Below, piece by piece: positions 1 to 64,000 of a DNA stretch of 64,000 bases. The stretch spans positions 89,758 to 153,757 of the forward strand of contig JBFLWK010000001.1 in the NCBI GenBank assembly GCA_040757695.1. Reading direction: 5' to 3'. Below the pieces are notes generated by a model. It did not search any database. It saw only the letters and a list, made by a program, of their open reading frames with translations, and had not been told where the DNA came from. This DNA is from Elusimicrobiota bacterium (GTDB lineage: Bacteria > Elusimicrobiota > UBA8919). The position numbers and the translations under genes are program-made. Position 1 is the first letter of the stretch. Every line of letters begins with the position of its first letter.

Positions 1-347
1 CGAACAAGGAAATAAACTAAAAGGACATTCAGGGTATGGAATAAAAGATTAGTCAAATGATAGCCAAACGGTTTCCATTTCCAGATTCTATAGTCAATGC
101 TTAATGCTAAAGTCCGCATTGGTGCCACAGGGACATATGCATCTACATCGTGAAACTTGCGGTAGTTTTTCCAGTAGGAAGGTGTAAGAAAAAAAAGCGG
201 ATTTTTCAGATGGTTTTGATAATCCTGTTGAGAAATCAGTTCTACAAGCCCTGCATCATCCCACATAAATGGGTTTCTTAATGTATTTGCAAAAGTCAAT
301 ATTGAAACAATCACTAAAAGTAAAACATTGATATAGGTTTTTTGCAT
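1..347 (-). CDS. 5'-partial gene (ATG at 345-347, continues past window start): N-terminus of a TMTC/PMT_2-like GT-C glycosyltransferase, probably with C-terminal TPRs
   Basis: My translation of the minus strand: MQKTYINVLLLVIVSILTFANTLRNPFMWDDAGLVELISQQ...YVPVAPMRTLALSIDYRIWKWKPFGYHLTNLLFHTLNVLLVYFLV. It has an N-terminal TM helix, an FxWDD motif and a PxRPLxxLSxxxDY...GYHLxNxLLH block typical of bacterial TMTC/DUF1736-type GT-C proteins. The start sits 3 nt after the stop of the upstream methyltransferase. It is absent from the ORF track only because the window truncates it. Confidence 0.5.
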   Translation of the reverse strand, partial: MQKTYINVLLLVIVSILTFANTLRNPFMWDDAGLVELISQQDYQNHLKNPLFFLTPSYWKNYRKFHDVDAYVPVAPMRTLALSIDYRIWKWKPFGYHLTNLLFHTLNVLLVYFLV

Positions 348-350
348 TTT

Positions 351-953
351 TTACTTTTCGGCGACAACAAGTTGATAGAATATCGGTCCAAACCTTTCAG
401 TTAATTTTACATAGAATTTATTCTCAACTAACAGTGTTTTCAATTGCTTAAAATTATATCTCCTTAAATGGTCGTTCGGCTTGAACCTTAAAAAAGTAGC
501 TATTTTATCAAGAAACGGGTCAACCGCAGTCAATACAATCAGTCCATTTTTTTTTAACACACGATAACTCTCTGAGAGCACTTTTCGGACATCGGTCACA
601 TGCTCAATTACCGATGCGATAATAACTATATCAAACTCGTTCTCATTAAACGGAAGATTCTCACCGTAACCGGCTAAAAGTTCTATATACGTGTCTTTTT
701 TTGCTAACCGAAGTTCATCCGAGGGCTCTATTCCGACTGCTTTTTTTAACTGTAACTCAGCGTTTAACCTGCTTAACATCTCGCCATCAGCCGCACCAAT
801 ATCAAGCACCTGTAAGCCCGGTTTGTAATTTTTTTTTAGTATTCCTAAAACTTTTTCGGTTCTTTTACGAAGCCGGTATCTGGTAAAAAGATTCTTCTGC
901 CGTTTCCTAAGATAACTTGTCATCGTTAAAAAAGCCTCGCTAACGCTCGGCAA
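351..953 (-). CDS. Class I SAM-dependent methyltransferase (type 11 domain)
   Basis: VLDIGAADGEML is a glycine-rich SAM-binding motif I, followed by the acidic loop IVIIASVIEHV; 200 aa. Confidence 0.7.
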   Translation of the reverse strand: MPSVSEAFLTMTSYLRKRQKNLFTRYRLRKRTEKVLGILKKNYKPGLQVLDIGAADGEMLSRLNAELQLKKAVGIEPSDELRLAKKDTYIELLAGYGENLPFNENEFDIVIIASVIEHVTDVRKVLSESYRVLKKNGLIVLTAVDPFLDKIATFLRFKPNDHLRRYNFKQLKTLLVENKFYVKLTERFGPIFYQLVVAEK

Positions 954-1209
954 CCCGCAGAAACCGCAGAATACCCGCAGATTACGCAGAGATTTTTATC
1001 TCTTTCTGCGGACTCTGCGGCTTTTCTGCGTAATCAGCGGACAATACTACAGCGAACACAGAGATTTATTTCTTTTTCAATTTAAGAAACTGTATTACAA
1101 CCAAACTGTCTAATGAAACCAATCCGCATAGTACTGCTGCATCAAAAGGCGTATTTATCACCTTAACCAAGTGTAAAACCAGAAACAAAATCGTTCCCAT
1201 TAGTTTTTT

Positions 1210-2223
1210 TTACCCTGTTAAATAGCAGGGCAACCCTCCTTTTTTTATTACATTCAGTACTGATTTGATTGTGCCGAACTTAAATGCAAGTAAAAAACTT
1301 AACTCAAGCGAGCCGCAAAAGCCGCAACCACTACAACGAACTTCCGGAAGATTAGCAAATGCATTCTTAAAGCCAACCTTAAGCCAATTTGGCAGTTCTG
1401 TTTTATAGCAGATTCGGTCACAAGGATAGACCGTTCCGTCGGTATCAACAATACAGAAAAGTTTACCAGCAGCACAGTGTAATTTTGGATAATCGGGCCA
1501 GTAAAAGATATGTTTAAGTCCGAGTAGTGAATTCCTCATATATCCGTTTCCTTTTTGTTTTAGTTCAATAAGTTCTGAGAGCGCTTTTTGATATTTACTT
1601 TTTTCGGGATAAAGTGATTCTATATTATCTGTACCGTAACCGAATTTTTTTAACGGCTGGAATGCAACGATAGTCTTATATTTTTTTGCCAAGCCAAGTA
1701 TAAAATCTAGCTGCTCAATATTTTGTTTGGTCAGGGTTGTAGCGATTGTTGTTTTTATACCGTGTTTTATAGCGGTTTCTATCGCTTTAATTGATTGTGT
1801 AAATGCGCCTTTTCTGCCGGATAAAAAATCGTGTGTCTGTTCATCACCGTTTATGCTCACTTTAAGCAGGTCCAGATTTTTAATTTTATGAACTTTAGTT
1901 TCAATCCCAGCACCGCGGGAATTCATCTCAGGCGAGATATCCAACGCCCTGCAATAGTCAATAATTTCACCTATATCACTGCGTAAAAGCGGCTCACCAC
2001 CACTGAAAGAAATTTTTTTTGTTCCGGCAGTTTTCAGTTGTCTGATCAGTTCAAAAACCTGCTCCGTTGTCATCTCTTCAGATTTTGTCTGCCATATATC
2101 ACAATAAAGACATTTGTGGTCGCACCGATTGGTCAGTTGAATCCTAACTGCAACAGGAATCCTTTTCCCTGCTTTTACTTTCAGAATAGAAACAGCAGAA
2201 TTTATTATTGCGTTCAGTTTCAT
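1210..2223 (-). CDS. Radical SAM enzyme with C-terminal SPASM/twitch Cys cluster
   Basis: CDHKCLYCDIW is a CxxxCxxC rSAM motif and SFSGGEPLL a G-rich SAM motif. C-terminal cysteines (CAAGKLFCIVDTDGTVYPCDRIC...CSGCGFCGS) fit a SPASM auxiliary cluster domain. Confidence 0.8.
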   Translation of the reverse strand: MKLNAIINSAVSILKVKAGKRIPVAVRIQLTNRCDHKCLYCDIWQTKSEEMTTEQVFELIRQLKTAGTKKISFSGGEPLLRSDIGEIIDYCRALDISPEMNSRGAGIETKVHKIKNLDLLKVSINGDEQTHDFLSGRKGAFTQSIKAIETAIKHGIKTTIATTLTKQNIEQLDFILGLAKKYKTIVAFQPLKKFGYGTDNIESLYPEKSKYQKALSELIELKQKGNGYMRNSLLGLKHIFYWPDYPKLHCAAGKLFCIVDTDGTVYPCDRICYKTELPNWLKVGFKNAFANLPEVRCSGCGFCGSLELSFLLAFKFGTIKSVLNVIKKGGLPCYLTG

Positions 2224-2318
2224 ACTTTTTTTGACAGGATTAACTGGATTTTGACTTAATCCTGTAAATCCTGTCAGAAATATCTTTTGACTTTATCCTG
2301 TTAATCCTGTCAGGGTCT
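2224..2318. promoter_or_regulatory. Direct-repeat motif ATCCTGT(A/T)AATCCTGTCAG(A/G) ×2 plus a related TTGACAGGATTAA, in the 5' region of the rSAM gene at 1210-2223
   Basis: ttgacaggattaactggattttgacttaatcctgtaaatcctgtcagaaatatcttttgactttatcctgttaatcctgtcagggtc. The same motif is upstream of lysA at ~10258-10282. Confidence 0.5.
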
Positions 2319-4529
2319 CTTTAAAGCAGAAACAGTTTTTAAACTTCTGAACATAACGCCTAAAGTGAACTTTGACTTCCCGAAAATTCTGTCGTGATAG
2401 ATTATTGGAATCTCTTTTATTTTTAACCCGTTTCTGACCGCTTTATAGACCGTTTCTATAAGCACTGATGTGCCTTCAACGGACCGAACTGAATCCATGT
2501 TTATGGATTCAATTGCTCCACGGCTGTAACACCTGAATCCTGATGTGCAATCAAAAATACCGTTAAGTTTAAGTTTATTCCTGACATATAAATTGGCAAG
2601 CCAACTTGCCGATTTTCTTAAAATACTTCTGCCTGTCTCGGCGCCACCTGGGACATATCTTGAGCCGATAACTATATCAAAATAATGTATCCAGTAAAGA
2701 AATTCTGAAATATAGCCAGGGTCATGCGATAAATCCGCATCCATCTCTATGATTGTCTCCGCACCTGTAGATAATGCAGCTGAAAAACCGGCTTTAACCG
2801 CGAGACCTCTTTCATTCCAGTGATTATATTTTTTACTTTTTAGAAGATGTACCTGTGGATATAAAACCGAGAATTGTTGAACTGCTACACCGGTGTCATC
2901 AGTAGAATTATGGTCAACAACATATATCCGAATTGACGGGTACAACACAATAATTTTTTTCAATAAGCCGAGTATATTGTCTCGCTCGTTGAATGCCGGG
3001 ATAACAACAGCGACTTTTGTAACAGGTTCAGTTATTATATTTTTATGTAACTGCTGATGGGCTAATTTTTGGATAAACCTTGAGCCCATAGCAATACTAA
3101 CATCCGTATAAAAATAATGAAAAACCATTCTGATAGCAACTTTTATATATCTTGCCAGTTCACTGAAAGATTTTGTTCGTTGAAGCGTTTGAAAAATATA
3201 GCCGGGTCTGAAATAGAAACTGTAATATGCCCGTTTTAATAGTTTCTCTATTTTTGCTTGATTCATTCTTACCCATGGTGTAGGGATTCGCTGTTCGCCA
3301 AGTTTCATCAAAACAAAATCACGCCAGTAATCAGTGCCTGTATTTTTTACCAGTTGTTTATGAAGTTCGGTAGCGGGTTTCGCAATTGTTCTACAAATCT
3401 GAACATAGTCAAGCGCCAATTTTTTAGCGAATTTTACTGTATCGGTTACCGTATCTTCCGTATCGCCAGGGTTGCCTATCATCAAGAATCCAAGATTTCT
3501 TATGCCGAATTTTTTAGCTGTTTTTATAACAACCGCCGTTCTGTTGTGTGTTATTCCTTTATTCACTTCATTCAGTACCTTTTGCGAACTGGATTCTATA
3601 CCCCAGAAAATCATCCTGCAACCGGATAAAGATGCTTCTTTTAAGATTTCGTCGTCAACAACATCAACTCGCGTTCTGCAACTCCATTGGATATCAAGAT
3701 GCCGGTTTCGTATTTCCTGAAATAGTTTGATAGATTTCTGTTTGTCCACAAAAAAAGTAGCATCAAAAAAGTCAATCTCTCTTACACCATAATCATAATA
3801 ACATTCTTCTATTTCGCGGATAACATTTTCCCAGGTTCTCTCTCGGTAATGGTTTAGTGCAGCGATTGCGCAGAACCTGCATCTATACGGGCAGCCGGTA
3901 GAAGTAAGCATAACGGTAAAATTCTTATTTTGTGAAACAAAAGAATGATAGCGGTCGTTCGGCAGAAGATGTCTTGCCGGGAATGGATAAGTATCAAAAT
4001 TAACCAGTTCTGTATCTGGTGGATTGATATGAACTCCACCATTATTATCGCGCCAGCATAACCCTGGAATATTTTGATACGGTTCTGAATTTTCTAAATT
4101 CCGAATAAACTGCGGTAATGTGCGAACCGCCTCGCCAATCAGCCCGAAATCAATCTCTTTATGCGACATTGTCTCAGTCGGATAAAGTGACATATTTATC
4201 CCGCCGACAAGCACAGGCAATCCCGTTGCGAGTTTCAAATACTGTATCCATTCCAATGTCTCCTGAAAATTGTATGTATCCAGCCGGAATGCAATCAGGT
4301 TGGTGTTAAACATTTTTATTTTTTTCAGGACCTGCTCTTTTGATAACCCGAGTGCATGCGCATCTATTAAGATAACATCATTCCCAGCATGCTCTAAAAT
4401 CGAGGATACATAGGCAAGAATAATCGGCGGTGATAGAGTGAATTCCTCGTCTACAACTTTCAGGTTTTCAGAAAATTTCCTATGATGAAACGGCGGAAAA
4501 ATTAGCGCTACTCGCATAGCAAACACCAT
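2310..4529 (-). CDS. Fusion protein: B12-binding domain + radical SAM core + C-terminal GT2 (DPM1/polyprenyl-phosphate sugar synthase-like) glycosyltransferase
   Basis: N-terminal Rossmann-like B12-binding region (RVALIFPP...LIDAHAL), then rSAM CxxxCxxC (TSTGCPYRCRFCAIA). The C-terminal ~230 aa form a GT-A fold: VAVVIPAFNERDNI...DHNSTDDT...EMDADLSHDP...IVIGSRY. Confidence 0.75.
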   Translation of the reverse strand: MVFAMRVALIFPPFHHRKFSENLKVVDEEFTLSPPIILAYVSSILEHAGNDVILIDAHALGLSKEQVLKKIKMFNTNLIAFRLDTYNFQETLEWIQYLKLATGLPVLVGGINMSLYPTETMSHKEIDFGLIGEAVRTLPQFIRNLENSEPYQNIPGLCWRDNNGGVHINPPDTELVNFDTYPFPARHLLPNDRYHSFVSQNKNFTVMLTSTGCPYRCRFCAIAALNHYRERTWENVIREIEECYYDYGVREIDFFDATFFVDKQKSIKLFQEIRNRHLDIQWSCRTRVDVVDDEILKEASLSGCRMIFWGIESSSQKVLNEVNKGITHNRTAVVIKTAKKFGIRNLGFLMIGNPGDTEDTVTDTVKFAKKLALDYVQICRTIAKPATELHKQLVKNTGTDYWRDFVLMKLGEQRIPTPWVRMNQAKIEKLLKRAYYSFYFRPGYIFQTLQRTKSFSELARYIKVAIRMVFHYFYTDVSIAMGSRFIQKLAHQQLHKNIITEPVTKVAVVIPAFNERDNILGLLKKIIVLYPSIRIYVVDHNSTDDTGVAVQQFSVLYPQVHLLKSKKYNHWNERGLAVKAGFSAALSTGAETIIEMDADLSHDPGYISEFLYWIHYFDIVIGSRYVPGGAETGRSILRKSASWLANLYVRNKLKLNGIFDCTSGFRCYSRGAIESINMDSVRSVEGTSVLIETVYKAVRNGLKIKEIPIIYHDRIFGKSKFTLGVMFRSLKTVSALKRP

Positions 4530-4581
4530 CCTTTTTTATTAAGTTCTTTAATTTAACCACGAAAACACGAAAACACGAAAT

Positions 4582-4630
4582 TTCTACGAAACTTTAGTTT
4601 CGGTTATACCGCCACTAAAGTGGCGTAGAA
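4582..4630. repeat. Double-hairpin intergenic element TTCTACGAAACTTTAGTTTCGGTTATACCGCCACTAAAGTGGCGTAGAA (family copy 1), preceded by (ACGAAAAC)×3
   Basis: Outer stem TTCTACG/CGTAGAA; inner hairpins CGAAAC-TTTA-GTTTCG and GCCAC-TAAA-GTGGC. Confidence 0.7.
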
Positions 4631-4697
4631 AGTAGCCTTACTGATATCAATTCTATCTTTCTGTGATTCTGTACTTCAGTGGTAAATACTTTTATCG

Positions 4698-5774
4698 TTA
4701 TATCATAATGGCTCTGATAATCAATGGTAATAACTGATTGATATTAAAAAACGAATTTATCTGCAGGTTACATTCGTTAGTGCACCAGCATCTGCCGTCG
4801 GCTATGTATTCTCTCGTTTTTTCGGCTGCATCCGAAAACCACAGAGACCTGAAATTGTAATCATAATCCCTTAAATTACCCAATTTCTTATCCAGAGATT
4901 CACAGGGATATACATCTAACGAACTATCTATTACCGTACTTAATCTGCCGGCATAACAATCAATCGGATATTTTTTCGTATTCACAATTTCAGTAACCAA
5001 TTCGCTTATTTTTGTCTTGTATGCTGAATAAAACTCGTAAAAACCGAATCCATTCTTTTTTTCTTTTAACAAATCATTGAGAATCTGAAAATACAATTTC
5101 TGATAATCCGCTATATTTATATCATTAGTCGAGCTATCTGTAAAATTTCTACGGCTAAAGTTTAACCCAACAACATCCGGTGACAAATTATTTTTTATGT
5201 ATGTATAAGTATCGCTGAGTGTGTCTTGATTCAACTTTGAGAATGTTAGTAGGATACCGAGTTTAAAATTTGGATATTTCTGTTTCAATCCTTTCAATAC
5301 AGTAAATGTTTCAATATCTTTATTAAAACTACCGTCAATTGCTCTGATATTATCATGCTTTTCACCAATGCCGTCAATAGATATTTTAACTAAAATTTTT
5401 GTCTTACCTGCAATCTTAAGTATCTTTCGGGTTGAATCAAAAATCTTCTCCGTAAAAAAACCGTTGGTCGGAATAGAAATTCTGGCAACTTTGTTTATGT
5501 TAACAAATAGTCCAGCGATTTCTGACAAATCCTCTCTTAAAAACGGCTCACCACCAGTCAAACTCAAAAAACTGAACCTGCCTAAACTGGGAATTATTCT
5601 TTTTAATTCATCTAAAGTAAACTCCACATTTGCTTTGTTCAAATTCTGTCGGTAGAAACAATGCTGGCAGTTCATATTACATCTGTTTGTGACAAAAAAT
5701 GTTACCTGTTCCGGTAGAACACCATTATGCAAAAATATCTTTTTTGACCATCGTATTTTATCAGAAACAGCCAT
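4698..5774 (-). CDS. Radical SAM enzyme with C-terminal auxiliary Cys cluster (SPASM/twitch-like)
   Basis: NRCNMNCQHCFY is CxxxCxxC; LTGGEPFL; C-terminal Cys motif CYAGRL...YPCESL...DGRCWCTNEC. Confidence 0.75.
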   Translation of the reverse strand: MAVSDKIRWSKKIFLHNGVLPEQVTFFVTNRCNMNCQHCFYRQNLNKANVEFTLDELKRIIPSLGRFSFLSLTGGEPFLREDLSEIAGLFVNINKVARISIPTNGFFTEKIFDSTRKILKIAGKTKILVKISIDGIGEKHDNIRAIDGSFNKDIETFTVLKGLKQKYPNFKLGILLTFSKLNQDTLSDTYTYIKNNLSPDVVGLNFSRRNFTDSSTNDINIADYQKLYFQILNDLLKEKKNGFGFYEFYSAYKTKISELVTEIVNTKKYPIDCYAGRLSTVIDSSLDVYPCESLDKKLGNLRDYDYNFRSLWFSDAAEKTREYIADGRCWCTNECNLQINSFFNINQLLPLIIRAIMI

Positions 5775-5775
5775 A

Positions 5776-6804
5776 TTAGTATCTTTTTTTTATGGGAAAC
5801 ATCAGCAGGGTACTGAAAATCGCCATCTGCGCTATCAGCATCTCAAAATAATATACGAAAAAACAGCCGACAGAAATAAATAATCCTTTTCTTTTCCTGA
5901 TAAGATTCAAAAAATCAAAATTCAGAAAAATAAATAACAGAATCAATGCGATACTCACATAAAGGAAATACTGGCTTTTGGATAACGCCGCACCGGTAAC
6001 ACTAGCGGCAATCAAAAACGACAAAAAAATGCTGATAAATTCGGGCATCATTTTTTCCTTTGGGTTCAGCGAATAAGTTATCTCCACAGAATTTTCTGGT
6101 ATTGCCGTTTTCGGTTTAAAATAATTATTCAACAATAAATTCGTTTTGGCGTATACTTTACGGTAATCAGTTCTTAAAAGTCTGGTAAATGTATACCGTT
6201 TCAAATGTTTCACACGAAGATTTTTATCCAATAGAATCTTATAACCGTTTTTTACCAGCCGCATACCGAGTTCAACATCTTCAACTCCTTCATACTGTGG
6301 ATTAAAACCATTTATCTTTTCAAACACCTTTTTTTTAATTGCAAAACAGTAACTGTTAATTCCGTTAATCTGACTACGGTTTATTTTTTCAATTTTATGG
6401 TATTTGTAATAATTTCTGGTCAATGTGGATACATTGTTATCGGCTGCTTCTTCCGTATAAACCCCCTGTATAACATCGGTTTCCGGGTATTTTTCATATA
6501 TTTCGGCGATTCGGTGCAAACAATTTTTCTGTAACATAACATCGGCGTCAAGAAAAAGTATTACTTCTGCATCAGCATTTTTGGCACCTTCGTTTCTTGA
6601 TACGGATGCACCGGAACGCTTACTTAAATTCATAATTTTACACGGGAAGTCCTTCAATCTGTCCGATAAACCGTCTTCCGAACAATCATTAACAACCGTC
6701 ACATCGTATTCTGGATAATTCTGGACATAAATTGCACTTAAACACTGCTTAATGGCATCGCCAGCATTGTGCACAGGCACAACAATAGAAATCTTTTTAA
6801 CCAT
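5776..6804 (-). CDS. Family 2 glycosyltransferase with C-terminal transmembrane helices
   Basis: ISIVVPVHNAGDAI...VVNDCSEDG...FLDADV is a GT-A DxD-type fold; two hydrophobic helices at the C-terminus. Confidence 0.7.
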   Translation of the reverse strand: MVKKISIVVPVHNAGDAIKQCLSAIYVQNYPEYDVTVVNDCSEDGLSDRLKDFPCKIMNLSKRSGASVSRNEGAKNADAEVILFLDADVMLQKNCLHRIAEIYEKYPETDVIQGVYTEEAADNNVSTLTRNYYKYHKIEKINRSQINGINSYCFAIKKKVFEKINGFNPQYEGVEDVELGMRLVKNGYKILLDKNLRVKHLKRYTFTRLLRTDYRKVYAKTNLLLNNYFKPKTAIPENSVEITYSLNPKEKMMPEFISIFLSFLIAASVTGAALSKSQYFLYVSIALILLFIFLNFDFLNLIRKRKGLFISVGCFFVYYFEMLIAQMAIFSTLLMFPIKKRY

Positions 6805-6899
6805 AATAACTTATAACCCATCACTCACATATTGAGATTTTTTATTCATTGTAAGTAATCGGTTATTAGTTATCACATTAACTGCCGGGTGTTCGGGTA

Positions 6900-7514
6900 T
6901 TAAAGCCGAAGGTTGTGGAAACGGTAGTAAAGGCAAGGTGATAAGGTGATAAGGTGATAAGGTGATAAGTAAAAACAAGGAAGTAAAACAACAAAACCTA
7001 AAAGAAGCAAGAATAGTTTTTCAAAAAATTTCTTTAAAACCGTAAATATAACTGCTAAATCTGCAATCTGCAATCTGCAATCTGCAATCTTCAAATAGTG
7101 TTTAGCCACTGTGAATAACTTCTGGAGCAAATTCACAACCAGGATTTGTGAATGAACCGGTGTATTGAATGTCAGTGTGATGAGTGAACTCAAAAAAAGC
7201 GTCCGAAGTCCGAGGCCGGGGATTCGAGACCTGTCATTCTGAGCCGAAGGCGAAGAATCTTGTGTGTTAACACCAGGATTCTTCACTTCGCTGACGCTCC
7301 GTTCAGAATGACAACCTTCTACTCGCAACTCGCTACTCGCTACTTGCTGGTTTTGGGTATCTCTTTCATCCAGACCGCTGTCCCAATTCTTGATTGCCTG
7401 TTTTACTTCATTAGGGCAATTGGGATTGATAGTATTTGCAAAACAAAAAGCACTCGCTAACCCTATTAAGAAAGCGGCAGAAACTATAATAATAATAATT
7501 TCTCGTTTTGACAT
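6900..7514 (-). CDS. Hypothetical small secreted/membrane protein. Only the N-terminal ~60-100 aa look genuine; the 3' part of the ORF runs through SSRs and an inverted-repeat element.
   Basis: N-terminus MSKREIIIIIVSAAFLIGLASAFCFANTINPNCPNEV looks like a signal/TM segment followed by a Cys-containing mature region. The downstream part of the ORF spans the palindromic element at ~7232-7313 and (aatctgc)n / (ggtgataa)n repeats, so the true stop is doubtful. Confidence 0.25.
   Translation of the reverse strand: MSKREIIIIIVSAAFLIGLASAFCFANTINPNCPNEVKQAIKNWDSGLDERDTQNQQVASSELRVEGCHSERSVSEVKNPGVNTQDSSPSAQNDRSRIPGLGLRTLFLSSLITLTFNTPVHSQILVVNLLQKLFTVAKHYLKIADCRLQIADLAVIFTVLKKFFEKLFLLLLGFVVLLPCFYLSPYHLITLSPCLYYRFHNLRL
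7057..7093. repeat. 5× AATCTGC heptanucleotide repeat, with 3× GGTGATAA octamer repeat at 6948-6971, in the 5' region ~150-290 nt upstream of the GT2 gene at 5776-6804
   Basis: ctgcaatctgcaatctgcaatctgcaatct; ggtgataaggtgataaggtgataagg. Confidence 0.8.
7232..7313. repeat. Large imperfect inverted repeat: TGTCATTCTGAGCCGAAGGCGAAGAATC ... GATTCTTCACTTCGCTGACGCTCCGTTCAGAATGACA
   Basis: The two arms share the termini TGTCATTCTGA and GAAGAATC in opposite orientation. A related element is at 40419-40495. Confidence 0.6.
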
Positions 7515-8036
7515 TTTTTGTTCAATCCTTTTTTTTCGGCAGTCAAGCCTCCAAAAATAGCAAATAGCTTCTGGCTTATAGCATATAGTTTTTATAGAAC
7601 TATTCTGCGAAACTTTACCCCGTATCTAATACGGGGCGATGCTAAAGCCTCGTAGAATAAAACCTTACCGAAATTGCAAACTGTTACAGAACCACATTTG
7701 CTATTTTCGTTTAACTATACTTACATCGGCTCGGTACTATGGTACTATAATTATAAAGAATTTTTTGAATTTTGTCAATTACTTTTTTTGTAGTTTCTGT
7801 AGTCAAAAAGAAAACAAGATAACACAGTCTGAAGCCTGCGGCTACCAACCAACAAGGTAGCCGCTCCGATAAATCGGAGCCGCAAAGGACGGTAGAAAGC
7901 TTTTAATTGAAATTTCTGGGTTAAAAAGAAGTGTAAGCACGAAACAAGCGAGCAACCACGAGCAGCAGTGTGTCTCCCGATATTCATCGGGTTCGCAATG
8001 ATACAGGAAATAGATGTCAACCAATTTTGTGGATAT

Positions 8037-8066
8037 CAAAAATGTAAGCATTTGCTTACATTTTTA
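8037..8066. repeat. Perfect palindrome AATGTAAGCATTTGCTTACATT (copy 1 of 3), immediately downstream of the dapF stop
   Basis: Identical 22-mer at ~8041-8062, ~8869-8890 and ~31695-31716; flanked here by A/T runs. Confidence 0.8.
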
Positions 8067-8077
8067 TTATTCTCTTT

Positions 8078-8854
8078 TTAAAGAATGTAATGGACTTTAC
8101 CTTCAAAAAAGGCAGTTCTGCCATTGTAATATATTTTTAACGTTTCACCGCCTTGAGTAAGCACATTGACCGGTGAACAGACATATTTTTTTAGGATAGA
8201 AATTATTGCTGAGGCAACGACACCTGTTCCACAGGCGAGTGTCTCGGCTTCCACACCGCGTTCATATGTTCTGATTTGCAATTTATTTCTGCTTAAAACT
8301 TTTACGAAATTAACATTTGTGCCTGATGGCTGAAATCTCTTGTGCCATCTGATAGCCCTGCCTAAATGTTCAACATCAACATTTTTAATATCTTTAACAA
8401 AAATTACTGTATGTGGCACGCCAGTATCGGCAAAAGATGCTTCAAACTTTTTGCCGGCTATTTTTAGCAAAAAATCTAACCCAAAATTTTTGGGTTCAGG
8501 CATCTTTATTTTTACAACTGATTTTTTTTTTACTTCGGCATTAATCAAACCAGCATCCGATTCAAAAACCATTTTTGCTGAAGAAATTTTATTAAGGTAT
8601 GCAAAAAGTGCTATACATCTGGCACCATTACCGCAAAAAGCAGCGTGACTACCATCAGAATTGTAATAAACCATTCTGAAATCAGTATTTCGGCGCAAAG
8701 ATTTTTCAACAAGCAAAAGCCCGTCTATATCTTCTCTGCGGCAGTATTTTTTTGCGAATACCGACGGATTGCTTACAAGTGGTTTTCTGTTATCAATCAC
8801 AATAAAATTATTACCGCTACCCGACATTTTTGTAAGATTCAAACTTTTTTTCAT
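8078..8854 (-). CDS. dapF: Diaminopimelate epimerase
   Basis: MSGSGNNFIVIDNR at the N-terminus; catalytic cysteines in FCGNGARC and LACGTG; 258 aa. Confidence 0.9.
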   Translation of the reverse strand: MKKSLNLTKMSGSGNNFIVIDNRKPLVSNPSVFAKKYCRREDIDGLLLVEKSLRRNTDFRMVYYNSDGSHAAFCGNGARCIALFAYLNKISSAKMVFESDAGLINAEVKKKSVVKIKMPEPKNFGLDFLLKIAGKKFEASFADTGVPHTVIFVKDIKNVDVEHLGRAIRWHKRFQPSGTNVNFVKVLSRNKLQIRTYERGVEAETLACGTGVVASAIISILKKYVCSPVNVLTQGGETLKIYYNGRTAFFEGKVHYIL

Positions 8855-8865
8855 ATTTGTCGTCT

Positions 8866-8890
8866 AAAAATGTAAGCATTTGCTTACATT
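8866..8890. repeat. Palindrome AATGTAAGCATTTGCTTACATT (copy 2) in the lysA–dapF junction, overlapping the lysA stop
   Basis: Exact match to copies 1 and 3. On the transcribed strand the hairpin is followed by TTTTTAGACG, so it could act as an attenuator/terminator or an operator. Confidence 0.8.
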
Positions 8891-10095
8891 CCAATTTTAT
8901 CGCGTTTTCTTAATACCTCCCACTTTTTTTCTTCAGCCAGTACTTCTACAAGATGGGGTCGCAGGTTATAATTTGACGACATTGAATACCCGTAGGCACC
9001 AGCGCATAAGATAGCAAGAAAATCATTTTCTAAAACCGGCGGTATTGTTCTATCTTTTGCAAAAATATCCGACGATTCGCAAACAGGTCCTACAATATCC
9101 CATTTATGTGTTGTCCCTTCTCTTCTTACAATCGGGATTATTTCGTGATATGCATTATACATCGCAGGACGGAGTAAATCATTCATTCCAGCATCAACTA
9201 TTAAAAAATTCTTTTTTGCTGTTTTTTTGATATAAATTATTCTTGTCACTAATATGCCGGATTCACCGACAATAAATCTGCCCGGTTCTAAAATAACGGT
9301 ACGCTTTGGGGGTAGGTTTGACATAATCGCATCTGCATAGTCCGTTGGATTGATTATTTTCTCATCCTTATATTTTATTCCAAGCCCACCACCCATATCA
9401 ATATATTTCAGTTTTATTCCGTCTTCTGAAAGTTTTTTAATATAGCATCCTACTTTTCGGGAGGCAAGCACAAACGAGTCTAAATCAGTTATTTGGGAAC
9501 CAATATGAATATGAAGTCCGACGATACTGATATTTTTAAGCGATTTTGCTAAAATATAGCCCTCTTTTGCTTCTTCAAATGAAAGTCCAAACTTGTTATG
9601 TAAAAGCCCTGTTGTAATATGCGGATGTGTTCTGGGATTTATATCCGGATTCACTCTGAACGAGATTCTCGCAATTCTGCCGACTGATTTTGCAATTTTG
9701 TTAATTTTGTATAATTCCGGAATAGATTCAACATTAAACATTAAAATATCCTGTTTGATTGCTTCTTTAATTTCATCATCTCTCTTCCCGACACCAGCAA
9801 ACACTATTTTTTGACAACTGATACCACATGATATTGCAAGTTTTAACTCGCCAGATGAAACAATATCACAACCACACCCGTTTTTAGCAAGAATTTTTAA
9901 TAGTTTCGGATTAGCGTTCGCCTTGACTGCATAGCATATAATATGTTTTGTTTTTGAGAATGCGATATCAAGCAGTTTATAATTTTCCAGAATTTTATTT
10001 TTGCTGTAAATATAAACTGGAGTGCCAACTTTATTTGCAATCTCTAAAACTGAAACACCATCCATCAATAACAAACCGTTTTCATACTTTAGCAT
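8884..10095 (-). CDS. lysA: Diaminopimelate decarboxylase
   Basis: PLP-fold motifs YAVKANANPKLLKILA, HIHIGSQ, EPGRFIVGESG, CESSD; 403 aa. Confidence 0.9.
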   Translation of the reverse strand: MLKYENGLLLMDGVSVLEIANKVGTPVYIYSKNKILENYKLLDIAFSKTKHIICYAVKANANPKLLKILAKNGCGCDIVSSGELKLAISCGISCQKIVFAGVGKRDDEIKEAIKQDILMFNVESIPELYKINKIAKSVGRIARISFRVNPDINPRTHPHITTGLLHNKFGLSFEEAKEGYILAKSLKNISIVGLHIHIGSQITDLDSFVLASRKVGCYIKKLSEDGIKLKYIDMGGGLGIKYKDEKIINPTDYADAIMSNLPPKRTVILEPGRFIVGESGILVTRIIYIKKTAKKNFLIVDAGMNDLLRPAMYNAYHEIIPIVRREGTTHKWDIVGPVCESSDIFAKDRTIPPVLENDFLAILCAGAYGYSMSSNYNLRPHLVEVLAEEKKWEVLRKRDKIGM

Positions 10096-10139
10096 ATTTA
10101 TCCTTTTTAAGTTAGTCAGGGCTTCGCCCTGAAACCTGT

Positions 10140-10285
10140 TTTTGACTAGATTAACAGGATTTTATTTTTTGCTACTGAATTTCACTGAAATATTTTCAAA
10201 TCTAAATTCTGTGTATTTCTGTGTGATTCTGTGGCTTGTGTATTTCTGTGGCTGTCTTTTTATCCTGTAAATCCTGTCAGAATCT
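10140..10285. promoter_or_regulatory. Second occurrence of the ATCCTGTAAATCCTGTCAGAA motif (plus ttgactagattaacaggatt) in the lysA 5' region
   Basis: ...ctttttatcctgtaaatcctgtcagaatcttttt...; 19/19 identical to the 2262-2280 copy. Confidence 0.5.
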
Positions 10286-10462
10286 TTTTTTGCCGACTGA
10301 AGTCGGGTATAAATCTTTTTTTCAGTGTTTTCAGTGGTTCCGTGGTGAAAAGAACCAAAACGGTGATTAAAAATCACCGACTACAATTCATACGTTTTCA
10401 GCAAAATTGAACTGTTACCACTGATTAGCATGTTGGTTTTATCTGTGTAATAGAGAAATTTG

Positions 10463-11341
10463 TCATTCAATATATTTCTGTAAAGCAATTGCAAGTTTTT
10501 TAGAAAGCGTGTTTTCTTCGGTATTTAACAAAACTGCCAGATTTTTTTTAGCTTCTGCGATATTATTCTTTTTTAGATAAGTTAGTGCAACTAAAAAATG
10601 CGCATTCACCGCTGTAAAGTTAGAAATTGCGATATCTGGATTTTTTTTCATATTAATATATCCTTCTAAAATTCGGGAATCAAACGATGTAGTAAAAAAT
10701 GGTTCTGATTCAGCATATTTACCAGTTAAAACATTCAACTGTAAAATACTGTTTTTTATACTATCGGTTGGACATAGTGCCAGCGCCCTTTTGTATAAAT
10801 CAATAGCTTCGTTATCTCGCCCGGTATTTTTATAAATAACCGCAAGCCCGTTTAATGCTTCAATACTGCTGTTATCAAGTTGCAGTACTTTTTTATAGTA
10901 TTCTTCTGCCTTTTCGTATAGCAATTTTTTATAATAAACCGCACCCAGCCCGAGATAAATCCGTATATCTTTTGAGCCGTATTTTAATGCTTTATTATAT
11001 TCAAAAATCGCTTCATTATGCATATCAGCACCGCGATATGCCTCCCCTAATTTTAGAAGGACAACCGGGTTTTTTTTCTTAATTTTTTTGGCATCAGTAT
11101 AAAATGTAATTGCATAACTGTACTCGCCACGCATTAAATACTCATCACCTTTAGAGATATAGAATCTAATTTTTTCTTTTTTTGATTCTGCATATAAAAA
11201 GATGGAAAGATAGAAAGATAGAAAGATGGAAAGATAGAGAGATGGAAAGATAGAAAGATGGAAAGATAGAAAGGAAAATCTATTGCCCAACCACCTAGCC
11301 ATCTTACCATCTATCCATCTATTAGAATAGTATTTTTTCAT
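10463..11341 (-). CDS. TPR-repeat protein with a repeat-encoded hydrophobic N-terminus
   Basis: Several TPR-like segments (AITFYTDAKKI..., LYEKAEEYYKKVLQLD...). The N-terminal FSFLSFHLSIFPSLYLSIFLSFYLSIFLY is encoded by 8-nt tandem repeats (agatRgaa)n at ~11199-11275. Confidence 0.5.
   Translation of the reverse strand: MKKYYSNRWIDGKMARWLGNRFSFLSFHLSIFPSLYLSIFLSFYLSIFLYAESKKEKIRFYISKGDEYLMRGEYSYAITFYTDAKKIKKKNPVVLLKLGEAYRGADMHNEAIFEYNKALKYGSKDIRIYLGLGAVYYKKLLYEKAEEYYKKVLQLDNSSIEALNGLAVIYKNTGRDNEAIDLYKRALALCPTDSIKNSILQLNVLTGKYAESEPFFTTSFDSRILEGYINMKKNPDIAISNFTAVNAHFLVALTYLKKNNIAEAKKNLAVLLNTEENTLSKKLAIALQKYIE
11199..11275. repeat. Tandem octanucleotide repeats (AGATAGAA/AGATGGAA, ~9 units) inside the 5' coding end of the TPR gene
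   Basis: Read directly from the sequence. The unit length is not a multiple of 3 and gives an 8-aa periodic hydrophobic peptide. Confidence 0.8.
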
Positions 11342-12294
11342 TTTAGAAATACTATTTTATCAATAAACTTTTCAAGTATTTTATCTTTGATAGCATTCGC
11401 CTTACTTCTTGTGGCAACAAGCCCTGCCTCTATACATTCTGCTGACCTGTCAAGTTCTATCATACTCACATTTTTTATATTCGGTATTATTACAAAATCG
11501 GCATTTTTTATCTGATTAGATACCAGGAATCCAGCTTGAATATTTATCGCCTGAATGAGTGTTTTCATAACATTATCTATATTAAATAATGAATAATCTA
11601 CCTGTGGCCAGACAGCAATTACAAAATCGGCAGCCATTACTTTTGCGATATCAATCGGTAGATTATCAACCAACCCGCCGTCTACAAGCAGCCGATGTCG
11701 GTATTCAACCGGCTTAAAGAGACCCGGGATTATTGCAGAAGCACGCATTGCAAATGCTGCCTCGCCTTCCTTAAAAACGATTCGTTCACCAGTTTTTATA
11801 TCACAGGCGATACAGGCAAACGAAATTTTTAACTCGTCAAACCTTTTTTGCCTGATATGTTTTTCCAGATATTTTTCAAGTTTTTCTGTGCTTAACAGCG
11901 ATTCCGCAGTAATAAGTGTTAGCAGTTTAGTTGCTGAAAGATTTGATATTTTATTCCAGCCAATATCAGTCCCTATCCGTTCTATATCAGTTATCGCCAT
12001 ACCTGTCGCATAGAGCCCGCCAACAAGCGCACCGGCACTGGTACCAACAATAATATCAGTCGGTATATTATTTTCTTGAAGCACCTTTAAGACGCCGATA
12101 TGACTCAGACCTCGTGCGCCGCCACCACCTAATACTACCGCGATTTTAGGCCGCTTAGAGTTCAATGCTAAAAAATCTTTCCATAATAAATCTCTTAATA
12201 AATTATCAGATTGAGCATAAAGGCAGGTAAAAGGTAAAAGGTAAAAGGTAAAAAGTAAAAGGTAAAATCTCAAACTGCGAAGAACAGGATACAT
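11338..12294 (-). CDS. Patatin-like phospholipase
   Basis: GGGARG oxyanion motif, GTSAGA (GxSxG nucleophile elbow), DGGLVDN (catalytic Asp). The signal peptide RFYLLLFTFYLLPFTCLYAQ is encoded by heptamer repeats. Confidence 0.8.
   Translation of the reverse strand: MYPVLRSLRFYLLLFTFYLLPFTCLYAQSDNLLRDLLWKDFLALNSKRPKIAVVLGGGGARGLSHIGVLKVLQENNIPTDIIVGTSAGALVGGLYATGMAITDIERIGTDIGWNKISNLSATKLLTLITAESLLSTEKLEKYLEKHIRQKRFDELKISFACIACDIKTGERIVFKEGEAAFAMRASAIIPGLFKPVEYRHRLLVDGGLVDNLPIDIAKVMAADFVIAVWPQVDYSLFNIDNVMKTLIQAINIQAGFLVSNQIKNADFVIIPNIKNVSMIELDRSAECIEAGLVATRSKANAIKDKILEKFIDKIVFLK
12226..12268. repeat. 6× GGTAAAA heptanucleotide tandem repeat (coding strand TTTTACC) encoding FYLLPFT in the signal peptide of the patatin gene
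   Basis: ggtaaaaggtaaaaggtaaaaggtaaaaagtaaaaggtaaaa. The 7-nt unit is in frame only in multiples of three units. Confidence 0.85.
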
Positions 12295-12297
12295 TTT

Positions 12298-13593
12298 TTA
12301 TTCAATAATTTTGCCGATACTGGTTTCTAAATTGATTTTTGCGATTATAACATCTTTCAATGCATCAATATATTCAAGTTGGATATTCATCGCTGTCTCT
12401 AACATTTCAATAAACTCAAGATATGTAAGTTCTTTTAATACCTCATCTGTTACAGTTGTAGCAAGTTGTTCTTTTTCGTTAGTTTTTTGTTCAAACTTTT
12501 TAACTGCAAACTCGTAATCAACAAAACATTTTCTTACCTCGGCCTGGATTGAGTCGGTAATACTTGCTCGGTTAATCTGTGTTTTTCTATATTGGTACTT
12601 TTTTTGTTTTATTCGGGCAAACTGACCAAAACCATCAAATATCGGTAGTGTAAAATTTATAGTTGCATTCCACGCTCTTTTTTCAAATGGCAACTGTCTA
12701 TCTTCAAGTTGATAGTTGCCACCGAGTGTAATTATAGGATACCTGCCGGATAATGATAGGTTTACTGAAAGCGCATCCATCTGTTCCTGAAGTTGCGTTT
12801 TTTTAAGTTCAGGCCGATATTCAAGCGCCCAGGCAATGCATTTATTGAGGTCTACCACAGCCTTTTTGTGCTCTAACTCGCCTTTGATTGTGAATATCGT
12901 ATTTAACTCTATCCCGATAGAATCAAGAAAATCAATTTCTGCCAGTTCCAGTTCTTTCTGGTTTTTGGTTTCTGCTGATTTTATTTTTTCAATTTTTTTT
13001 TCAGATATAAATCTGTCTTTAGGGTTTAAAGACTCATTTTTTCTATTTGATATTTTTTCAATAGTTGCTTTATAAATCTCAACTTTTTTCTGGATTGATA
13101 GAAGTGTATAGAAATTTTTTTTAGCCGATGAGCCTGTTTTGTTTTTGATTACCTCGTAATCACTTTCAGCCGATTTCAATTCTGTTTCTGCAAACTTCTT
13201 TGTAGCAGAAATTTTGGCACCACTCCATAATATCTGATAGAGCGAAATTTTGGCTGTATAATAATCTTCAATGTTATCAACCAGTGGCTCAATTTTTTGT
13301 GGCAGGATAGTGTTGCCCAAAATAGGCGAAATCAACAGCGGGCTTTCGGCTTTGAATTTGGAATAGTTGGCGTTGAACTCCAATTGCGGATACATTATTG
13401 ACCGCGCTTCTTTCAGCCGTTGTCTGGCAATCTCTATATCCTGTCGGGCGGATAGAAGTTGCTGGTTGTTTGAAATCGCAAGATTAACACTATCGTCAAC
13501 TGTTAAAACTCTTTCTACAAGTTGCTGGGAATAGAGACAGGTAAAAGGTAAAAGGTAAAAGGTAAAAGGTAAAAGGTAAAAAAATTTTTTCAT
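12298..13593 (-). CDS. TolC-like outer membrane efflux protein (OEP family)
   Basis: Signal peptide, then a TolC-type N-terminus LTVDDSVNLAISNNQQLLSARQDIEIARQRLKEARSIMYPQLEFNANYSK; two-repeat coiled-coil architecture; 431 aa. Confidence 0.65.
   Translation of the reverse strand: MKKFFYLLPFTFYLLPFTCLYSQQLVERVLTVDDSVNLAISNNQQLLSARQDIEIARQRLKEARSIMYPQLEFNANYSKFKAESPLLISPILGNTILPQKIEPLVDNIEDYYTAKISLYQILWSGAKISATKKFAETELKSAESDYEVIKNKTGSSAKKNFYTLLSIQKKVEIYKATIEKISNRKNESLNPKDRFISEKKIEKIKSAETKNQKELELAEIDFLDSIGIELNTIFTIKGELEHKKAVVDLNKCIAWALEYRPELKKTQLQEQMDALSVNLSLSGRYPIITLGGNYQLEDRQLPFEKRAWNATINFTLPIFDGFGQFARIKQKKYQYRKTQINRASITDSIQAEVRKCFVDYEFAVKKFEQKTNEKEQLATTVTDEVLKELTYLEFIEMLETAMNIQLEYIDALKDVIIAKINLETSIGKIIE
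13540..13581. repeat. 6× GGTAAAA heptanucleotide repeat encoding FYLLPFTFYLLPFT in the TolC-like signal peptide
   Basis: Near-identical ~50-nt cassette (acag + 6 units + aaaaattttttCAT) to those at 12226 and 20440. Confidence 0.85.
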
Positions 13594-14939
13594 AATCTTT
13601 TAAGTTGCTGTTTTACAGATGATAGCGATGTGCCGCCGTAGGATTTTCTTTTTTCAACAGATTTCCTGAAGTTTAACATATCAAAAACTGACCTGTCAAA
13701 TTTTTCAGAAAATTTTTTCCATTCTGTAATTGATAAGTCATCAAACTTTTTCTGGTTTTTTATACAATAATCCACAAGTTTAGCAACAATACTATGCGAT
13801 GTTCTAAACGGAAGCCCTTTGCAAACAAGATAATCAGCAATATCAGTCGCAAGAATAAAGCCATTCTTACAGGCAGAAAGCATTCTGTCAGGGTTAAGTT
13901 TCATTTCTGAAACCATTCCCGCACAAATATCAAGTATATTTTCTATTGTCTCAGCAGACGAAAAAAGCGGTTCCTTATCTTCCTGCATATCCCTGTTGTA
14001 AGATAACGGAAGCCCTTTCATAACGGTTAAAAACGAAATTAAATTACCGTAAATTCTGCCTGTTTTTGCTCTCACAAGTTCTGCAAAATCCGGGTTTTGT
14101 TTCTGCGGCATCACAGATGAACCTGTTGTAAATTTTGCTGAAAGTTTTATAAATCCAAACTGCTGTGAAGACCATATAACAATTTCTTCAGCAAGCCGTG
14201 AGCAATGCATTGACACTACTGCGCAATCAAACAAAAACTCAATTATGAAATCTCTATCAGCAACGGCATCCACAGAGTTTTCTGAAATTTTTGAGAATCC
14301 TAACTGGCTGGCAACAAAATTTCTGTCAATATTGAACTCTGTTCCTGCAAACGCTGCAGAACCTAACGGACAGATATCAATCCTTTTATAGCAGTCATAA
14401 AACCGTTCTTTATCCCGTTTTAACATCCACACATATGCGAGAAACCAGTGACTGAATAATACCGCCTGTGCATTTTGCAGATGTGTAAATCCGGGCATAA
14501 TTATATTTAAATTTTTTTGAGCAATTTTTTTGAGCATACTGATTGCCTTATCTATTTTTTCAATAATTATCTTTATCTCGTCTTTCAAATAAAGCCGTTC
14601 ATCAAGCGCCACCTGGTCATTTCTGCTTCTTGCAGTATGCATTTTGCCAGCAACATTACCGATTCTTTTTTTGAGTTCTACCTCTATTGAAGTATGAATA
14701 TCTTCATCAGTAAATCTTAATTTACCAGCATTGAAATCTTTCAAGATTGAGTTAAGCCCGTTGATAATTTTTGTGGCTTCTTTTTGTGTAACAATTTTGC
14801 ATTTAGCAAGCATTTTTACATGCGCAATGCTCCCTAAAATATCATACTTCGCAAGTTTTACATCGTAAGAAATTGATGAGACAAACTTTTTTAGTTCCAT
14901 AATACCTGTTAACAGCAAATTCCAAATTCTAAATTCCAA
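13590..14939 (-). CDS. argH: Argininosuccinate lyase
   Basis: Fumarate-lyase signature GSSVMPQKQNPD; SRNDQV; 449 aa; adjacent to argG. Confidence 0.85.
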   Translation of the reverse strand: MEFRIWNLLLTGIMELKKFVSSISYDVKLAKYDILGSIAHVKMLAKCKIVTQKEATKIINGLNSILKDFNAGKLRFTDEDIHTSIEVELKKRIGNVAGKMHTARSRNDQVALDERLYLKDEIKIIIEKIDKAISMLKKIAQKNLNIIMPGFTHLQNAQAVLFSHWFLAYVWMLKRDKERFYDCYKRIDICPLGSAAFAGTEFNIDRNFVASQLGFSKISENSVDAVADRDFIIEFLFDCAVVSMHCSRLAEEIVIWSSQQFGFIKLSAKFTTGSSVMPQKQNPDFAELVRAKTGRIYGNLISFLTVMKGLPLSYNRDMQEDKEPLFSSAETIENILDICAGMVSEMKLNPDRMLSACKNGFILATDIADYLVCKGLPFRTSHSIVAKLVDYCIKNQKKFDDLSITEWKKFSEKFDRSVFDMLNFRKSVEKRKSYGGTSLSSVKQQLKRL

Positions 14940-14971
14940 GTTGACCCGAACAAGTTCGCAACTCCAGTAGC

Positions 14972-15018
14972 CTACCCCTTAAGGGGTAGGCTACATTGGA
15001 ATCCTCAACTTGTTGAGG
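14972..15018. other. Two consecutive perfect hairpins in the argG–argH spacer (12-bp stem GTAGCCTACCCC/GGGGTAGGCTAC, then CCTCAAC/GTTGAGG)
   Basis: Read from the sequence. Neither has a strong U-tract on the transcribed strand, so this is an attenuator, RNA-processing element or REP-like element rather than a classic terminator. Confidence 0.6.
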
Positions 15019-15027
15019 ACAGCTTTT

Positions 15028-16242
15028 TTATTTTCCATTTCTCAAAATCGCTTCAACTTTCTGCGATAGTCCGAACAGATTTATAAAGCCCTCCGCATCT
15101 TTCTGGTTGTAGATATTTTTTTCTCCCCCCCCTTCAAATGTAGACAGTTTTTCCCAGTAAAGTGATTTTGGCGAACTTCTTCCTAAAACAATGCAATTAC
15201 CTTTGTAAAGTTTCAATTTTACAGAGCCACAAACATTTTTTTGTGTTTCGTTTATAAATCCGTCTATTGATTCCTTTAACCGCGAATGCCACAAGCCATA
15301 ATAAATCAGTTCTGAATATCTTTGTGCCAGAATCTCTTTGAAATGCGAGGTTTCTCTATCCAACACCAGCGATTCAATTTCTTTATGCACAGTATACAAA
15401 ATAACCGCCGCAGGACATTCATAAACACCTCGGGACTTCATACCAACCAGCCGGTTTTCAACGAGATCACATCTGCCAATACCATTTTTGCCACCGAGTT
15501 CATTTAACTTTTTGATTATTTTAACAGAGTCGTATTTTTGGTTGTTGATCTTTACCGGGACACCTTTTTCAAAATAGATATCTATGATTGTCGGTTTATT
15601 GGGTGCCCGTTCGGGTGAAACGGTCATTTGGAACATCCCCCCCTTTTTATCATCGGGTGCGTTTGCTGGATTTTCCAAAATACCACCTTCATATGAAATA
15701 TGCCATAGATTCGCATCGGATGAATACGGCTTCTCTGCAGTAACTGATACTGGTATCTTATGTTTTTTAGCGTATTGTAATTCATCCTGTCTTGATTTTA
15801 ATTCCCACTCCCGCCATGGGGCAATAATTTTTATAGACGGCAGCAACGCTTTGAATGTAAGTTCAAACCTTACCTGGTCGTTACCTTTACCTGTTGCACC
15901 GTGTGAAACTGCATCCGCCTTTTCTTTTTTTGCAATTTCTATAACCTTTTCAGCAATTAACGGTCTGGCAAGTGCTGTTGCTAAATAATACTTTCCTTCG
16001 TAAATCGCATTTGCTTTTAATGCCTGGAATATATACTTTTCTACAAATTCTTTTTTTGCGTCTATAATATATGCTTTTACAGCACCTGTTTGCAGCGCTT
16101 TTTTGTAAATTTTTGATAAATCCTCGTCGGGCTGACCTACATCAACAATACAGGCAACCACATCAGCATGATAATTTTCGTTCAGCCATTTTATCATCAC
16201 CGAAGTATCTAACCCACCTGAATATGCAAGAACAATTTTCAT
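15028..16242 (-). CDS. argG: Argininosuccinate synthase. The start is set at the internal Met (MKIVLAYSGGLDTSV); the track ORF extends to 16386.
   Basis: AYSGGLDTS PP-loop, YEGGILE and other ArgG blocks. The 48 codons upstream of MKIVL lack homology and overlap the toxin gene region. Confidence 0.9.
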   Translation of the reverse strand: MKIVLAYSGGLDTSVMIKWLNENYHADVVACIVDVGQPDEDLSKIYKKALQTGAVKAYIIDAKKEFVEKYIFQALKANAIYEGKYYLATALARPLIAEKVIEIAKKEKADAVSHGATGKGNDQVRFELTFKALLPSIKIIAPWREWELKSRQDELQYAKKHKIPVSVTAEKPYSSDANLWHISYEGGILENPANAPDDKKGGMFQMTVSPERAPNKPTIIDIYFEKGVPVKINNQKYDSVKIIKKLNELGGKNGIGRCDLVENRLVGMKSRGVYECPAAVILYTVHKEIESLVLDRETSHFKEILAQRYSELIYYGLWHSRLKESIDGFINETQKNVCGSVKLKLYKGNCIVLGRSSPKSLYWEKLSTFEGGGEKNIYNQKDAEGFINLFGLSQKVEAILRNGK

Positions 16243-16276
16243 AAAATCTCCATAAAAATAGTATTTTTTTAAAAAT

Positions 16277-16582
16277 TTACCTATACACTTCTTTGCGATG
16301 CTTAATTCTGTAAACAAATATACTCTTGGCAGTATCATCAATTCTGTAACAGCATCTGTAATTGCCGAACCGTATCCGATAAGCATCTTGCTGAGATAAA
16401 AGTTTATTGCAACCCCGTGGTCTAGAATCAGATTTTAATACAAGTAAACCTGCTTTTATTTTGGCGAGCGTTTTTTTATCTTTTATGTCGTCTAAATCCC
16501 GTTGTGCTGAAGGCAGAAGTAATACTTTATACTCCTCTTTTTGCAAAATAATCCTCCAACGGTGTAGCAGCAGATTCTTCAA
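16277..16582 (-). CDS. Type II toxin, RelE/ParE family
   Basis: Small basic protein. C-terminal ...AYRIRFGNYRCCYRIDDTAKSIFVYRIKHRKEVY matches the RelE/ParE core. It overlaps the upstream small ORF; the exact start is uncertain. Confidence 0.65.
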   Translation of the reverse strand: MKNLLLHRWRIILQKEEYKVLLLPSAQRDLDDIKDKKTLAKIKAGLLVLKSDSRPRGCNKLLSQQDAYRIRFGNYRCCYRIDDTAKSIFVYRIKHRKEVYR

Positions 16583-16757
16583 ATCGCAATTTCATCATAT
16601 CCGCTGAATCTTCCAATAACTCTTCTCGTTCAATTTTTTCTTTAATAGCATGGCTAATAAACACCCCTATTTTAATGCCTTTTTCTTTACAGTACTTTCT
16701 TATTTCAGTGATTGTATCCTGAGGTAATTTTGCAGCAAAGGATATAACTCTACTCAT
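16527..16757 (-). CDS. Putative cognate antitoxin (small acidic protein)
   Basis: 76 aa with an acidic C-terminus (EREELLEDSADMMKLRFEESAATPLEDYF), immediately upstream of and overlapping the RelE-like gene in the classic antitoxin-first arrangement. Confidence 0.45.
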   Translation of the reverse strand: MSRVISFAAKLPQDTITEIRKYCKEKGIKIGVFISHAIKEKIEREELLEDSADMMKLRFEESAATPLEDYFAKRGV

Positions 16758-17122
16758 TTTTCCCCCTTGTTAGAGAAAAGTTTACTTTCTATTATTAGTA
16801 TATAGAATATTTTACTTTTTGTCAATAGTTTTTTTGTTTTGTAAATTTTTTTATATTTAAGGTAAGGACATTAGGCAGGTTTTACCGTCTCGGAATTGGC
16901 TTTACCACTGAATACTCTGAAGTCACTGAACATACTTTTTTTCTCGCTATCTTCTGTGTCCTCTGGGGTTTCTTTCGTTTAGCCTGGAAGCCTCAGTTGA
17001 AAGTTTTCTACCGTCTAAATGCATCTAACTTTTTTGTTCGTGGTAGCCGATGCTTCAGTGCCACCGATACTGAAGCCCACAAGGGGCTGAAGTATCGGCT
17101 ACAAAAGGCACTTCAGCGTCGG
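16758..17122. repeat. 365-nt non-coding region dense in direct/inverted copies of GTAGCCGATRCTGAAG/CTTCAG motifs
   Basis: tggtagccgatgcttcagtgccaccgatactgaagccc...ggctgaagtatcggctac...cacttcagcgtcggctacc. It shares cagtgccaccgatactgaa with the element at 47114. Confidence 0.5.
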
Positions 17123-18352
17123 CTACCGATTACAATTGAGTAATTCAGGTTCAATAATTTTTTTTAGTACTTTCTGGGCTTTAAGGAGTGCTTCGGCGAG
17201 TGGTGAACGGATAACTGCCTGAACAGATGCACCAGCACGCTGACAGGATTTTTCGGTAAATTGAGTAACAATTTTGTTATGAATAATTTTTAGCGGTATT
17301 CTTTCCTTGATTCTCGGTAGATAAACAATCCTATCCGGATTCAGCTTGTTTTTTCGTGGAATACCTGTAATCCGCTGAGCATAATAACTGATATCCGGAT
17401 GGTTTTTGCCGATAATTTTTTCAGCATACTCAACCGCTTGGGCATTTTCAATATACTCCAACTCTGATAGATACGCTGCATCACCGCATTTTATCTCATC
17501 GTTGGCTGATTCAATATTTTTGTAATGGACCGGTTCTATATCTGACAATTGAAACTCGCATTTATCAACAATCTCCTGGCTATTATCTAAAAATTGTTGT
17601 GGCATCCCGGCATCCAGCATTTCTTTTTCTGATTTCAACCAGTAATGATGCGAATCAATTTTGAACGATGAAATTTTATCAAATCTGGTTTTTATAACTA
17701 AATCGTGTGAAAGCCAATCATCAATCTCTAAATAATGCACATCATTTGTAGCAACGGGCTTGACATCGTATTTTTTAGCAAGTTCTAAAAGCGCTTTGTT
17801 TGATATTTCCTCGTCGGTAATCCCGTGTTTCCCAATCTCAACATAAAAATTTGTTTGAAATATATTTTTGTATCTTAAAAAAATTTTTTCGGCTTCCGGA
17901 AAACCACTCTTTATGTAGACCTGTGATATCTGGTTAAAAAAACAACTTGTTGTCGCAATCAAGCCATCAGAATATTTTTCCAGCAGTTGCCAGTCAACAA
18001 GCCCGCGTTTCTCATAATAGTTATTCTCAAGCCAGCTATCTGAAACAAGTGATACAAGATTCTTATAACCGATAGGATTTTTAGCGAGTAATAGCAGGTG
18101 GTATCTGCTTTTATCCTTTTTGTAAATTGATTTTTTAGCATCATCAACAAAATATACTTCAACTCCAAAAATCGGTTTTATGCCATATTTTTTACAAATA
18201 TCCGAAAACTCATACATAAACGGCATCTCGCCATGCTCGGTTATTGCAATTGCGTTCTGTCCAAGTGTTTTTGCTTTTTTTATACCTTCTTCAAGTTGAA
18301 GTGCACTATCAGAAAACGAGCCAATAAAATGGTTATGCAGATGTGAAAACAT
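17123..18352 (-). CDS. PHP (polymerase/histidinol-phosphatase) domain metal-dependent phosphoesterase
   Basis: N-terminal HxH motif MFSHLHNHFIGSFSD...AIAITEHGEM; 409 aa. Confidence 0.65.
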   Translation of the reverse strand: MFSHLHNHFIGSFSDSALQLEEGIKKAKTLGQNAIAITEHGEMPFMYEFSDICKKYGIKPIFGVEVYFVDDAKKSIYKKDKSRYHLLLLAKNPIGYKNLVSLVSDSWLENNYYEKRGLVDWQLLEKYSDGLIATTSCFFNQISQVYIKSGFPEAEKIFLRYKNIFQTNFYVEIGKHGITDEEISNKALLELAKKYDVKPVATNDVHYLEIDDWLSHDLVIKTRFDKISSFKIDSHHYWLKSEKEMLDAGMPQQFLDNSQEIVDKCEFQLSDIEPVHYKNIESANDEIKCGDAAYLSELEYIENAQAVEYAEKIIGKNHPDISYYAQRITGIPRKNKLNPDRIVYLPRIKERIPLKIIHNKIVTQFTEKSCQRAGASVQAVIRSPLAEALLKAQKVLKKIIEPELLNCNR

Positions 18353-20493
18353 TATTTCTCAGGCAGATTAAATAAATCAATTTTTAGGTTCTGGTTAAAA
18401 TACAACTTTTTAAGCAACAAGTTAGTTTTTACATTAAGCGTGGGATTACTAAAATCAAGCCGATGCGGAAAAATTATTCTGCCGGCTGGTTTATAGTCGG
18501 CAAATTGTATCACAGAACCGTTGTCAAACTCCAGTTCGGTAATTGTATGCGATTTCTTGTCAATTTTTAAGTTGACAGTACTATTTTTAAAACTATAAAG
18601 ATTTTTTTCTTCATTCACAAAATTCAGTTCATCAAAACATTCGGTATCAAAAATCTTGAAAATATCTCTAACCCAGCAAAAGTCGCTAGTTAAGTCATAC
18701 ATTGTTTGAGATGGTGTAATATACACGATTGTCCCCTGTCGTAATAGAATAAGCCCTTGCGGGACTGAAAACAGCCCTAAAATTTCTACTCTGAGTTGTT
18801 TAGGTTTCTTGAAGAAAAACGGGCCATTGATACTGTAGGATTTGTTTTTATAGTTAGTTGTGGCTTTTACAAAGCCGGCAATATCTTGCAGGTTTTTGAA
18901 ACATTTTAACGCACGATTTTTTACCATTTCCGACGACCATTCCAGATTTTTTTTATATTTTCTTATTTTGTTTTCTATCAGTTTATTTCTTTCTAACTCT
19001 AATAACAATGCGGTTTCCCAGTTGTCAACCGCATTCTGAACATCGCCAACAGATAAGTAGCAATCGCCGAGATGGTCAAAAATTATAGGGTCATCCAATT
19101 TCTCAGATGCTTTTTTTAACAATTTTAATGCCTCGTCATATTCTGCCCGACGATAATACACCCAGCCAAGCGAATCAATATATGCGGGATTTTCAGGTTC
19201 TAACTCTAACGCTTGTTTAATAAACTGTTCTGCTTCTACAAGTTTTACATTCTTATCCGCCCAGGTATAGCCAAGATAATTATACGCCTGCGAAGTGGTT
19301 GTATCTATTTCTATAACCTTAAAAAACGATTGCTCTGCCAAAGCCCATTTTTTCAGTTTATCATAAACCACACCGAGTTCAAAATGATATTTAGCATTTT
19401 GTGGCTCCATTTTGAGTGCTTTGTTAAGATATTTTTCTGCTTTCTTGTAGTTATTCAGAACCTCGTAATTCATCGCCAGAAAAAAATATACATCCGGATT
19501 TTCAGAACCTAACCTGATTGCTTGTTCAAACGATTTTACTGCCTGTTTGGTATTTTCTAAAATTGTAAAAATATAGCCCTTCTGTATGTATGGTTCAGGC
19601 AATTTTTTGTTTAGATGAATTGAATGGTCAAAATATTTTAGTGCCTCATCATATTTTTTTTCATCAAGCGCAATCAAGCCAAGATAGTAATCAACCCAGT
19701 GATTTGTTGGAATAGTTTCTTTTATTTTTAACAGATATTTTTTAGCAGTTAATAAATCCTTATTAAGAATTGAAAGCCCGGCAATTTTTAGCATAGGTTC
19801 GGTATCTTCAGGAAAGATATTAAGTAATTTCTCGTATAATTCAATTGCTTTTTTGTAGTCCTTTTTTTCTTCGTAAATCCCAGCAAGCGCAACCAATGGA
19901 ACAATAGAATTGGAGTCCATCTCATATGCTTTTTTAAGATACGATTCGGCTTCAACGGGCTTATTAAGTTTGTGATACAGAATTCCGATACTTACATAGA
20001 TTTCTGGTGATTCCGGCTGTAACTGAAGATATTTTTCAAAATATGTAATTGCTTTTTCGTAATTTTTAATTTCAGCATATAGAACAGCCAGGTTATAAAG
20101 TGCTTTTTCATTTGCTGGTTCTGTTGACAAAATTTTTTCATATGCAGAGATAGCATCTTCAGGTTTTTTTTGATAAACCGATATTTCGGCAATAAGTTCA
20201 GTTGTTAATTTATCTTCAGGCTGCTGTCTGGCTATTTCAGAAATCAGTTCAGATGCGGAGTTTATATCGCCTGTTAGAAAATAGAGGCTCAGCAGTTGTT
20301 TTTTGAGATATATTGAAGCAGAATCATACACTGCAGATTTTTTATACTCGTCTATCGCTTTTTTAGAATCACCCATCAGTTCTGCGATATTGCCTAAAAT
20401 ATAATGATAGTATGCATCGGATTGGGCAGAATGAAGACAGGTAAAAGGTAAAAGGTAAAAGGTAAAAGGTAAAAGGTAAAAATACTTTTTCAT
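18352..20493 (-). CDS. TPR-repeat secreted protein with a C-terminal LolA-like/lipoprotein-sorting-like domain
   Basis: At least ten TPR units (AISAYEKILSTEP..., AITYFEKYLQLQP..., etc.). Signal peptide MKKYFYLLPFTFYLLPFTCLHSAQ encoded by heptamer repeats. C-terminal domain assignment is low-confidence. Confidence 0.6.
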   Translation of the reverse strand: MKKYFYLLPFTFYLLPFTCLHSAQSDAYYHYILGNIAELMGDSKKAIDEYKKSAVYDSASIYLKKQLLSLYFLTGDINSASELISEIARQQPEDKLTTELIAEISVYQKKPEDAISAYEKILSTEPANEKALYNLAVLYAEIKNYEKAITYFEKYLQLQPESPEIYVSIGILYHKLNKPVEAESYLKKAYEMDSNSIVPLVALAGIYEEKKDYKKAIELYEKLLNIFPEDTEPMLKIAGLSILNKDLLTAKKYLLKIKETIPTNHWVDYYLGLIALDEKKYDEALKYFDHSIHLNKKLPEPYIQKGYIFTILENTKQAVKSFEQAIRLGSENPDVYFFLAMNYEVLNNYKKAEKYLNKALKMEPQNAKYHFELGVVYDKLKKWALAEQSFFKVIEIDTTTSQAYNYLGYTWADKNVKLVEAEQFIKQALELEPENPAYIDSLGWVYYRRAEYDEALKLLKKASEKLDDPIIFDHLGDCYLSVGDVQNAVDNWETALLLELERNKLIENKIRKYKKNLEWSSEMVKNRALKCFKNLQDIAGFVKATTNYKNKSYSINGPFFFKKPKQLRVEILGLFSVPQGLILLRQGTIVYITPSQTMYDLTSDFCWVRDIFKIFDTECFDELNFVNEEKNLYSFKNSTVNLKIDKKSHTITELEFDNGSVIQFADYKPAGRIIFPHRLDFSNPTLNVKTNLLLKKLYFNQNLKIDLFNLPEK
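20440..20481. repeat. 6× GGTAAAA heptanucleotide repeat in the signal-peptide codons of the TPR gene
   Basis: aggtaaaaggtaaaaggtaaaaggtaaaaggtaaaaa; same cassette as at 12226 and 13540. Confidence 0.85.
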
Positions 20494-21005
20494 ATGATTT
20501 TTGCCATAATTACTGCATCGTCGGTATTTGAATAGTATTTTTTACGAATACATATTTTTTTAAACCCGAAGTTTTTATAGAGTGTTATCGCAGGTAGATT
20601 GGTATCCCGGACCTCAAGATATATCTTCCCATTTTTTTTTATATTAAATGATTTTACAAAATCTATTACATATTTCAACATCGTTTTCCCAAAACCCTGG
20701 CGCCTATAATTTTTTGAGACGGTAAAATTTGTAAGATGTATTTCATCATCTATACACCAGAACACAACATAGCCGACAATTTTGGAAAAAAGTGTCACTA
20801 CAAAAAAATATGAGAATTCAAGTTGCAGTTCTTTGTAAAACATTTTTGGTGTCCACGGGTCAGGATATGCTTCGTTTTCAATTTTTACTATTTCAGGTAT
20901 ATCGCCGGGAGCAGCAAATCTGATATTTAAACTATCTGTTAATTTTTTTTTGTTCATCAACATATGCATGTCTGATATACAATGGCAAAACGGTTTCATA
21001 GCCAC
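20490..21005 (-). CDS. rimI: Ribosomal-protein-alanine N-acetyltransferase (GNAT). The true start is probably ~20960, since the track ORF overlaps tsaB.
   Basis: GNAT motif RRQGFGKTML; the conserved tsaB-rimI pairing. Confidence 0.7.
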   Translation of the reverse strand: MAMKPFCHCISDMHMLMNKKKLTDSLNIRFAAPGDIPEIVKIENEAYPDPWTPKMFYKELQLEFSYFFVVTLFSKIVGYVVFWCIDDEIHLTNFTVSKNYRRQGFGKTMLKYVIDFVKSFNIKKNGKIYLEVRDTNLPAITLYKNFGFKKICIRKKYYSNTDDAVIMAKII

Positions 21006-21597
21006 CTGTTATATTTTCCTTCTTCTTGAATTTTTTATATGCTAAAAAGCCAACTGTAGAAGCCAATTGTTGGACACAAATAAAATTCGTTTCCATAAAA
21101 TTTGTTTCTGTTGCGATTTTTTTTAGTATCTCAGGTTCTCCTGCGAGCACTGATTTTTTGCCAGCAAGTTTTTCCAAATTGCTTATTTTTACTATTTTGT
21201 ATTCCGTTTCTCGCTTTAAGCCAGTATATTGGGCTGTATAGACCTCTTCACGAAACGCGTCAACTATCGGGAAAATGCGGCTTGTAAAATTTATTCCTTG
21301 TATTGCTGAATATACTAAACAATCCAAACTGGATATTCCAACAACTGGGATTTTTAAGAACTGCCCGAAAACACGAGCTAACGAAATACCTATTCTTATA
21401 CCTGTAAAAGAACCAGGACCTGTATCAACTGCAACAGCATCAAACCGGTGTTTTTTTGTTATACCATTAATAATCTCAAAAATTTTAGATGACGATTTTT
21501 TTGGCAAAAAGATATTTTGCTCTGTAATTATCTCGGTATCACAAACCAGCGCAGCACCACAGGTATTACCCGATGTTTCAATTGCAAGTATTTTCAC
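20932..21597 (-). CDS. tsaB: tRNA threonylcarbamoyladenosine biosynthesis protein TsaB
   Basis: MKILAIETSGNTCGAALV and VDTGPGSFTGIRIGISLA, the ASKHA TsaB/YeaZ core. Confidence 0.85.
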   Translation of the reverse strand: MKILAIETSGNTCGAALVCDTEIITEQNIFLPKKSSSKIFEIINGITKKHRFDAVAVDTGPGSFTGIRIGISLARVFGQFLKIPVVGISSLDCLVYSAIQGINFTSRIFPIVDAFREEVYTAQYTGLKRETEYKIVKISNLEKLAGKKSVLAGEPEILKKIATETNFMETNFICVQQLASTVGFLAYKKFKKKENITGGYETVLPLYIRHAYVDEQKKINR

Positions 21598-23537
21598 TCA
21601 GCTCTTTCTCCATTGTTTTTCACGCATCCTTCTCGTTTTATTTCAGGAAGGGGGCGGGGTTTATAAATTTTTCTGCTGAAAAATAAAATTGAAAATATGG
21701 AAACCAAAATTCCGATTGTAAAAGATACTGGCATAAAAATAAAAACTATTTTTTTGGAGTTGGGGTTGACACTTACAGCACGGGTTAAAACATCTGTTTC
21801 TTTTATTCGTGCTGGTAAACCATCAACAAAAACTCGCCAGCCTGGATAGTTATAATCCGAAAGAATAATTGTGCCATCTTTATTTATATCTTTTTCTATT
21901 TCTATTTTACTATCTTGATATTGTAAAAACTGTAAAGGCAATTTTTTTTGTGTTTTTTTATCTACAAAAATAGCGTGTGAAATATAATCGTTATTGCAAT
22001 AAATTTTCAATTCCGGTAGAAACAACGGTAAATAAATTTTTTCAACCAATACCAATCTTCTATCATTCAATACAGATGATGAGAAAATATATTTTACCGT
22101 TGATTTAGCAAGTTTTAAATACTCTGACTCGTTAACTGGTGCAAGTGGTGAATAAATATTTATAGAACTGATATTAAAAATTGTATTTATATTTGCTGGT
22201 AAATAGTTCAGATAACTTTTTTGCGATATATAATTGGTTTCCGGTTGTGTAGATAGAATATAGTTTCTAATCCACGCTTTCTTGCTATCATCTATCACTA
22301 AAACTTTTGGATTTTCTTTATCGTTTCTTAAGAACTTGACTGAAGCAGGTGGTAAAAAATAGTTCAGATTCAATACCTTATTAAAATCAAAACCAAAGTT
22401 TATCAGTTCTAAAAGAATGATTGAAAAAACTATTATTTTAAATCTTTTTAGTGTCTGAAATCCGGATGCTGAAACTATAGCAAGCGAAAATGCGACAAAA
22501 ACCAGAAAACGCTGTGGTAAACGAAAAAAATTGAAGCAGGGTATATACGAAACCAATTTGGAAATTAACGGGAATACAAGTAAAAAGAGAATTATACCGA
22601 TAACAATTCCATAAAAAAATTTGACAAATTTTTCTTTTTTATTTTTTATAAATCCGATAATCACCAGCAAAAGTGTCATAATTCCGACAAACGCACAATT
22701 CTCATATAAAATGCTATGATAATATCTGTAAGTACCTCGTACAGGATTACCAAATATATAAGGATAAATAAATAACAAAAGGTCTTTTACATAATAGCCC
22801 CAAGAAAACATATCCGCAGATACAACACCTTTAGTCCGTATAGAGTGTGGAATAAGTTCAATCGTAGGCAAAACCTGGCAAAACGCAATCTCAATTGCAA
22901 AAACAGCCGATAATAGAAAATTAAGTATATCTTTAATTTTTCTTGTATTAAATAACAACCAGAAAAATAAAACTATTCCGGTATAATACCCAATTTGTGG
23001 GAAACCTGATAACAATTGTAACGCAAAAATGGCAGACAAGAGTAGATACTTTTTTCTTATGATAAATAGAAACCCTAATGGAATCCATATACATGAATTT
23101 AATAAATTCATATGTTCAGCATGGCAGGCAAAAAAACCTGAAAGGCAGAAAATAACTGCCGCTAAAACTGCGGATATTTTTTTAAGTTTTACTTCTTTTA
23201 CAAAAAGGTACATAAAAAATCCTGCAAAAAAAATATGCAAAACATATACATAATTATACGCAATCCACTGCGGAAAAATCGCAAAAAGAATATTTAGTGG
23301 ATAAAGAAAGCCACCCTGCCCTTCCGCATGAATAGGAAAACCTAAAAATATATTATTATTCCACAGTGGAAATTCACCTGTATACAGAGAATTACCAAAG
23401 AAAAAACGTGCAGGGAAATACATCTTTGTAATATCATTGACACCAGCTTGCTGGGCTGAAAATAGTCCGAACATTAAAATTGTTTTGAAATGCAAAACAA
23501 AAATTAAAAATAACAATACTATTGATACCGCTGCCAT
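21594..23537 (-). CDS. YfhO-like polytopic membrane protein (GT-C-type glycosyl carrier lipid-dependent transferase family)
   Basis: At least 12 TM helices; N-terminal FPLWNNNIFLGFPIHAEGQGGFLYPLN resembles the YfhO signature; large C-terminal extracytoplasmic domain. Confidence 0.5.
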   Translation of the reverse strand: MAAVSIVLLFLIFVLHFKTILMFGLFSAQQAGVNDITKMYFPARFFFGNSLYTGEFPLWNNNIFLGFPIHAEGQGGFLYPLNILFAIFPQWIAYNYVYVLHIFFAGFFMYLFVKEVKLKKISAVLAAVIFCLSGFFACHAEHMNLLNSCIWIPLGFLFIIRKKYLLLSAIFALQLLSGFPQIGYYTGIVLFFWLLFNTRKIKDILNFLLSAVFAIEIAFCQVLPTIELIPHSIRTKGVVSADMFSWGYYVKDLLLFIYPYIFGNPVRGTYRYYHSILYENCAFVGIMTLLLVIIGFIKNKKEKFVKFFYGIVIGIILFLLVFPLISKLVSYIPCFNFFRLPQRFLVFVAFSLAIVSASGFQTLKRFKIIVFSIILLELINFGFDFNKVLNLNYFLPPASVKFLRNDKENPKVLVIDDSKKAWIRNYILSTQPETNYISQKSYLNYLPANINTIFNISSINIYSPLAPVNESEYLKLAKSTVKYIFSSSVLNDRRLVLVEKIYLPLFLPELKIYCNNDYISHAIFVDKKTQKKLPLQFLQYQDSKIEIEKDINKDGTIILSDYNYPGWRVFVDGLPARIKETDVLTRAVSVNPNSKKIVFIFMPVSFTIGILVSIFSILFFSRKIYKPRPLPEIKREGCVKNNGERAE

Positions 23538-23941
23538 TTTATTTCTCTTGTGTTTTCATTCTTAATCTCAATCTTAATCTCAATTCTTTTTTTAGGCGGA
23601 TTTTTTTTGCCTAATTTTTCTGCCCATTCAATTAAAGTAATTCCGTCACCATAAATATACTCGTCAAGCCCTAAATCATTTATTTCTTTTGCCGAATTTA
23701 AACGATACAAATCAATATGATAAACCTGAAATTTCCTTTTGTACTCATTTATAATTTTGAACGATGGGCTATTGACAACATTTTTTACTTTAAGCCCCTT
23801 ACAAATCCCTTGAACAAGCACAGTTTTTCCAGCACCGAGCGGTCCAATAAGATATACAATATCTTTTTTTTTAAGTGTTCGGGCTAACTTAATGCCGAAT
23901 TTTACAGTAGATTCAACTTTATTTGAGATAAAATTTCTCAT
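23519..23941 (-). CDS. tsaE: tRNA t6A biosynthesis ATPase TsaE
   Basis: Walker A LIGPLGAGKTVLVQGI; SPSFKI...YHIDLYRL. Confidence 0.85.
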   Translation of the reverse strand: MRNFISNKVESTVKFGIKLARTLKKKDIVYLIGPLGAGKTVLVQGICKGLKVKNVVNSPSFKIINEYKRKFQVYHIDLYRLNSAKEINDLGLDEYIYGDGITLIEWAEKLGKKNPPKKRIEIKIEIKNENTREIKWQRYQ

Positions 23942-25371
23942 TGTCTTACAAAAATATACAGATTATCATGCCACTGTCCGAAATCTTCAAATTTCTTTGT
24001 AAAAACAAAACCTTTTTTTTCCATTTTTTCAAGTATATCTTTTTTTTGCAAACCGAATCTGTGCATATCAAAATCTTCAATCGCAATCAATTTTATTTTC
24101 GGGTCTGAAATATAGTCCGCAAAAATTTCGTTATTTACTCTTTTATACCGTTTGCATTTATCGGTTGACCAGCCGACCTTGTGCGAGAAACAATCTTCGG
24201 TAAATTCATCCGGAATAAAACGACGCGATTGAACCGCTAATAAAGTGGAAAATGTTAAAATCGTTTCGGATTTTTTTGTGTTGTCTGCGATATAGCCAGC
24301 AACTTCATCAATTTTTTTTATCGGATTTTCTTTCTGCAAAAGATGATGTTCATTTACCAAAACAACCTGCTCCGCAAAATTCAGTAGCAAGACTACTATT
24401 AGTCCAACCGCTATGTATTTTTTTCTTCCGAATACATTTGCAAAAACATAGCCGAGAACAATAAATAGAAACGGTATATTTAGAACATTGTAATAACTTC
24501 CTCTATTACTAATCGGAAAAAGATGCGTAATAAATAATACACTAAAACTCAGCAAAATGAAAACAATTTTGCTCAAATGCTTATTTTTTCGTTTAAGAAA
24601 ATATATACAACTTATAAGAAAACTAATCGCTAAAACTGTATAATCTTTTAAGTTTGCAAGAAATGTATCCAGTATTGTAATTATCCTTTGCTTCATACTT
24701 ATAGAACCAAGATGCCCGCCAAGTATATTATATAAAAATACATCCGATGATTTAAGAATAAAAGGTAAAAAAATAATGGAATAAAATATAACCGTAATTG
24801 TGAATAACAGCCAAACTATTTTTTTCTTATTTTCACTTTCTATTATCAAATAAGCGGCTAAAATCGGAATTATTACTAAAACACTCAAACGGATTGCGGA
24901 AACGAACAATATTACCAAATACGACAATATGGTTTTATTTTTACATACTGCAAAAAACACCGCCGAATAAAGTAAAAATGCCGTAACTGCATATGTTGAA
25001 ACTACGATATAATGTATGAGAATATAAATAGAAGTTATACAAAATAAAAAATAGATGGATTCAGCGGTTTTGCCGCCGAGTTTTTTGGCAATCAAACCAC
25101 CGAATATAAGTCCTGATAAACCAAACAAAGTTGTAACGATTCTATTGATGTAAATATCCTGCCCGAATACAATATTGAGTAATCCGTAAAAAACCGGAAA
25201 TAACGGGCCCTGAACATGCGCAAAATCAAGATATGGAATTTTACCTTCAGAAACCAGTTTGCCCGCATAAAGATAAACACCTTCATCAATTATAACTGCT
25301 CTATGTGATATCAATACAACCATCAGGATTGCTAAAACAAGTATTAGAAAATTTATTTTACTTAAAGACAT
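23938..25371 (-). CDS. GT-C family glycosyltransferase, ArnT/PMT-like (GT39/GT83)
   Basis: N-terminal TM helix, then IIDEGVYLYAGKLVSEGKIPYLDFAHVQGPLFPVFYG (the DE...KPPL-type periplasmic loop of ArnT/PMT enzymes); at least 10 TM helices; C-terminal soluble domain. Confidence 0.6.
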   Translation of the reverse strand: MSLSKINFLILVLAILMVVLISHRAVIIDEGVYLYAGKLVSEGKIPYLDFAHVQGPLFPVFYGLLNIVFGQDIYINRIVTTLFGLSGLIFGGLIAKKLGGKTAESIYFLFCITSIYILIHYIVVSTYAVTAFLLYSAVFFAVCKNKTILSYLVILFVSAIRLSVLVIIPILAAYLIIESENKKKIVWLLFTITVIFYSIIFLPFILKSSDVFLYNILGGHLGSISMKQRIITILDTFLANLKDYTVLAISFLISCIYFLKRKNKHLSKIVFILLSFSVLFITHLFPISNRGSYYNVLNIPFLFIVLGYVFANVFGRKKYIAVGLIVVLLLNFAEQVVLVNEHHLLQKENPIKKIDEVAGYIADNTKKSETILTFSTLLAVQSRRFIPDEFTEDCFSHKVGWSTDKCKRYKRVNNEIFADYISDPKIKLIAIEDFDMHRFGLQKKDILEKMEKKGFVFTKKFEDFGQWHDNLYIFVRQ

Positions 25372-25777
25372 CTCTTGGCCTCGTTGGTTTTGAAAGATTA
25401 TGAATCACCGTAATATCGCCAATTTCTGAAATTTTATAACTTCCGTGACATCTTTTCCTCTTGGCGTAAAATTCCGTCTTGCAAAAGCCGGGCAGAAGCC
25501 ATAAAAAATTCCCCAAAACAATCCCATATACAGTCCCAAAAAGTTTGAATGACAATGCAATTAGAAATGCCTCTATAAAAGTACCACCACCGTAAGAAAC
25601 ATTGTAGGGCTTTATTGTTGTCTTGCCAGTTTCAACCAATTCTTTTGCTATCAAACCATATATCGCTTCCTCGCCAGAAGGATATTGATAGGTTGTAGAA
25701 AGCAAACTAAACCTTAATATCCCTACAGATAATAATATCGTAACAATAGCCAAATTTTTTATATTTTTTTTTGTCAC
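25358..25777 (-). pseudogene. Short ArnT/PMT-like N-terminal paralog fragment (139 aa); possibly a remnant, or a split N-terminal module
   Basis: YPSGEEAIYGLIAKELVETGK mirrors the DE...Y...A motif of the neighbouring GT-C genes, but the protein ends after ~3 TM helices. Confidence 0.3.
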
Positions 25778-27363
25778 CGTATCTCGTAAATTGTAAATTT
25801 TTCTACCGGTATTCTTGAGAATGAATACGGCAGTAGCCCATACATATTTAAGTGAAAACCTGCCTGTGCTAACGGACTCATCGTTTTGAATGGATTCTTC
25901 GTTAGTATATACTTTTGTTCAACAAGTTTTAATCTTTTAACAATCACAGGATGAATTTTCTGCGGAACTGGTAAAACAGGGCAGACAATCAAAGAACCAC
26001 TCGCATAATTCTTACTGTCTGATTCTACCGCATAAAATCCATTTCTTTCCATATAATACTGAAACCCAAGATGTCCTGTAAAATAGACACTTTTGTCAGC
26101 GTATCCTTTTTTGATATATTCTGAAATGTTTCTATATGAATTGGCTAAAATATAATCTGATTGTGCAATCAAAAACGATAAAATAAGCCCGATAATAACC
26201 GTGGTAATCAAAAATATTTTATGTTTTAGGCATATGTCTGAAATTTTTACAAAAAGCAAAATTACAGGCGGCAAAAGTGGTAACAGATACCTGACTGCGA
26301 TTATTGCTGAAACTGCTACAAAAAAAAATAGATACAAAAAAAACCAGCTCACCAGAAAAATTATTTCTTTTTGATAATCCCATTTTTTAAGCGAGCGAAT
26401 AAAAACAAAAAACAAAAGAATTGCTGACGAGCTAAAAAGTCCAAAAAGAAAATTTTGTAGTTTAGTGTATCCAAGTAAATCAAAAAAAAAGGTTCCTGTT
26501 GCAAAAACTACTAAAAAAAGCCAGACAGCACTTTTTTTTAACTGGTAACCTAACCATAATATACTCAATGGAAAAACAAAAGCACCACCAATATAAGTAA
26601 GTAGTGGGATTTCTTTTACAAGCCCAAAAGAGATACCAATACTGACTGATTTTTTCAGAATCTGGAGTTCGTTATAAACAAATTTGTTATGTAATGACCA
26701 TGCAACTAAAAAAAGAATCGGAATTATAAAAAAACCGATATTTTTTTTCAGGGTTTTATTCAGCAGAAACCAAACAAAAAGCAGTCCGAGATTTATTAAT
26801 GCTACAAATTTTATTAAAATTGTAAACCCGAGCAGGAGCCAGCCTAAATATTTTTCACGAATACAAAAATAAATTCCCCATACTGAAAATGTAATCAGCG
26901 GTACATCCAGCATTATATCGGTTGCATTTACAAAAAACGCAGGACTTGCTATCAAAAGAAGCGCAGAAAAAAGTGGATCTGTTTTCAACTTTCTCGCCAA
27001 AAAATACATACCCACAACGGAAAGTATCGCAAAACAAAGAAATGCCAAATGCAGTGCTTTTTCATTTTCGCCGAAAATTTTTATAACACCTGCCAGAAAA
27101 TACGATATAAGCGGAGGATTATTAGCAACATCCCATCCTGAATAATTTTTGTCAGCACAATTTATTGTGAAACTAAACGGTTTTGCTGGCTCCTTTAGAA
27201 TCTGCCTGGCAGTGTAAATATAAAATATAGCATCAGAAGAAATTGCTTTATTATAAAATGGGAATAAAAGCAAAAATGTTAAAAAGCAGAGAAATCTGAT
27301 TTCCGAACATTTGTTCGGTTTTGTATTTCCGAACATTTGTTCGGTTTTATTTGAAATGGTCAT
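25774..27363 (-). CDS. GT-C family glycosyltransferase, ArnT/PMT-like; start uncertain
   Basis: DAIFYIYTARQI...NPPLISYFLAG (KPPL-like motif), at least 11 TM helices. Its first ~20 codons contain two CGAACATTTGTTCG palindromes and overlap the thiL stop. Confidence 0.55.
   Translation of the reverse strand: MTISNKTEQMFGNTKPNKCSEIRFLCFLTFLLLFPFYNKAISSDAIFYIYTARQILKEPAKPFSFTINCADKNYSGWDVANNPPLISYFLAGVIKIFGENEKALHLAFLCFAILSVVGMYFLARKLKTDPLFSALLLIASPAFFVNATDIMLDVPLITFSVWGIYFCIREKYLGWLLLGFTILIKFVALINLGLLFVWFLLNKTLKKNIGFFIIPILFLVAWSLHNKFVYNELQILKKSVSIGISFGLVKEIPLLTYIGGAFVFPLSILWLGYQLKKSAVWLFLVVFATGTFFFDLLGYTKLQNFLFGLFSSSAILLFFVFIRSLKKWDYQKEIIFLVSWFFLYLFFFVAVSAIIAVRYLLPLLPPVILLFVKISDICLKHKIFLITTVIIGLILSFLIAQSDYILANSYRNISEYIKKGYADKSVYFTGHLGFQYYMERNGFYAVESDSKNYASGSLIVCPVLPVPQKIHPVIVKRLKLVEQKYILTKNPFKTMSPLAQAGFHLNMYGLLPYSFSRIPVEKFTIYEIR
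27303..27344. promoter_or_regulatory. Tandem pair of Cheo-box-like palindromes CCGAACATTTGTTCGG (CGAAC-N4-GTTCG), 26 nt apart, directly after the thiL stop and at the 5' end of the GT-C gene
   Basis: Read from the sequence: tttccgaacatttgttcggttttgtatttccgaacatttgttcggtttt. It matches the LexA/DinR operator consensus CGAACRNRYGTTCG of Firmicutes-type SOS boxes. Confidence 0.55.
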
Positions 27364-28321
27364 AGCCGTTATCCTGTAAACTAATTTTTTTATTATTAGA
27401 ATCCAGATAGATAATTTTTCTGTTTTTTGTTATTTTGCCGACCTCATAAAATCTTTTGCAAAAATATGATTTTTTAGACGGTGAAACTGTAAAGAGAAGT
27501 TCGTATTCTTCACCACCAAATAAGACAAAGTGTGAAGTGTGGAGTGTGAAGTGTGAAGTAAAAGCATTCAAAGACGTGGAAACAGGAATTTTATCTAAAT
27601 ATATTTCACAGCCAACTTTTGATTCCTGACAGATAAACCGAACCGACTTATCAAATCCGTCGGAAGAATCAATCATTGCTGTAGCGAACCCGCTTTTGGC
27701 AATAAAAAGCCCTTCTTTTACTTTGGGGTAAGGTCGCAGGTGCTTTTTTTTGAGTTCTTCGTAACCTTTAAATTTCTTTTGCAACAAATACAGCCCTGCA
27801 GCAGAATCACCAAAAGTGCCGGTAGTAAAAATTATATCGCCCGGTTTCGCACCACTTCTTAAAATACCAGCGCCATAATTCTGTTTTCCTATAAGTGTGA
27901 TTGAAATTATTATACAAGCAGGAGATTTTACTGTATCACCGCCAATAATATCAACATTGAACTCTGTGGCAAGTTTTTTGAGCCCTTTATAGAGTGCATC
28001 TATACCAGCAACTTTTACAGACGGCGGAAGTCCAACAGTCACAAGACAGTAAAGCGGCACTCCACCCATTGCGGCAATATCAGACAGGTTGACCGATAAC
28101 GCTTTATATCCAATATCAAAAAAACTGTAATACTTCTGGGAAAAATGGATATTTTCTACAAGAGTATCCGTTGTAAAAAGCAGGTTTTCGTTTTTGCTCT
28201 TTATAACAGCACAATCATCACCTATACTTACTATTACATTATCATTATGAGTGCCGCTTGATAGTTTTTTTTTTCTGATTTTTTCAATCAGGCCGAACTC
28301 ACCAAGTTGGGTTATTTTCAA
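27347..28321 (-). CDS. thiL: Thiamine-monophosphate kinase
   Basis: MKITQLGEFGLIEKI...SIGDDCAVIK...TTDTLVENIHF, the AIR-synthase-related ThiL N-terminus. Confidence 0.8.
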   Translation of the reverse strand: MKITQLGEFGLIEKIRKKKLSSGTHNDNVIVSIGDDCAVIKSKNENLLFTTDTLVENIHFSQKYYSFFDIGYKALSVNLSDIAAMGGVPLYCLVTVGLPPSVKVAGIDALYKGLKKLATEFNVDIIGGDTVKSPACIIISITLIGKQNYGAGILRSGAKPGDIIFTTGTFGDSAAGLYLLQKKFKGYEELKKKHLRPYPKVKEGLFIAKSGFATAMIDSSDGFDKSVRFICQESKVGCEIYLDKIPVSTSLNAFTSHFTLHTSHFVLFGGEEYELLFTVSPSKKSYFCKRFYEVGKITKNRKIIYLDSNNKKISLQDNGYDHFK

Positions 28322-28543
28322 TTATTTCTTTTCCTCAGCCTTTTCTTTCATTTTATCCTTGACTGCTGAAATACCCGCTATAATAGCAAGCACTCCGCCA
28401 AGAACAAGTCCTGAAGAAACTGTTCCTTTCAGACAAACAAGGAAATCATCCCACATATAAACGGGAAGACCGAAAAGCGGCCCTCCAAACAAAAGTACGA
28501 TACCGACTATTACGGCAACTAAACCACCGAGAACTGCTAACAT
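28322..28543 (-). CDS. Small two-TM membrane protein
   Basis: 73 aa, two hydrophobic helices, lysine-rich C-terminus. Confidence 0.3.
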   Translation of the reverse strand: MLAVLGGLVAVIVGIVLLFGGPLFGLPVYMWDDFLVCLKGTVSSGLVLGGVLAIIAGISAVKDKMKEKAEEKK

Positions 28544-28639
28544 TTTTGCTCACCTCCTTTGTAACGACAGAAATTAAGAAAATAGAAATTGAGAGATTAA
28601 AGGAAACTTCGTAGCCATTTTTCAGTATTTTCAGTGCTT

Positions 28640-29455
28640 TCAGTGATTCTCATTTTTAATTTCTAAATTTTTCAGATCTCCATAAATGTTTAAGTTGATA
28701 TTTGCTTTTTTAAAAACTACTATTTTTGTCTTGTATAAACTGGCTAAAAAAATATTGTTGAACAACTCACCATTGCCTCTAGCATACAGGTTAAAACTCA
28801 TTTCACTTAAATTAAATAATTTTTTAATAATCCCAGTAACAGCTAGATTTTTTTTGGTACTATTAAAAACTAATTCTTGTATCCGGAGTTGTTGTTTTGT
28901 AAAATTATATTCTGCTTTTAGCATAGCGGGAATATCATTGACATTAAACGAAAATTGTATTGGTAAAGAACGGTTAAATGAAACATTTTTGATAATCCCG
29001 TGTAAATTGGTGATGGTGTCAAGTTTTGCCCAATCAATTCTGCCGTTTTCAACCACCAGTTCGCCTATTAGTAGAGTATAACCCGGTGAAACAAATTTTT
29101 TGTTTAAATTAAAACCTTTTGTTATCTGAATTACAGGATTTATTATTTCTATTTTATTAAATGTTAACTGTTTTCTGACTAAAGGGAAAAAAATGGGTGA
29201 AATTATTACCTTTTTAATTACTATATCGGATTTGTCAGGAAAAATAATTTTTATATTGTTTAATATAAACCCACGAAAACTAGCCGATACTTCTTTAATT
29301 TCTGTTTTACCGCCGATGATTTCTGAAATCCATAATTGAGCATAATTTTTTAGTACTTTTGATGGCAGAAAAAATTTTACCAAAACTATAGAAGTACCTA
29401 TTACAAAAAACAGTATTAAAAAGAACGCTAAAAAAAACTTCTTAATACCTGTCAT
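28640..29455 (-). CDS. Hypothetical membrane-anchored periplasmic protein (AsmA-like N-terminus)
   Basis: N-terminal TM anchor; no diagnostic motif. Confidence 0.3.
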   Translation of the reverse strand: MTGIKKFFLAFFLILFFVIGTSIVLVKFFLPSKVLKNYAQLWISEIIGGKTEIKEVSASFRGFILNNIKIIFPDKSDIVIKKVIISPIFFPLVRKQLTFNKIEIINPVIQITKGFNLNKKFVSPGYTLLIGELVVENGRIDWAKLDTITNLHGIIKNVSFNRSLPIQFSFNVNDIPAMLKAEYNFTKQQLRIQELVFNSTKKNLAVTGIIKKLFNLSEMSFNLYARGNGELFNNIFLASLYKTKIVVFKKANINLNIYGDLKNLEIKNENH

Positions 29456-30561
29456 TATTTTTTCAAGATTATTATTTCAACCCGCCTGTTCTGTTCGCGG
29501 CCATCGGCAGTTTTATTGTCTGCGATTGGTTTTTCTTCACCATAACCAATCACTTGAAGACGACTTTTATCAACATCATATTTTGTGATTAACATATTAT
29601 AGACCGCCTGTGCCCTTTTTTCAGATAATTTTTTATTATATGCATTACTACCATAACTATCAGTATGTCCCTCAATCAAAACCTTGTTTTCCGGATAATC
29701 CTGCATAAGCTTTACAACCTCGTTCAGTGGAGTAAAAGCGGTTGGTTTTAATTCGGATTTACCAGAATCAAAAAGTACTGACGAGGCAAGATTCACAACC
29801 AGCCCTCTTTTCTCTTCTTTTACCGCAATCGTTTTTACTTCCTGCACTACCACTTTTTCAGGCACATTAACCACTACTTCAACTGGTTCGGCTTCCGCTT
29901 TATTCCCAGCAGCATCGTATATGGTCAACTTTATTTTGTAGACATCATTTGGAACGACATTTTTGTAATAATCGTCTTTACCATCCCATTTGAAATTTTT
30001 CGGTACATCTGTTGTTCCTTTCATAGAGATGACATCTATCCCTTTAGAATTGACAATTGACAACTGCCAGAGTGAAATTCCAGAAGGGTCGTCGGCAATA
30101 AAAGTACAATCACAAAAATCATCCACACTATCGTTATTGGGCGATATACCAAATGTTGATACGGAAATACCAGCAAAAGGTTCAATCGTATCAACATTTA
30201 GCCAGAGTTCATTAGACCGTGCAGGATATTTGCCATCAATAGTCATAACGCAGACATATTTACCGTCAGGCATAACCGCATTTTTGTCATCAGTTCCATC
30301 CCATTCCAATACAGTTGGAATTGTTTCTTCGCCTGAAAATGTTTTTACCGGAACACCTATATCGTTCTTTATTTCAAGTGCCCATTTCTTTATCTTGCCA
30401 ACATCAACAGATGTAACAAATCTTGTTTTTTCATAAAGCCCGTCTTGATTAGGTGAAATAGTTTTGGGCAGTGAATCTAAATTAACCATACCAACTTTTT
30501 TGGCTAATAAAAAATTACACAAACCCACAACACAAACTACACAGATTAAAAACTGTTTCAT
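29455..30561 (-). CDS. OmpA-family protein (signal peptide + Ig-like/FlgD-like repeats + OmpA C-terminal peptidoglycan-binding domain)
   Basis: C-terminus VLFDSGKSELKP...LIEGHTDSYGSNAYNKKLSEKRAQAV...REQNRRVEI is the canonical OmpA-like domain. Confidence 0.85.
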   Translation of the reverse strand: MKQFLICVVCVVGLCNFLLAKKVGMVNLDSLPKTISPNQDGLYEKTRFVTSVDVGKIKKWALEIKNDIGVPVKTFSGEETIPTVLEWDGTDDKNAVMPDGKYVCVMTIDGKYPARSNELWLNVDTIEPFAGISVSTFGISPNNDSVDDFCDCTFIADDPSGISLWQLSIVNSKGIDVISMKGTTDVPKNFKWDGKDDYYKNVVPNDVYKIKLTIYDAAGNKAEAEPVEVVVNVPEKVVVQEVKTIAVKEEKRGLVVNLASSVLFDSGKSELKPTAFTPLNEVVKLMQDYPENKVLIEGHTDSYGSNAYNKKLSEKRAQAVYNMLITKYDVDKSRLQVIGYGEEKPIADNKTADGREQNRRVEIIILKK

Positions 30562-30631
30562 ACACCCTCCAAATTAATGGCAAATTTTAAATTCTAAATT
30601 CTAAATTTAATATAAGTTTGGTTACACTTCC

Positions 30632-31597
30632 TCATTGCGGACAGGAGTGCATTAATTTGTGAATATAATTTTTAATTTCTTTAACTGCAGCAGGGTGGTT
30701 CATAACGAGAATATCGCTGCCGGCTTGAATATACCCGCAGGCAGTTATGATTTCCCAGTTAATACCTCTTGTTTCAAGATTTCCCCACTCGGGCTTTTCG
30801 GTTTCGTCTGCTTTACATTCTTTAGTTTTCCATGTTTCCTGACCAATGAATGTAATTACTGGTTGTGCCATCATTTTGTCATTCACAAGTGCAGCAAGCC
30901 GTGTTCGTTCAATTATAGAATAGCAGTACTCAAACCCGTAACCAAGTCCACCCGTTGAAGGATGAATAACAATTCTGTCTGCTGAAAATCCTATATCGGT
31001 AATCAAAATATTTAACTGTTTTTCAAGATTTATATCAAGCGGTGTCTCTGCAATTAAAGAATGTCCACCTGCCTGCGCAGCGGCAACGAATGTTTTATGA
31101 TTTTCTTTGGTTGCCATACCGAACAAGCAGTTTTCACCTTTTGCTGCCTGGCTTATATCCATAATAATCAACGAGTCTTTCTCATTATTCCCACAGCCGA
31201 CGATTATTAAAGGAACCGAAGTAACAGCCAAAACATCTTTTACTGTTTTTGCTACTTCAGATGCATCCGCGTTTTTACCGTCTGGGTTTGCACTTTCTAA
31301 TCGCAAACATATCAAATCAGCACCGAGTTGCTCGCATTTTTTAGCCCACTGTACTGGATTTTCCAAAACATCACCATACTCATTTTTAAGAATATCAGGC
31401 CAATCAGTTGGCTCAACATCCCAGACCTCCATAGCAACTGCAGGTAGATTAGGGATTTGTCCTTCAAAAAAAAGGAACGGCAGTGTATTGCTACCACCTA
31501 TTTTGATTTTTTTAGTCCGTGTTCCACCTTCCTCTTTTATAGCGCCGATTGTCAGTTCATAAATTTTTCCTTGCCATTTTTCAAGAACCTGCTCCAT
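30632..31597 (-). CDS. acsD: Corrinoid iron-sulfur protein small subunit (CODH/ACS delta subunit)
   Basis: TIM-barrel AcsD/CdhD-like: WQGKIYELTIGA...GGTRTKKIKIGGSNTLPFLFFEG...AVAMEVWDVEP...VPLIIVGCG; 321 aa. Confidence 0.7.
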   Translation of the reverse strand: MEQVLEKWQGKIYELTIGAIKEEGGTRTKKIKIGGSNTLPFLFFEGQIPNLPAVAMEVWDVEPTDWPDILKNEYGDVLENPVQWAKKCEQLGADLICLRLESANPDGKNADASEVAKTVKDVLAVTSVPLIIVGCGNNEKDSLIIMDISQAAKGENCLFGMATKENHKTFVAAAQAGGHSLIAETPLDINLEKQLNILITDIGFSADRIVIHPSTGGLGYGFEYCYSIIERTRLAALVNDKMMAQPVITFIGQETWKTKECKADETEKPEWGNLETRGINWEIITACGYIQAGSDILVMNHPAAVKEIKNYIHKLMHSCPQ

Positions 31598-31694
31598 TGT
31601 AACTCCTGATATAACAGTAAATTCTAAATCCTAAATTTCAATTAGACCATTTGGGCTAATTGAAAAATCAAAAATTACCGACGACCAATATTCA

Positions 31695-31716
31695 AATGTA
31701 AGCATTTGCTTACATT
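31695..31716. repeat. Palindrome AATGTAAGCATTTGCTTACATT (copy 3), ~100 nt upstream of the acsD start
   Basis: Exact 22-mer identical to copies flanking dapF. Confidence 0.8.
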
Positions 31717-31891
31717 CTCAAACAGAACTCTGTTAAGATTTAAACTCCTAAAATCAAGTTTTTAATCACTATTTATTCGTAAATCGAAAATTCACGACTA
31801 CAAATTTCAGCAAAATTTACTTGTTACCAGTACTAAACCTGCCTGCCGGCAAGACAGGGCGAGACAGGTAGAAAGTAGTTAAAACCATTTC

Positions 31892-33820
31892 CTACTTCCT
31901 CCTTCCCGCCATTCTTACTGACGGGAATAGTTCCATATTTGTATGTGGTAAAAACAGGGCTGCGGTATAATTATTCATAAATTCTGGGTCAGCACTTAAA
32001 TCGATATAGGTCATTTTTTGTGCAATCTCTTGGGCTTTTTTCATTGCATTTTGTGATAGCAGGCACATTTTAGCACCCGTTATTGAACCATTCCCGATGA
32101 ATATAAATCTTTCTTTTGGCAAATCCGGCAATAGCCCGAGTGTTATTGATTTCTCAATATCAAGCGCATTTCCAAGCCCACCTGCAATAATGACCCGTGC
32201 AAGTTGGTGGAAAGAAACCCCCATTTTTTTTAGCAACAGTTCACAGCCAGTAAAAATCGCACCTTTAGAATGAATCAGGTTTTTTATATCCGCCTGAGTT
32301 ATTGAAATGTTTGGGGTGATAAAAAACTCAAATTCATCTTCGGTTTTTCTTAAATACTTTGATGAGAGAACCGCAGTTTCTATAAAATTGCCGGATTTGT
32401 CTATCACGCCATTTGTAAAAAGCTCAGCGACAACAGAAATTATCCCTGCGCCGCAGATACCGACTGGTTTTTCGTTACCGATTGTTTCAATTTTGAATTC
32501 TGGTTCTGACTGGCTTGGAGCTTGGATTTTGAATTTCTCTATCGCACCTGCTTGTGCTCGGATACCGTGTTTTATCCCGCCACCTTCAAAACAAGGTCCT
32601 GCAGATGTAGAGCAACATACCAAAAAATCTTTGTTACCGAGCACAACTTCGCCATTGGTACCTAAATCAACAAAAAGTGTAAGTTGTGAAAAATTAGCGA
32701 GACCGCTTGCCAAGACACCGGCGGTAATATCGCCACCAATATATGATGCTATATTCGGTAGAGTTGCCAGTAACCCTCTTGGATTTATTTTTATACCTAC
32801 CTCAGCAGCACGGAGCACAGGAAAATTGTTTGCAACAGGTATATATGGTGACCGCCGGATATTTGACGGGTCAACTTTTAGAAGCAAGTGAATCATTGTA
32901 GTATTACCTGCGCAGACAATACAGTTTATATCGTTAAGTGGTATTTTATTTTCAATAATATGTGAAATAATAAGGTCGTTGATTACCTCAACAACTGTGT
33001 GGTGCAGTCGGTCAAGTCCTGAAAGTTGACCCGCTTGAATTATTCTTGTAATCACATCTTCACCAAACGAAATCTGGGGGTTATAGGTTGCTTTCGCAGA
33101 GATAATCTCTTGTGTGTTCAAATTAACAAGATACGAAACGATTGTAGTAGTTCCGATATCAACTGCAACACCAAAATTTTTTTTAGATGTATTGCCAGGT
33201 TCAACAAGCACGACTTCGGTTGTGCCATTCCGGTTACCGACTGTAACAGTGATTTGGAAATCGGATGGAGGCTGTGATCTTAAAAGTGCGGGCAATTTTT
33301 TTATATTAGCGAGTCCCATCTGCATTACAGGGTTAATGATATTAGATTTTTTTATCTCTCTAAATAACCGTTCAAGGTCAGCAGTTGAATCATCTAAAGA
33401 TGGTTTCGGTAGTTTCAGAAACAGTTTGGTTGAAAGCGGGTTGTATTCAAACACTTTTTCTTCAAAAACAGCAGGTTCAATTCTAGCGGTTTCTGCAGGT
33501 GTATAAATTTGGGTTAAAATTTCTGGTTTTTCAACACGGGTTTCTTCCGGGATAAAAACTTCAATATCACCATCATCTTCTTTACAAACTGTTCTACAGG
33601 CAAGGACATAGCCGTCTTTTTTTTCTTTATCAGACAGGATTGCAGAATCACTTATTACCTGCCCTTTTGTAATTTTTATCTTGCATCTGCCACAAATACC
33701 CTCGCCACCGCAGGAGTTATAAATCTGGATACCTGCCATCATTGCAGCAGTAAGCAAATCAGTTTCAGCGGGAACTGTTATTTCTTTATTATACGGCAAA
33801 AACTTTATTGTACAGGACAT
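31892..33820 (-). CDS. RACo-like reductive activator of corrinoid iron-sulfur protein: N-terminal plant-type [2Fe-2S] ferredoxin domain + ASKHA ATPase domain. Start set at the internal Met MSCTIKF; the track ORF extends to 33919.
   Basis: 2Fe-2S motif NSCGGEGICGRCKIKI...LACRT; linker; ASKHA/DUF4445 region VAVDIGTTTIV...GICGAGIISV. Confidence 0.65.
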   Translation of the reverse strand: MSCTIKFLPYNKEITVPAETDLLTAAMMAGIQIYNSCGGEGICGRCKIKITKGQVISDSAILSDKEKKDGYVLACRTVCKEDDGDIEVFIPEETRVEKPEILTQIYTPAETARIEPAVFEEKVFEYNPLSTKLFLKLPKPSLDDSTADLERLFREIKKSNIINPVMQMGLANIKKLPALLRSQPPSDFQITVTVGNRNGTTEVVLVEPGNTSKKNFGVAVDIGTTTIVSYLVNLNTQEIISAKATYNPQISFGEDVITRIIQAGQLSGLDRLHHTVVEVINDLIISHIIENKIPLNDINCIVCAGNTTMIHLLLKVDPSNIRRSPYIPVANNFPVLRAAEVGIKINPRGLLATLPNIASYIGGDITAGVLASGLANFSQLTLFVDLGTNGEVVLGNKDFLVCCSTSAGPCFEGGGIKHGIRAQAGAIEKFKIQAPSQSEPEFKIETIGNEKPVGICGAGIISVVAELFTNGVIDKSGNFIETAVLSSKYLRKTEDEFEFFITPNISITQADIKNLIHSKGAIFTGCELLLKKMGVSFHQLARVIIAGGLGNALDIEKSITLGLLPDLPKERFIFIGNGSITGAKMCLLSQNAMKKAQEIAQKMTYIDLSADPEFMNNYTAALFLPHTNMELFPSVRMAGRRK

Positions 33821-33866
33821 GGTATTCAATACCAAAACTTTTTGAATTCTTGTAATTCGGCAATTT

Positions 33867-36539
33867 TTAATCGCCGAACAGTTTATCAAATATGTTTTTT
33901 TTCTTACCCTCCACATCACCCTTTTTTTTGGCTTCTTCCTGTTGTTTTACCTGCCATTCTAACAGTCGTTTTTTTAACATCTCGTTTTCTTTAAGTACTG
34001 TTTGATATTTAATCTGCCAGTTTGTTTCAGTCAACATTATTTGTTTTTTAAGTGATGCTGTTTGGCTTTCTAACTCCTCAATTTTCTTATTTAATATCTT
34101 TTTCTGTTCCTCTATTCCTTGCCGGACAAGTTTTTCTATTTCATTAGTTTTTTCTTGTAGTATCTGTTGTTTTTCTTGCTGTAGATTAAATATCTTTTCA
34201 TTCAGTGAGATTCGCTCATCATTCATTTTCTTGTGTAATATTTCCGTTTCGGTTTCAACCTGCGAGAGCCGGTTTAGAAGTTCCTGTTCTTTCTGTTTCG
34301 TTTTTTCAATATGTTTCTCGTTTTCTGCCTGTTGATTTATAAGCATTTGCTCAAATTTTTGCTTCTCAACATTCGCGGATTCTCGCAGTTTTATTATTTG
34401 CATTTGCTCTATCTGTAATTGTTCTTTAACCGTTTTGAGAAGTTGTTCGCGCTTTTCTATTTCAATTTGCCAATTAGCATCTTTCTGGATTATTACTGCT
34501 TCTAATTCATTCTGTTGTGTTACATCTTTTTCTACAACACTCTTTAATCTGTTTATTTCTGCTCTTAATTCATTTATTGTCTGCTTTTTTTCTTCAAACT
34601 CTTTTCGCCAGTGTTCGTCGTTTTGCTTGAACTCCTGTATAAGTGCTAATTTTTCTTTTTCATTATTATCTATTCTGTTTTTGAAACTATTTATTATTCG
34701 TTCCTTTTCCTCTTTCTCTATTTGATACTGTGTTGCTTTTTCTCGTTCAACCAAAATTATCCCGCCCAATTTGTTTAAATCCTCGTCGGTATGTTTTATT
34801 TCCTGTTGTAATTGTTTTATCTTCTGTTCAAAACTCTGCACGATGGTATCTTTTGATTGTAATTGCTCATTGAGCAGTTTTATTGTCAGGTCTTTTTTTT
34901 GCAACTCAGTTTGAAGTTGGAAGGTCTGCTGTAACATTTCTGTTTCTAATTTTTTTATTTCGTCTTCTTTAAGGTTAAGTTTGGCAACCAACTGACTATT
35001 ATTTTCAAGCATTTGATTTTTCAGAGTATAGATTTCTACCTCTTTATTTTCTACTGTTGTTTCTAACTCTTTTAATTGGTTTTCTAATGTTTTGAGCATC
35101 TGGTCTCGTTTCTGAAGTTCAATTTGTAACTGTGTATCTTTCTGTAATATCTCGGTTCCTAATTCACCTTTTTGTTTGATATTTTCTTCTATTGTCTTTT
35201 TTAGTTTACTGATTTCACTCCGTAACTCATCTATTGTTTGTTTTTTCTCTTCAAACCCTTTTCGCCAGCGTTCGTCGTTTTCCTTAAATTCCTGTAAAAG
35301 TGTCTGATTCTCTTGCCCTAATTCTACTATCCGTTTGCTTAAATTGCTTATTTCTTTCTCTTTCGCTTCATGCTCTACACACCATTGCGAAACCTTTTGC
35401 ACTAGTTCTAAATCTAACTCTGCCCGTTGTTGCTCTAATTTGTTCGTTTTTAACTGCCAATCTCTATCATGTTCTTCTAATGTTTTATTAAATGTCTCAC
35501 GCACTTCTTTTATCTGTTTTTTTAATGTTTCTATTTCCTGTTCTTTCTGTTGAACCGTCCCTTGAAACTGGTCATTAATTACATCTTTTTCTCTATCATA
35601 TTTCTCACGCTCGGCTAAAATTATTGCACCTAATCTGTTCAAGTCGTTTTTCTCTCGGTTTAATTCTGTCTGTAATTGTTTTTCTTTTTCGTCAAAACCC
35701 TGTATAAGCGAGCTTTTCTCTTTTTCAAACTCTTTTTTTAACTGCGAACTCTCTATTTCAACCATTTGTAATTTGTCGTTCAGTAATTTTATTGTTTGCT
35801 CTTTTTTCTGCAACTCGGTTTGAAGTTGAAAATTCTGCTGTAACATTTCTGTTTCTAACACACTTTTTTCTTTTATTATAATACCGAGATTTTTATGTGT
35901 TTCGTTTAATTCTTTGCGTAGTTCATCAATTTCTTGCTGTCTGTTCTGCAGACCTTCCTGCCAGCGGTTCTCTTTTTGAACAAATTTATCTATCAGTGAG
36001 TCCTTCTCTTTATCAAAATTATCTTGTAACTCTTTTTCACGAGTTCTGATTTTCCCTAATGCTTCAACTCGGATTTCTTCCCGCTGTCTATCCAGTTTCC
36101 TAATTTCTTCTTCTTTTAGTTGAAATACATCCTGCCAGTGCTTGTTATTTTCAAAAATCTGGGTTTTGAGATTCTGGATTTCAATATCTTTATGTTTAAT
36201 TTTTGTCATTAACTCTGTGATTTCCTGTTTGTATGGTATTTCTATCTCTTTAACTTTTGTCTCTGCTTCTGCCAATTTTTGGGTTATTTGAATTTGTTGC
36301 GATTTAATTTTTTGTATTTCATCTGACCATTGTATCAGTTTGTCTTCTAATTCTTTAACTATATCTGACAGGATTCTTTTAATATTTGTTGCAACTGCAA
36401 AAGCACGAATATCAGTATCAGATTTCCCGGGTTTTGTTATTTTTTCTTCGGTATAACCAAAACCAGTTTTCATTTTGGTTTTTATTTCTAACAGCAAGGC
36501 GTCTATCTCGTCTTTATATTTTTCCATAATTATTTCCAA
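33867..36539 (-). CDS. 890-aa coiled-coil protein with ~100-aa internal repeats (Q/E/K-rich), inserted between acsC and the RACo gene
   Basis: Heptad-rich sequence throughout. Repeated blocks: ETEMLQQNFQLQTELQKKEQTIKLLNDKLQ / ETEMLQQTFQLQTELQKKDLTIKLLNEQLQ, and RWQEGLQNRQQEIDELRKEL / RWRKGFEEKKQTIDELRSEI / HWRKEFEEKKQTINELRAEI. No enzymatic motif. Confidence 0.6.
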   Translation of the reverse strand: MEIIMEKYKDEIDALLLEIKTKMKTGFGYTEEKITKPGKSDTDIRAFAVATNIKRILSDIVKELEDKLIQWSDEIQKIKSQQIQITQKLAEAETKVKEIEIPYKQEITELMTKIKHKDIEIQNLKTQIFENNKHWQDVFQLKEEEIRKLDRQREEIRVEALGKIRTREKELQDNFDKEKDSLIDKFVQKENRWQEGLQNRQQEIDELRKELNETHKNLGIIIKEKSVLETEMLQQNFQLQTELQKKEQTIKLLNDKLQMVEIESSQLKKEFEKEKSSLIQGFDEKEKQLQTELNREKNDLNRLGAIILAEREKYDREKDVINDQFQGTVQQKEQEIETLKKQIKEVRETFNKTLEEHDRDWQLKTNKLEQQRAELDLELVQKVSQWCVEHEAKEKEISNLSKRIVELGQENQTLLQEFKENDERWRKGFEEKKQTIDELRSEISKLKKTIEENIKQKGELGTEILQKDTQLQIELQKRDQMLKTLENQLKELETTVENKEVEIYTLKNQMLENNSQLVAKLNLKEDEIKKLETEMLQQTFQLQTELQKKDLTIKLLNEQLQSKDTIVQSFEQKIKQLQQEIKHTDEDLNKLGGIILVEREKATQYQIEKEEKERIINSFKNRIDNNEKEKLALIQEFKQNDEHWRKEFEEKKQTINELRAEINRLKSVVEKDVTQQNELEAVIIQKDANWQIEIEKREQLLKTVKEQLQIEQMQIIKLRESANVEKQKFEQMLINQQAENEKHIEKTKQKEQELLNRLSQVETETEILHKKMNDERISLNEKIFNLQQEKQQILQEKTNEIEKLVRQGIEEQKKILNKKIEELESQTASLKKQIMLTETNWQIKYQTVLKENEMLKKRLLEWQVKQQEEAKKKGDVEGKKKNIFDKLFGD

Positions 36540-37843
36540 ACAGTTTTCAGATATTTTGGAATACCTGACGCTTCCTTAGGCCCAACCAGAACCTGCCAGC
36601 CGGTAGTATCTTCCAATTTCCCGCTCATCACGGAGACATATCCGGGAATGATTATTTTTTTATGTGAGACCTTACTTGCAATTTCCGTTTTTTTCATCCA
36701 GGTATCAACTATTTCAGCATTAAACTTATCCGCAGCCCAAGCAGTTAAAACAGACATACCATCGGAATCACAGACCAGAAGCCACGCAGGCATTTTTGAG
36801 TTTTCTACTTCAGGCACGACGGTAAAAAATGTTAACGAAAAGTTTGTTGTAACTAAAAAAGGTGATTGAGCATCAGGTGTGCCAATGGTATAAAGTTTGG
36901 GCTCCATCATTATAGGTTTCTGCGGGTCAGTATAGATATTAAGCCGAAGTGTAATCAACGGCAGGATATCTTCAACTTTATCGGTTTCTACAACAAGTAT
37001 GTTCGCATATTTTGTAATATATGTTGACGCTTCAAATATATCTTTGGCAAATGCAAGGACAGGATAGCCAAGCGGTCTAAAATTCTTTTTTAGTGCCAGC
37101 CGTCTGATTTGTGTAAAATCCTGCACACATTTTGATAGTTCCCGAGAACCGCAATCAAGCACAATATCTTTAATACCTGATGAAGATGCCTTTTGAGAAA
37201 GTGAAACAAGTTTTTCAATATTTTCTCCATATACGCAAATCGGTACTTTATACTTTTTTGCCAATCCGAACATTTGTTCGGATTGCTTTTCAGTTGCACA
37301 ATAAATCAGTGGTTTTTTTTGAGAAATATTTTTCAGCACCTCATCTATTGCCGTCGGATTTTCACTAATAAGAATTAAAGGCAATTTTATTTTATCAGAA
37401 AGTTCTTTTGATATATCTGCGAATTTTGATATATCATTTGAAACATTTTTAACCGCAACAAGGTCTATGCTAACCAGCATTCCAACTCTTTCAAACTGAA
37501 GTTTTTTTATTTTTTCTATTTTAGTTGAAAGATTGGGCTCGTTATCGGCGACAGATACAGCAATCGCTGTTGGATGATAGAATGTTTTTTCATGACGGAA
37601 AAGCACTGTCTCGCCACCGATTTCTACTTTTTTTTCACCTTCGCCAATTGTGATTGTTGCCATTGGTGGAAGCGATGCGGACTCTAAAAGTTGTTTTGCC
37701 TGTTCAGTTACATCCGGACATTTATCCAGCGTAGTTTTTTTTCCAGCGAGTGCCATTGCAAATGCCAGACAGGTAGGGAATCCACATTTTTTACAATTTG
37801 TTTTTGGCAGATGTTTGTAAATATCAAGCCCTGAAAGCGCCAT
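36530..37843 (-). CDS. acsC: Corrinoid iron-sulfur protein large subunit (CODH/ACS gamma subunit)
   Basis: N-terminal [4Fe-4S] motif CKKCGFPTCLAFAMALAGKKTTLDKC; TIM-barrel and C-terminal B12-binding Rossmann region; 437 aa. Confidence 0.75.
   Translation of the reverse strand: MALSGLDIYKHLPKTNCKKCGFPTCLAFAMALAGKKTTLDKCPDVTEQAKQLLESASLPPMATITIGEGEKKVEIGGETVLFRHEKTFYHPTAIAVSVADNEPNLSTKIEKIKKLQFERVGMLVSIDLVAVKNVSNDISKFADISKELSDKIKLPLILISENPTAIDEVLKNISQKKPLIYCATEKQSEQMFGLAKKYKVPICVYGENIEKLVSLSQKASSSGIKDIVLDCGSRELSKCVQDFTQIRRLALKKNFRPLGYPVLAFAKDIFEASTYITKYANILVVETDKVEDILPLITLRLNIYTDPQKPIMMEPKLYTIGTPDAQSPFLVTTNFSLTFFTVVPEVENSKMPAWLLVCDSDGMSVLTAWAADKFNAEIVDTWMKKTEIASKVSHKKIIIPGYVSVMSGKLEDTTGWQVLVGPKEASGIPKYLKTVWK
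37263..37284. promoter_or_regulatory. Single 22-nt palindrome AATCCGAACATTTGTTCGGATT (Cheo-box-like core) inside acsC coding sequence
   Basis: Read from the sequence; it encodes ...SEQMFGL in frame. Confidence 0.4.
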
Positions 37844-37871
37844 AAAATCCCTCCAAAAAATTATATGAGTT

Positions 37872-40424
37872 TTATGCTTCTTTCAATGCGGATTTTTCTT
37901 CAGCAGTACGATCTCGCATAGACAACGCGCCTGATAAACATTTTTGAACACAGATACTGCAACCGATACATTTTTCCGGGTCGGTTACTGGATGTTTATC
38001 TTTATCAAATGAGATTGCCTGATATGAACATCTTGTGCAGTTCCCACAGGAAAGACATATATCTGTATTACAGGTTGATATTTTTTTTACCGGTGATAGA
38101 GCCATAAAATCAGTAATCGGCTTTGGCAGTGCGATTCCTATTAGTTCTTTCATTGATTTTATTCCGCGTTCTTTCATCAGGTAACTTGTCCCACTAACAA
38201 GTTCGTCAAAGATTGAGTACCCGTTTTTCATTACGATTGTGCAGAACTGTACCGTTTTACAGCCAAGTGCAAGAAAGTTACAAGCTGCCTTGTAATTCAT
38301 AGGTCCACCATTGCCTGAAACCGCAACACCTAAATGTGAAACATTTGCCAGAGTTAAATAACTTATTGGTAACACCCCTTCACCGCTCATCCCGACAATA
38401 ATTCCTTCTTCCCAATTTGTTTTATTACCCGGTCTAATACACAAAGTTGGGAAAGTATTGGCAAGTGTAATACCAGCTTTTTTATTTGGATATTTAGCAA
38501 AAACTTTTTTTATTGCGTTGATGATTACTGCGATTGAGGTAACCGCTGCAGTTAATTTGAAAAGTTTCGGAATCTCAGGATTACTTATCTCCATAATCCA
38601 GTCAATAATTTTGGCAGTTAATGCTGCATTCTGCGAGACGATATCGCCTTCAGTTCCATCGCCACCCTGCGGGCAGGAAAGCGAGTATTCAATTCCCATC
38701 ACACCGGCATTTTCAAGTTTTTTGGTGTTTGATTGCCAGCCTTTTTTATCGTTTTCATCATTACATGTAACAGGCCCGCCTGTAGAAGCCATTGTAAGCC
38801 GGTCAGGAAATTCTTTAACTAATTTCTGGACTTCTCGGCAAACCCTGTCAAGCGGATGACCTGAAACATTATCGCAATTTCCATATGTTAAATTATTAAA
38901 CAGATGCATATATTCACCAGGGATATGGATTGGGACATTATCAAATGCGGTTTTCATTATCCCACCAGACCAGCCGGCTTCATAACCTTTTTTCATCTGC
39001 TCGTAACCGTCAGATGGTGGTGCAGCAGAAAGCAAAAACGGTGATGATATTTTTCTGTCAAAAAAGTCAGTTTCAAGTGAAACAGGCAGATGAACATACC
39101 CTTTAAGCACCGTTGTGTTTTTTACTTTATTCTCAATTTTTGGTTTTTTAATATTATTTACGAATGCATCAATTTCTAATGCTGCGTTTTTACCAGCAGC
39201 AACTGCTTCTACAACAGTTGTTGGTCCTTGAATACAATCACCTGAATAAAAGACAGTGGGATTATCCGTGTTATTCAATTTTGCTTTTGCACCAATTGCT
39301 ACTATAACTGTTGATATATCCGTTCGGGTTTGTTCGGTATCAGGAATTTCTTTTATGTCTTTGAGGTTAAACTTTACACCTTTAGGTAGTGATACTTTGA
39401 TTGTTTTTAAGCCAGCGATAGCATTACCTTTTTTAAGAATTGAACCAACTTTTGTTCTGCCGGTCAGTTCTATATTGTTTTCCAAAAGTTCGTTCATTTC
39501 TTTTGGTGTAAGTGGCATTTCACCGACGGTTTCTAATGCAATCATTTCAACATTAGTAGCACCATTTAGTTTCGCAATCATCGCACAATCCGCTGCGGTT
39601 GCACCACCACCAATCACTGCAACTTTACTATTCGCTTCGCTCTTAAATTTATATTTCTTTGGGTTTCTTAAATAATCCAAACCAACAATAGCGAGGTCTT
39701 CATTTTCTATACCTAATTTGATTGGTTCTGTAAGCCCGACTGCTACGAGAACTGCATCATAACCACCTGTTTTTTCAAGCAATGTATCCGGATTTTCTAT
39801 CTCTGAATTCAATTTTAGATTTATATCACCCAGCGATGTTAGAAATTTTATATCTTCTTGAAGCATCTCTTTTGTAAGCCGATATTCCGGGATAAGATTA
39901 CACATTCCGCCAGCAACTTTTTCTTTTTCGTAGATATCAACTTTGTAACCGAGTGTGCCGAGTAGTGACGCAGCACCTAACCCAGCAGGACCTGAACCTA
40001 TTATTGCCACTTTTTTGCCATTTGATTTCGGCTTGACAAATTCTGCTATTTCGCCTAACTCTCTTGCTTTTTTTACAATTGTCGCCTGCACTGCTGGGAT
40101 ATTAACTGCAGAATCAAATTTTTTATGCACACAGGCAGCCATACAGAACCGGTCAGGACAGACCAACCCGCACACACCACCGAGTGGATTATTTTTCATT
40201 ATTTGTGCCGCAGACCGTTTTATATCTGAACTGCTAAAAATACTGGCAGCCATAATGAAATCAGCTGCAGAGCAATCGCAGGGACATTTATCCTTGCAAG
40301 GTTTCTCCTCGCAGAATTCACATTTAGCAAATTCATTTTTTAACTGTGCATCCGTCAAAAAAAATTTTTCATCAAGTTTAGCAACCATATTTTCTCCAAT
40401 CATAGCGCACCTCTGAAATGTCAT
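37872..40424 (-). CDS. Dihydropyrimidine-dehydrogenase-like fused oxidoreductase: GltD-like Fe-S/FAD/NAD(P)H module + DHODH-like FMN TIM barrel + 2×[4Fe-4S] ferredoxin domain. The start is probably an internal Met, since the first codons overlap an IR element.
   Basis: Cys-rich N-terminus CEFCEEKPCKDKCPCDC...GVCGLVCP...FCMAAC; dinucleotide folds VAIIGSGPAGLGAA and VAVIGGGATAADCA; C-terminal ferredoxin motifs CLSCGNCTRC and CIGCSICVQKC. Confidence 0.7.
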   Translation of the reverse strand: MTFQRCAMIGENMVAKLDEKFFLTDAQLKNEFAKCEFCEEKPCKDKCPCDCSAADFIMAASIFSSSDIKRSAAQIMKNNPLGGVCGLVCPDRFCMAACVHKKFDSAVNIPAVQATIVKKARELGEIAEFVKPKSNGKKVAIIGSGPAGLGAASLLGTLGYKVDIYEKEKVAGGMCNLIPEYRLTKEMLQEDIKFLTSLGDINLKLNSEIENPDTLLEKTGGYDAVLVAVGLTEPIKLGIENEDLAIVGLDYLRNPKKYKFKSEANSKVAVIGGGATAADCAMIAKLNGATNVEMIALETVGEMPLTPKEMNELLENNIELTGRTKVGSILKKGNAIAGLKTIKVSLPKGVKFNLKDIKEIPDTEQTRTDISTVIVAIGAKAKLNNTDNPTVFYSGDCIQGPTTVVEAVAAGKNAALEIDAFVNNIKKPKIENKVKNTTVLKGYVHLPVSLETDFFDRKISSPFLLSAAPPSDGYEQMKKGYEAGWSGGIMKTAFDNVPIHIPGEYMHLFNNLTYGNCDNVSGHPLDRVCREVQKLVKEFPDRLTMASTGGPVTCNDENDKKGWQSNTKKLENAGVMGIEYSLSCPQGGDGTEGDIVSQNAALTAKIIDWIMEISNPEIPKLFKLTAAVTSIAVIINAIKKVFAKYPNKKAGITLANTFPTLCIRPGNKTNWEEGIIVGMSGEGVLPISYLTLANVSHLGVAVSGNGGPMNYKAACNFLALGCKTVQFCTIVMKNGYSIFDELVSGTSYLMKERGIKSMKELIGIALPKPITDFMALSPVKKISTCNTDICLSCGNCTRCSYQAISFDKDKHPVTDPEKCIGCSICVQKCLSGALSMRDRTAEEKSALKEA

Positions 40425-40495
40425 TGCGAGGGCACTGAAAGTGACCGTGGCAATCCCATATTAAGATTGCTTCGGGCTTTGCCCTCGCATCATTC
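40419..40495. repeat. Inverted-repeat element TGTCATTGCGAGGGCACTGAAAGTGACCGTGGCAATC ... GATTGCTTCGGGCTTTGCCCTCGCATCATTC
   Basis: The arms share GTCATTGCGAGGGCA and GCAATC in opposite orientation. Related in design, and partly in sequence (GTCATT...GAGC/GAGG...AATC), to the element at 7232-7313. Confidence 0.6.
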
Positions 40496-40526
40496 TATTA
40501 TTCTTATCAATAAGTTGCCTTTTTTT

Positions 40527-40928
40527 TCATTTGAGTAATAACAGTATACCACAACCAATCGCTAGTAACCCGCAGACGCGTGCTAACCAGATTGAGATTC
40601 TTACTCCACACATTGCCACTGTCTCTGGTGTTGCAAATGGGAACAATATTGTCAACACACCAAGAAATATGACGGTAATATTAAATGCTGTTTGTATACC
40701 AACGGTTCCAAAAATTATAATTGCAATGATTGAGCCGAGAACAAGTAGCAAGAAAAGAATAGCATATTTTGTGACATATTCTGCAAATCTTCTGAAATTA
40801 CTTTCGTATTCTGGCAGAATATAAAACGTTCGTTCCTGAGGTTTTAAACCAATTCTATTCGGCACTTTTACTATAATTTCTTTTAAGTTATCACTTTTTC
40901 TATTTGTCCAAATACATCGTTTCTTCAT
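40527..40928 (-). CDS. Small membrane protein (3-4 TM helices)
   Basis: Hydrophobic profile only. Confidence 0.3.
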   Translation of the reverse strand: MKKRCIWTNRKSDNLKEIIVKVPNRIGLKPQERTFYILPEYESNFRRFAEYVTKYAILFLLLVLGSIIAIIIFGTVGIQTAFNITVIFLGVLTILFPFATPETVAMCGVRISIWLARVCGLLAIGCGILLLLK

Positions 40929-40959
40929 CTTCTTAAATCCTTTCTTTTGTGTCCCATAT

Positions 40960-42195
40960 TCACAAATACTGATTTCTTAGCGCAATGGGAATATTATATC
41001 TGCGGAGTTTGATATCAGCAAATTTTTCTTCTGATACATCTTTTTCTGAAAGAATTAAGTTATTCATAAACCCGCTGCCTGTGACATCGCCGACATTGAT
41101 ATAGCCAACTAATTTATCATCTTTAAGCACAAATTTTTTATATTTATTTGCCGTGTTAACAACAACCTCTTTGAAACCTTCTTCTTTGGGACGAGAAATA
41201 CCAAAAGAAACCGCAGGGATACCAAAAAATTCACCGATATTCATCGCATATCCACCTTCATAGCTAATTTTTTCACCTGCCATATTTAGCCCGGCAATTT
41301 TTCCCTGTACAACAGCATTAGGCCACATAGCATTGATACGGTTATCTTCATAGAGTGAATCCCATCCTTGTGCAACATCGCCTGCCGCAAAAATATCCGG
41401 GATGTTTGTATTGAGGTATTTATCTACAATTACTCCGCGGTCAACTTTTACACCTGAACCTTTAAGAAAATCAATGTTGGGCTTCACTCCTTTACCGACA
41501 ACTACAAGTTCGCAAATTATTTTCGTACCATCATTAAGTATAACACCTGATACAGATTCTTTGCCAAAAATCTCTTTTACATCAGTATTAAATTTTATTT
41601 CAATTCCTAATGATTCTGCTTTTTTTTGAACTATTGCTGAAGCCTCGTTATCAAGCATCTGTGAAAGCAGCCGATTTGAAGCAACAACGATTGTTACTTT
41701 TAGTCCTCTTTTTATTAAGGAATAAGCTGCTTTGCAAGAAACAAGCCCACCACCGATAATTATTGCTCTTTTTGTCTTTGCAATCCGTTTAACTATCGCA
41801 TTAGCATCTTCAATAGTTCTCAAACCAAACACACCGCTAAGTTTTATTCCAGGTATATCAGGAAAGGTTGGTGTAGCGCCGGTTGCTATTAGCAGTTTAT
41901 CGTAAGAAATTTTTTTGCCATCATCAATTTGAATCTTTTTTTCTTTTACAAAAAGTGTTTTGACCTTTTTTCCAAGTAAATGCTTGATTTTGAATTCATC
42001 ATAGAAATTCCGGGGTCGCATTAACATTTCATTTTCTGTTATTTCGCCTGCAATATAACTGCTTGTAAAAATGCGACAATAAGGTCCGAATCGCTCATCG
42101 GAGATAATCGTAATCTCGCTTTTTTTAGCCGTTGACCTTATTACCTCGGCAGCGGTTACGCCAGCCGCACTGTTTCCTATAATAACATATTTCAT
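40960..42195 (-). CDS. FAD-dependent pyridine-nucleotide-disulfide oxidoreductase family protein (NADH oxidase / rubredoxin- or ferredoxin-reductase-like). The start is probably the Met of MKYVIIGNSAAG.
   Basis: Two Rossmann motifs (VIIGNSAAGVTAA; AIIIGGGLVSCKAA) and a C-terminal AAGDVA FAD motif. Confidence 0.7.
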   Translation of the reverse strand: MKYVIIGNSAAGVTAAEVIRSTAKKSEITIISDERFGPYCRIFTSSYIAGEITENEMLMRPRNFYDEFKIKHLLGKKVKTLFVKEKKIQIDDGKKISYDKLLIATGATPTFPDIPGIKLSGVFGLRTIEDANAIVKRIAKTKRAIIIGGGLVSCKAAYSLIKRGLKVTIVVASNRLLSQMLDNEASAIVQKKAESLGIEIKFNTDVKEIFGKESVSGVILNDGTKIICELVVVGKGVKPNIDFLKGSGVKVDRGVIVDKYLNTNIPDIFAAGDVAQGWDSLYEDNRINAMWPNAVVQGKIAGLNMAGEKISYEGGYAMNIGEFFGIPAVSFGISRPKEEGFKEVVVNTANKYKKFVLKDDKLVGYINVGDVTGSGFMNNLILSEKDVSEEKFADIKLRRYNIPIALRNQYL

Positions 42196-42306
42196 TGTTC
42201 GCTTTCGCTCCATCACGAATATAACCAAATAATAACCGAATTAAACCAAATATTCGGTTATATTCGGTGTTATTATTTGGTTTTCATTCGGGTTTTGTTT
42301 CGCGTT

Positions 42307-42612
42307 TTATTCCAGCATATAATCTTCAAACGGGATTTTTTTCTTTCTTAAATCCTCTTTCCACTTTTCTTTAGCTTGTGGCATTTTTTGTTTTGACATT
42401 TTTACCCATTTTGAGTTGGGCGGTGAAAATTGTTCAACTGCAGTTTGATACCACACATATGCCATCTTCCAGTCGTTATTTGCGGCTGCTTTTTCTGCTT
42501 CTTGGTAAGAATGTCTTGCACGAAACCAGACATCAAGATATATCATAACATACATTACAACTACTGTTAAAATTACTGTAACCGCAGTTCTAACCCATTT
42601 TTTGTTAAACAT
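42307..42612 (-). CDS. Small membrane-anchored protein
   Basis: 101 aa, one N-terminal TM helix, charged C-terminus. Confidence 0.25.
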   Translation of the reverse strand: MFNKKWVRTAVTVILTVVVMYVMIYLDVWFRARHSYQEAEKAAANNDWKMAYVWYQTAVEQFSPPNSKWVKMSKQKMPQAKEKWKEDLRKKKIPFEDYMLE

Positions 42613-43015
42613 TGTTCCTCCTTTCGGTTTCTAAAACTTTTTTTATGTCTAAAACAAGGTTCGCTATATCTATCGGCTTGGAGTAAAAACCTTTTACATT
42701 CGGCTGCGACTTTAAGAACTCGTAGGTTGTTCCGTCGGTAAATTTACCGGTAATAATCATAACCGGTATTTCTTTTGTAGTTTCGTTTTGCTGAAGATTC
42801 TTTAGCACCTGAAATCCACCCTGCTTGGGCAACATCAAATCAAGAATTATTATATCGGGCTTGAGATTTTCAACTTTCAGTAGCGCTTCTGTTCCATCGT
42901 AAGCAACAAAAACAGTAAGGTTTTCTCTTGAAAGAATATGCTTGAACAGTTCTACAATATTTTCATCATCATCAACAACAAGTACTTTTTTGCTTACCAA
43001 ATTTTTTAACTGCAT
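42605..43015 (-). CDS. Single-domain response regulator (CheY-like receiver)
   Basis: KVLVVDDDENIVELF...DIIILDLMLPKQGG...KPIDI; phospho-acceptor Asp in LDLMLP. Confidence 0.8.
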   Translation of the reverse strand: MQLKNLVSKKVLVVDDDENIVELFKHILSRENLTVFVAYDGTEALLKVENLKPDIIILDLMLPKQGGFQVLKNLQQNETTKEIPVMIITGKFTDGTTYEFLKSQPNVKGFYSKPIDIANLVLDIKKVLETERRNNV

Positions 43016-43022
43016 CTATGTA

Positions 43023-43706
43023 TTACCTTACGATTTTGGTTTTTACATTACCAATAATAGAAACTGTTTCTTTGTCAACTGCAAGCACGATTTTGTCACC
43101 GGAGTACTCTGAAACACCATCGGCATCAGTTCTGACTATTTTTGGTGGACCGCCTAAAAGTAAAATTTCGTTTGTTTTATGGTCGTAAAATGCTTCCTTA
43201 CTGAATGCTTCTGTTTCCGATTGAGAAATTTTAACATTTTGGATTGCATGGAACCGGTCGCCGAACTCAAAAATCTCTAATTCTTCACATTTTAATTCAA
43301 TAACATCTGTTGTGTTCTGGCTTAATGTTCTTTTTACTTTTACATTCTTTTTCAAAATACCCTGTCCGTTATTTTTGTTATATTCTGCTTCATCACCCCA
43401 GGAATATGTAACGGATGTGCCACTGGAATAACAGATATAGATATTTCCGGTGCCTGAAATCACACTTGTTTTTTCGTTTGATTTCATTTTATCCGCAGAG
43501 ATTGTAAGGTTCTGCTGTGTAAATTTTACATTCCCAATAAATTCAAGAATCTCGCCTTTAGATAGTATCTTCATCTGGTCACCGGTGATTGTTGCCTGTT
43601 CACCAGCATAGAGGCAGTAAATAAGTGAATAAGTGAGTAAGTGAATAAGTGAAAGACACATAACCACATAACCACTTAACCACTCAACCACTTTATTTAT
43701 CTTCAT
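43023..43706 (-). CDS. LptA/OstA-like periplasmic LPS-transport protein
   Basis: Beta-jellyroll OstA-type repeats (ITGDQMKILSKGEILEFIGNVKFTQQNLTISADKM...); adjacent to lptC-like; signal peptide encoded by octamer repeats. Confidence 0.5.
   Translation of the reverse strand: MKINKVVEWLSGYVVMCLSLIHLLTYSLIYCLYAGEQATITGDQMKILSKGEILEFIGNVKFTQQNLTISADKMKSNEKTSVISGTGNIYICYSSGTSVTYSWGDEAEYNKNNGQGILKKNVKVKRTLSQNTTDVIELKCEELEIFEFGDRFHAIQNVKISQSETEAFSKEAFYDHKTNEILLLGGPPKIVRTDADGVSEYSGDKIVLAVDKETVSIIGNVKTKIVR
43621..43692. repeat. Two blocks of 8-nt tandem repeats (AAGTGAAT ×4; CATAACCA ×4) encoding the signal peptide of the LptA-like gene
   Basis: ataagtgaataagtgagtaagtgaataagtgaaagacacataaccacataaccacttaaccactcaaccac. 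Confidence 0.8.
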
Positions 43707-44344
43707 TTTTTTATTACTTTGACATTTTTTAAAATTGTTATATCTGATAGGTCAGCATTCGCTTCTAAACCGATACCTGTAATCGTCACATCCTGTTTTT
43801 CCTGACGGATAGGGCTATCAGATAAGACCTTGCCAGTTTTTTCAGAATAGTTTATTGATTCTGTAAAAATTGTTGTCGCTCTTGATAACGAAAAAATTAC
43901 AACATTCCCGGAAGCCTGAATATCGCCTGTTTTTGTCTGCATTCCCGCATTATCCGCTGTGATGATAGACGATATTTTTTTATTGTTTTCGTAAAAAGTC
44001 ATTTTTATTTTTTTTGTATTGATACTATTTCTTTTTTCGTATATATCACCTCTATCAGCGACAAAATTCCATTTTTGGTTTTCAAGTTCATATTTATCTA
44101 TTGAAAAATTTTTTACAACCTGGTCAGGAAACGAATCGTTTATAACAATTTTTTCAACTTTTCTACTACACGAAAATTGCATAACCACAGTGACAGCGAG
44201 CCACAGCGAAAAAAATACGTCAACAAGATAACCTGAACAGGTTCGGGACCCCAGAACTGAAATTCTACGACACTTCAGTGTCGGTTCTGATTCAGTTTTT
44301 ATTTTTGTGTATCTGTGGTATAATACTTTATAACTTTGCCCCAT
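43703..44344 (-). CDS. LptC-like membrane-anchored LPS export protein
   Basis: N-terminal TM, then an LptC-type beta-jellyroll segment (…FYENNKKISSIITADNAGMQTKTGDIQASGNVVIFS…); position upstream of lptA-like and next to kdsC. Confidence 0.5.
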   Translation of the reverse strand: MGQSYKVLYHRYTKIKTESEPTLKCRRISVLGSRTCSGYLVDVFFSLWLAVTVVMQFSCSRKVEKIVINDSFPDQVVKNFSIDKYELENQKWNFVADRGDIYEKRNSINTKKIKMTFYENNKKISSIITADNAGMQTKTGDIQASGNVVIFSLSRATTIFTESINYSEKTGKVLSDSPIRQEKQDVTITGIGLEANADLSDITILKNVKVIKK

Positions 44345-44850
44345 ATGCCCTGTGCCTGAAAAATCAGTTCAACAACCTCTCTGAAAACACCCTTGCCACT
44401 TTCAGCATTTGTTACATAATCAACCCGGCTTTTTACTTCCGGTGGCGCATTTTCAGGACATGCAGAAAAACCAGATTGTAAAATTACAGATAAGTCAACC
44501 AAATCATCGCCGATAAACGCAATTTCATCTATTGTTAGATTTTCTTTTTTTAATATCTCGTTTATTGCTGAAATTTTATCCATACATTTCTGATACAGAT
44601 AATGAATACCGACCTCTTTTGCCCTGTTTTCAACCTGCTGTGTTTGCCGACCTGTAATCCAGGCGAGTTTGATATTTTTAGCAAATTTTTTTAATAGCGT
44701 AAATGCAAACCTGTCGTATGTATCCCAGAATTTTATCTCTTCACCGTTGTTTAATATAATGATTTTGCCGTCAGTTAAAACACCATCTACATCTGTAGCA
44801 ATCAATTTTATTTTTTTTGCTTTATTTAGAATTGCTTTTTTAATTTTCAT
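44299..44850 (-). CDS. kdsC: 3-deoxy-D-manno-octulosonate-8-phosphate phosphatase
   Basis: HAD motif I IATDVDGVLTDG; FIGDDLVDL (motif IV); 183 aa. Confidence 0.85.
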   Translation of the reverse strand: MKIKKAILNKAKKIKLIATDVDGVLTDGKIIILNNGEEIKFWDTYDRFAFTLLKKFAKNIKLAWITGRQTQQVENRAKEVGIHYLYQKCMDKISAINEILKKENLTIDEIAFIGDDLVDLSVILQSGFSACPENAPPEVKSRVDYVTNAESGKGVFREVVELIFQAQGIWGKVIKYYTTDTQK

Positions 44851-44873
44851 CTTTTAATTTTTCACTTTTTCCT

Positions 44874-45932
44874 TTAACCTGCCTTTCTCGTGTTTTTTTC
44901 TATATCTAAAAACAATAAAATTGTTTCGGCAATTGCATTAAATGTAATAAAGACCATATACGAGCCCACAGATATACCAATCATTGCTAATAGCGAACTA
45001 AAAATACTTTTAGCAAGCAGTATAACAAAATAACCAAGCGCTGTAATCAGCCCGATAATCAAAACGAACCGAGCAAGGAATCGGAAAACATTTGAGATCC
45101 GGTAAAGCGCTCCATAGCGTCTCGGACTGGCGATTTGAGGTGCTTTCAGAATATTCCCGCAGTTGATACAATACCCGCTAACAGGCGTCTCTTTGTTACA
45201 GATTGCACATATCATTACTGTTTCTTCTTCAGCAATTTTTTCATCAACACCGGGCGTGAACCGTTCTGCCATTCCTAAAAACAAAAATATAATTCCTGCG
45301 GTAATCGCGCCAGAAAAAGCATCAGAAGTTACCAGCATACCTGTTGTAGTCGCCTCGTATCTTAACCGCAAAAATAATTCCCAACCAACCGCACCGCCAA
45401 TCGCACCACCTAACGCACCGCCGATAAATGCTGAAATCCGTTTTCGGCGCTGAGCGGTAAAAAGCCCTATAAACGCACCTGATATTAACCAGGCAACGCT
45501 ACTGGCAGTAGTGTATAACGAAAACTCTAAATTACTTGATTTTTCCGGTATAAACAACCACATAGGAACATCGTTTTTCAAAATAAATATCGCAATAATT
45601 CCGCCTATAAATCCACCAATAAGCCCGCCCAAAATTCCTGAAATTATTTTGCCAGTAGATTTCTCCAATACGCCAACAACAATCCCAATAAATATTGACG
45701 AGACGATAATTCTTAATATGACATTGACGGTTTCTGAAATTTCTAAATTGACAAAATTAAAAAGCCGCGCACAAAGAATCCAGCCAATTAAGCCCGCAAT
45801 TGCGCCTGCAAGTGTTCTTCTTAAAAGCCACGCTACTGTGGTAAGCACAAAATTCATCCCACAATTTCCACAGTATCTTGAACCTTCTCTTACTTCTGCA
45901 TCACAATTTGAACATCGCATTTTTCCTCCCAA
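44874..45932 (-). CDS. Zinc-ribbon-containing polytopic membrane protein
   Basis: CSNCDAEVREGSRYCGNCG and CAICNKETPVSGYCINCG zinc ribbons; Gly-zipper TM helices (GGLIGGFIGGIIA). Confidence 0.4.
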   Translation of the reverse strand: MGGKMRCSNCDAEVREGSRYCGNCGMNFVLTTVAWLLRRTLAGAIAGLIGWILCARLFNFVNLEISETVNVILRIIVSSIFIGIVVGVLEKSTGKIISGILGGLIGGFIGGIIAIFILKNDVPMWLFIPEKSSNLEFSLYTTASSVAWLISGAFIGLFTAQRRKRISAFIGGALGGAIGGAVGWELFLRLRYEATTTGMLVTSDAFSGAITAGIIFLFLGMAERFTPGVDEKIAEEETVMICAICNKETPVSGYCINCGNILKAPQIASPRRYGALYRISNVFRFLARFVLIIGLITALGYFVILLAKSIFSSLLAMIGISVGSYMVFITFNAIAETILLFLDIEKNTRKAG

Positions 45933-46006
45933 AAACGGTAACTAAAAATTATAAATTAAAAATGTAAAATTATGGAATTTATTTTCAGTCTTCAATTTTT
46001 CATTTT

Positions 46007-46267
46007 TCATTTTACATTTTTCATTGGTTCAGTCTTTTCATACATTGGATATTCTGATTCCCAAGTTGGTAAATTTCGGTCAAACTTATCAAGAAAAAAG
46101 CGGGCAACAAAAAACAAAACAATCACAATAGCATAGATTATTCCTAAAACTTTTAAGTGCCATTTCCAACTCGGTCGCCACGGGATATAAGTCAAATCCA
46201 CACCACAACCCTTACAGAATTTCGCAGAATCCTTGTTCTCCATCTGACAGTTATAACATTTAATCAT
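46007..46267 (-). CDS. Small zinc-ribbon + single-TM protein
   Basis: CYNCQMENKDSAKFCKGCG, then a hydrophobic helix. Confidence 0.35.
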   Translation of the reverse strand: MIKCYNCQMENKDSAKFCKGCGVDLTYIPWRPSWKWHLKVLGIIYAIVIVLFFVARFFLDKFDRNLPTWESEYPMYEKTEPMKNVK

Positions 46268-47073
46268 TTCAGCACCTCATACAAAAAATTTTTCAATTCG
46301 GATAGTTTTATTGAGTTGGGGCCGTCGGAAAGTGCTTTTTCGGGCACAGGATGGACTTCTAAAAAAAGTGCATCTACGCCAACGGCAATAGCCGCTTTTG
46401 ATAATGGCAGAATAAATTCTTTCTGTCCACCGGTTCTATCACCAAGCCCGCCTGGAAGTTGAACACTGTGCGTAGCATCAAACACAACCGGATAACCAAA
46501 CTTTTTCAGTATCACAACAGACCGGAAATCAACTACAAGATTGTTGTAACCGAAACAGGTACCACGTTCTGTTAACAAAATTTTTCTATTACCGGTAGAT
46601 TCAATTTTTTCTATCACATTTTTCATATCGGCTGGTGCAAGAAATTGTGCTTTCTTTATATTTATCGTCTTATTGGTTTTTGCGGCGGTAACTATCAAAT
46701 CTGTCTGCCGACATAAATATGCAGGGATTTGAATTATATCCGCAACTTCCGCTACAAACCGGACATCGTGAGTGCAGTGAACATCAACCAAAATTGGGAT
46801 ATTATACTTTTGCTTAACCTTTGCCAGAATCTTAAGCCCTTTTTTAAGCCCGGGACCTCTGAATGATTTTATTGATGTTCGGTTTGCTTTATCATATGAT
46901 GCCTTAAAAATAAATGGAATTTTTAGATTCTGCGTAATCTCTTTTAATTTTTCTGCGATATCTGCGGTACTTTTTTCGGTTTCAATCACGCAGGGACCTG
47001 CAATCAAAACGACAGGATTCCCACCCTCACCACCAACTTTTATATTACTGATTTTAATTTCTCTAAGAATCAT
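46264..47073 (-). CDS. kdsA: 2-dehydro-3-deoxyphosphooctonate aldolase (KDO8P synthase)
   Basis: GGEGGNPVVLIAGPCVIE, FKASYDKANRTS, HCTHDVRF, and other DAHP/KDO8PS TIM-barrel blocks. Confidence 0.9.
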   Translation of the reverse strand: MILREIKISNIKVGGEGGNPVVLIAGPCVIETEKSTADIAEKLKEITQNLKIPFIFKASYDKANRTSIKSFRGPGLKKGLKILAKVKQKYNIPILVDVHCTHDVRFVAEVADIIQIPAYLCRQTDLIVTAAKTNKTINIKKAQFLAPADMKNVIEKIESTGNRKILLTERGTCFGYNNLVVDFRSVVILKKFGYPVVFDATHSVQLPGGLGDRTGGQKEFILPLSKAAIAVGVDALFLEVHPVPEKALSDGPNSIKLSELKNFLYEVLK

Positions 47074-47097
47074 TGGATAAGGACTATCAGGCAGGGA

Positions 47098-47184
47098 GAC
47101 CCTGCCATTACTACAGTGCCACCGATACTGAAACTTCTACGAAACTTAGCGCTTATTCTATACTGCCACTAAAGTGGCATAGAA
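47098..47184. repeat. Composite intergenic repeat: CAGTGCCACCGATACTGAA (shared with 17060) + ~50-nt double-hairpin element TTCTACGAAACTT...TGCCACTAAAGTGGCATAGAA
   Basis: Same family as 4582-4630 and 54359-54417. Confidence 0.65.
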
Positions 47185-47236
47185 ATCAGGGTATGCTCGG
47201 TAATGATATTTTACATAATTTTCAGCAGTTTTTCAA

Positions 47237-47980
47237 TCAAATTATTTCAATATATTTTTTTTCTACCCAGCCACGAACACCGAGTGATTTTACGCCTATC
47301 TCTAACCACTCGCCCCCCTCGCCTGATGTTCCTAACAGTATCACCTTTTTACCTTCCGGCACGGTAAAGTTAACCTTGAAATTAGTATCAGGTCCTGACC
47401 TAACCTCAGCGGTATTGATAACAACTGCTTCCTGCCGGGCTTGTTGACGGTATTTTATCAAATAGAGTGCTGAAAAGAAACCAAAAAATAAAACTGATAC
47501 AACAACCAGCCAAAACATTTTTTTAAACGGATAAACAAATTTTATAGAAATAACAACTACAAAACTAAACAACGAAATCGCAAATAATAATCTTAACCTG
47601 TTTATATTAAACCTTGAAATCAGTGATTGCTCGTAATCCGGGTCTTTTATCAGTTGTGCAATAAACTTTATGTTATAATTAACATCGTCATCCGCTGGCG
47701 AAATTTTTCTTGCTTTTTCATAATAGACCATTGCTAAACCAATTCTACCCAGTCGGAAATAGGTGTTGCCAAGATTATAAAAAAGGTTTGTAGACGGATA
47801 CGATTTTTCAATTATTAAAAACTGTTCAAGTGCTTTTTCATAGTTGCTCTTTTTGTAAAACTCGCAGCCGGTAGAAAAAATTTCAGTTTCTGAAACAGCA
47901 TAGAGGTGATTGCAGATTGCAGATTGCAGATTGCAGATTAAAAACAACAAAAAAATTTGTAATTTTTTCATATTTCCCAT
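47237..47980 (-). CDS. batE: BatE-like TPR + bacterial SH3 domain protein
   Basis: TPR units; C-terminal SH3b (VINTAEVRSGPDTNFKV...GEWLEI...RGWVEKKYIE); signal peptide encoded by (GATTGCA)n. Confidence 0.55.
   Translation of the reverse strand: MGNMKKLQIFLLFLICNLQSAICNHLYAVSETEIFSTGCEFYKKSNYEKALEQFLIIEKSYPSTNLFYNLGNTYFRLGRIGLAMVYYEKARKISPADDDVNYNIKFIAQLIKDPDYEQSLISRFNINRLRLLFAISLFSFVVVISIKFVYPFKKMFWLVVVSVLFFGFFSALYLIKYRQQARQEAVVINTAEVRSGPDTNFKVNFTVPEGKKVILLGTSGEGGEWLEIGVKSLGVRGWVEKKYIEII
47907..47940. repeat. 4.5× GATTGCA heptanucleotide repeat (coding strand CTGCAAT) encoding LQSAICNLQSAICN in the batE-like signal peptide
   Basis: tgattgcagattgcagattgcagattgcagatta. The same unit (aatctgc) is repeated at 7057-7093. 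Confidence 0.85.
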
Positions 47981-49812
47981 TCTTTTTCAATCTCGGAAAT
48001 AATACTTTTTATTTTTTTTATCTCGGTTGCCAAATTAACATTTTTGTCTACCGAGGGTGCAAATCTCATAAAATCAGCATTTTCAAGTAGTTCTCTAATT
48101 TTTTTTATAGCCGTTACAGCAAGATTTTTTTGTGCTAATACATTTTCAATCTCGCTAAAAGTAAAGCCTGACAGATTACTACTCGTTTTATCAGAAAGAT
48201 ATTCTACGACTGAATCAAATACAGTCCCGTAAAATTCTTTAACATCAATAGTATGTTTAATTTTATTTATGTTTTTTTCAAACTTTTTAAAAGCCTTTTT
48301 ACTTCTAATAAACTCGTAATTTTTAGAAACAAAAAATCTGTATCTGTTATATCCTAATCTACCAAAAAAAACCAACACCGAACAAACAAGCAATACATCT
48401 GCGATAATTTTTTCAGATTTCCAACTGATATTTTTGTCCAATTCAGTTTTTATAAACCTTATATCCTGACCGACAATATTGATACCGGAAGCAATCACAG
48501 GCAGGGTTGGGACTGCTGATATTTTAGACGGTAAAACTTTCAGATTAACTACTGGTGTTTTTAGTTTCTGGTATTCTTTTTTTTCAGGATTAAAATACGA
48601 AAAAACAACCTCCGGGATTATCAGATTACCAGCCCGGTCGGGAACGAGTACTGTCTTAAACACTTTAGAGCCGGTAACTTTATAGTTGGCTTTTGATATA
48701 TTAACTGACGAAATCGTATCATATTTTCTTACACCGATAATACTGGGAAATTGCGGCTCCGGAATTGATTTTATATTACCTTCACCTGAAATTGTAACAG
48801 TTAGCGTCACAGGATTGTTTGCTTCTATTTCTTTTTTGTCAACAGAAGCGCTGATATTATAAGCGCCTACAGCACCTGAAAAATCGGCTGGTTTATTTTC
48901 AGTCGGCAATGGTAGAACCTCAACAGATAGCGGTTTTGACTGAACAACGACAGATTTGCCACCACCAAAAAACCCTCTAAAAAAATCATCATCAAAAAAA
49001 CCGCTAAACGGGTCTCGTGTAAAATCCTGAACACTCGCTTTTAAGGACGCCGAGCCAAGCGCATATTTTCCGCTGGTAGTTGGGAACAATTTTGTTTTTA
49101 TCTCAATAACATTGTATCTTTTACCGTTAATAATTGTTTGATAATTTCGTTGTGGTGGTAAATCTTCAACAATAAAACCGGTGAAATTAGGCGGATTATA
49201 TTCCGGATTTGAAAACAGATTTCGTGAAGTAAAAAATCTGAATGTATAGGTTATTCCTTCATTAACAAAACATTTTCTTTTGTCCAATTCGGCTGTTACA
49301 AAAAGTCCTTGTGCTTTTTCATCATCAAGTTTGAATTGTTGAGTATCAACAGGTTTCTGCGATTGTCCGCTTAACACTTCAATATTTATTGGGTTAGTTG
49401 TATAATCTTTTCCACTGACGGTCAATTTTACAGGTCCGATTGCGAATTTCCCAGCACGATTCGGTGAGAGGATAAAATTATATGTTATAGATGCCGATAC
49501 TCTGCCATTAACAAACGAGATATTTTGTGAAGTGCCTGATGAATAAACATTAAAATCGGCTAACGGCGGAAGTTCAGGTTTAGGGATATTTGCAACATCG
49601 CCGGCGACGGTGACCTGCAGAGTAATTGATTCGCCGAAATTAACCGTGTTTCTGTCAACAGTTGCCTGGATATTTATATCCGCATAAAGGCAAGACAGAA
49701 GTAAGAAGCAAGAAGTAAGAAGTAAGAAGACAGAAGACAGATGAAAGATGACAGATGAAAGACTCTGACTTCTGACTTCTGACCTCTGATTTCTGACTTC
49801 TGATTTTTTCAT
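47968..49812 (-). CDS. batD: BatD-like oxygen-tolerance protein (signal peptide, large periplasmic region, C-terminal TM helix)
   Basis: Size and architecture, plus its position in the batA-E operon; N-terminus built from heptamer repeats. Confidence 0.6.
   Translation of the reverse strand: MKKSEVRNQRSEVRSQSLSSVIFHLSSVFLLLTSCFLLLSCLYADINIQATVDRNTVNFGESITLQVTVAGDVANIPKPELPPLADFNVYSSGTSQNISFVNGRVSASITYNFILSPNRAGKFAIGPVKLTVSGKDYTTNPINIEVLSGQSQKPVDTQQFKLDDEKAQGLFVTAELDKRKCFVNEGITYTFRFFTSRNLFSNPEYNPPNFTGFIVEDLPPQRNYQTIINGKRYNVIEIKTKLFPTTSGKYALGSASLKASVQDFTRDPFSGFFDDDFFRGFFGGGKSVVVQSKPLSVEVLPLPTENKPADFSGAVGAYNISASVDKKEIEANNPVTLTVTISGEGNIKSIPEPQFPSIIGVRKYDTISSVNISKANYKVTGSKVFKTVLVPDRAGNLIIPEVVFSYFNPEKKEYQKLKTPVVNLKVLPSKISAVPTLPVIASGINIVGQDIRFIKTELDKNISWKSEKIIADVLLVCSVLVFFGRLGYNRYRFFVSKNYEFIRSKKAFKKFEKNINKIKHTIDVKEFYGTVFDSVVEYLSDKTSSNLSGFTFSEIENVLAQKNLAVTAIKKIRELLENADFMRFAPSVDKNVNLATEIKKIKSIISEIEKEWEI
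49693..49810. repeat. ~118 nt of consecutive heptanucleotide repeat blocks (GAAGTAA/GAAGACA/GATGAAA/TCTGACT types) encoding the first ~40 residues of the BatD-like protein
   Basis: gaagtaagaagcaagaagtaagaagtaagaagacagaagacagatgaaagatgacagatgaaagactctgacttctgacttctgacctctgatttctgacttctg. The protein shows matching 7-aa periodicity (SEVRNQRSEVRSQS; LLLTSCFLLLSC). Confidence 0.8.
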
Positions 49813-50493
49813 CTACCAATCCTTTTCGGGCATTCCAAACACTGGCATTTTTACATTCGCTTTTTCTTTAGGTCTCTTTTCTTCACCTGCTGATTCAAGC
49901 AGTCGTTTAGCATCCTCTTTTGACATTTTCTGTTGTTTATCTTCGCTTTTTTCTTTATCTTGCTCTTCCTTTTTTTTGTTTTCTTGTTCCTTTGTTTTTT
50001 TGTCTTCTTTTTTCGCCTGCTGTTTCAACTTTTTGTCAATATTCTCTTTCAATTTCTTCTGGACAAATTCTATATTGAATTTTGCATCGCTATCGTCGGG
50101 ATAAAGTTCCAGCGCCTTTTTATAAAGTTGTATGGCTTCAGGCAGCTTCCCTAATCTGAATAATGTATTACCTATATTGTAGTATGCTTTTGCCTGTAAT
50201 TTAATATCTTTTGAATATGTTGCCTTTTCATAATTTTTTAGTGCATCTTCATATGCACCTGTTTTGTAATAGACATTACCAAGATTAAACATTGTTTCTG
50301 GTAAATCGGGCTTTTCGGTTTCTGCCTGTTTGTATTTTTCAAGTGCAGTATCATATTTTTCCTTTTTGAATGCAATGTTGCCTTTACCTAAATTACTTCT
50401 CACAGATGGATACAGACCTGTTGAGAAAACCAACATAAACAACCATAGATTCACTCCGAATAGGAATTTTTCTCTGAATACCACAGATTTCAT
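49813..50493 (-). CDS. batC: BatC-like TPR protein with a Lys/Glu-rich C-terminal region
   Basis: N-terminal TM helix, three TPRs, KKEDKKTKEQENKKKEEQDKEKSEDK low-complexity tail. Confidence 0.5.
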   Translation of the reverse strand: MKSVVFREKFLFGVNLWLFMLVFSTGLYPSVRSNLGKGNIAFKKEKYDTALEKYKQAETEKPDLPETMFNLGNVYYKTGAYEDALKNYEKATYSKDIKLQAKAYYNIGNTLFRLGKLPEAIQLYKKALELYPDDSDAKFNIEFVQKKLKENIDKKLKQQAKKEDKKTKEQENKKKEEQDKEKSEDKQQKMSKEDAKRLLESAGEEKRPKEKANVKMPVFGMPEKDW

Positions 50494-50496
50494 ATA

Positions 50497-51507
50497 CTAA
50501 ACTCTTTTCTTGAACCCGTCGGGTAAAAAGAGTTCAACCAATAAAAGAAACAGTCCTATAGCTACAAAATAATAAAATTTGTCTTCATAACGTTCGAACT
50601 TCTGTGCTTTAAGTTGTTTTGTCTCCATATCTGAAATATCGTCTGCTATCCGCGTAACCTCTATCTCACCATCAGTTGCCTGATAATACTTGCCATCGGT
50701 TTGATATGCAATTTTTTGTAAAGCTGCTTCATCTAATTTTGTCATTATCGTTTCACCTTTTTTATTTTTTCTATAACCAACAACATTCCCTGTTTCATCC
50801 CGTTCAGGTATTAACTCGCCACGAGTTGTTCCAAATCCGATTGTAAAAATTTTTATACCTTCTTTTTTTGCTGCTAATGCAGAAGCCACAGGGTCGCTTT
50901 CGTGGTCTTCACCATCGGTTAGAATTACAAGTGCTTTATATTTCCGTTCTTCTTTTACAAAATTTTTTACTGCTAAATCTATCGCTTCGCCAATTGCGGT
51001 ACCCGGAACAGGAATAAGTTCAGTGGTTAGCGAGTTCATAAAAATTTTACAACTTGCTGTATCAAGTGTTAACGGACACTGTAAAAACGGTTTCCCTGCA
51101 AACGCAATAATACCAAGCCGATTGCCTGAAAGTTTATCAATAAGTGAGCGAAGTTCCAGTTTCGCTTTTTCAAGTCGGTTAGGTTGAATATCATTAGCAA
51201 GCATACTTTTTGAAACATCAATTGCAATTATTACATCCACACCGTATTTTTTTATCTTAACAAGTTTTGCACCAAATTTTGGACCTGTAAGCGCAAATAG
51301 TAGAAAAAATAAGCCAATAACTTTTAGAACTTTTTTTAACTCAATTATTCTGGAATCGTATCTTACAAAAAGCTTCTGGATATTTTCTGTAGAAAAAAGT
51401 TCCCTTAAAAATATCCGTTTGTTTTTTTCAGAGGTATATTCTAAAATTATGACTACTGGAATAATAAGAATTAGAAAATAAACAAAAACTGTTGCTGCAA
51501 ATTCCAT
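50497..51507 (-). CDS. batB: BatB: membrane-anchored von Willebrand factor A domain protein
   Basis: TM helices, then a VWA MIDAS-type motif IDVSKSM...; C-terminal TM. Confidence 0.8.
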   Translation of the reverse strand: MEFAATVFVYFLILIIPVVIILEYTSEKNKRIFLRELFSTENIQKLFVRYDSRIIELKKVLKVIGLFFLLFALTGPKFGAKLVKIKKYGVDVIIAIDVSKSMLANDIQPNRLEKAKLELRSLIDKLSGNRLGIIAFAGKPFLQCPLTLDTASCKIFMNSLTTELIPVPGTAIGEAIDLAVKNFVKEERKYKALVILTDGEDHESDPVASALAAKKEGIKIFTIGFGTTRGELIPERDETGNVVGYRKNKKGETIMTKLDEAALQKIAYQTDGKYYQATDGEIEVTRIADDISDMETKQLKAQKFERYEDKFYYFVAIGLFLLLVELFLPDGFKKRV

Positions 51508-51523
51508 AATTTTTTAGGAAAAG

Positions 51524-52507
51524 TTATGGCACTGTTTTATAAACCAAATTTCTTAAGATAATTTCTAACAGAAAAAGTATTACAGCAGAAATAAGAAACC
51601 ATCTGTAGAGCTCGTTGAAATCGGTATATTCTTCAACCTTGAATTCTGTCTTTTCCATAGTATCAATTTTTTTGTAAATTTCTTCTAACGATGATTTATC
51701 TTTTGCTCTGAAATACAAGCCACTGGTTTCATTTGCGATTTGTAAAAGTGTTGGCTCATCAAGATCTTCTTTAAGCCAGTGATATCTTCTGCCAAAAACA
51801 GGGTCATCTACAGGATATGGTGATGCACCAATCCCAGCTGCACCTATTGTATAAATTTTTATCCCGAATGATGATGCAGCACGGGCTGCGGTAATCGGAT
51901 CCACTTCGCCCATGTTATTTCTACCATCGGTAAGTAGAATTACAATTTTGCTTTTTGATGGTATTTCTTTTAAGCGGTTAATAGCGGTCAAAATTGCAGT
52001 CCCAATTGCAGTCCCATCTGTCTGTGTCATACCAATTTCTATTTTATCAATAAAATCCAAAACAGAACCGTAGTCGGTTGTTAATGGACATTGCGTAAAT
52101 GCAACTGCAGAAAAAACAACAACACCTATTCGGTCGTTTTTTCTACTTTTAATAAATTTTTTGACAACCTCTTTTGCCGCATCCAGCCGGTTTTGTGGCT
52201 TAAAATCTTCTGCTCGCATAGAAGTTGAGGTATCAATACACAGCATTATATCAATCCCCTTTTTTGTTAATTCTGCCGACTTCTCGCCACCTTGAGGTCG
52301 CGCAAGTGCAAATATCGTCAGAATCAGTGCAACAACTTTCAAGTTATCAACGACTTTTTTGCCAAATGGTATTTTTTGAGTTGCAAAAACTTTTATATCG
52401 GAAAAAATAATTCCTGAATCGTTTTTAATTCTTCTTTTTTTAAGATAGAAAACAGTACCGATAAAAACCGGAATTAATAATAAAATATACGGATAATAAA
52501 ACCGCAT
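51524..52507 (-). CDS. batA: BatA: membrane-anchored VWA domain protein
   Basis: CIDTSTSMRAEDFKPQNRLDAAKE VWA MIDAS region; TM helices at both ends. Confidence 0.8.
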   Translation of the reverse strand: MRFYYPYILLLIPVFIGTVFYLKKRRIKNDSGIIFSDIKVFATQKIPFGKKVVDNLKVVALILTIFALARPQGGEKSAELTKKGIDIMLCIDTSTSMRAEDFKPQNRLDAAKEVVKKFIKSRKNDRIGVVVFSAVAFTQCPLTTDYGSVLDFIDKIEIGMTQTDGTAIGTAILTAINRLKEIPSKSKIVILLTDGRNNMGEVDPITAARAASSFGIKIYTIGAAGIGASPYPVDDPVFGRRYHWLKEDLDEPTLLQIANETSGLYFRAKDKSSLEEIYKKIDTMEKTEFKVEEYTDFNELYRWFLISAVILFLLEIILRNLVYKTVP

Positions 52508-52518
52508 AATTTTTAAAC

Positions 52519-52555
52519 CCTAAACTCTAAACTCTAAACTCTAAACTCTAAACTC
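52519..52555. repeat. 5× TAAACTC heptanucleotide repeat spanning the stop codon of the DUF4381-like gene, ~25 nt upstream of the batA start
   Basis: ctaaactctaaactctaaactctaaactctaaactccc. On the coding strand this is (GAGTTTA)n, encoding ...SLEFRV with stop TAG inside the repeat. Confidence 0.8.
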
Positions 52556-53478
52556 CCTTCTTTTGGTTTTACCATTTCAACTATATTTCTTGCATTTTCA
52601 AAACTTTGGATTATGTCTTTTTCTTCAGGTATATATCTAGCAAATTTTACAAGGTCAGAAAATTCAAAAAACTCACGAAGTATTACTAGAAATTTTTTGT
52701 CCACAGATTTTTCACGAAGTGCTTTTATTGATTCAGAAGTGGTCATATCTATAATATTCACTAAAAATATCTTCGATAAATAAATCCGAACAATTTGTGT
52801 CAGCCGAAAATAAAATTCTTTCACCAGCCCTCTTTTTATCAAATCCGTTTTTTCCAGTTTTGCGAGTTCATCAGTCGCATACAAGTACGGGTCTACTATT
52901 TCATCAATAATTTGTGCAAAATTCTTTTTCTGTAATTGATACTTATAAATAAAATAACACAGCAAAACTAATATCGGGATACCTGCAACAAGAATATAAA
53001 AAACAGGGTGGTGCTTCAAGTTCACAGGCGGTTTGATGTCTTTTATATCAGCCGCACTTTCTTTATCCAGCAAACTCGTAACTTCTATCCTGATGGGATT
53101 CGTCTGGCTCTGTGCTGGTTTGCCGTCTTGCGTGATAAAATCTATAATGAACGGTTTTATCTCGTAAATCCCGGTTGTGAATGTAGCAAGAATATACTCA
53201 TATTTTTTTTTATATCGCCCGAATAACAGATATTTTTTTCTTTCTTTTGTAATTTTGTAATCTTTGATTTCAAAACTTTTAAGATTTTGTTCTGGTGTAA
53301 AGGAACTAATTTTTACGCCATCTGTATATTCTAGAATAAGCGTCAGTTTTACCTTATCGCCAATTGTTATTTTCTTTTTGTCAGTATAACCTAAAATATA
53401 GACATTGGATAAAAGTGGTTGCACAAAACAACCAATGAAAAATATCCAAGACGATAATCTGCGTAATCTATAATTCAT
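52534..53478 (-). CDS. DUF4381-like membrane protein of the Bat/MoxR operon
   Basis: Signal/TM at the N-terminus plus a central TM (VFYILVAGIPILVLLCYFI); operon position between DUF58 and batA. Confidence 0.4.
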   Translation of the reverse strand: MNYRLRRLSSWIFFIGCFVQPLLSNVYILGYTDKKKITIGDKVKLTLILEYTDGVKISSFTPEQNLKSFEIKDYKITKERKKYLLFGRYKKKYEYILATFTTGIYEIKPFIIDFITQDGKPAQSQTNPIRIEVTSLLDKESAADIKDIKPPVNLKHHPVFYILVAGIPILVLLCYFIYKYQLQKKNFAQIIDEIVDPYLYATDELAKLEKTDLIKRGLVKEFYFRLTQIVRIYLSKIFLVNIIDMTTSESIKALREKSVDKKFLVILREFFEFSDLVKFARYIPEEKDIIQSFENARNIVEMVKPKEGSLEFRV

Positions 53479-54368
53479 CTGTGTAATCTGCGTTCTCGCA
53501 TCTTAAAAAAATTTATCAACGGCAAAATGTATGCCTTATCAGTATAGAGGTTTAATTTATCAATCCCCATATTTTTAGATAGTTTTTCAAGGTATTCCAA
53601 GTTTTTATTTTTTGTTTCAGAAAATTTTTTCAGCAAAAAATAATCTTTTGCATCTACATAGATATCAGTGTTTGTTTCAGCATCTACAAAATGAAAAATC
53701 CCAAAGTTCGGGATTTCGTATTCCATCTGGTCACTAATATTTACAAGTATCAAATCATGTTTTTTAGATGTAACTTTTAATAGTTTATCATAACCAACAT
53801 CTAAAAAATCAGACAATAGAAAAACAACTGCCCGCTTTTTAATCACCCTGTTTAAGTAATCCAGTGCATTATAAATATCCGTTTGTGCTTTTGCTTCTTG
53901 TGAGAGAACTTCGCTGACAATTCTTAAACAATGAATTTTACCTTTCTTAGGCGGAATAAATTTTTCTATTTTATCCGAAAAAAATATAACACCTATTCTA
54001 TCATTGTTCTGTAGTGCAGAAAAACCGAGAATCCCGCATAACTCCGCAATCAGGTCAATTTTTGACTTTTTAGAACCAAACTTTTGAGAACCAGAAATAT
54101 CAATAAGCAACATTATCGTAAGTTCGCGTTCTTCAATAAACTTCTTTACAAAAAGTGAAGCATATCGTGCAGAAACATTCCAGTCAATTGTCTTTATGTC
54201 GTCACCAGCTTGATATTCACGAACTTCAGAGAATTCCATCCCTCTGCCTTTGAATACACTTTTATACTCACCAGCAAAAATCTCATTAACAAATTTTCCT
54301 GTTGTGATTTCTATTTTTCTTATTTTTTTTATTAACTCACCAGTCAACATATTATTACTTCTACGCAA
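53475..54368 (-). CDS. DUF58 family protein (VWA-like, MoxR partner)
   Basis: DDIKTIDWNVSARY...LLIDISGSQKFGS, the characteristic DUF58 segment. Confidence 0.7.
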   Translation of the reverse strand: MRRSNNMLTGELIKKIRKIEITTGKFVNEIFAGEYKSVFKGRGMEFSEVREYQAGDDIKTIDWNVSARYASLFVKKFIEERELTIMLLIDISGSQKFGSKKSKIDLIAELCGILGFSALQNNDRIGVIFFSDKIEKFIPPKKGKIHCLRIVSEVLSQEAKAQTDIYNALDYLNRVIKKRAVVFLLSDFLDVGYDKLLKVTSKKHDLILVNISDQMEYEIPNFGIFHFVDAETNTDIYVDAKDYFLLKKFSETKNKNLEYLEKLSKNMGIDKLNLYTDKAYILPLINFFKMRERRLHR

Positions 54369-54417
54369 CTTTAGTTGCGGTTGAAACCGTTATACCGACG
54401 CTAAAGCGTTGTAGAAG
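54359..54417. repeat. Double-hairpin intergenic element TTCTACGCAACTTTAGTTGCGG...CGACGCTAAAGCGTTGTAGAA (family copy 3)
   Basis: Both internal hairpins are retained through compensatory changes relative to copy 1: cgaaac/gtttcg becomes gcaac/gttgc, and gccac/gtggc becomes acgc/gcgt. Confidence 0.7.
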
Positions 54418-54425
54418 TCATTATT

Positions 54426-55415
54426 TTATGGAACCTCTATTTCGGAAAGGATTCGTTTCACAATATCCTCTGATGTAATATTTTCTGCTTCTGCCTCATA
54501 TGTTAAAATTATTCTGTGTCTTAAAATATCCATTGCGACATTCTTTATATCTTCGGGTGTCACATAGCCACGACCCTGTAGAAACGCATAACTTCTTGCA
54601 ACTTCAGCGAGATAAATTGACGCTCGCGGTGATGCACCGTATAAAATTGTATGTTTTAAATCTTTGATTTTGTAGTCGTCAGGATTTCTGGTCGCAAGCA
54701 CAATATCAACTATGTAGTCCTTTATTTTTTCATCCATATAAACCATACGAACCGTTTCGCGTGCCTTTTTTATTCTGTCAGGATTTACAACTTTTTTTAC
54801 AACACCAAACGCATTTGAGGATACCTTTTCTATAATTTCTTTTTCTTCTTTTCGGTCGGGATATGTTATTTTTAATTTCATAATGAACCTATCAACCTGT
54901 GCCTCAGGTAGCGGATATGTACCTTCCTGTTCTATTGGATTTTGTGTTGCTAAAACCATAAACGGGTCGTCAAGTAGATGGGTTTCGTTGCTGATAGAAA
55001 CCTGTCGTTCCTGCATTGCTTCTAAAAGCGCACTCTGAACTTTGGCAGGTACACGATTTATCTCATCAGCAAGAATCAGATTGGCAAAAATCGGTCCTTT
55101 TCGTATACTGAATTCGCTTGTTTTAGGATTGAAAACCATCGTTCCAATAATATCACCAGGCAGCAAATCCGGTGTGAATTGAATTCGTGAGAACTTGCAG
55201 TCAATTGATTGTGCTAATGTTTTAACTGCGAGTGTTTTGGCGAGTCCTGGAACGCCTTCAATCAGGATATGCCCGTCTGATAACAAGCCAATAAGAATCC
55301 GTTCTAAAAAGTATCGCTGTCCGACAATGACCTTCTGGAGTTCACTCATTACTTCCGATACAAACAACGATTCCTGTTTAACAACTTCGTTAATCTCCCT
55401 GATACTTTTTTCCAT
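54426..55415 (-). CDS. moxR: MoxR-like AAA+ ATPase
   Basis: Walker A GVPGLAKT; LLDEINRVPAKVQSALLEAMQE (Walker B/sensor); 329 aa. Confidence 0.85.
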   Translation of the reverse strand: MEKSIREINEVVKQESLFVSEVMSELQKVIVGQRYFLERILIGLLSDGHILIEGVPGLAKTLAVKTLAQSIDCKFSRIQFTPDLLPGDIIGTMVFNPKTSEFSIRKGPIFANLILADEINRVPAKVQSALLEAMQERQVSISNETHLLDDPFMVLATQNPIEQEGTYPLPEAQVDRFIMKLKITYPDRKEEKEIIEKVSSNAFGVVKKVVNPDRIKKARETVRMVYMDEKIKDYIVDIVLATRNPDDYKIKDLKHTILYGASPRASIYLAEVARSYAFLQGRGYVTPEDIKNVAMDILRHRIILTYEAEAENITSEDIVKRILSEIEVP

Positions 55416-55481
55416 AGTACCTCCTGATATAGTGATTAGTTTTGTAGTCGCAGGTTTTAACCTGCGATTTGTGGTTGGTGG

Positions 55482-56180
55482 TTAGTGGATGGCGAGCATT
55501 TTTTTGACTTTCTCTAAATCATTTTTGGTATCTACACCGATTGTTTTATGTTTTGTTTTCACAACATAAATTTTGTAATTATTTTCTAAAATCCGCAGTT
55601 GCTCAAGCTTTTCTGCTTTTTCAAGTGGTGTTTGGTCCATTTGTGCAAATTTTAGCAAAAAATTTCTGCGGTAGACATATAAGCCAATATGCTTTAATGA
55701 ATTAGGTAGTGGCAGCCGAGAAAAATAAATTGCAAAATTATTTTTGTCTAAAATTACTTTGACATTGTTTGGATTATTTTTTTCTTCTGTATCGTAAAAA
55801 TCGGCTGCAAGTGTTGAAACTAAAATGTTTTTATGCTCTATCACGGGCTTGATTGCAGAGTCAATCATTGCTGCTTTTATCAGCGGTTCGTCACATTGGA
55901 TATTTACAACAATATCGCAATCAATTTTTTTTGATGCAAAAGATATCCGGTCAGTTCCACTATTACAGCGAGGTGTCATAACAATATCTGCATTAAAAGA
56001 TTTTGCAACATCAAAAATTCTTTTGTCATCAGTTGCAATTATAATCCTATCCAGAAGTTTGGATTTTAATACTGCTTCATAAACCCATTGAATCATCGGT
56101 TTCCTGGAAATTTTAATAAGCGGTTTGCCTGGTAATCTTGTGGAAGAATATCTGGCTGGTATTATTCCAATAACATTCAT
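55482..56180 (-). CDS. kdsB: 3-deoxy-manno-octulosonate cytidylyltransferase (CMP-Kdo synthetase)
   Basis: IIPARYSSTRLPGKPL N-terminal nucleotidyltransferase motif; 232 aa. Confidence 0.85.
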   Translation of the reverse strand: MNVIGIIPARYSSTRLPGKPLIKISRKPMIQWVYEAVLKSKLLDRIIIATDDKRIFDVAKSFNADIVMTPRCNSGTDRISFASKKIDCDIVVNIQCDEPLIKAAMIDSAIKPVIEHKNILVSTLAADFYDTEEKNNPNNVKVILDKNNFAIYFSRLPLPNSLKHIGLYVYRRNFLLKFAQMDQTPLEKAEKLEQLRILENNYKIYVVKTKHKTIGVDTKNDLEKVKKMLAIH

Positions 56181-56192
56181 TTTCTCACTTGC

Positions 56193-57170
56193 TCATTTAG
56201 CTAAATGAGCAAGTGACCTTTTTAACTCTTCTATTGAAACGGTAGCAGTGCCTAATTTACCAACAACAATCCCAGCAGCACAATTTGCAATTTTTGCTGA
56301 CTCAATTAACGAAGCACCACACGATAATGCAAGCGTTAAAACCGCAACGACTGTATCACCAGCACCGGTTACATCAAACACTTCTCTTGCCGATGTCGGG
56401 ATATGTGTGCTATTCCCTTTTTCAAACAATGTCATTCCTTGTTCACCTTGTGTAATTAAAACCGAACGGCATTGTAGTTTTTTCAAGATTTTTTTGCCAA
56501 GGTTATCTAAATCTTTTTCTGCTTGTATTTTAGGAACATTCATACCAGTCATCGCTTCGGAAAGGTTCGGTGTAAGACAATCTACATGTTTGTATCTTGT
56601 AAAATGTTCTACCTTGGGATCAACAGTAACAATTTTTTTGTGGCTTTTTGCTAACTTCACCGTTTCTTGTATTATCGTTTTAGTAATAATCCCCTTGCCA
56701 TAATCAGATATTAAAATAGCATTGCAATCCTGTAGTTTTTTATTTATATATTCTAACATTTTTTTTGTCATAGCTGGTGAGAATTCACGAACTGTCTCTT
56801 TATCAAATCTTACAACCTGCTGATGTCCCGCGATAATTCTTGTTTTGATTGAGGTAGTTATTATATCGTCAGTAAAAACGCCTTCTGTATTAATCTTTTT
56901 TTTACGAAGTTCTTTAAGCAAAATCTCCGCAGTATAATCATTACCAACAATTCCACAAATTGAAACCTTTCCACCAAGTGATACAATGTTATTGGCAACA
57001 TTTCCAGCACCGCCTAAACAGTATGTCTCTGTCTTAACATCAACTACTGGAACAGGTGCTTCCGGCGAAATCCTTCTGGTCTCACCACGAATAAATCTAT
57101 CAAGTATCAAATCGCCAATAATAAGCACTCTGGTATCGGAAATCTTTTTCAGTATATTATTAAAACTCAT
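56193..57170 (-). CDS. hldA: D-glycero-beta-D-manno-heptose-7-phosphate kinase (RfaE domain I, PfkB family), stand-alone
   Basis: VLIIGDLILDRFIRGETRRISPEAPVPVVDV...GGAGNVA...DVTGAGDTVVA, ribokinase-like motifs with the RfaE-I N-terminus. Confidence 0.8.
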   Translation of the reverse strand: MSFNNILKKISDTRVLIIGDLILDRFIRGETRRISPEAPVPVVDVKTETYCLGGAGNVANNIVSLGGKVSICGIVGNDYTAEILLKELRKKKINTEGVFTDDIITTSIKTRIIAGHQQVVRFDKETVREFSPAMTKKMLEYINKKLQDCNAILISDYGKGIITKTIIQETVKLAKSHKKIVTVDPKVEHFTRYKHVDCLTPNLSEAMTGMNVPKIQAEKDLDNLGKKILKKLQCRSVLITQGEQGMTLFEKGNSTHIPTSAREVFDVTGAGDTVVAVLTLALSCGASLIESAKIANCAAGIVVGKLGTATVSIEELKRSLAHLAK

Positions 57171-57188
57171 GGAAAAAATTATACAAAT

Positions 57189-58208
57189 TTATTTGAGGAA
57201 AGTCAACAAAGAATTGTATAAAAGCGGGAGCATAATTTCATGGTGACCGATAAAGTAAAAACCGCTATTCCCAGATGGACGGGATACGACATTTTCAAAA
57301 GCACGATACTGATAATTCATATCAAAATTGGCAGCGGTAAAATTTTTTACTTTATACCCAAGATTTCTTGCAAGATTAAGCGCCTTAAGAAAAACTTCAG
57401 GTAAAATTACTGCAGAACCGAAATTTAAAATAACACCACCTTCAAGTTTTGAGATAACTTCAGAAAATTTCAGAAAATCGGTGTATGATGTCTTGCCCCA
57501 AGAGGCACCATCGCATTCAGGATGCTGGTAAATTACATCCGTGCCTATCCCAATATGAACAGTTGCTGGAATTTTTAATTTATATGCGTTTGCAAAAATG
57601 CTGAACTCTGAAAATTTTAATTTTTTTTCAGAAACCATTTTTCCAATACTTTCGCCAAGCCCGAGATTTTTTTCGGCACCGCTTTTTACCGTTTCATTTA
57701 GAAACTTGCCCGTCTCAAAAGCCATACCAAATTTTCCAGTTTTTAATTGTTTAACAACATCTTCGGATGTTTTTCCACAAAAGGCAAGTTCAAAATCGTG
57801 AATAACCGAAGCACCATTTGTTGCAATTGCTGTAACAATTTTTCTTTTCATCATATCAATAACAATACAGGAAAGCCCACATTTTATTATATGTGCTCCA
57901 AACATAAAAATTACTGGTTTTCTGTTTTTTCTTGCTGTAAATATCCTTTTTACAAGTTCTCTAAAGTTTTTACCTGCTAAAATATCGGGCAGCAAATTAA
58001 AAAAATCGTTCTTGAACAATTGTCTAGTGCGAACATTTGTTCGCAGCGAACATTTGTTCGCCTTCGCAAACATATCTATCTGCACTTTGCTTTTTCTTTT
58101 CACCAATGGGTATCTTTTTACATTTCTAAGGTTTAACATTTTTGCCCTCCCAAAATATTTGGAACCACAGATTCCCGCCTGAGGCGGATCCGCCTTTGGC
58201 GGAAACAC
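57189..58208 (-). CDS. Hypothetical protein, tentatively deoxyhypusine-synthase-like fold. The true start is probably the internal Met (MFAKANK..., ~58073).
   Basis: Weak resemblance to the DHS NAD-binding core (IFMFGAHII...GLSCIVIDMM...VTAIATNGASVIHDFE; GGVILNFGSAV). The 5' region carries two GCGAACATTTGTTCGC palindromes. Confidence 0.3.
   Translation of the reverse strand: MFPPKADPPQAGICGSKYFGRAKMLNLRNVKRYPLVKRKSKVQIDMFAKANKCSLRTNVRTRQLFKNDFFNLLPDILAGKNFRELVKRIFTARKNRKPVIFMFGAHIIKCGLSCIVIDMMKRKIVTAIATNGASVIHDFELAFCGKTSEDVVKQLKTGKFGMAFETGKFLNETVKSGAEKNLGLGESIGKMVSEKKLKFSEFSIFANAYKLKIPATVHIGIGTDVIYQHPECDGASWGKTSYTDFLKFSEVISKLEGGVILNFGSAVILPEVFLKALNLARNLGYKVKNFTAANFDMNYQYRAFENVVSRPSGNSGFYFIGHHEIMLPLLYNSLLTFLK
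58029..58061. promoter_or_regulatory. Tandem pair of Cheo-box-like palindromes GCGAACATTTGTTCGC (17 nt apart) at the 5' end of the DHS-like gene
   Basis: tgcgaacatttgttcgcagcgaacatttgttcgcc. Same core as 27303-27344 and 37265-37282. Confidence 0.55.
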
Positions 58209-58311
58209 AGATTTTCATAGATAAAAATCTTTTTAACGAAGATACGAATAAAATCTAAATTCCGTGTTTCCGTGCTTTTGCGGTAATATATTCTGCGGCC
58301 ATCTGCGTCAT

Positions 58312-59145
58312 CTATCTGCGGTCATCTGCGTTACTTAATTCAGCAACGATAGAGCCGACACCGATTTGGGATTTCATTTTAATTGGTATATGGTTTTCAT
58401 CGTCTGTCATCCAAACGAGAAGTTTTCCTTTTTGCATAAAGATTCCGGCATCTTGTAAGTCTGGTTCAACTACAACTGTCTCATATTTTTTGCCGTTAAT
58501 TTTTATTATTTCTTTATTATGAATTTTAACAACCATTTTATAGTTTTTCTTGTTTGAGTTGACATTAAGTGTTAAACTATTTTTAGGTTCTAACTTCTGG
58601 AGTCGTACCCAGTAAAGTGCTGCCAGAATATCCAGCACATTTTCTGGAATACTAAATTTTTCACCTTTATGATTTACTGCAAAATGTTTATCCTGATGAT
58701 AGACAATTTTTCGGTTTCGTTTATATCTACCTTCTGAAATATGCTGTTCAAAAACCAGCGAATGAAATTTTTCAACATCAATATATGATTCGTTTGTATC
58801 ACGCACTTTATAGAAAACATCAAAAAACGGTGAGGACTTTGCAGCAGAATGAATATGGTATGCGTTTCTACCTTGTAAATCTACAATATCTTTGATTTGC
58901 AGTGTTCCATAGCCAACTTTTATAAACTGCCAGTAGACATCAAAAACCAGTTTTTCGCCGACGGGCAGTTCTGAGAAACATAGATTACACAGATAAAAAC
59001 CACAGATTACACAGAAAAAAATTTGCGTTAATCTGCGACTATGGATTCCCGATATAGACATTCGGGAATGACACTTTGTGTCATCTGCGTTAATCTGCGT
59101 TTCTAAGAATCCTTTTCGCAGCATCCAAAATGTCCTTTGCAACAT
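58312..59145 (-). CDS. DUF3108-like secreted protein. The start is probably downstream of the annotated Met; the 5' end overlaps (t)aatctgcg repeats.
   Basis: ELPVGEKLVFDVYWQFIKVGYGTLQIKD...VVVEPDLQDAGIF...LLVWMTDDENHIPIKMKSQIGVGSIVAEL pattern typical of DUF3108. Confidence 0.45.
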   Translation of the reverse strand: MLQRTFWMLRKGFLETQINADDTKCHSRMSISGIHSRRLTQIFFCVICGFYLCNLCFSELPVGEKLVFDVYWQFIKVGYGTLQIKDIVDLQGRNAYHIHSAAKSSPFFDVFYKVRDTNESYIDVEKFHSLVFEQHISEGRYKRNRKIVYHQDKHFAVNHKGEKFSIPENVLDILAALYWVRLQKLEPKNSLTLNVNSNKKNYKMVVKIHNKEIIKINGKKYETVVVEPDLQDAGIFMQKGKLLVWMTDDENHIPIKMKSQIGVGSIVAELSNADDRR

Positions 59146-60817
59146 AATCTGCTCCTTTCACCTCTTTAATATCACCTGTCAAAACAAAAACGGATTTAAC
59201 ACCTACATTTTTTGCTAAATCAATATCGGATTGCATATCACCGACAATATATGAATTTTTTAGAGATATATTGAACTCGTTTTTTGCTCTAAGAACCATA
59301 CCGGGCTTGGGCTTCCGACAAAAACATTTATCATCAGGATGATGCGGACAGACATAAATACTGTTTATTACAGCATTTTTCTCTTTTAAATTTTTTACAA
59401 TAATATTGTTTAGTTTCTCAACATCTTTTTTTGTAAAATACTTTCTTGCAACCCCTGACTGATTTGAGACAATTATTACTTTGAACCCGGCGTTATTCAA
59501 TAATTTTATCGCAGGTGCAGATTCTTCAAAAATTTTTAGTTTTGCTTCGTCGGTTGAATAATGCATATCTTCATTGATTGTCCCATCACGGTCAAGAAAA
59601 ACAGCACGGCTTCTGTAAAATGTTAACGCCATCAGAAACCACATTGTCATCTGTACTTCCGAATCACCATATGAATACTCACTTAACCCTGACAAAAAAA
59701 ATCCAAATATACCGAATATACAACCCAAAATAAAAAATTTCTCATCATTACTTACATTTCTTGCTTTTTTTATACTGTAATAAAAGAAAACTGCAACCAG
59801 CCACAAGAATGCAATCAGTCCAAGAACACCTCTTTCTGCCAGTAAATGGATAAAATTGCTATGTAGATGCGAGAGCATATAAAACTCTTTTGGCAATTTC
59901 AATTTTTCATAATACTCGGGATATATTTTTCTCGTGTTTTTCAAGCCGACGCCCAATACGGGATAATCTTTGAAAATTTTGATGCCCACTTTCCACATAT
60001 TGATACGAACAGGTTCGTTAAAATTAGTTGCCCGTTTTATGATATTCCGCCGACCAGAAATAAAAAATCCTGAAATTAATGCTATATACAAAGCCGCTAC
60101 AAGTATATAGATAACTCTCTTCAAATGCCCAAATTCAACAAAAAATATAATACAGCCAATAAACACCGTCGCAATCCAAACCATTCTTACATAACTAAAA
60201 ACAATACCTAAAAAAATAAGGACTGTTATTAAATAAAAAATCTTTTTTCTGTAATACAATATCGCATAGATTGAAACAGGTAGTGCCATTAAAAGTCCTT
60301 CAGCATATGTCTGAGGCCAGGAACGTGTCCCGTGTGCTCGCCCATCCATCATACTGAATATTTCTCTGGTAGGCAGATTTTTGTCTGTTAGGTATTGTAA
60401 CAAGCCAAGAAAACCCATAATTGCCGACGAAATCACAAAAACAAGTATGATTTTTTTAGCATGTGCAAAATCCTTCACATTAGACAGAATAAGAAAGAAC
60501 AAAAAAAACTCCATTTCCGAATTCAGTCCTTTTATACTTCTGAAAAAATTGATACCGAAAACAGCAGAAATTATTGTTATACTAAAAAACAGCAGGATAG
60601 AATATGTTACAGGTGAAGAAAAATCTTCAGATTTTTTCTGTATTATTTTTATCAGCCATACTAAAAACAAAAAAATCCAAACGATATTTGTAGCCGCGAT
60701 AGAAATAGGAAGCACGAATGCAAGAACAAAAAGTCCATAATACAAAATTATATCAATTTTTTTTAGCAATTTCATTCTCCAAGAATTTTTTGAACTCGTC
60801 TTTTTGATGTATCTCAA
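59090..60817 (-). CDS. Fusion: O-antigen ligase/WaaL-like (Wzy_C) polytopic membrane domain + C-terminal D,D-heptose-1,7-bisphosphate phosphatase (GmhB, HAD-IIIA)
   Basis: ~10-12 TM helices with a Wzy_C-type loop (HLHSNFIHLLAERG). C-terminal AVFLDRDGTIN (HAD motif I)...VIIVSNQSGVARKYF...CPHHPDDKCFCRKPKPGM (GmhB zinc-binding Cys motif)...VGDMQSDIDLA. Confidence 0.7.
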   Translation of the reverse strand: MRYIKKTSSKNSWRMKLLKKIDIILYYGLFVLAFVLPISIAATNIVWIFLFLVWLIKIIQKKSEDFSSPVTYSILLFFSITIISAVFGINFFRSIKGLNSEMEFFLFFLILSNVKDFAHAKKIILVFVISSAIMGFLGLLQYLTDKNLPTREIFSMMDGRAHGTRSWPQTYAEGLLMALPVSIYAILYYRKKIFYLITVLIFLGIVFSYVRMVWIATVFIGCIIFFVEFGHLKRVIYILVAALYIALISGFFISGRRNIIKRATNFNEPVRINMWKVGIKIFKDYPVLGVGLKNTRKIYPEYYEKLKLPKEFYMLSHLHSNFIHLLAERGVLGLIAFLWLVAVFFYYSIKKARNVSNDEKFFILGCIFGIFGFFLSGLSEYSYGDSEVQMTMWFLMALTFYRSRAVFLDRDGTINEDMHYSTDEAKLKIFEESAPAIKLLNNAGFKVIIVSNQSGVARKYFTKKDVEKLNNIIVKNLKEKNAVINSIYVCPHHPDDKCFCRKPKPGMVLRAKNEFNISLKNSYIVGDMQSDIDLAKNVGVKSVFVLTGDIKEVKGADYVAKDILDAAKRILRNAD

Positions 60818-61784
60818 GTTTTATATCTAATACATAACACGGGAAATCCTCGGGTAGTCGGACAACATCTTTTGAAGTAGTAATCACAAATGCTTGAAAT
60901 TCTGCAGCATCCGAGTATAATTTTTTTATATCTTTATCTCTGAAAAAATAGTGGTCAGGAAATTTTTTATGAACCAGAAGATTTACTCCAAGTTCTTTAA
61001 GCGTTTTTTCAAAATCTTCAGGCACTGCAATCCCTGAAACAGCAATCGCATTTTGATTTTTAAGTATTACTGAATTTATTTCAGAACCGTTTTTATTAAA
61101 AATTTTTTTGTTGAAAGATGCATGAAAAATCGGTGCGGACTTGTTATGTTTTCGGATAACATCTTCTATTTTTGAAATACTTGTATTCGCTACCTTGTCA
61201 CATCTTGTAACAACGAATGCCGAAGCACGATTTATATTTTTAACCGGCTCCCTTAAATAACCTGATGGTAAAAGCAAATTGTTCCCGAATGGATTCAATG
61301 CATTTATACAGACAATATCAATATCCCTGAAAAGATTTAAGTGCTGGAACCCATCGTCTAAAATTATAGTATCAATACCAAATTTTTCAATTGCAAACAA
61401 GCCAGTTTTATATCTGTTTTTACCTATAATCACAGGGACGTTATTGAGCAATTTCGCGATAAGATACGGTTCATCACTGGCAATTTTAGGTCCTAAAAAT
61501 ACTTTCTTCCCATCACTTACTACATTTGTATTTTGTAATTTATAATTTGTAATTTGTCTTTTATATCCTCTTGAAATTACACAAACCTTTTTGTTCAATT
61601 TCTTCAACAATTCTGCTAAAAAAATCACAGTCGGCGTTTTACCCGTGCCACCGACTGTAATATTGCCAACCGATATAACCTTACAATGCAGTTTTTTTTG
61701 TTTTATTTTTTTTAACTTTTGTGAGATATTAAAAACTACCAGATATAGAAATGATAGCGGATATAAAATTTTTAATGGTTTCAT
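60753..61784 (-). CDS. lpxK: Tetraacyldisaccharide 4'-kinase
   Basis: P-loop ISVGNITVGGTGKTP; 343 aa. Confidence 0.8.
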   Translation of the reverse strand: MKPLKILYPLSFLYLVVFNISQKLKKIKQKKLHCKVISVGNITVGGTGKTPTVIFLAELLKKLNKKVCVISRGYKRQITNYKLQNTNVVSDGKKVFLGPKIASDEPYLIAKLLNNVPVIIGKNRYKTGLFAIEKFGIDTIILDDGFQHLNLFRDIDIVCINALNPFGNNLLLPSGYLREPVKNINRASAFVVTRCDKVANTSISKIEDVIRKHNKSAPIFHASFNKKIFNKNGSEINSVILKNQNAIAVSGIAVPEDFEKTLKELGVNLLVHKKFPDHYFFRDKDIKKLYSDAAEFQAFVITTSKDVVRLPEDFPCYVLDIKLEIHQKDEFKKFLENEIAKKN

Positions 61785-61817
61785 GTTTGTTTGATAAATC
61801 CCTGCAGTTTTGTAAAT

Positions 61818-62570
61818 TCATTTTTTTTCATTTTGTAATTCCTTTAATTTCAAAAATGATATAAACTCATTATACGAATCCATAACTGCCACTATCAATC
61901 CAACAAAACCATCTAAAAAACCAAATTTTAATATAAAACTTCTGAAAAATTTTAATTTCGAAAACGATATGATGAACAGAATGCTGTGTTTTTTGTTTTG
62001 TTTGAACATATATTCTGCTTTTCTTGATGTATAAAAATCAGATTTCTTCAACATATCAGAAATGTTTTGATATGGATAGTGTAGTATCGCTGATTTTAGT
62101 TTTGCAATTTTGCTGTCAATATAAATTCTTTCGTGAACATGCTCGCAAGGAAATTTCGCAAAACCTTTTTTAAATAGCCTTAATTGGTAATCTGGATATT
62201 TACCACCAAATTTTAAAAATCTACCAAAATAAAAATTCTTTCTCGGAATAAAATAACCGCTGATGACTGATGACCGATGACTGATAACTGATAAAATCTC
62301 ATTTCTTAATTCATCGGTAATTATTTCATCCGGATCAAGATATAAAATCCAATCACCATTGCACTGTTCAATCCCGAATTGCTTATTGACATTAAGATTC
62401 GGATTGTTTTCTTTGTAAAATATTTTTGTTGTATATTTCTTGACAATTTCAACAGTTTTATCCGTGGAAGCACAATCTACAAAAATTAACTCGTCTGCCC
62501 ATTTTATACTTTCGAGACATTGTCCGATGTTTTTTTCCTCATTATGCCCTATAATTGAAATAGATATCAT
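61818..62570 (-). CDS. Family 2 glycosyltransferase (LPS-core KdtX/WaaE-like)
   Basis: ISISIIGHNEEKNI...LIFVDCASTDKT...YLDPDE. Confidence 0.7.
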   Translation of the reverse strand: MISISIIGHNEEKNIGQCLESIKWADELIFVDCASTDKTVEIVKKYTTKIFYKENNPNLNVNKQFGIEQCNGDWILYLDPDEIITDELRNEILSVISHRSSVISGYFIPRKNFYFGRFLKFGGKYPDYQLRLFKKGFAKFPCEHVHERIYIDSKIAKLKSAILHYPYQNISDMLKKSDFYTSRKAEYMFKQNKKHSILFIISFSKLKFFRSFILKFGFLDGFVGLIVAVMDSYNEFISFLKLKELQNEKK

Positions 62571-63625
62571 AATAACCCAAAATAAATCTTTTCCGTTTTT
62601 TCAACCATTTTTTCTTTTGAGAAATTTTTTGATTTGATTTTACTGTTTTGTGAAAACTTTTGTTGTAAATTTTTTTCTGTTAAAATTTTTATCGTTTTTT
62701 CAGCAAGCAGTTCTGGATTTCTCGGTGGCACAAGAAAACCATTCACGCCGTCAGCCACCAATTCGCCTACTCCACCGACATTTGTAGCAACCACAGGCAC
62801 GCATGAAGCCATCGCATCAATTACTGATGTACAAAGTCCTTCTAGATATGATGATAAAACAAAGACATTAAAAATTGACAGAAGTTGCGGTACATCGTTT
62901 CTAAAACCCGTAAAAATTACCGAATCGAATATTTTAAGTTTTTCCGCAATCCGTATCAAAGCATTTTTCAATTTTCCTTCTCCGACAACTAAAAATTTTG
63001 TATTTGGCAGTTTTTCTTTAATAATAGCAGCCGCCTGCAAAAAATTTTTATGGTCCTTATGCGGGGCGAGCGAAGCGATAATACCGACGATATTATTATT
63101 TTTGTCAATTTCAAGTTCCTTGAAAAGATAATCGCTGCTGATATTTTCAAAACGGGAAAGGTCAACACCCGAATAAACAACGGATATTTCGGCATCGGGG
63201 ATACCGTCTTCCACCAAAACCTTTTTCACGCCTTCAGATATCGCTATTATCCTGTCAACATTTTTATATTTCCATAAACTTTTTATGTGGAAATCAACAC
63301 GGCGGGAAGAAACCAGTTTGGGTTTATGTTTCAAAATTTTTGAAGCCAGAAGCCCAATTGTATGAGCATGCGCTGAATGTAAATGAACTATGTCCGGTTT
63401 TATTTTATCTATAATTTTTGCTGTTCTATAAATCGTAAAAGGATCAAATTCAAAAAACATTTTTATAGAAAAGAAGTTTTTTTGTAATTTTGCCAGCAAT
63501 GCACTCCGGGGTTGACATAAAACAAAATTTTTATGTCCTTTTTTTTCGAGCTCCTCTAAAAGCCATAAAAGTTGCTGTTGCCCGCCACGCCATGTTTTTT
63601 CAAAATCAATGTGTAAGATTATCAT
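62567..63625 (-). CDS. Family 4 (GT-B) glycosyltransferase
   Basis: C-terminal EGLCTSVIDAMASCVPVVATNVGGVGELV, the GT4 EX7E-type motif. Confidence 0.75.
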   Translation of the reverse strand: MIILHIDFEKTWRGGQQQLLWLLEELEKKGHKNFVLCQPRSALLAKLQKNFFSIKMFFEFDPFTIYRTAKIIDKIKPDIVHLHSAHAHTIGLLASKILKHKPKLVSSRRVDFHIKSLWKYKNVDRIIAISEGVKKVLVEDGIPDAEISVVYSGVDLSRFENISSDYLFKELEIDKNNNIVGIIASLAPHKDHKNFLQAAAIIKEKLPNTKFLVVGEGKLKNALIRIAEKLKIFDSVIFTGFRNDVPQLLSIFNVFVLSSYLEGLCTSVIDAMASCVPVVATNVGGVGELVADGVNGFLVPPRNPELLAEKTIKILTEKNLQQKFSQNSKIKSKNFSKEKMVEKTEKIYFGLL

Positions 63626-64000
63626 AAATCTTTTCTAAATGATATGTCTGTTTTATTATATCATAATTTTTTTCAATATGTTCTCTGCCTTTTAAGCCTA
63701 ATTGATACCAACTATCAGGATTCAAAACTAAAAATTTTAATTTCTCAGCCAATGATTCAACATCCTGTTCAGGTACTAAATATCCATTATGGCCGTCTAA
63801 AATAACTTCCGGTATATCGCAATGCGTTGTTGAAACTACCGGCATACCTGATGCTGAAGCCTCTATAATGGATACGGGAACACCGCCTTCCGTTTCACCA
63901 TCAGAAGGAGTAATGCTTGGGGAAAGAAAAATATGATTCCTATAAATTTCTTTTAAGAAAAAAGAATAGGGCTTGTAACCCAACAGATCAATACTATTTT
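63606..64000 (-). CDS. Second GT4 glycosyltransferase, 3' portion only; the gene continues past the window end (no stop upstream within the window)
   Basis: ETEGGVPVSIIEASASGMPVVSTTHCDIPEVILDGHNGYLVP, a GT4 C-terminal domain; the reading frame stays open to position 64000. Confidence 0.6.
   Translation of the reverse strand, partial: NSIDLLGYKPYSFFLKEIYRNHIFLSPSITPSDGETEGGVPVSIIEASASGMPVVSTTHCDIPEVILDGHNGYLVPEQDVESLAEKLKFLVLNPDSWYQLGLKGREHIEKNYDIIKQTYHLEKIYDNLTH

What the first reader, a model, noticed from the sequence alone, without database searches (positions are those of the whole stretch)
2310..4529. Single polypeptide fusing a B12-binding radical SAM methyltransferase-type module to a DPM1-like GT2
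The first ~500 aa have a cobalamin-binding Rossmann domain and the CxxxCxxC rSAM core (TSTGCPYRCRFC), which is the class B rSAM architecture that typically methylates unactivated carbons. The last ~230 aa are a GT-A glycosyltransferase with the DPM1/ArnC/GtrB-type motifs (VVIPAFNE...DAD). Covalent fusion implies the sugar-lipid made by the GT2, or its nucleotide-sugar substrate, is the direct substrate of the radical enzyme, for example to form a C-methylated hexosyl-phosphopolyprenol. I am not aware of a characterised example of this fusion.
Basis: partly seen in the sequence, partly recalled or inferred. Interest (0 to 1): 0.7.

Follow-up and report, generated by a model that had tools for sequence, protein, structure and literature searches.

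The report
Radical SAM enzyme fused to glycosyltransferase
One real 739-residue gene in an uncultured Elusimicrobiota bacterium joins a vitamin-B12-dependent radical enzyme to a synthase that loads sugar onto a membrane lipid carrier; the pairing recurs in many uncultured microbes, so it probably makes a chemically altered lipid-linked sugar for the cell surface, but the chemistry is unknown.

Summary
Window 2310-4529 (- strand) is one 739-aa ORF, with a likely start at 4517. It has a B12-binding domain, a radical SAM core with an invariant CxxxCxxC, a variable 17-36-residue linker and a GT2 domain.

It is not an assembly artefact. About 80 independent full-length homologues (42-68% identity) exist in Elusimicrobiota, Omnitrophota and PVC MAGs, and a natural split orthologue exists (L013).

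The GT2 domain is a TM-less DPM1/DPMS-type polyprenyl-phosphate glycosyltransferase. It superposes on P. furiosus DPMS at 2.2 A and keeps the metal, donor and Dol-P phosphate-binding residues family-wide.

The radical module is class B. Its nearest curated families are HpnJ, BchE and BzaD, none of them methylases, and all far below cut-off. C-methylation is therefore plausible but unproven.

B12-rSAM, DPM1-like GT2 and class I methyltransferase genes are adjacent or fused in every pairwise combination across many phyla. In Elusimicrobiota the gene sits in a conserved cassette with a membrane GT2, two SPASM-type rSAMs, a methyltransferase (elsewhere fused to a flippase-like domain) and multi-TM/TPR proteins.

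Best reading: it makes and radically tailors a lipid-linked sugar for envelope glycosylation. I found no paper describing it. Moderately interesting, uncharacterised.

The parts
2310..4529 (-). Whole fusion ORF, 739 aa. Probable true start is Met5 at 4517, giving 735 aa. Stop codon at 2310-2312.
   Evidence: ORF list. 100% match to NCBI MAG protein P0001, 735 aa. Upstream sequence.
4107..4430 (-). B12 (cobalamin)-binding Rossmann domain, aa 34-141.
   Evidence: Pfam PF02310, E 2.5e-13, 50.4 bits against cut-off 32.1. Model pLDDT >90.
3426..3908 (-). Radical SAM core, aa 208-368. Includes the CxxxCxxC cluster motif C213/C217/C220 (window 3870-3893) and the GIES motif 310-313.
   Evidence: Pfam PF04055, E 2.8e-23. 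Cysteines invariant in 64/64 fused homologues.
3102..3425 (-). C-terminal helical part of the rSAM module, aa 369-476. It aligns end-to-end with the HpnJ model and ends in the conserved T475-D476.
   Evidence: HpnJ HMM alignment, aa 36-462 to profile positions 35-457 of 472. Helices 388-476 in the model. The split orthologue L013 ends here.
3021..3101 (-). Inter-domain linker, aa 477-503. Low confidence, variable in length (17-36 residues) and in frame in all homologues.
   Evidence: pLDDT 42-59. Linker length distribution and frame check.
2313..3020 (-). DPM1/DPMS-type GT2 (GT-A) domain without TM helices, aa 504-739. DAD motif D597-D599 lies at window 2733-2741. Predicted interface helices at 636-653 and 723-737.
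   Evidence: Pfam PF00535, E 4e-19. PfDPMS 5mlz: sequence E 4e-18, Foldseek rmsd 2.2 A over 242 columns. Residue conservation.
5776..6804 (-). Cassette partner: GT2 with C-terminal TM helices, 342 aa. Fused to the next gene in L009.
   Evidence: Pfam/NCBIfam. Synteny in L003 and L009.
4698..5774 (-). Cassette partner: radical SAM/SPASM protein, 358 aa. Starts 1 nt after the end of the upstream GT2.
   Evidence: Pfam Radical_SAM, Fer4_12 and a weak SPASM hit. Synteny.
1210..2223 (-). Cassette partner: second non-B12 radical SAM protein with a Cys-rich C-terminus, 337 aa.
   Evidence: Pfam Radical_SAM and Fer4_12. Synteny in L003, L009 and L010.
351..953 (-). Cassette partner: class I SAM methyltransferase (Methyltransf_11), 200 aa. 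Orthologues in L003 and L009 carry an N-terminal LPG_synthase_TM flippase-like domain that is missing here.
   Evidence: Pfam. 50% identity to aa 290-478 of the L009 LPG_TM-MT protein, with no LPG_TM hit anywhere in the window.
3..347 (-). N-terminus (115 aa, runs off the window) of a multi-TM + TPR protein with a conserved FMWDD first-loop motif. Candidate GT-C transferase.
   Evidence: 63% identity to L003_529. Own-HMM hit of 105 bits. GT-C assignment is only weak: PMT_2 E 0.016 for one paralogue.

Best explanation
The gene encodes a genuine bifunctional, membrane-peripheral enzyme of an envelope-glycoconjugate pathway.

1. The C-terminal domain is a DPM1/DPMS-type synthase. It transfers a hexose from a nucleotide sugar to a polyprenyl phosphate and makes a polyprenyl-phospho-sugar. 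The sugar is most likely mannose from GDP-mannose, judged by similarity, but its identity is not established.
2. The N-terminal cobalamin-dependent radical SAM module then uses a 5'-deoxyadenosyl radical to modify that same lipid-linked sugar at an unactivated carbon. I consider C-methylation the single most likely chemistry. An HpnJ-type ring rearrangement is a close second.
3. A partner class I methyltransferase adds a further methyl group. That partner is encoded two genes downstream here; it is immediately downstream or fused elsewhere.
4. In sister genomes a flippase-like LPG_synthase_TM domain fused to that methyltransferase would move the product across the membrane.
5. Multi-TM/TPR proteins (GT-C-like), or the YfhO and PMT_2 enzymes encoded in the same window, would transfer the sugar onto surface acceptors.

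Shown: the domain identities, conservation of catalytic and Dol-P-binding residues, the reality of the fusion, and the recurrent genomic coupling.
Inferred: the substrate-product relation between the two domains, the chemistry of the radical step, the sugar, the flipping and the final acceptor.
For: Domains and motifs.

The fusion is conserved:
- About 80 independent full-length homologues.
- 80 invariant columns spread over both modules.
- The linker is in frame in 64/64 sequences.

The GT domain is a DPMS-type enzyme:
- 5mlz is the best solved match by sequence (E 4e-18) and by fold (rmsd 2.2 A, 30% identity); ArnC and GtrB come next.
- The closest standalone relatives (38-48% identity, 230-260 aa) are annotated as polyprenol monophosphomannose synthase or dolichyl-phosphate mannosyltransferase.
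- PfDPMS residues are conserved. These are Glu12, Asp38, Asp89/Asp91, His94, the Dol-P phosphate triad Arg117/Arg131/Ser135, and A-loop Arg202/Lys208. Counts are 64/64, 63/64, 64/64, 64/64, 64/64, 63/64, 56/64, 64/64 and 63/64.
- A TM-less PfDPMS truncation stays membrane-targeted and active (PMC5526996).

Coupling in the 80 loci L010-L089, picked only by rSAM motifs:
- 3 loci are fused, 14 have a directly adjacent same-strand pair in either order, and 6 have a DPM1-like GT2 within 5 kb. L011 is the same contig as L009, which was already held.
- Many of the partner GT2s keep the DPMS signature residues.
- L013 is a natural split orthologue.

Rosetta-stone triangle:
- B12-rSAM+GT2+MT (P0064).
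- GT2+MT (L057) and B12-rSAM+MT (L058).
- LPG_TM+MT.
- TM-GT2+rSAM/SPASM.

Context:
- Elusimicrobiota synteny includes two multi-TM/TPR genes.
- YfhO and PMT_2 GT-C genes lie in the window.
- Corrinoid enzymes in the window show the organism uses cobamides.

From my own knowledge, not checked here: GenK and GenD1 C-methylate aminoglycoside sugars, and MoeK5 C-methylates a lipid-phosphoglycerate-linked sugar. PMC12931638 lists all three as Csp3-methyltransferases.
Against: - There is no biochemical or chemical data for any member. All carriers are MAGs.
- The nearest curated rSAM families are non-methylases: HpnJ (best E 2.3e-58), BchE and BzaD. All 64 fused members match these families.
- Close rSAM orthologues occur with no DPM1-like GT within 8 kb, although the rest of the cassette is kept. 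These are L003 (65% identity over the rSAM module) and L008. The rSAM step therefore does not strictly need a cis-encoded Pol-P-sugar synthase.
- The window lacks the flippase-like domain.
- The GT-C nature of the TPR proteins is not established. PMT_2 gave E 0.016, the PDB profile search found nothing, and hhalign gave probability 1.2%.
- The window protein alone has His at the position of the guanine-recognising Asp39, so the donor nucleotide is uncertain.
- The domain orientation in the model is unreliable.
Confidence: 0.5

Rival explanations
1. The architecture and substrate are the same, but the radical module is not a methylase. Like HpnJ (and Cds in archaea), it abstracts a sugar hydrogen and contracts or rearranges the ring of the lipid-linked hexose. 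The product is a carbocyclic (cyclitol-type) phospholipid head group. That would be a stable end-product lipid rather than an activated glycosyl donor.
For: - HpnJ is the top NCBIfam hit for the window protein. It scores 172.5 bits and aligns end-to-end, aa 36-462 to profile positions 35-457 of 472.
- HpnJ gives the best E-value of any family across all 64 fused members, followed by the non-methylases BchE and BzaD.
- HpnJ is thought to act on a lipid-linked hexosamine made by the GT2 HpnI (PMC13459092).
- The cassette also holds a membrane GT2 with weak HpnI and HpnB hits.
- In sister genomes there is a flippase-like membrane domain. From memory, HpnL belongs to the same superfamily.
Against: - The HpnJ score is far below the 577.6 cut-off.
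- No hopanoid genes were seen in the window or the loci.
- The LPG_TM proteins do not hit the HpnL model.
- HpnJ's own mechanism is only hypothesised.
- A carbocyclic product could not serve the GT-C-type transferases that co-occur.
- The recurrent methyltransferase partners fit a methyl-decoration theme.
Confidence: 0.2
2. The two domains work in one pathway but not on each other's product. The rSAM module would modify the nucleotide sugar before transfer, the lipid acceptor, or the finished glycan or protein. The fusion would then only secure co-localisation at the membrane and stoichiometry.
For: - rSAM orthologues occur without a nearby DPM1-like GT (L003, L008).
- B12-rSAMs of this superfamily are also fused to other GT2 types and to other rSAMs (L071, L048, L088).
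- The linker is long and flexible, with no confident interface.
- From my own knowledge, class B enzymes acting on nucleotide-activated substrates exist (Fom3, OxsB).
Against: - The methyltransferase is fused to a lipid-flippase-like membrane domain. It is also fused to the GT2 (L057) and to the rSAM (L058). This argues that all three meet on a membrane-bound, lipid-linked intermediate.
- Gene order varies but the adjacency persists across phyla.
Confidence: 0.24
3. This is an assembly or annotation artefact: two neighbouring genes merged by a sequencing or frameshift error near 3000-3100.
For: - Split gene pairs do exist in nature (L013, L006).
- The source is a MAG.
Against: - About 80 independently assembled full-length homologues, including all the closest relatives at 52-68% identity, have the same continuous ORF.
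- The linker is in frame in 64/64 sequences and contains the conserved T475-D476.
- The alternative frames are full of stops.
Confidence: 0.01
4. The GT2 domain is catalytically dead. It would serve only as a polyprenyl-phosphate or sugar-binding targeting module for the radical enzyme.
For: - The window protein deviates from the family consensus at three positions: H540, T687 and S688.
- It has no TM anchor.
Against: - Every metal-, donor- and acceptor-binding residue defined for PfDPMS is invariant or nearly so across the family, and all are present in the window protein.
Confidence: 0.04

Closest known systems
Dolichyl/polyprenyl-phosphate mannose synthases (P. furiosus DPMS, PDB 5mlz; human DPM1; short bacterial Ppm-type enzymes)
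   Same: - GT-A fold at rmsd 2.2 A and 30% identity to 5mlz.
- DAD(L)SH motif.
- The Dol-P phosphate triad and A-loop residues are conserved.
- Two interface helices are predicted.
- 38-48% identity to standalone enzymes annotated as mannose synthases.
   Different: - It has no TM domain and no separate anchor subunit identified.
- It is covalently attached to a 476-residue radical SAM module.
- The sugar and nucleotide specificity are untested.
- The window protein has His where Asp39 reads the guanine.
HpnI/HpnJ (with HpnK and HpnL) hopanoid side-chain pathway
   Same: - A GT2 builds a lipid-linked hexose(amine), and a B12-type radical SAM enzyme then rearranges it.
- HpnJ is the best-scoring curated family for the N-terminal module and aligns full length.
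   Different: - The score of 172 bits is far below the 577.6 cut-off.
- There is no hopanoid gene context.
- The partner GT2 is DPM1-type, with a phosphate acceptor, not HpnI-type.
- The HpnJ proteins described are not fused to a GT.
Class B radical SAM sugar C-methyltransferases (GenK, GenD1/GntE, Fms7, MoeK5)
   Same: - Cobalamin plus radical SAM architecture acting on unactivated sugar carbons.
- MoeK5 acts on a lipid-phosphoglycerate-linked sugar (my own knowledge). PMC12931638 lists these enzymes as Csp3-methyltransferases.
   Different: - These enzymes belong to antibiotic pathways and are stand-alone.
- No curated model of them scored above HpnJ, BchE or BzaD.
Three-component periplasmic glycosylation systems (GtrA/GtrB/GtrC; CsbB/GtcA/YfhO; ArnC/ArnE-F/ArnT)
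   Same: - A Pol-P-sugar synthase GT2 is present.
- A flippase-like membrane protein is present in sister cassettes.
- Candidate GT-C transferases are present: the multi-TM/TPR proteins, plus YfhO and PMT_2 in the window.
   Different: - Three radical SAM proteins and a methyltransferase are inserted into the scheme.
- The flippase candidate is LPG_synthase_TM-type rather than GtrA-type, and it is absent from this window.
- The GT-C status of the TPR proteins is unproven.

Membership tests
Cobalamin-dependent (class B) radical SAM enzymes | N-terminal B12-binding Rossmann domain | tested here: met
   PF02310, aa 34-141, 50.4 bits against cut-off 32.1.
Cobalamin-dependent (class B) radical SAM enzymes | CxxxCxxC [4Fe-4S] motif in a partial TIM-barrel radical SAM core | tested here: met
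   C213/C217/C220 are invariant in 64/64. PF04055, E 2.8e-23.
Cobalamin-dependent (class B) radical SAM enzymes | Fold similarity to solved class B enzymes | tested here: met
   Foldseek: TsrM 6wte E 4e-22, MgmA/QCMT 9ccb 8e-22, OxsB 2e-19, TokK 6e-18, CysS 3e-17. The top hit is AprD4 6fd2, E 2.5e-23.
Cobalamin-dependent (class B) radical SAM enzymes | Actual cobalamin binding and methyl transfer | not testable with these tools
   Needs purified protein. A review states that methylases and non-methylases cannot be separated by sequence or structure.
HpnJ (TIGR03471) | Score at or above the curated equivalog cut-off (577.6 bits) | tested here: not met
   172.5 bits. Best family-wide E is 2.3e-58, still sub-threshold.
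HpnJ (TIGR03471) | Hopanoid biosynthesis gene context (shc, hpnH/G/I/K) | tested here: not met
   None seen in the 64-kb window. The precomputed Pfam lists for L001-L009 show no cyclase domain. Only weak sub-threshold HpnH, HpnI and HpnB hits on neighbours.
DPM1/DPMS-type polyprenyl-phosphate glycosyltransferases (GT2) | GT-A GT2 domain with a DXD (DAD) metal/donor motif | tested here: met
   PF00535, E 4e-19. D597-A-D599-L-S-H602 is invariant.
DPM1/DPMS-type polyprenyl-phosphate glycosyltransferases (GT2) | Acceptor-phosphate binding residues (PfDPMS Arg117, Arg131, Ser135), said to be conserved in bona fide DPMSs | tested here: met
   R624 64/64, R638 63/64, S642 56/64. All three are present in the window protein.
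DPM1/DPMS-type polyprenyl-phosphate glycosyltransferases (GT2) | Acceptor loop Arg202/Lys208 locked by Glu12 | tested here: met
   R714 64/64, K720 63/64, E515 64/64.
DPM1/DPMS-type polyprenyl-phosphate glycosyltransferases (GT2) | Closest solved structure is a Pol-P glycosyltransferase | tested here: met
   5mlz: rmsd 2.2 A over 242 columns, 30% identity. GtrB comes next by fold, and ArnC and GtrB by sequence.
DPM1/DPMS-type polyprenyl-phosphate glycosyltransferases (GT2) | GDP-mannose donor specificity (Asp39 reading guanine N1/N2) | tested here: inconclusive
   The position is Asp in 48/64, Ser in 14/64, and His only in the window protein.
DPM1/DPMS-type polyprenyl-phosphate glycosyltransferases (GT2) | Measured Pol-P-sugar synthase activity | not testable with these tools
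   Biochemical assay required.
Three-component (GT2 + flippase + GT-C) periplasmic glycosylation system | Dedicated flippase encoded with the GT2 | tested here: inconclusive
   An LPG_synthase_TM flippase-like domain is fused to the MT in L003, L009 and L001, and stands alone in L008. It is absent from the window. No GtrA-type protein was seen.
Three-component (GT2 + flippase + GT-C) periplasmic glycosylation system | GT-C transferase that consumes the Pol-P-sugar | tested here: inconclusive
   The syntenic multi-TM/TPR proteins give only PMT_2 E 0.016, no PDB hit and hhalign probability 1.2%. Bona fide YfhO and PMT_2 genes lie 17-23 kb away in the window.

The most novel reading that the evidence does not exclude
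This fusion, together with its split and triple-fused relatives, marks an undescribed and widespread pathway. Carriers include Elusimicrobiota, Omnitrophota and other PVC-group MAGs, with related split gene pairs in Patescibacteria, DPANN and other archaeal MAGs. In this pathway a polyprenyl-phosphate sugar is edited by radical SAM chemistry (C-methylation or carbocycle formation) plus SAM-dependent methylation while still on the lipid carrier, and is then exported. The result would be a new class of lipid-linked sugar donors or head-group lipids in the envelopes of uncultured anaerobes.
Probability: 0.35. Interest if true: 0.75.

Novelty: new variant of a known kind. Interest (0 to 1): 0.55.

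Why it matters
Both halves belong to well-known enzyme families. No radical SAM enzyme is known to act on a polyprenyl-phosphate sugar, and no such fusion appeared in the papers I could search.

If the coupling is real, it adds a new tailoring level to lipid-linked sugar donors. It would also predict unusual C-methylated or carbocyclic sugars, or cyclitol phospholipids, on the surfaces of phyla that are almost entirely uncultured.

The fusion gives enzymologists a self-contained test case, because the GT domain would make the candidate substrate for the radical domain in the same tube. That could also help define what separates methylating from non-methylating B12 radical SAM enzymes, which is still an open problem.

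If it is only a co-localisation fusion, it is still a useful genomic marker for a conserved envelope-glycosylation cassette.

Tried and rejected
- Frameshift or merge artefact: rejected on homologue conservation and the frame check.
- HpnJ membership: rejected, 172 bits against a 577.6 cut-off and no hopanoid context.
- The flippase-like partner being HpnL: not supported. The LPG_TM proteins hit only the generic TIGR00374 model.
- Fetching more of the source contig through P0001: no record.
- Testing GT-C identity of the TPR proteins. Pfam at E<=10 gave one weak PMT_2 hit, the PDB profile search gave nothing, and hhalign against the window's PMT_2 protein gave probability 1.2%. All are inconclusive.
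- AFDB fold search: the library was unavailable.
- Domain orientation and channelling from the AF2 model: not assessable, because the linker has low pLDDT and no PAE or coordinates were given.
- Rfam and tRNA scans of the window: none found.
- Promoter and terminator scan of 1-8100: counts are at shuffle level, apart from one perfect sigma-70 consensus at 7778-7750.
- Literature: three full-text searches found no description of the fusion. This is not proof of absence, since subscription journals are not covered.
Full report
**1. Observation**

Window 2310-4529 holds one uninterrupted 739-codon ORF on the minus strand. Pfam places three domains in it, all above gathering thresholds:
- B12-binding, aa 34-141, E 2.5e-13.
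- Radical_SAM, aa 208-368, E 2.8e-23.
- Glycos_transf_2, aa 508-675, E 4e-19.

The same protein is in NCBI as 'MAG: radical SAM protein [Elusimicrobiota bacterium]'. That record is 735 aa and 100% identical (P0001). The real start is therefore probably Met5 at window 4517, which also fits the homologue N-termini.

**2. Is the fusion real?**

A search of 5.8 billion proteins returned about 80 independent full-length proteins of 694-767 aa, plus one of 959 aa. They carry the same three domains at 42-68% identity. They come from Elusimicrobiota, Omnitrophota and PVC-group MAGs, plus one MAG labelled Lokiarchaeia.

In an alignment of 64 of them, 80 columns are invariant and are spread over both modules. 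The inter-domain spacer varies from 17 to 36 residues but is in frame in every sequence. In the window, the other two frames across the junction are full of stops.

A natural split orthologue exists in an Omnitrophota MAG (L013). It has a 471-aa rSAM protein (55% identity to aa 5-470) and, 9 nt downstream, a 254-aa GT2 that aligns from aa 489. An assembly merge is therefore excluded for practical purposes.

The orthologous fused family is compact. At 50% clustering, only two of the top 150 representatives are full-length (P0012, P0097). The rest are ~470-aa B12-rSAMs, and 6275 representatives match at E<=1e-30.

**3. The C-terminal domain**

- Its best solved relative by sequence is Pyrococcus furiosus dolichyl-phosphate mannose synthase (5mlz, E 4e-18). 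ArnC and GtrB follow.
- An AlphaFold2 model built on the 64-sequence alignment has mean pLDDT 89.1. Its GT domain superposes on 5mlz at rmsd 2.2 A over 242 columns with 30% identity.
- The closest standalone proteins are 230-260 aa, 38-48% identical and have no TM segment. Those that carry a name are mostly called polyprenol monophosphomannose synthase or dolichyl-phosphate mannosyltransferase.

I mapped the residues that the PfDPMS structure paper defines (PMC5526996) through the HMMER alignment and counted them in the family:

| PfDPMS residue | Window residue | Conservation |
|---|---|---|
| Glu12 | E515 | 64/64 |
| Asp38 | D539 | 63/64 |
| Asp89/Asp91 | D597/D599 | 64/64 |
| His94 | H602 | 64/64 |
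| Arg117 (Dol-P phosphate) | R624 | 64/64 |
| Arg131 (Dol-P phosphate) | R638 | 63/64 |
| Ser135 (Dol-P phosphate) | S642 | 56/64 |
| Arg202 (A-loop) | R714 | 64/64 |
| Lys208 (A-loop) | K720 | 63/64 |

The model has helices where the two interface helices of PfDPMS lie (636-653 and 723-737), and the protein ends right after the second one. The same paper reports that PfDPMS truncated after that point is still membrane-targeted and active.

The domain is therefore a catalytically intact, monotopic, DPM1-type polyprenyl-phosphate glycosyltransferase. The sugar is not established. The position of the guanine-reading Asp39 is Asp in 48/64, Ser in 14/64, and His only in the window protein.

**4. 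The N-terminal module**

Its fold matches AprD4, TsrM, MgmA/QCMT, OxsB, TokK and CysS, with E values from 1e-23 to 1e-16. Among NCBI's curated models, the window protein scores as follows:

| Family | Score (bits) |
|---|---|
| HpnJ | 172.5 |
| Sden_1168 P-methyltransferase | 140.4 |
| Ladderane-cluster B12-rSAM | 117.4 |
| PhpK | 112.2 |
| BzaD | 111.1 |
| BchE | 107.1 |

HpnJ aligns end-to-end, aa 36-462 to profile positions 35-457 of 472, but its cut-off is 577.6 bits. The other families are also far below their cut-offs.

Across all 64 fused members the three best families by best E-value are HpnJ (2.3e-58), BchE and BzaD. None of these is a methylase. HpnJ is thought, from genetics, to contract the ring of a lipid-linked glucosamine that the GT2 HpnI installs (PMC13459092).

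A 2026 review states that non-methylating B12-rSAMs sit in the same large group as the methylases. It reports no distinguishing structural features (PMC12931638). The module is thus class B, is not HpnJ, and its chemistry cannot be read from sequence.

Four further cysteines are conserved: C243, C379, C304 and C284, in 64, 63, 62 and 57 of 64 sequences. I could not test whether they form an auxiliary cluster.

**5. Genomic context**

In the window, all on the minus strand, the gene lies in this order:
- a GT2 with C-terminal TM helices (5776-6804);
- a radical SAM/SPASM protein (4698-5774);
- the fusion (2310-4529);
- a second non-B12 radical SAM protein (1210-2223);
- a class I methyltransferase (351-953);
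- the N-terminus of a multi-TM/TPR protein that runs off the window (3-347).

The same order is found in two other Elusimicrobiota contigs.
- In L009 the fusion is present, the first two genes are themselves fused into a 714-aa GT2-rSAM protein, and the methyltransferase carries an N-terminal LPG_synthase_TM flippase-like domain.
- In L003 the B12-rSAM is 65% identical over the module but has no GT domain, and no DPM1-like GT lies within 8 kb.
- Both contigs continue with two paralogous multi-TM + TPR proteins that share an invariant F-x-W-D-D first-loop motif.

I suspect these TPR proteins are GT-C transferases of the TMTC/PMT type. That idea comes from memory. The tests gave only a sub-threshold PMT_2 hit (E 0.016), no PDB match and an insignificant hhalign result.

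In Omnitrophota the fusion sits in polysaccharide-type clusters with GT1, GT2, epimerase, Wzy_C and DUF4330 genes. A methyltransferase lies directly downstream, and in P0064 it is fused to give a 959-aa three-enzyme protein.

**6. How general is the coupling?**

I fetched 80 loci from species-representative genomes using only two rSAM peptide motifs. I scanned their ORFs with HMMs built from the components.
- 3 loci carry the fusion. One of them, L011, is the same contig as L009, which was already held.
- 14 loci have a DPM1-like GT2 directly adjacent on the same strand, in either order.
- 6 more have one within 5 kb.
- Many of the partner GT2s keep the DPMS signature residues.

Pfam confirmed further fusions:
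- GT2 + methyltransferase (L057).
- B12-rSAM + methyltransferase (L058).
- B12-rSAM + a different GT2 (L071, L048).
- B12-rSAM + rSAM/SPASM (L088).

Every pairwise combination of B12-rSAM, DPM1-like GT2 and class I methyltransferase thus exists as a single polypeptide somewhere. The methyltransferase is also found fused to a lipid-flippase-like membrane domain. This argues that all of them meet on a membrane-bound, lipid-linked intermediate.

A neighbour-joining tree of the rSAM module puts the fused proteins in two clades. Genuinely unfused proteins on long contigs (P0024, P0031) nest inside the Elusimicrobiota clade, so the GT domain has been gained or lost more than once.

**7. Wider window**

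- Two bona fide GT-C enzymes that need polyprenyl-phosphate sugars are encoded 17-23 kb away: YfhO (21594-23537) and PMT_2 (25774-27363).
- Corrinoid-dependent acetyl-CoA pathway components are present (two CdhD-like genes and RACo), so cobamides are used in this organism.
- LPS transport and core genes show a diderm envelope.

**8. Interpretation**

The best-supported model is a bifunctional enzyme. Its GT domain makes a polyprenyl-phospho-hexose, and its radical module then edits that sugar.

I rate this direct coupling at about 0.5. It excludes the HpnJ-type variant, which I list as a separate rival at 0.2. Within the coupled model, C-methylation is the single most likely chemistry.
- For methylation: most characterised class B enzymes are methylases, precedents exist on sugars, the product would stay an activated donor for GT-C enzymes, and the methyltransferase partners fit.
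- For an HpnJ-type rearrangement: it is the nearest curated family and also acts on a lipid-linked sugar made by a GT2.

A looser model, with the same pathway but a different substrate for the radical domain, gets about 0.24, mainly because some orthologues lack a nearby DPM1-like GT. The artefact and dead-domain readings are essentially excluded.

**9. Novelty**

Both halves are known kinds, and the sequences are already in public databases under generic names. The combination, its breadth and the implied chemistry on a polyprenyl-phosphate sugar were not described in any paper reachable here.

I class it as a new variant of a known kind, of moderate-to-good interest (0.55). The specific C-methylation proposal is reasonable but untested, and it is not favoured by the nearest curated relatives.

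Noticed in passing
L009:5860-8004 (same contig as L011); window 4698-6804: A second GT2-radical SAM fusion occurs in the same cassette. The membrane GT2 and the rSAM/SPASM protein are separate genes 1 nt apart in the window. In an Elusimicrobiales MAG they form one 714-aa protein, with the GT2 N-terminal.
   Followed up: partly
L005:8001-10880 (P0064); L057:4581-5972; L058:6187-8361; L088:932-3640; L071:526-3066; L048:8740-10556: Other fusions of the same components were confirmed by Pfam. They are B12-rSAM+GT2+methyltransferase (959 aa), GT2+methyltransferase, B12-rSAM+methyltransferase, B12-rSAM+rSAM/SPASM, and two distant B12-rSAM fusions to another GT2 type.
   Followed up: partly
window 953-1210: Orthologous cassettes have an LPG_synthase_TM domain fused to the methyltransferase. 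The window instead has a 257-nt intergenic stretch. It holds a 36-nt-arm imperfect inverted repeat (955-990 / 1005-1040) built from CCGCAGA units. It folds strongly as RNA (z -4.7, no shuffle as stable).
   Followed up: partly
window 6805-8077: About 1.27 kb upstream of the cassette has no convincing gene. The 204-aa ORF at 6900-7514 has no Pfam hit. The stretch is rich in short tandem repeats: AAGGTGAT x4 at 6935-6966 and AATCTGC units at 7058-7087. A perfect TTGACA-17-TATAAT lies on the - strand at 7778-7750, pointing toward the cassette.
   Followed up: no
window 4530-4697: The 168-nt gap just upstream of the fusion gene contains a 24-nt-arm inverted repeat (4581-4631). It also has three tandem AAACACGA units (4555-4580; TTTCGTGT on the coding strand). 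This may be a terminator or regulatory element that separates the fusion from the upstream rSAM gene.
   Followed up: no
window 21594-23537 and 25774-27363: YfhO-family and PMT_2-family membrane proteins are encoded here. Both are GT-C glycosyltransferases that use polyprenyl-phosphate sugars, so they are possible consumers of the fusion's product.
   Followed up: no
window 30632-31597, 31892-33919, 36530-37843: Two CdhD-like corrinoid Fe-S protein subunits and a RACo reductive activator are present. The organism runs corrinoid-dependent acetyl-CoA pathway chemistry, so it has cobamides available.
   Followed up: no
window 2310-4529, residues C243, C284, C304, C379: Four cysteines outside the CxxxCxxC motif are conserved in 57-64 of 64 fused homologues. 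They could form an auxiliary cluster or have a structural role.
   Followed up: no
window 2910-2912 (residue H540): The position equivalent to PfDPMS Asp39, which reads guanine N1/N2, is His only in the window protein. It is Asp in 48 and Ser in 14 of 64 homologues. Nearby T687 and S688 also depart from the family consensus (Y, A). The donor specificity may therefore differ.
   Followed up: partly
L007 (P0092, contig labelled Candidatus Lokiarchaeia): The only archaeal-labelled full-length fusion groups tightly inside the Omnitrophota clade in the rSAM tree. Mis-binning or recent transfer seems likelier than an archaeal origin.
   Followed up: no
L009:16842-18184 onward: A gene called as a 13,124-residue product begins directly after the two TPR genes of the Elusimicrobiales cassette. 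It could be a giant surface protein and hence a possible glycosylation target.
   Followed up: no
window 59090-60817: A Wzy_C (O-antigen ligase-type) domain is fused to a C-terminal HAD phosphatase domain. It lies among LPS core and transport genes: LptA/LptC at 43023-44344, a KdsA-like gene at 46264-47073, a PfkB kinase and a GT1.
   Followed up: no

What the first reader, a model, noticed from the sequence alone, without database searches (positions are those of the whole stretch)
4582..4630. Dispersed ~50-nt double-hairpin element family with compensatory base changes (three copies)
Copies at 4582-4630, 47135-47184 and 54359-54417 share the outer inverted termini TTCTACG...CGTAGAA and two internal hairpins closed by TTTA and TAAA loops. 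Between copies the stems change sequence but keep pairing: CGAAAC/GTTTCG versus GCAAC/GTTGC, and GCCAC/GTGGC versus ACGC/GCGT. That is covariation evidence for a conserved secondary structure. All three sit just downstream of gene ends, and one is extended by the 19-mer CAGTGCCACCGATACTGAA that also occurs at 17060. This could be a novel terminator/REP/MITE-like family or a small structured RNA.
Basis: seen in the sequence. Interest (0 to 1): 0.6.

Follow-up and report, generated by a model that had tools for sequence, protein, structure and literature searches.

The report
REP-like hairpin repeats linked to RAYT
The flagged repeats are real copies of a small palindromic intergenic repeat family of the REP/REPIN kind; in related bacteria the same hairpin units flank a RAYT-like single-strand DNA transposase gene, so this is an unusual variant of a known type of miniature mobile DNA, not a new RNA gene or a terminator.

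Summary
The window is from an Elusimicrobiota MAG with 35% GC and all genes on the minus strand. It carries four inverted doublets (4582-4630, 7603-7657, 47135-47184, 54359-54416) and one single arm (44263-44285).

The repeated unit is a 23-nt arm, TTCTAC-[5-bp stem]-TTTA-[stem]-GGT. Seven good arms are found where 0.06 are expected. Across 31 arms from this window and from other phyla, the stems differ but stay Watson-Crick paired (87% against 55% in shuffles, 0/500 shuffles as high). G-U pairs are almost absent.

The same arms, in modules of 2-4 hairpins, occur in Patescibacteria and Elusimicrobia contigs. In four full-length loci from separate contigs they bracket a 185-199 aa HUH/Y1 protein. 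Its predicted fold is closest to E. coli TnpA_REP (4ER8). Two further contigs carry truncated copies next to an arm.

Three of the five window sites are empty in relatives. The elements have no T-tail, no consistent target duplication and no Rfam match.

Best reading: a REP/REPIN-like family mobilised by RAYT-like transposases. It is atypical in three ways: GTAG lies 3' of the hairpin, the loop is conserved, and the stems are hypervariable. No RAYT lies in the window, and the rest of the source genome could not be searched.

The parts
4582..4630 (.). Doublet copy 1. Left arm 4582-4604 is TTCTAC-GAAAC-TTTA-GTTTC-GGT. The inverted right arm 4608-4630 has stem GCCAC/GTGGC. It lies between the radical-SAM gene 4698..5774(-) and the radical-SAM/GT2 gene 2310..4529(-).
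   Evidence: (37.0 and 35.4 bits; these arms were part of the model's seed).
7603..7657 (.). Doublet copy 4, not in the finding. The left arm is degenerate (TTCTGC-GAAAC-TTTA, no partner strand). A central hairpin CCCCGTAT-CTA-ATACGGGG follows. The right arm 7635-7657 has stem GAGGC/GCATC with 4/5 pairs. It lies 88 nt upstream of the ATG of gene 6900..7514(-) and downstream of a 12/12 sigma-70-like promoter at 7778..7750(-).
44263..44285 (+). Single arm TTCTAC-GACAC-TTCA-GTGTC-GGT. It lies in the kdsC|lptC spacer. The mechanical ORF 43703..44344 overruns it, but alignment with a relative's LptC places the true start near 44230.
47135..47184 (.). Doublet copy 2. The left arm 47135-47157 has decayed and forms no hairpin. 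The right arm 47162-47184 is TTCTAT-GCCAC-TTTA-GTGGC-AGT on the minus strand. It lies between the TPR/SH3 gene 47237..47980(-) and kdsA 46264..47073(-).
   Evidence: 30.4 and 17.1 bits.
54359..54416 (.). Doublet copy 3. The left arm has stem GCAAC/GTTGC. The centre reads GGTTGAAACC-GTTATACC. The right arm has stem (A)ACGC/GCGT. It lies 8 nt after the moxR stop (54426) and 8 nt before the DUF58 ATG (54350).
   Evidence: The site is empty in relatives L045 and L047.
47114..47132 (+). The 19-mer CAGTGCCACCGATACTGAA, 2 nt from copy 2. Whether it belongs to the family is unproven.
   Evidence: exact, 0 expected.
17056..17074 (+). Second copy of the 19-mer. Here it forms one arm of a long hairpin of about 70 nt at 17040-17110. 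It probably belongs to a different repeat.

Best explanation
These are members of a REP/REPIN-like family of miniature palindromic repeats.

The unit is a 23-nt arm: TTCTAC, then a 5-6 bp hairpin with a TTTA loop, then GGT. Two arms in inverted orientation form the mobile doublet, TTCTAC...GTAGAA. Relatives carry one or two extra hairpins between the arms.

Shown:
- The arm hairpin is under selection for Watson-Crick pairing, while its stem sequence is free to vary.
- In Patescibacteria and other contigs, the same arms bracket a single HUH/Y1 transposase gene of the RAYT type.
- Several sites occupied in the window are empty in related Elusimicrobia.
- There is no consistent target-site duplication.

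Inferred:
- A RAYT-like enzyme binds the extruded hairpin in single-stranded DNA. It reads the invariant flanks and loop rather than the stem.
- It cuts near the TTCTAC/GTAGAA boundary and copies or moves the doublet into intergenic DNA.
- Once inserted, the elements are co-transcribed with the flanking co-directional genes. Like other REPs, they may incidentally affect mRNA stability or translation of the neighbouring cistrons. Copy 3 abuts both a stop codon and a start codon.
For: Arms and statistics: (7 observed against 0.06 expected).

Covariation on 31 arms from the window and 12 loci: 87.1% of cells paired against 55.2% in shuffles. There are 45 cells with changes on both sides against 16.1. 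The covariation score is 0.683 against 0.164, and 0/500 shuffles reach it. Sliding the partners by 1-3 columns drops pairing to 18-56%. Only 2 G-U pairs occur.

Relatives with the same termini and loops carry 2-4 hairpins: L002, L003, L008 (three elements in 2.5 kb), L011, L021, L024, L027, L030, L037, L040.

Partner gene. L030 818-1381(-) lies between two elements. It matches Pfam Y1_Tnp at E=9.4e-7, 29.4 bits, above the 23-bit cut-off. Its best NCBIfam match is REP_Tyr_transpos, E=1e-9, against IS200 at E=0.0018. The AF2 model has pLDDT 90. Foldseek puts 4ER8_A, TnpA_REP bound to a REP hairpin, at the top: E=1.4e-8, TM 0.62/0.69, ahead of ISDra2 and IS608.

The 90 homologues found include an invariant H..Y115-x3-N119 and a nearly invariant H-Y-H in the 25 aligned. 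JGI names some of them 'REP element-mobilizing transposase RayT'.

Three more such genes (L041, L042, L043) all have the arms on both sides. In L030, L042 and L043 the arms occur only next to the gene within 13-20 kb. Truncated copies lie next to an arm in L033 and L036.

Empty sites. moxR|DUF58 has a 0-2 nt spacer in L045 and L047. The SH3|kdsA and kdsC|lptC junctions carry no element in L046.

No consistent flanking direct repeat: 12 of 20 elements have none of 4 nt or more.
Against: No RAYT-like gene lies in the 64-kb window (tblastn). The rest of the source MAG could not be searched, so the cognate enzyme for these particular copies is not shown.

None of the RAYT homologues that carry a name is from Elusimicrobiota.

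The canonical REP tag, a 5' GT[AG]G at the hairpin foot (PMC3479197, PMC6006769), is not met. Here GTAG is 3' of the hairpin.

The protein falls below NCBIfam's RAYT cut-off (38.5 against 80 bits). It has Y-x3-N-L where class 2 proteins have Y-x3-N-P (PMC6006769).

The arms within this one window have different stems. That is unlike recently amplified REPIN populations.

Three relatives at 77-80% DUF58 identity show no arms in 51.5 kb.
Confidence: 0.78

Rival explanations
1. The primary function is at the RNA level. On this reading the element is a cis-acting structured segment of the operon mRNAs, kept for that role rather than spread by a transposase. It could be a 3'-exonuclease barrier, a processing site, a translational coupler or occluder, or a small RNA.
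For: All copies lie between co-directional genes and are likely to be transcribed. Copy 4 follows a 12/12 promoter match. Copy 3 sits 8 nt from both a stop and a start codon. In several Patescibacteria loci the GTAGAA end lies 4-13 nt before an ATG. The folds are significantly stable, with z from -3 to -6. REPs in E. coli are reported to have such secondary effects (background in PMC3733652 and PMC6006769).
Against: The element reads the same on both strands: left loops are TTTA and right loops TAAA. An RNA function does not require that symmetry. G-U pairs are almost absent (2 of 135 paired cells). Orthologous junctions work without the element, with a 0-2 nt spacer. The number of hairpins varies from 1 to 4. 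Rfam gives no hit. The tight link to a Y1 transposase gene is unexplained.
Confidence: 0.12
2. Rho-independent, possibly bidirectional, transcription terminators.
For: The elements contain palindromic stems placed after gene ends.
Against: No T tract follows the element on either strand. The terminator scan calls none of the copies. Copy 3 lies inside the moxR-DUF58-BatD-VWA operon, 8 nt before the next start codon. Copy 4 lies in a 5' leader.
Confidence: 0.03
3. A MITE derived from a DDE-type insertion sequence, with TTCTACG/CGTAGAA as its terminal inverted repeats.
For: The element has terminal inverted repeats, small size, intergenic insertion and presence/absence polymorphism. Copy 3 is flanked by AATAATG on both sides.
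Against: There is no consistent target-site duplication: 12 of 20 elements have no flanking direct repeat of 4 nt or more. The selected feature is an intra-arm hairpin, not arm-to-arm identity. The only gene repeatedly bracketed by the arms is a Y1/HUH protein.
Confidence: 0.03
4. Ends of an autonomous IS200/IS605-type insertion sequence. The window copies would then be its deletion derivatives (PATE-like), rather than a domesticated RAYT/REPIN system.
For: The partner protein matches Pfam Y1_Tnp. In L041 the gene sits inside one inverted pair of arms that share the same stem, CCAGC.
Against: The protein's sequence and fold are closer to TnpA_REP than to IS200, IS608 or ISDra2 transposases. 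Only one gene copy is seen per 20-kb locus, and it sits among housekeeping genes. IS200/IS605 left and right ends are different hairpins on one strand, whereas these ends are symmetric.
Confidence: 0.04

Closest known systems
REP / REPIN elements with RAYT (TnpA_REP) transposases, arranged as REPtrons. Examples are E. coli REP/BIME, Pseudomonas REPINs and the GTAG-tagged REP super-family (PMC3733652, PMC3116915, PMC3479197, PMC6006769).
   Same: Both are short extragenic hairpins, mostly in inverted doublets with GTAG-bearing ends outside; this resembles the 'HH dimers' of PMC3733652 in the position of the tag, but not in strand polarity (see 'different'). Many are heterodimers whose two stems differ. 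Both show complementary stem variants, lie between co-directional genes and lack target duplication. In both, a single Y1/HUH gene is flanked by the repeats. The partner protein's fold is closest to 4ER8.
   Different: GTAG lies 3' of the hairpin; the 5' side reads CTAC. The tetraloop is conserved and switches polarity across the element (TTTA, then TTAA, then TAAA). Stems are short (5-6 bp) and hypervariable even within a single 64-kb window. Relatives carry modular arrays of 2-4 hairpins. The flank and loop motif is shared between Patescibacteria and Elusimicrobiota, whereas REPs are usually species-specific. The protein has Y-x3-N-L, not Y-x3-N-P, and falls below the NCBIfam RAYT cut-off.
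IS200/IS605 family ends and their miniature derivatives (PATEs)
   Same: Both have subterminal DNA hairpins read by a Y1 HUH transposase in single-stranded DNA. In both, specificity comes from short sequences next to the hairpin foot, and neither makes a target duplication.
   Different: IS200/IS605 ends are asymmetric and strand-specific, and the elements are multi-copy and gene-bearing. Here the ends are symmetric, and the gene looks single-copy in each fetched locus of 13-20 kb.
TIRYT / TIRtron systems: RAYT-like genes flanked by terminal inverted repeats, and Bacteroidetes subclass 2.6 with 'atypical secondary structures' (PMC3733652, PMC6006769)
   Same: These are RAYT-like genes whose flanking repeats do not fit the canonical 5'-GTAG REP, and copies of those repeats occur elsewhere in the genome.
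   Different: Their motifs differ (for example GGGGWSAS TIRs).

Membership tests
REP/REPIN (RAYT-associated repetitive extragenic palindromes) | Short (about 20-40 nt) imperfect palindrome able to form a hairpin | tested here: met
   The arms are 23 nt with 5-6 bp stems. Covariation is 87% against 55% paired, with 0/500 shuffles as high.
REP/REPIN (RAYT-associated repetitive extragenic palindromes) | Extragenic and present in many copies per genome | tested here: inconclusive
   There are 9 arms at 5 intergenic sites in 64 kb, and none lies inside a gene. The genome-wide count is unknown, because the source genome is in neither scanned collection.
REP/REPIN (RAYT-associated repetitive extragenic palindromes) | Conserved GT[AG]G tetranucleotide 5' to the hairpin foot (PMC3479197, PMC6006769) | tested here: not met
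   GTAG is nearly invariant, but it lies 3' of the hairpin: ACC-hairpin-GTAGAA. On the strand where the tag is 5', it reads CTAC.
REP/REPIN (RAYT-associated repetitive extragenic palindromes) | Two REPs in inverted orientation form the replicating doublet (REPIN) | tested here: met
   Four of the five window sites, and most relatives, are inverted doublets with the tags outside.
REP/REPIN (RAYT-associated repetitive extragenic palindromes) | A RAYT gene flanked by the same repeats (REPtron) | tested here: inconclusive
   Met in relatives: L030, L041, L042 and L043, plus remnants in L033 and L036. No such gene lies in the window, and the rest of the source MAG could not be tested.
RAYT / TnpA_REP (class 2 TnpA_Y1) - applied to the partner protein in relatives | HUH motif, catalytic Tyr and the Y-x3-N-P signature (PMC6006769) | tested here: inconclusive
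   H-Y-H is nearly invariant, and Y115-x3-N119 is invariant. The next residue is an invariant Leu, not Pro.
RAYT / TnpA_REP (class 2 TnpA_Y1) - applied to the partner protein in relatives | Sequence or fold membership | tested here: inconclusive
   Pfam Y1_Tnp scores 29.4 bits, above the 23-bit cut-off. NCBIfam REP_Tyr_transpos is the best hit but scores 38.5 bits against a cut-off of 80. A PDB profile search found nothing. Foldseek's top hit is 4ER8_A, E=1.4e-8, TM 0.62/0.69.
RAYT / TnpA_REP (class 2 TnpA_Y1) - applied to the partner protein in relatives | Single copy per genome, vertically inherited | not testable with these tools
   Only 13-20 kb around each gene could be fetched. Each locus holds one copy.
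Intrinsic (Rho-independent) terminator | G+C-rich hairpin followed directly by a T/U tract | tested here: not met
   The scan calls no terminator at any copy, and the tails are AGTAGC, ATCAGG, GTCATT and TAAAAC.
MITE of a DDE transposon | Terminal inverted repeats plus a fixed-length target-site duplication | tested here: not met
   Terminal inverted repeats are present. There is no consistent flanking direct repeat: 12 of 20 elements have none.
Any Rfam RNA family | Match at the gathering threshold | tested here: not met
   There are no matches in the whole window.

The most novel reading that the evidence does not exclude
This may be a distinct REP/RAYT lineage shared across phyla (Patescibacteria, Elusimicrobiota and others). 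In it the transposase would recognise hairpin shape together with an invariant loop and flanks, and would not read the stem. The tag would lie on the opposite side from canonical REPs. Elements would be built as modular strings of mini-hairpins whose loop polarity flips at the centre. Stems would then be free to diversify, or to be generated anew, within one genome. That would give a REP population with conserved 'punctuation' and hypervariable 'words', present even in the very small genomes of CPR bacteria.
Probability: 0.3. Interest if true: 0.6.

Novelty: new variant of a known kind. Interest (0 to 1): 0.4.

Why it matters
REP/RAYT systems have been characterised mostly in Proteobacteria, with some in Cyanobacteria and Bacteroidetes. 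I found no paper in the searchable library that describes them in Patescibacteria or Elusimicrobiota.

This family pairs invariant flanks and loop with freely covarying stems. That makes it a natural experiment on what a Y1/HUH enzyme reads in a DNA hairpin. Its mirrored GTAG tag would test the 'guide tetranucleotide' model.

There is also a practical point. These elements insert into very tight operon junctions, 8 nt from a stop and a start codon. They can mislead gene callers: two mechanical ORFs in the window run over an arm.

Tried and rejected
- Rfam on the whole window at gathering threshold, and on the two long hairpin-rich spacers at E<=1: nothing credible.
- Pattern scans of genome contigs and metagenome contigs. 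They did not recover the source genome, but they did yield the relatives. About half of the hits were chance matches in coding or high-GC DNA with unpaired 'stems'.
- Viral contigs: no arms and no RAYT homologue.
- Extending the source contig through end-of-window proteins. This gave only a 3.7-kb Logan contig or no record.
- tblastn of the RAYT-like protein against the window: no hit.
- PDB search by sequence: a single query reached 4ER8 only at E=0.9, and the profile found nothing. The fold search was needed.
- A covariance model of the arm found no members in the window beyond the nine already known.
- tRNA-like cloverleaf, integron attC and CRISPR-repeat readings were considered from the sequence. 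I dropped them because the loops are tetraloops, there is no GTTRRRY/RYYYAAC core, and there are no regular arrays.
- Target-site duplication: the AATAATG at copy 3 looked promising but does not generalise.
- The 19-mer could not be tied to the family.

Full report
**What is in the window**

The window has 35% GC, and every substantial ORF is on the minus strand. The genes are ordinary chromosomal ones: radical-SAM enzymes, dapF, argG, a PHP-domain protein, kdsA and a moxR-DUF58-BatD-VWA operon. Exact-sequence look-ups place the window on a 155-kb contig of an Elusimicrobiota MAG.

Pattern scans and a hairpin scan add a fourth doublet at 7603-7657 and a single arm at 44263-44285.

**The repeated unit**

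The unit is not the 50-nt element but a 23-nt arm: TTCTAC, a 5-bp stem, a TTTA loop, the complementary stem, then GGT. A full element is two such arms in inverted orientation. It therefore begins TTCTAC and ends GTAGAA, with a TTTA loop on the left and a TAAA loop on the right. Both strands read alike.

The window holds seven good arms plus two decayed ones. A first-order Markov model of the window gives 0.06 arms on average and at most 1.

**Structure**

The arm stems in the window are GAAAC, GCCAC (twice), GCAAC, ACGC, GACAC and GAGGC. Each is matched by its own complement.

To test this on more data I used arms from complete elements found in other contigs. Completeness was defined by having two inverted ends, not by pairing. 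On 31 arms the 5-bp helix is paired in 87.1% of cells, against 55.2% after shuffling partners. There are 45 cells with changes on both sides against 16, and 0 of 500 shuffles reach the observed values. Sliding the partners by 1-3 columns collapses pairing to 18-56%.

Only two G-U pairs occur among 135 paired cells. Together with the strand symmetry, this points to a Watson-Crick DNA hairpin rather than an RNA-specific helix.

For the AT-rich two-arm copies in this window, the computed minimum-energy fold is one long imperfect hairpin. It arises because CTTTAG on the left pairs with CTAAAG on the right. For the GC-richer relatives, the minimum-energy fold is mostly the string of local hairpins (4 of 5 folded; the L030 element folds as an outer helix enclosing two hairpins). 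Covariation supports the local hairpins, and both states are accessible.

**Relatives**

The arm pattern gave 13 stretches in 185,579 species genomes and 26 stretches in JGI metagenomes. About half of those are chance hits in coding or high-GC DNA with unpaired 'stems'.

The rest are clearly the same family. They have TTCTAC...GTAGAA ends and 2-4 hairpins. Left loops are TTTA, a central loop is TTAA, and right loops are TAAA. Among them:
- Magasanikbacteria (L002).
- Falkowbacteria (L008), with three elements in 2.5 kb.
- Paceibacterota (L013).
- An Elusimicrobia MAG (L003/L019).
- Many unlabelled groundwater or sediment contigs.

The source genome is in neither collection. IMG/VR viral contigs hold none.

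**The partner gene**

In L030 a 187-aa gene lies between two elements. The evidence on this protein is:
- It matches Pfam Y1_Tnp above the gathering score.
- Its best NCBIfam match is 'REP-associated tyrosine transposase', ahead of IS200, though below the curated cut-off.
- It has 90 homologues. The named ones are from Patescibacteria lineages or unclassified 'bacterium' MAGs. JGI labels some of them RayT.
- An alignment of 25 homologues shows a nearly invariant H-Y-H and an invariant Y115-x3-N119-L.
- The AlphaFold model has pLDDT 90. Its best PDB match is 4ER8, E. coli TnpA_REP bound to a REP hairpin, at E=1.4e-8 and TM 0.62/0.69. ISDra2 and IS608 transposases follow.

I fetched three more family members with 10-kb flanks. 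All three have the arms on both sides. In L042 and L043, as in L030, good arms are found only next to the gene; L043 has one weak 3-mismatch match elsewhere. In L041 the gene sits inside one inverted pair of arms that share the stem CCAGC. Truncated gene copies lie next to an arm in L033 and L036.

This is the REPtron arrangement described for RAYTs (PMC3733652, PMC6006769).

**Evidence for insertion**

Relatives with 77-80% identical DUF58 proteins were fetched. In L045 and L047, moxR and DUF58 are separated by only 0-2 nt. The window has a 75-nt spacer at that junction, filled by the 58-nt element. L046 carries an unrelated hairpin insert at the same junction. L046 also has no element at its SH3|kdsA and kdsC|lptC junctions.

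No good arms (at most 2 anchor mismatches, at least 4/5 stem pairs) occur in 51.5 kb of these three relatives. Flanking direct repeats are inconsistent: 12 of 20 elements have none. That fits Y1 chemistry rather than a DDE transposase.

**What it is not**

None of the copies is followed by a T tract or called terminator-like. Copy 3 lies within an operon, and copy 4 lies in a leader behind a 12/12 promoter match. Rfam has no match. No RAYT-like gene lies in the window.

**Comparison with the known families**

Functionally and architecturally this is a REP/REPIN-RAYT system. As in the 'HH' dimers of GTAG REPs (PMC3733652), the GTAG-bearing ends lie outside, though with the opposite strand polarity (5'-CTAC-hairpin...hairpin-GTAG-3'). 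It also shows their heterodimeric stems and complementary stem variants.

It fails one defining feature. Canonical REPs carry GT[AG]G 5' of the hairpin foot, and TnpA_REP reads that tag base-specifically (PMC3479197, PMC6006769). Here GTAG is 3' of the hairpin.

Other features are also unusual:
- The tetraloop is conserved, and its polarity flips across the element.
- The stems are very short and hypervariable.
- Relatives carry modular hairpin arrays.
- The motif is conserved across phyla.
- The protein has Y-x3-N-L rather than Y-x3-N-P.

I found no paper on REP/RAYT systems in CPR bacteria or Elusimicrobia in the searchable library.

**Verdict**

The finding is a new variant of a known kind of element.

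The main gap is that the cognate RAYT of this particular genome was not seen.

Noticed in passing
window 12225-12267, 13539-13581, 20439-20481, 11194-11273, 47908-47939, 7058-7094, 49692-49803, 4558-4580: There are many 7- and 8-nt tandem repeats. Several lie within about 70 nt of the 5' ends of minus-strand genes. (AGGTAAA)6 is shared by three genes, and (GATTGCA)n occurs in both orientations. They could be slippage-prone (phase-variable) tracts or repeat-encoded N-terminal segments. CACGAAAA x3 abuts copy 1.
   Followed up: partly
window 8038-8062, 8866-8890, 31692-31716: A 25-nt palindrome, AAAAATGTAAGCATTTGCTTACATT, occurs three times; two copies lie just past a gene end and the third lies between two minus-strand genes. 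One copy is called terminator-like. It may be a shared bidirectional terminator or a second small repeat family.
   Followed up: no
window 27299-27348, 37247-37289, 58029-58061: A further palindromic repeat occurs at these sites: TTCCGAACATTTGTTCGG, or GCGAACATTTGTTCGC. At two of the three sites it is tandemly duplicated.
   Followed up: no
window 17040-17110 and 47114-47132: The shared 19-mer is one arm of a long hairpin of about 70 nt at 17040-17110. Only that arm is present next to copy 2. There is no Rfam match. It may be a fragment of another repeat family.
   Followed up: partly
window 7800-7990 and 17000-17015: This is a hairpin-rich non-coding stretch containing GGCTACC..GGTAGCC, GCTCCGA-TAAA-TCGGAGC and then GACGGTAGAAAG. 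The motif GACGGTAGAAA recurs, reverse-complemented, at 17000-17015. It could be decayed relatives of the element or an unannotated RNA. There is no credible Rfam hit.
   Followed up: partly
window 7778..7750 (-) and 16790-16835: A perfect TTGACA-17-TATAAT match lies on the minus strand upstream of copy 4 and gene 6900..7514. A similar sequence lies upstream of a small minus-strand ORF near 16758.
   Followed up: no
window 54350-54425 (gene strand): Copy 3 is flanked by AATAATG on both sides, and the palindrome extends by 2 bp (AC...GT). It looks like a 7-bp duplication that includes the start codon. Flanking repeats are absent from most other elements.
   Followed up: yes
L046 9913-10000: A related Elusimicrobia MAG carries an unrelated 88-nt hairpin-rich insert at the same moxR|DUF58 junction. 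It contains GCGTAATCTG twice and TCCGCCAGCTGGCGGA. The junction may therefore be a hotspot for small palindromic insertions.
   Followed up: no
L008, L027, L042, L043 (arms such as CCAGC-TTTA-GCTG-A-GGG): Many arms in these four loci (those in L042 and L043 lie next to the RAYT gene) have a conserved extra A in the 3' half of the stem. The helix is then CCCAGC/GCTG(A)GGG with a bulge. This recalls the stem irregularities that Y1 transposases use for recognition.
   Followed up: no
window 43703-44344 and 53475-54368: The mechanical ORFs overrun the elements. The LptC and DUF58 start codons are really near 44230 and at 54350. Element insertions can therefore mislead start-codon calls.
   Followed up: yes

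What the first reader, a model, noticed from the sequence alone, without database searches (positions are those of the whole stretch)
8037..8890. A 22-nt perfect palindrome brackets dapF on both sides
AATGTAAGCATTTGCTTACATT occurs at ~8041-8062, just after the dapF stop, and at ~8869-8890, in the lysA-dapF junction overlapping the lysA stop. A third identical copy is at 31695-31716. Exact 22-mers do not recur by chance. Copy 2 is followed by UUUUUAG on the mRNA and could attenuate lysA-to-dapF read-through. The bracketing geometry also fits an operator pair for a dimeric regulator, or REP-type elements.
Basis: seen in the sequence. Interest (0 to 1): 0.5.

Follow-up and report, generated by a model that had tools for sequence, protein, structure and literature searches.

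The report
Operator-like box bracketing dapF
The 22-base near-palindrome on both sides of dapF is one copy-type of a small family of invariant boxes in groundwater Elusimicrobiota that most likely serve as binding sites for tiny LexA-like (DNA-binding-domain-only) proteins, an apparently undescribed regulator/operator set.

Summary
The three exact copies exist at the stated coordinates (0.01 expected by chance). The sequence is not a perfect palindrome: it has 10-bp arms around a non-symmetric TT. It is not a REP. Species-representative MAGs carry 1-5 exact copies, and 148 kb of related DNA holds 25 exact copies and none with 1-3 mismatches. In-gene copies are length-neutral substitutions. Relatives that keep lysA-dapF synteny lack the box.

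In sister Elusimicrobiota genomes the same box brackets a 70-79 aa gene that consists only of the LexA DNA-binding domain. A 57%-identical homolog in another genome is bracketed by a different 22-mer of the same architecture (AAT-N5-C-AAWT-G-N5'-ATT). The window's own assembly encodes at least four such proteins. The window holds five boxes of this architecture (0.03 expected).

Best reading (about 0.5): operators for these "mini-LexA" proteins, acting at cistron boundaries. Copy 1 probably also terminates dapF. The identity to the Pseudomonas GacA box upstream of rsmY looks convergent. Binding has not been tested, and the cognate protein for this box in this genome is not identified.

The parts
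8041..8062 (.). Box A copy 1. It lies 16 nt after the dapF stop. With its A5/T5 flanks it forms a 12-13 bp stem (8038-8065).
   Evidence: Exact match. The sense-strand RNA fold is -16.1 kcal/mol with z -6.1 and is followed by UUUUUGAU. The terminator scan lists it.
8869..8890 (.). Box A copy 2, in the lysA-dapF junction. It supplies the last Met codon and the TAA stop of lysA and ends 15 nt before the dapF ATG.
   Evidence: The LysA C-terminus (RKRDKIGM*) has the same length as in relatives (RKRENLSF*, RQREKMSF*), so the box overwrites sequence rather than adding it. Fold -11.7 kcal/mol.
31695..31716 (.). Box A copy 3. It sits in the 294-nt spacer between the RACo gene and acsD/cdhD, 98 nt upstream of the acsD ATG.
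31640..31661 (.). Box C-like 22-mer AATTAGACCATTTGGGCTAATT. It has the same architecture with one arm mismatch, lies 43 nt upstream of the acsD ATG, and is 55 bp (start to start) from copy 3.
   Evidence: Architecture scan. It resembles box C at L067 1557.
37263..37284 (.). Box D AATCCGAACATTTGTTCGGATT. It has the same architecture with a GAAC-N4-GTTC (LexA/Cheo-type) core and lies inside acsC.
8078..8854 (-). dapF (diaminopimelate epimerase), the cistron bracketed by copies 1 and 2.
   Evidence: ORF. It is 100% identical to NCBI MEW6555755.1 and matches PF01678.
8884..10095 (-). lysA (diaminopimelate decarboxylase). Its stop codon lies inside copy 2.
   Evidence: ORF. Orthologs carry Orn_DAP_Arg_deC domains in syntenic loci.
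30632..31597 (-). acsD/cdhD (corrinoid Fe-S protein small subunit), downstream of copy 3 and the box C-like site.
   Evidence: PF03599.
27303..27344 (.). Two tandem CCGAACATTTGTTCGG boxes, 26 bp apart, with the same core and centre as box D.
58028..58061 (.). Two abutting GCGAACATTTGTTCGC boxes.

Best explanation
The 22-mer (sense strand AATGTAAGC-AAAT-GCTTACATT) is most likely a DNA operator. It is a LexA-box-like dyad with core AAGC-N4-GCTT, compared with the Gram-positive SOS box GAAC-N4-GTTC. The proposed binder is a dimer of a small stand-alone LexA-N-terminal-domain winged-helix protein ('mini-LexA', 63-88 aa, ending right after the wing and lacking the cleavage/dimerisation domain).

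Groundwater Elusimicrobiota carry several paralogs of these proteins and several box types that share the frame AAT-N5-C-AAWT-G-N5'-ATT. In two independent cases the mini-LexA gene sits inside a biosynthetic operon and is bracketed by its own box type. Solitary copies of the same box lie at other cistron boundaries and occasionally inside genes.

In the window, a protein bound at copy 2 would sit on the lysA stop, 15 nt before the dapF ATG. It would act as a roadblock or occluder that uncouples dapF from lysA. Copy 1 marks the end of the dapF cistron, and its transcript hairpin with a U tract probably also terminates transcription. Copy 3, together with a neighbouring box of another type, lies in the acsD upstream region.

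Shown here: the sequence family, its invariance, its placement, the gene-box association, and the presence of four paralogs in this assembly. Inferred: that the protein binds the box, which paralog does so here, and the roadblock mechanism.
For: (1) Gene-box linkage. In JACRDL01 (L002), in Hainich contigs (L085/L088) and in GCA_017973875 (L106-108), a 70-79 aa gene matching PF01726 LexA_DNA_bind (E 3.7e-13) lies between moaC and a MOSC gene. An exact box A overlaps its start. A second exact box A lies 4 nt after its stop and 9 nt before the next ATG.

(2) Co-variation. The homolog P0272 (57% identical in alignment A1) lies between ispA and dxs. It is bracketed by a different 22-mer of the same architecture, AATTAGAGCAATTGCTCTAATT. 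A copy with 3 mismatches overlaps its ATG, an exact copy contains its TAG stop, and a third exact copy lies 5.4 kb away.

(3) Purifying selection, tested without ascertainment by the box. L106 was retrieved through the protein. Compared with L002, its box positions are 44/44 identical while the rest of the segment is 82.6% identical.

(4) The protein family matches LexA residues about 2-70 in PDB entries 1LEA and 3JSO (E about 1e-11). Every named close member is from an Elusimicrobia MAG.

(5) The window's assembly (DapF MEW6555755.1) encodes four paralogs in the same accession and locus-tag series: MEW6555927, MEW6555930, MEW6556413 and MEW6556416 (AB1349_). Two of them share the helix-3 motif KYFKF(S/A)SRNTAHY with the box-A-linked protein, which has KYFRFSSSRTAHY.

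(6) The window has 5 boxes of this architecture against 0.03 expected.

(7) Copy number is low: 5 and 1 exact copies in two species-representative MAGs. The pattern is all-or-none: 25 exact copies and 0 with 1-3 mismatches in 148 kb.

(8) In-gene copies are gap-free substitutions in glyQ, rnfC and an FAD oxidase. In the FAD oxidase the box grew out of an ancestral CKxML motif. This is how operators evolve, not how mobile DNA inserts.
Against: No binding data exist.

No close ortholog (over 90% identity) of the box-A-linked protein is annotated in the window's assembly. The same holds for JBBAAR01, which still has one box. The cognate binder here is therefore a guess among paralogs that are 50-61% identical.

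The co-variation rests on only two gene-box pairs.

Exact 22-bp conservation of every position, including the asymmetric centre, is more than a helix-turn-helix dimer usually needs.

The loop reads AAAU on the sense strand in 12 of 14 distinct sites. The background expectation is about 0.6, giving p about 0.04. This hints at a strand-specific (RNA or single-stranded DNA) component.

Many sites lie 3-15 nt before a start codon inside operons, where no promoter is evident. Classical promoter-operator repression therefore does not apply.

In this genome, unique perfect palindromes also occupy other cistron junctions.
Confidence: 0.5

Rival explanations
1. The primary function is at the RNA level. 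The transcript hairpin (9-13 bp stem, AAAU loop) would act as an intrinsic terminator or attenuator, or as a 5'/3' protective stem-loop. It would define and stabilise individual cistrons (dapF here) cut out of long operons. It could also occlude the translation-start region of the next gene.
For: The hairpins fold better than shuffles (z -6.1, -3.7 and -2.9). Copies 1 and 2 are followed by U runs on the sense strand. Sites concentrate at cistron boundaries. Orientation is biased towards AAAU on the mRNA, 12 of 14. Cistrons bracketed on both sides recur: dapF and two mini-LexA genes.
Against: A structural hairpin does not need an invariant sequence, yet no compensatory variants exist. Most family members lack a U tract. 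Five sites lie inside coding sequence, where termination would be harmful. Relatives have no hairpin of this kind at the lysA-dapF junction. The box type changes together with the neighbouring DNA-binding protein.
Confidence: 0.2
2. A selfish or mobile short palindrome, analogous to REP/REPIN. The box-gene-box module would be the autonomous unit and the solitary boxes its dispersed derivatives, spread by some copying or gene-conversion process rather than kept for host regulation.
For: The logic is the same as for REP-RAYT: a gene flanked by its own palindrome type, and different types in different lineages. The modules interrupt otherwise conserved operons, moaC-MOSC and ispA-dxs. Presence at intergenic sites differs between relatives. 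Copies 1 and 2 share 25 nt. Copies are identical rather than degenerate.
Against: The protein has no catalytic domain (63-88 aa, wHTH only). There are only 1-5 copies per representative genome. There are no target-site duplications. Coding copies are gap-free substitutions, not insertions. Orthologous sites are conserved across species whose flanks have diverged to about 83%.
Confidence: 0.15
3. An upstream activating site for a GacA/UvrY-like (NarL/FixJ-family) response regulator, as in gamma-proteobacteria where the identical 20-mer precedes rsmY.
For: The 20-mer ATGTAAGCATTTGCTTACAT is exactly the box centred 67.5 bp upstream of rsmY in about 45 Pseudomonas species. It also occurs in Acinetobacter, Psychrobacter, Alcanivorax and Vreelandella, and downstream of rpoS (the position of rsmZ). 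It fits the published consensus TGTAAGN6CTTACA (PMC3171408). Gac regulons also have few, near-perfect sites.
Against: The window contains no Rfam sRNA. The sites sit in cistron junctions and coding regions, not about 70 bp upstream of sRNA genes. The same 20-mer also occurs in unrelated settings: between two P450 genes near a TetR-like gene in Umezawaea, and at the apex of a long hairpin in a Lachnospiraceae MAG. About one chance match is expected in 596 Gb, so convergence is plausible.
Confidence: 0.05

Closest known systems
LexA repressor and its SOS box (Gram-positive 'Cheo' box CGAAC-N4-GTTCG)
   Same: The associated proteins match Pfam LexA_DNA_bind and align to LexA residues about 2-70. 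The box is a dyad with a 4-nt AT centre, and its core AAGC-N4-GCTT is one step from GAAC-N4-GTTC. Sister boxes in the same window have the GAAC-N4-GTTC core itself. The regulator gene carries its own box, as lexA does.
   Different: The proteins lack the S24 self-cleavage/dimerisation domain, so there is no RecA-triggered induction. Each genome has several paralogs with different box types. The boxes are 22 bp and invariant. They lie at cistron junctions of biosynthetic and cofactor genes, not in promoters of DNA-repair genes.
GacA/UvrY box upstream of rsmY/rsmZ/csrB (TGTAAGN6CTTACA)
   Same: It is identical over 20 nt to the Pseudomonas rsmY box. Both have few near-perfect copies per genome.
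   Different: There is no adjacent sRNA gene, no detected NarL-type regulator, and a different placement. This is most likely convergence on a common helix-turn-helix half-site.
REP/REPIN elements with their RAYT transposase
   Same: Both are short palindromes at operon junctions and gene ends. In both, a protein gene is flanked by its own palindrome type and the type differs between lineages.
   Different: REPs occur in tens to hundreds of degenerate copies and are extragenic. RAYT is a catalytic HUH enzyme. Here there are 1-5 invariant copies, some inside genes without indels, and the protein is a bare DNA-binding domain.
Stand-alone LexA-DNA-binding-domain repressors of temperate phages (for example the protein annotated 'LexA DNA-binding domain protein' in Bacillus phage 11143)
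   Same: Both are small proteins consisting of the LexA winged-helix domain only. tblastn identities are 38-52%.
   Different: The phage proteins sit in phage immunity regions. The proteins here are chromosomal, multi-paralog, embedded in housekeeping operons, and have dispersed cognate boxes.
parS/ParB-type sites
   Same: Both are a handful of invariant palindromes per genome, found in coding and non-coding DNA and conserved across species.
   Different: The sequence is unrelated. The one weak match to canonical parS in the window (2 mismatches) is no more than chance gives. The sites are enriched at cistron boundaries, and the associated protein is LexA-like, not ParB-like.

Membership tests
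LexA-type operator (dyad bound by a LexA_DNA_bind winged-helix protein) | An inverted-repeat dyad with two short half-sites around a short AT-rich spacer | tested here: met
   10-bp arms around TT, with core AAGC-N4-GCTT. This matches the geometry of CGAAC-N4-GTTCG boxes in the same window.
LexA-type operator (dyad bound by a LexA_DNA_bind winged-helix protein) | A LexA_DNA_bind-domain protein is encoded in the same genome | tested here: met
   Four 77-aa PF01726 proteins (MEW6555927, MEW6555930, MEW6556413, MEW6556416) lie in the same accession and locus-tag series as the window's DapF MEW6555755. None is encoded in the window itself.
LexA-type operator (dyad bound by a LexA_DNA_bind winged-helix protein) | The regulator gene carries its own operator, and the box type tracks the protein subfamily | tested here: met
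   Met in sister genomes. Box A flanks the P0273/P0001 gene (L002, L088, L106). Box B flanks the P0272 gene (L109-114). It could not be tested for the four paralogs of the window's assembly, because no DNA was obtainable.
LexA-type operator (dyad bound by a LexA_DNA_bind winged-helix protein) | Direct, sequence-specific binding of the protein to the box | not testable with these tools
   Needs EMSA, DAP-seq or ChIP.
Canonical LexA/SOS regulon | The repressor has a C-terminal S24 peptidase domain for RecA-stimulated self-cleavage | tested here: not met
   The proteins are 63-88 aa and end after the wing (..ARG(I/L)KL). Only PF01726 is detected.
Canonical LexA/SOS regulon | Boxes lie in promoters of DNA-damage genes (recA, uvrA, lexA and others) | tested here: not met
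   The neighbours are lysA/dapF, acsD and RACo in the window. Elsewhere they are moaA/moaC/MOSC, cbiM, rpiB, bioY, glyQ, rnfC and dxs.
GacA/UvrY box | Matches TGTAAGN6CTTACA | tested here: met
   TGTAAG-CATTTG-CTTACA. It is identical to the Pseudomonas rsmY box.
GacA/UvrY box | Lies about 60-80 bp upstream of a Csr/Rsm-type sRNA gene | tested here: not met
   No Rfam family matches in the window. The boxes overlap stop codons or lie 15-98 nt before protein start codons.
GacA/UvrY box | A cognate NarL/FixJ-family response regulator is present | tested here: inconclusive
The rest of the genome was not searched.
REP/BIME element | Tens to hundreds of degenerate copies per genome, all extragenic | tested here: not met
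   Two representative MAGs have 5 and 1 exact copies. There are no 1-3-mismatch variants in 148 kb. Five of 14 distinct sites lie inside coding sequence, and two more overlap the 3' end of a gene.
MITE or other inserted mobile DNA | An insertion relative to orthologs, flanked by target-site duplications | tested here: not met
   The glyQ, rnfC and FAD-oxidase copies align gap-free to solved homologs. The LysA length is unchanged. No direct repeats flank the box.
Intrinsic terminator | A stable stem-loop followed directly by a U tract at the end of a transcription unit | tested here: inconclusive
   Copy 1 fits: a 12-13 bp stem and U5, followed by 1.2 kb of non-coding DNA and a new promoter. 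Copy 2 fits weakly. Copy 3 and most copies in other genomes have no U tract.

The most novel reading that the evidence does not exclude
Elusimicrobiota may use a multi-paralog set of domain-minimal LexA proteins, each with its own invariant 22-bp box. These would mark and gate individual cistrons inside long operons, giving box-gene-box 'insulated' cistrons such as dapF here. The box-gene-box modules may themselves spread as a new kind of non-catalytic selfish operator-repressor unit. Its solitary boxes would be written into the genome, including coding sequence, by substitution or gene conversion rather than by insertion.
Probability: 0.15. Interest if true: 0.8.

Novelty: new variant of a known kind. 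Interest (0 to 1): 0.55.

Why it matters
If the model holds, a poorly studied, uncultivated phylum regulates housekeeping operons at the level of single cistrons. The operons concerned include lysine/DAP synthesis, Wood-Ljungdahl, molybdenum cofactor, isoprenoid, and cobalt and biotin uptake. The regulators would be a private family of truncated LexA proteins that escaped the SOS circuit.

This would give a ready-made, orthogonal set of very small repressor-operator pairs (about 75 aa and 22 bp) with readable specificity positions. It would also be a clean natural case of paralog and operator co-diversification.

There is a cautionary point as well. An exact 20-mer match to a famous operator (the GacA box) across phyla can be convergent.

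Tried and rejected
- GacA-box homology. I followed this until the same 20-mer turned up in unrelated contexts (Umezawaea P450/TetR, a Lachnospiraceae long hairpin), and no sRNA or NarL-type HTH was found.
- DNA-uptake-sequence idea. Isolated half-sites are not enriched: TGTAAGC has 6 and GCTTACA has 1 occurrence outside the boxes on the + strand. My own estimate from base composition is about 3.8 each.
- parS, Ter and recombination-site ideas. The only canonical-parS match in the window is weak (2 mismatches) and no more than chance gives. No recombinase is nearby. dapF was next to lysA before the boxes arose, so dapF is not an inserted cassette.
- Terminator as a family-wide function. Most copies lack U tracts.
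- Insertion or MITE. PDB alignments show no indels.
- Search for the binder in the window. Both tblastn and a family HMM over all six frames were negative.
- Extending the window or fetching the contigs that carry the four paralog genes. 
- Viral scans of the box and of the CGAAC box gave nothing useful.
- Orientation bias. It is real but weak once the background excess of CATTTG over CAAATG on this strand (37 against 19) is taken into account.
Full report
**Observation**

The 22-mer AATGTAAGCATTTGCTTACATT occurs exactly three times, at 8041-8062, 8869-8890 and 31695-31716. All three have ATTT on the + strand. No other match exists at up to three mismatches, and shuffles give 0.01 expected matches.

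dapF is 8078-8854 (-) and lysA is 8884-10095 (-). Copy 1 starts 16 nt after the dapF stop. Copy 2 contains the lysA TAA and ends 15 nt before the dapF ATG, and UUUUUAG follows it on the sense strand. Copy 3 lies in the spacer between the RACo gene (31892-33916) and acsD/cdhD (30632-31597), 98 nt before the acsD ATG.

The sequence is not a perfect palindrome. Its reverse complement differs at the two central bases, so it has 10-bp arms around TT. Copies 1 and 2 share 25 nt. Nearly all genes of the window are on the minus strand.

**Source**

The window's DapF is 100% identical to MEW6555755.1 of an Elusimicrobiota MAG, on a 155-kb contig. The window has 35% G+C.

**Distribution elsewhere**

An exact scan of one genome per species for the inner 20-mer gave 68 loci. 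Most are gamma-proteobacteria. In Pseudomonas the 20-mer is centred 67.5 bp upstream of rsmY (Rfam RF00195; flanks). In another gamma-proteobacterial locus it follows rpoS, where rsmZ lies. This is the published GacA/UvrY box TGTAAGN6CTTACA (PMC3171408).

The remaining hits are:
- Elusimicrobia MAGs: JACRDL01 with 5 copies and JBBAAR01 with 1 copy.
- A Lachnospiraceae MAG, where the 20-mer is the apex of an imperfect hairpin of about 190 nt.
- An actinobacterium (Umezawaea), where it sits between two P450 genes near a TetR-like gene.

A metagenome scan for the 22-mer added low-GC groundwater contigs, mostly from Hainich well H41.

About one chance match is expected for a 20-mer in 596 Gb, and palindromes are over-represented in real genomes. 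I therefore read the GacA-box identity as convergence on a common helix-turn-helix half-site, not as homology.

**Properties of the Elusimicrobia copies**

- *All-or-none conservation.* In 148 kb (the window plus the loci) there are 25 exact 20-mers and none with 1-3 mismatches. The flanks are unrelated immediately outside the 22 nt.
- *Low copy number.* This rules out a classical REP.
- *Placement.* There are fourteen distinct sites. Seven are purely intergenic, nearly all at cistron boundaries and often within 0-15 nt of a stop or start codon. Seven overlap coding sequence: five lie inside genes (glyQ, rnfC, an FAD oxidase, a PMT-like gene, MOSC) and two overlap a gene's 3' end (lysA, bioY).
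- *Length-neutral coding copies.*
  - glyQ ECKHLLT aligns gap-free to 5F5W ESKRMVE.
  - rnfC CKQMLT aligns gap-free to 7ZC6.
  - The FAD-oxidase ECKQMLTS aligns to human D2HGDH TCKGMLGE, so there the box grew out of an ancestral CKxML motif.
  - LysA ends RKRDKIGM* in the window and RKRENLSF* or RQREKMSF* in relatives, which is the same length.
- *Relatives lack it.* Four relatives with 71-77% DapF identity keep the argG-argH-OEP-patatin-TPR-(MFS)-lysA-dapF synteny. None has a box at the junction or after dapF. There, lysA and dapF either overlap by 19 nt or are separated by 46-90 nt carrying other repeats.
- *Orientation.* The loop reads AAAU on the sense strand in 12 of 14 sites. The + strand of the window already favours CATTTG over CAAATG by 37 to 19, so the bias is only marginal (my estimate, p about 0.04).

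**The link to a protein**

In JACRDL01 (L002), box A lies immediately after moaC and overlaps the start of a small gene. A second box A lies 4 nt after that gene's stop and 9 nt before the next (MOSC) gene. The small gene is a bare LexA DNA-binding domain (PF01726, E 3.7e-13).

The same arrangement, with a third box inside MOSC, occurs in Hainich contigs (L085/L088). It also occurs in GCA_017973875 and two other samples (L106-108). Those three loci were retrieved through the protein, not through the box. Between L002 and L106 the two boxes are 44/44 identical while the rest of the segment is 82.6% identical. The boxes are therefore under constraint.

A full HMMER search showed a family of 60-88-aa proteins of this kind. 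All named close members come from Elusimicrobia MAGs. The family aligns to LexA residues about 2-70 (PDB 1LEA and 3JSO, E about 1e-11) and ends right after the wing.

A homolog 57% identical in the family alignment (P0272) lies between ispA and dxs. It is bracketed by a different 22-mer, AATTAGAGCAATTGCTCTAATT:
- A copy with 3 mismatches overlaps its ATG.
- An exact copy contains its TAG stop and ends 3 nt before the dxs ATG.
- A third exact copy lies 5.4 kb away in another intergenic spacer.

Box A and box B share the frame AAT-N5-C-AAWT-G-N5'-ATT and differ in the arms. A change in the protein thus goes with a change in the box.

**Back in the window**

A scan for that frame, allowing at most one arm mismatch, finds five sites against 0.03 expected:
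- The three box A copies.
- A box C-like site at 31640-31661, 43 nt before the acsD ATG and 55 bp from copy 3.
- AATCCGAACATTTGTTCGGATT at 37263, inside acsC.

The core of the 37263 site is the Gram-positive LexA box GAAC-N4-GTTC. Four more exact CGAACATTTGTTCG boxes occur as two tandem pairs, at 27303/27329 and 58028/58046.

No family member is encoded in the window. The same assembly, however, encodes four 77-aa paralogs: MEW6555927, MEW6555930, MEW6556413 and MEW6556416 (locus tags AB1349_01060, AB1349_01075 and AB1349_03575 are on record for three of them). Their accession and locus-tag numbering is continuous with DapF. Two of them carry KYFKF(S/A)SRNTAHY where the box-A-linked protein has KYFRFSSSRTAHY. 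JACRDL01 also has a second paralog, MBI5574251.

**Interpretation**

The best-supported reading is that box A is an operator for one of these mini-LexA proteins, and that it belongs to a set of paralogous protein-box pairs.

The positions argue for a roadblock or occlusion mode at cistron boundaries rather than classical promoter repression. The boxes sit on stop codons, a few nucleotides before start codons, and inside operons with no room for a promoter. This step is inferred.

Copy 1 additionally looks like the dapF terminator. It has a 12-13 bp stem with its A/T flanks, folds at -16.1 kcal/mol with z -6.1, and is followed by U5. Downstream lie 1.2 kb of non-coding DNA and a perfect sigma-70-type promoter at 7778-7750.

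It is not a conserved property of this operon.

**What remains open**

- Binding has not been tested.
- The co-variation rests on two gene-box pairs.
- The window's assembly has no annotated close ortholog of the box-A-linked protein.
- Invariance of all 22 positions and the weak strand bias leave room for an RNA or single-strand component.
- The way box-gene-box modules interrupt conserved operons leaves room for a selfish element.
- I could not fetch the contigs that carry the four paralog genes, which would be the most direct check.

Noticed in passing
window 27303-27344, 58028-58061, 37263-37284: There are five exact CGAACATTTGTTCG boxes (LexA/Cheo-box consensus), all with ATTT on the + strand: two tandem pairs and one inside acsC. 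The neighbouring genes are not obvious SOS genes (a PMT_2 glycosyltransferase, a deoxyhypusine-synthase-like protein, acsC).
   Followed up: partly
window 12228-12274, 13528-13588, 20428-20488: Heptanucleotide tandem repeats (GGTAAAA)n on the + strand encode the repeated FYLLPFTFYLLPFT stretch in the N-terminal, signal-like regions of three different minus-strand ORFs.
   Followed up: no
window 7058-7094 and 47908-47939; 11186-11289; L002 7470-7500; L106 MOSC gene: More short tandem repeats occur. (AATCTGC)n appears at two distant sites in inverted orientation. An 8-nt AGATAGAA/AGATGGAA array lies inside an ORF. In-frame heptamer arrays (AGTCCGA)4 and (CCACTTC)4 lie in a variable loop of the MOSC gene of sister genomes, and one of these positions is where another genome carries box A.
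   Followed up: partly
window 14909-14942, 30574-30607, 31611-31644: AATTTAG-like repeat tracts lie directly upstream of three start codons (argH, an OmpA-family gene, acsD). They may be a shared 5'-UTR or promoter element.
   Followed up: no
window 4605-4631, 47159-47185, 54391-54417: A hairpin family TATAC-CGCCAC-TAAA-GTGGCG-TAGAA has compensatory arm changes between copies (CGCCAC/GTGGCG, TGCCAC/GTGGCA, CGACGC/GCGTTG). Each copy lies in an intergenic spacer, about 40-85 nt upstream of a minus-strand start codon. No Rfam match was found.
   Followed up: no
window 6805-8040: This 1.2-kb stretch has no convincing gene. It holds a 12/12 sigma-70-type promoter (7778-7750, minus strand). It also holds a possible small secreted-protein ORF from 7514 and a copy of the widespread metagenomic repeat GTCATTCTGAACGGAGCG...GAAGAATCC (about 7310-7270). 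The same kind of repeat fills the lysA-dapF junction in relatives L091 and L093.
   Followed up: partly
window 14967-14994, 55448-55467, 56185-56216: Unique long perfect palindromes (28, 20 and 32 bp) sit at other cistron junctions. Junction palindromes are therefore a general habit of this genome.
   Followed up: no
window 10096-10462: Relatives have an MFS transporter gene between the TPR gene and lysA. Here only about 370 nt of non-coding DNA remains.
   Followed up: no
L044 7540-7770 (Lachnospiraceae MAG): An imperfect inverted repeat of about 190 nt has the same 20-mer at its apex. It is not matched by any Rfam family.
   Followed up: partly
L067 913-2274 (JACRDL01): In a nikR, secreted 216-aa protein, cbiM cluster, the middle gene is bracketed by box C (19 nt before its ATG) and box A (6 nt after its stop).
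   Followed up: partly
Pseudomonas loci L001-L066: The GacA box upstream of rsmY is embedded in a longer palindrome. Its outer arms differ between species but stay complementary, and its central ATTT/AAAT is flipped in about a quarter of species. This suggests the box doubles as the terminator hairpin of the upstream acyl-CoA dehydrogenase gene.
   Followed up: no
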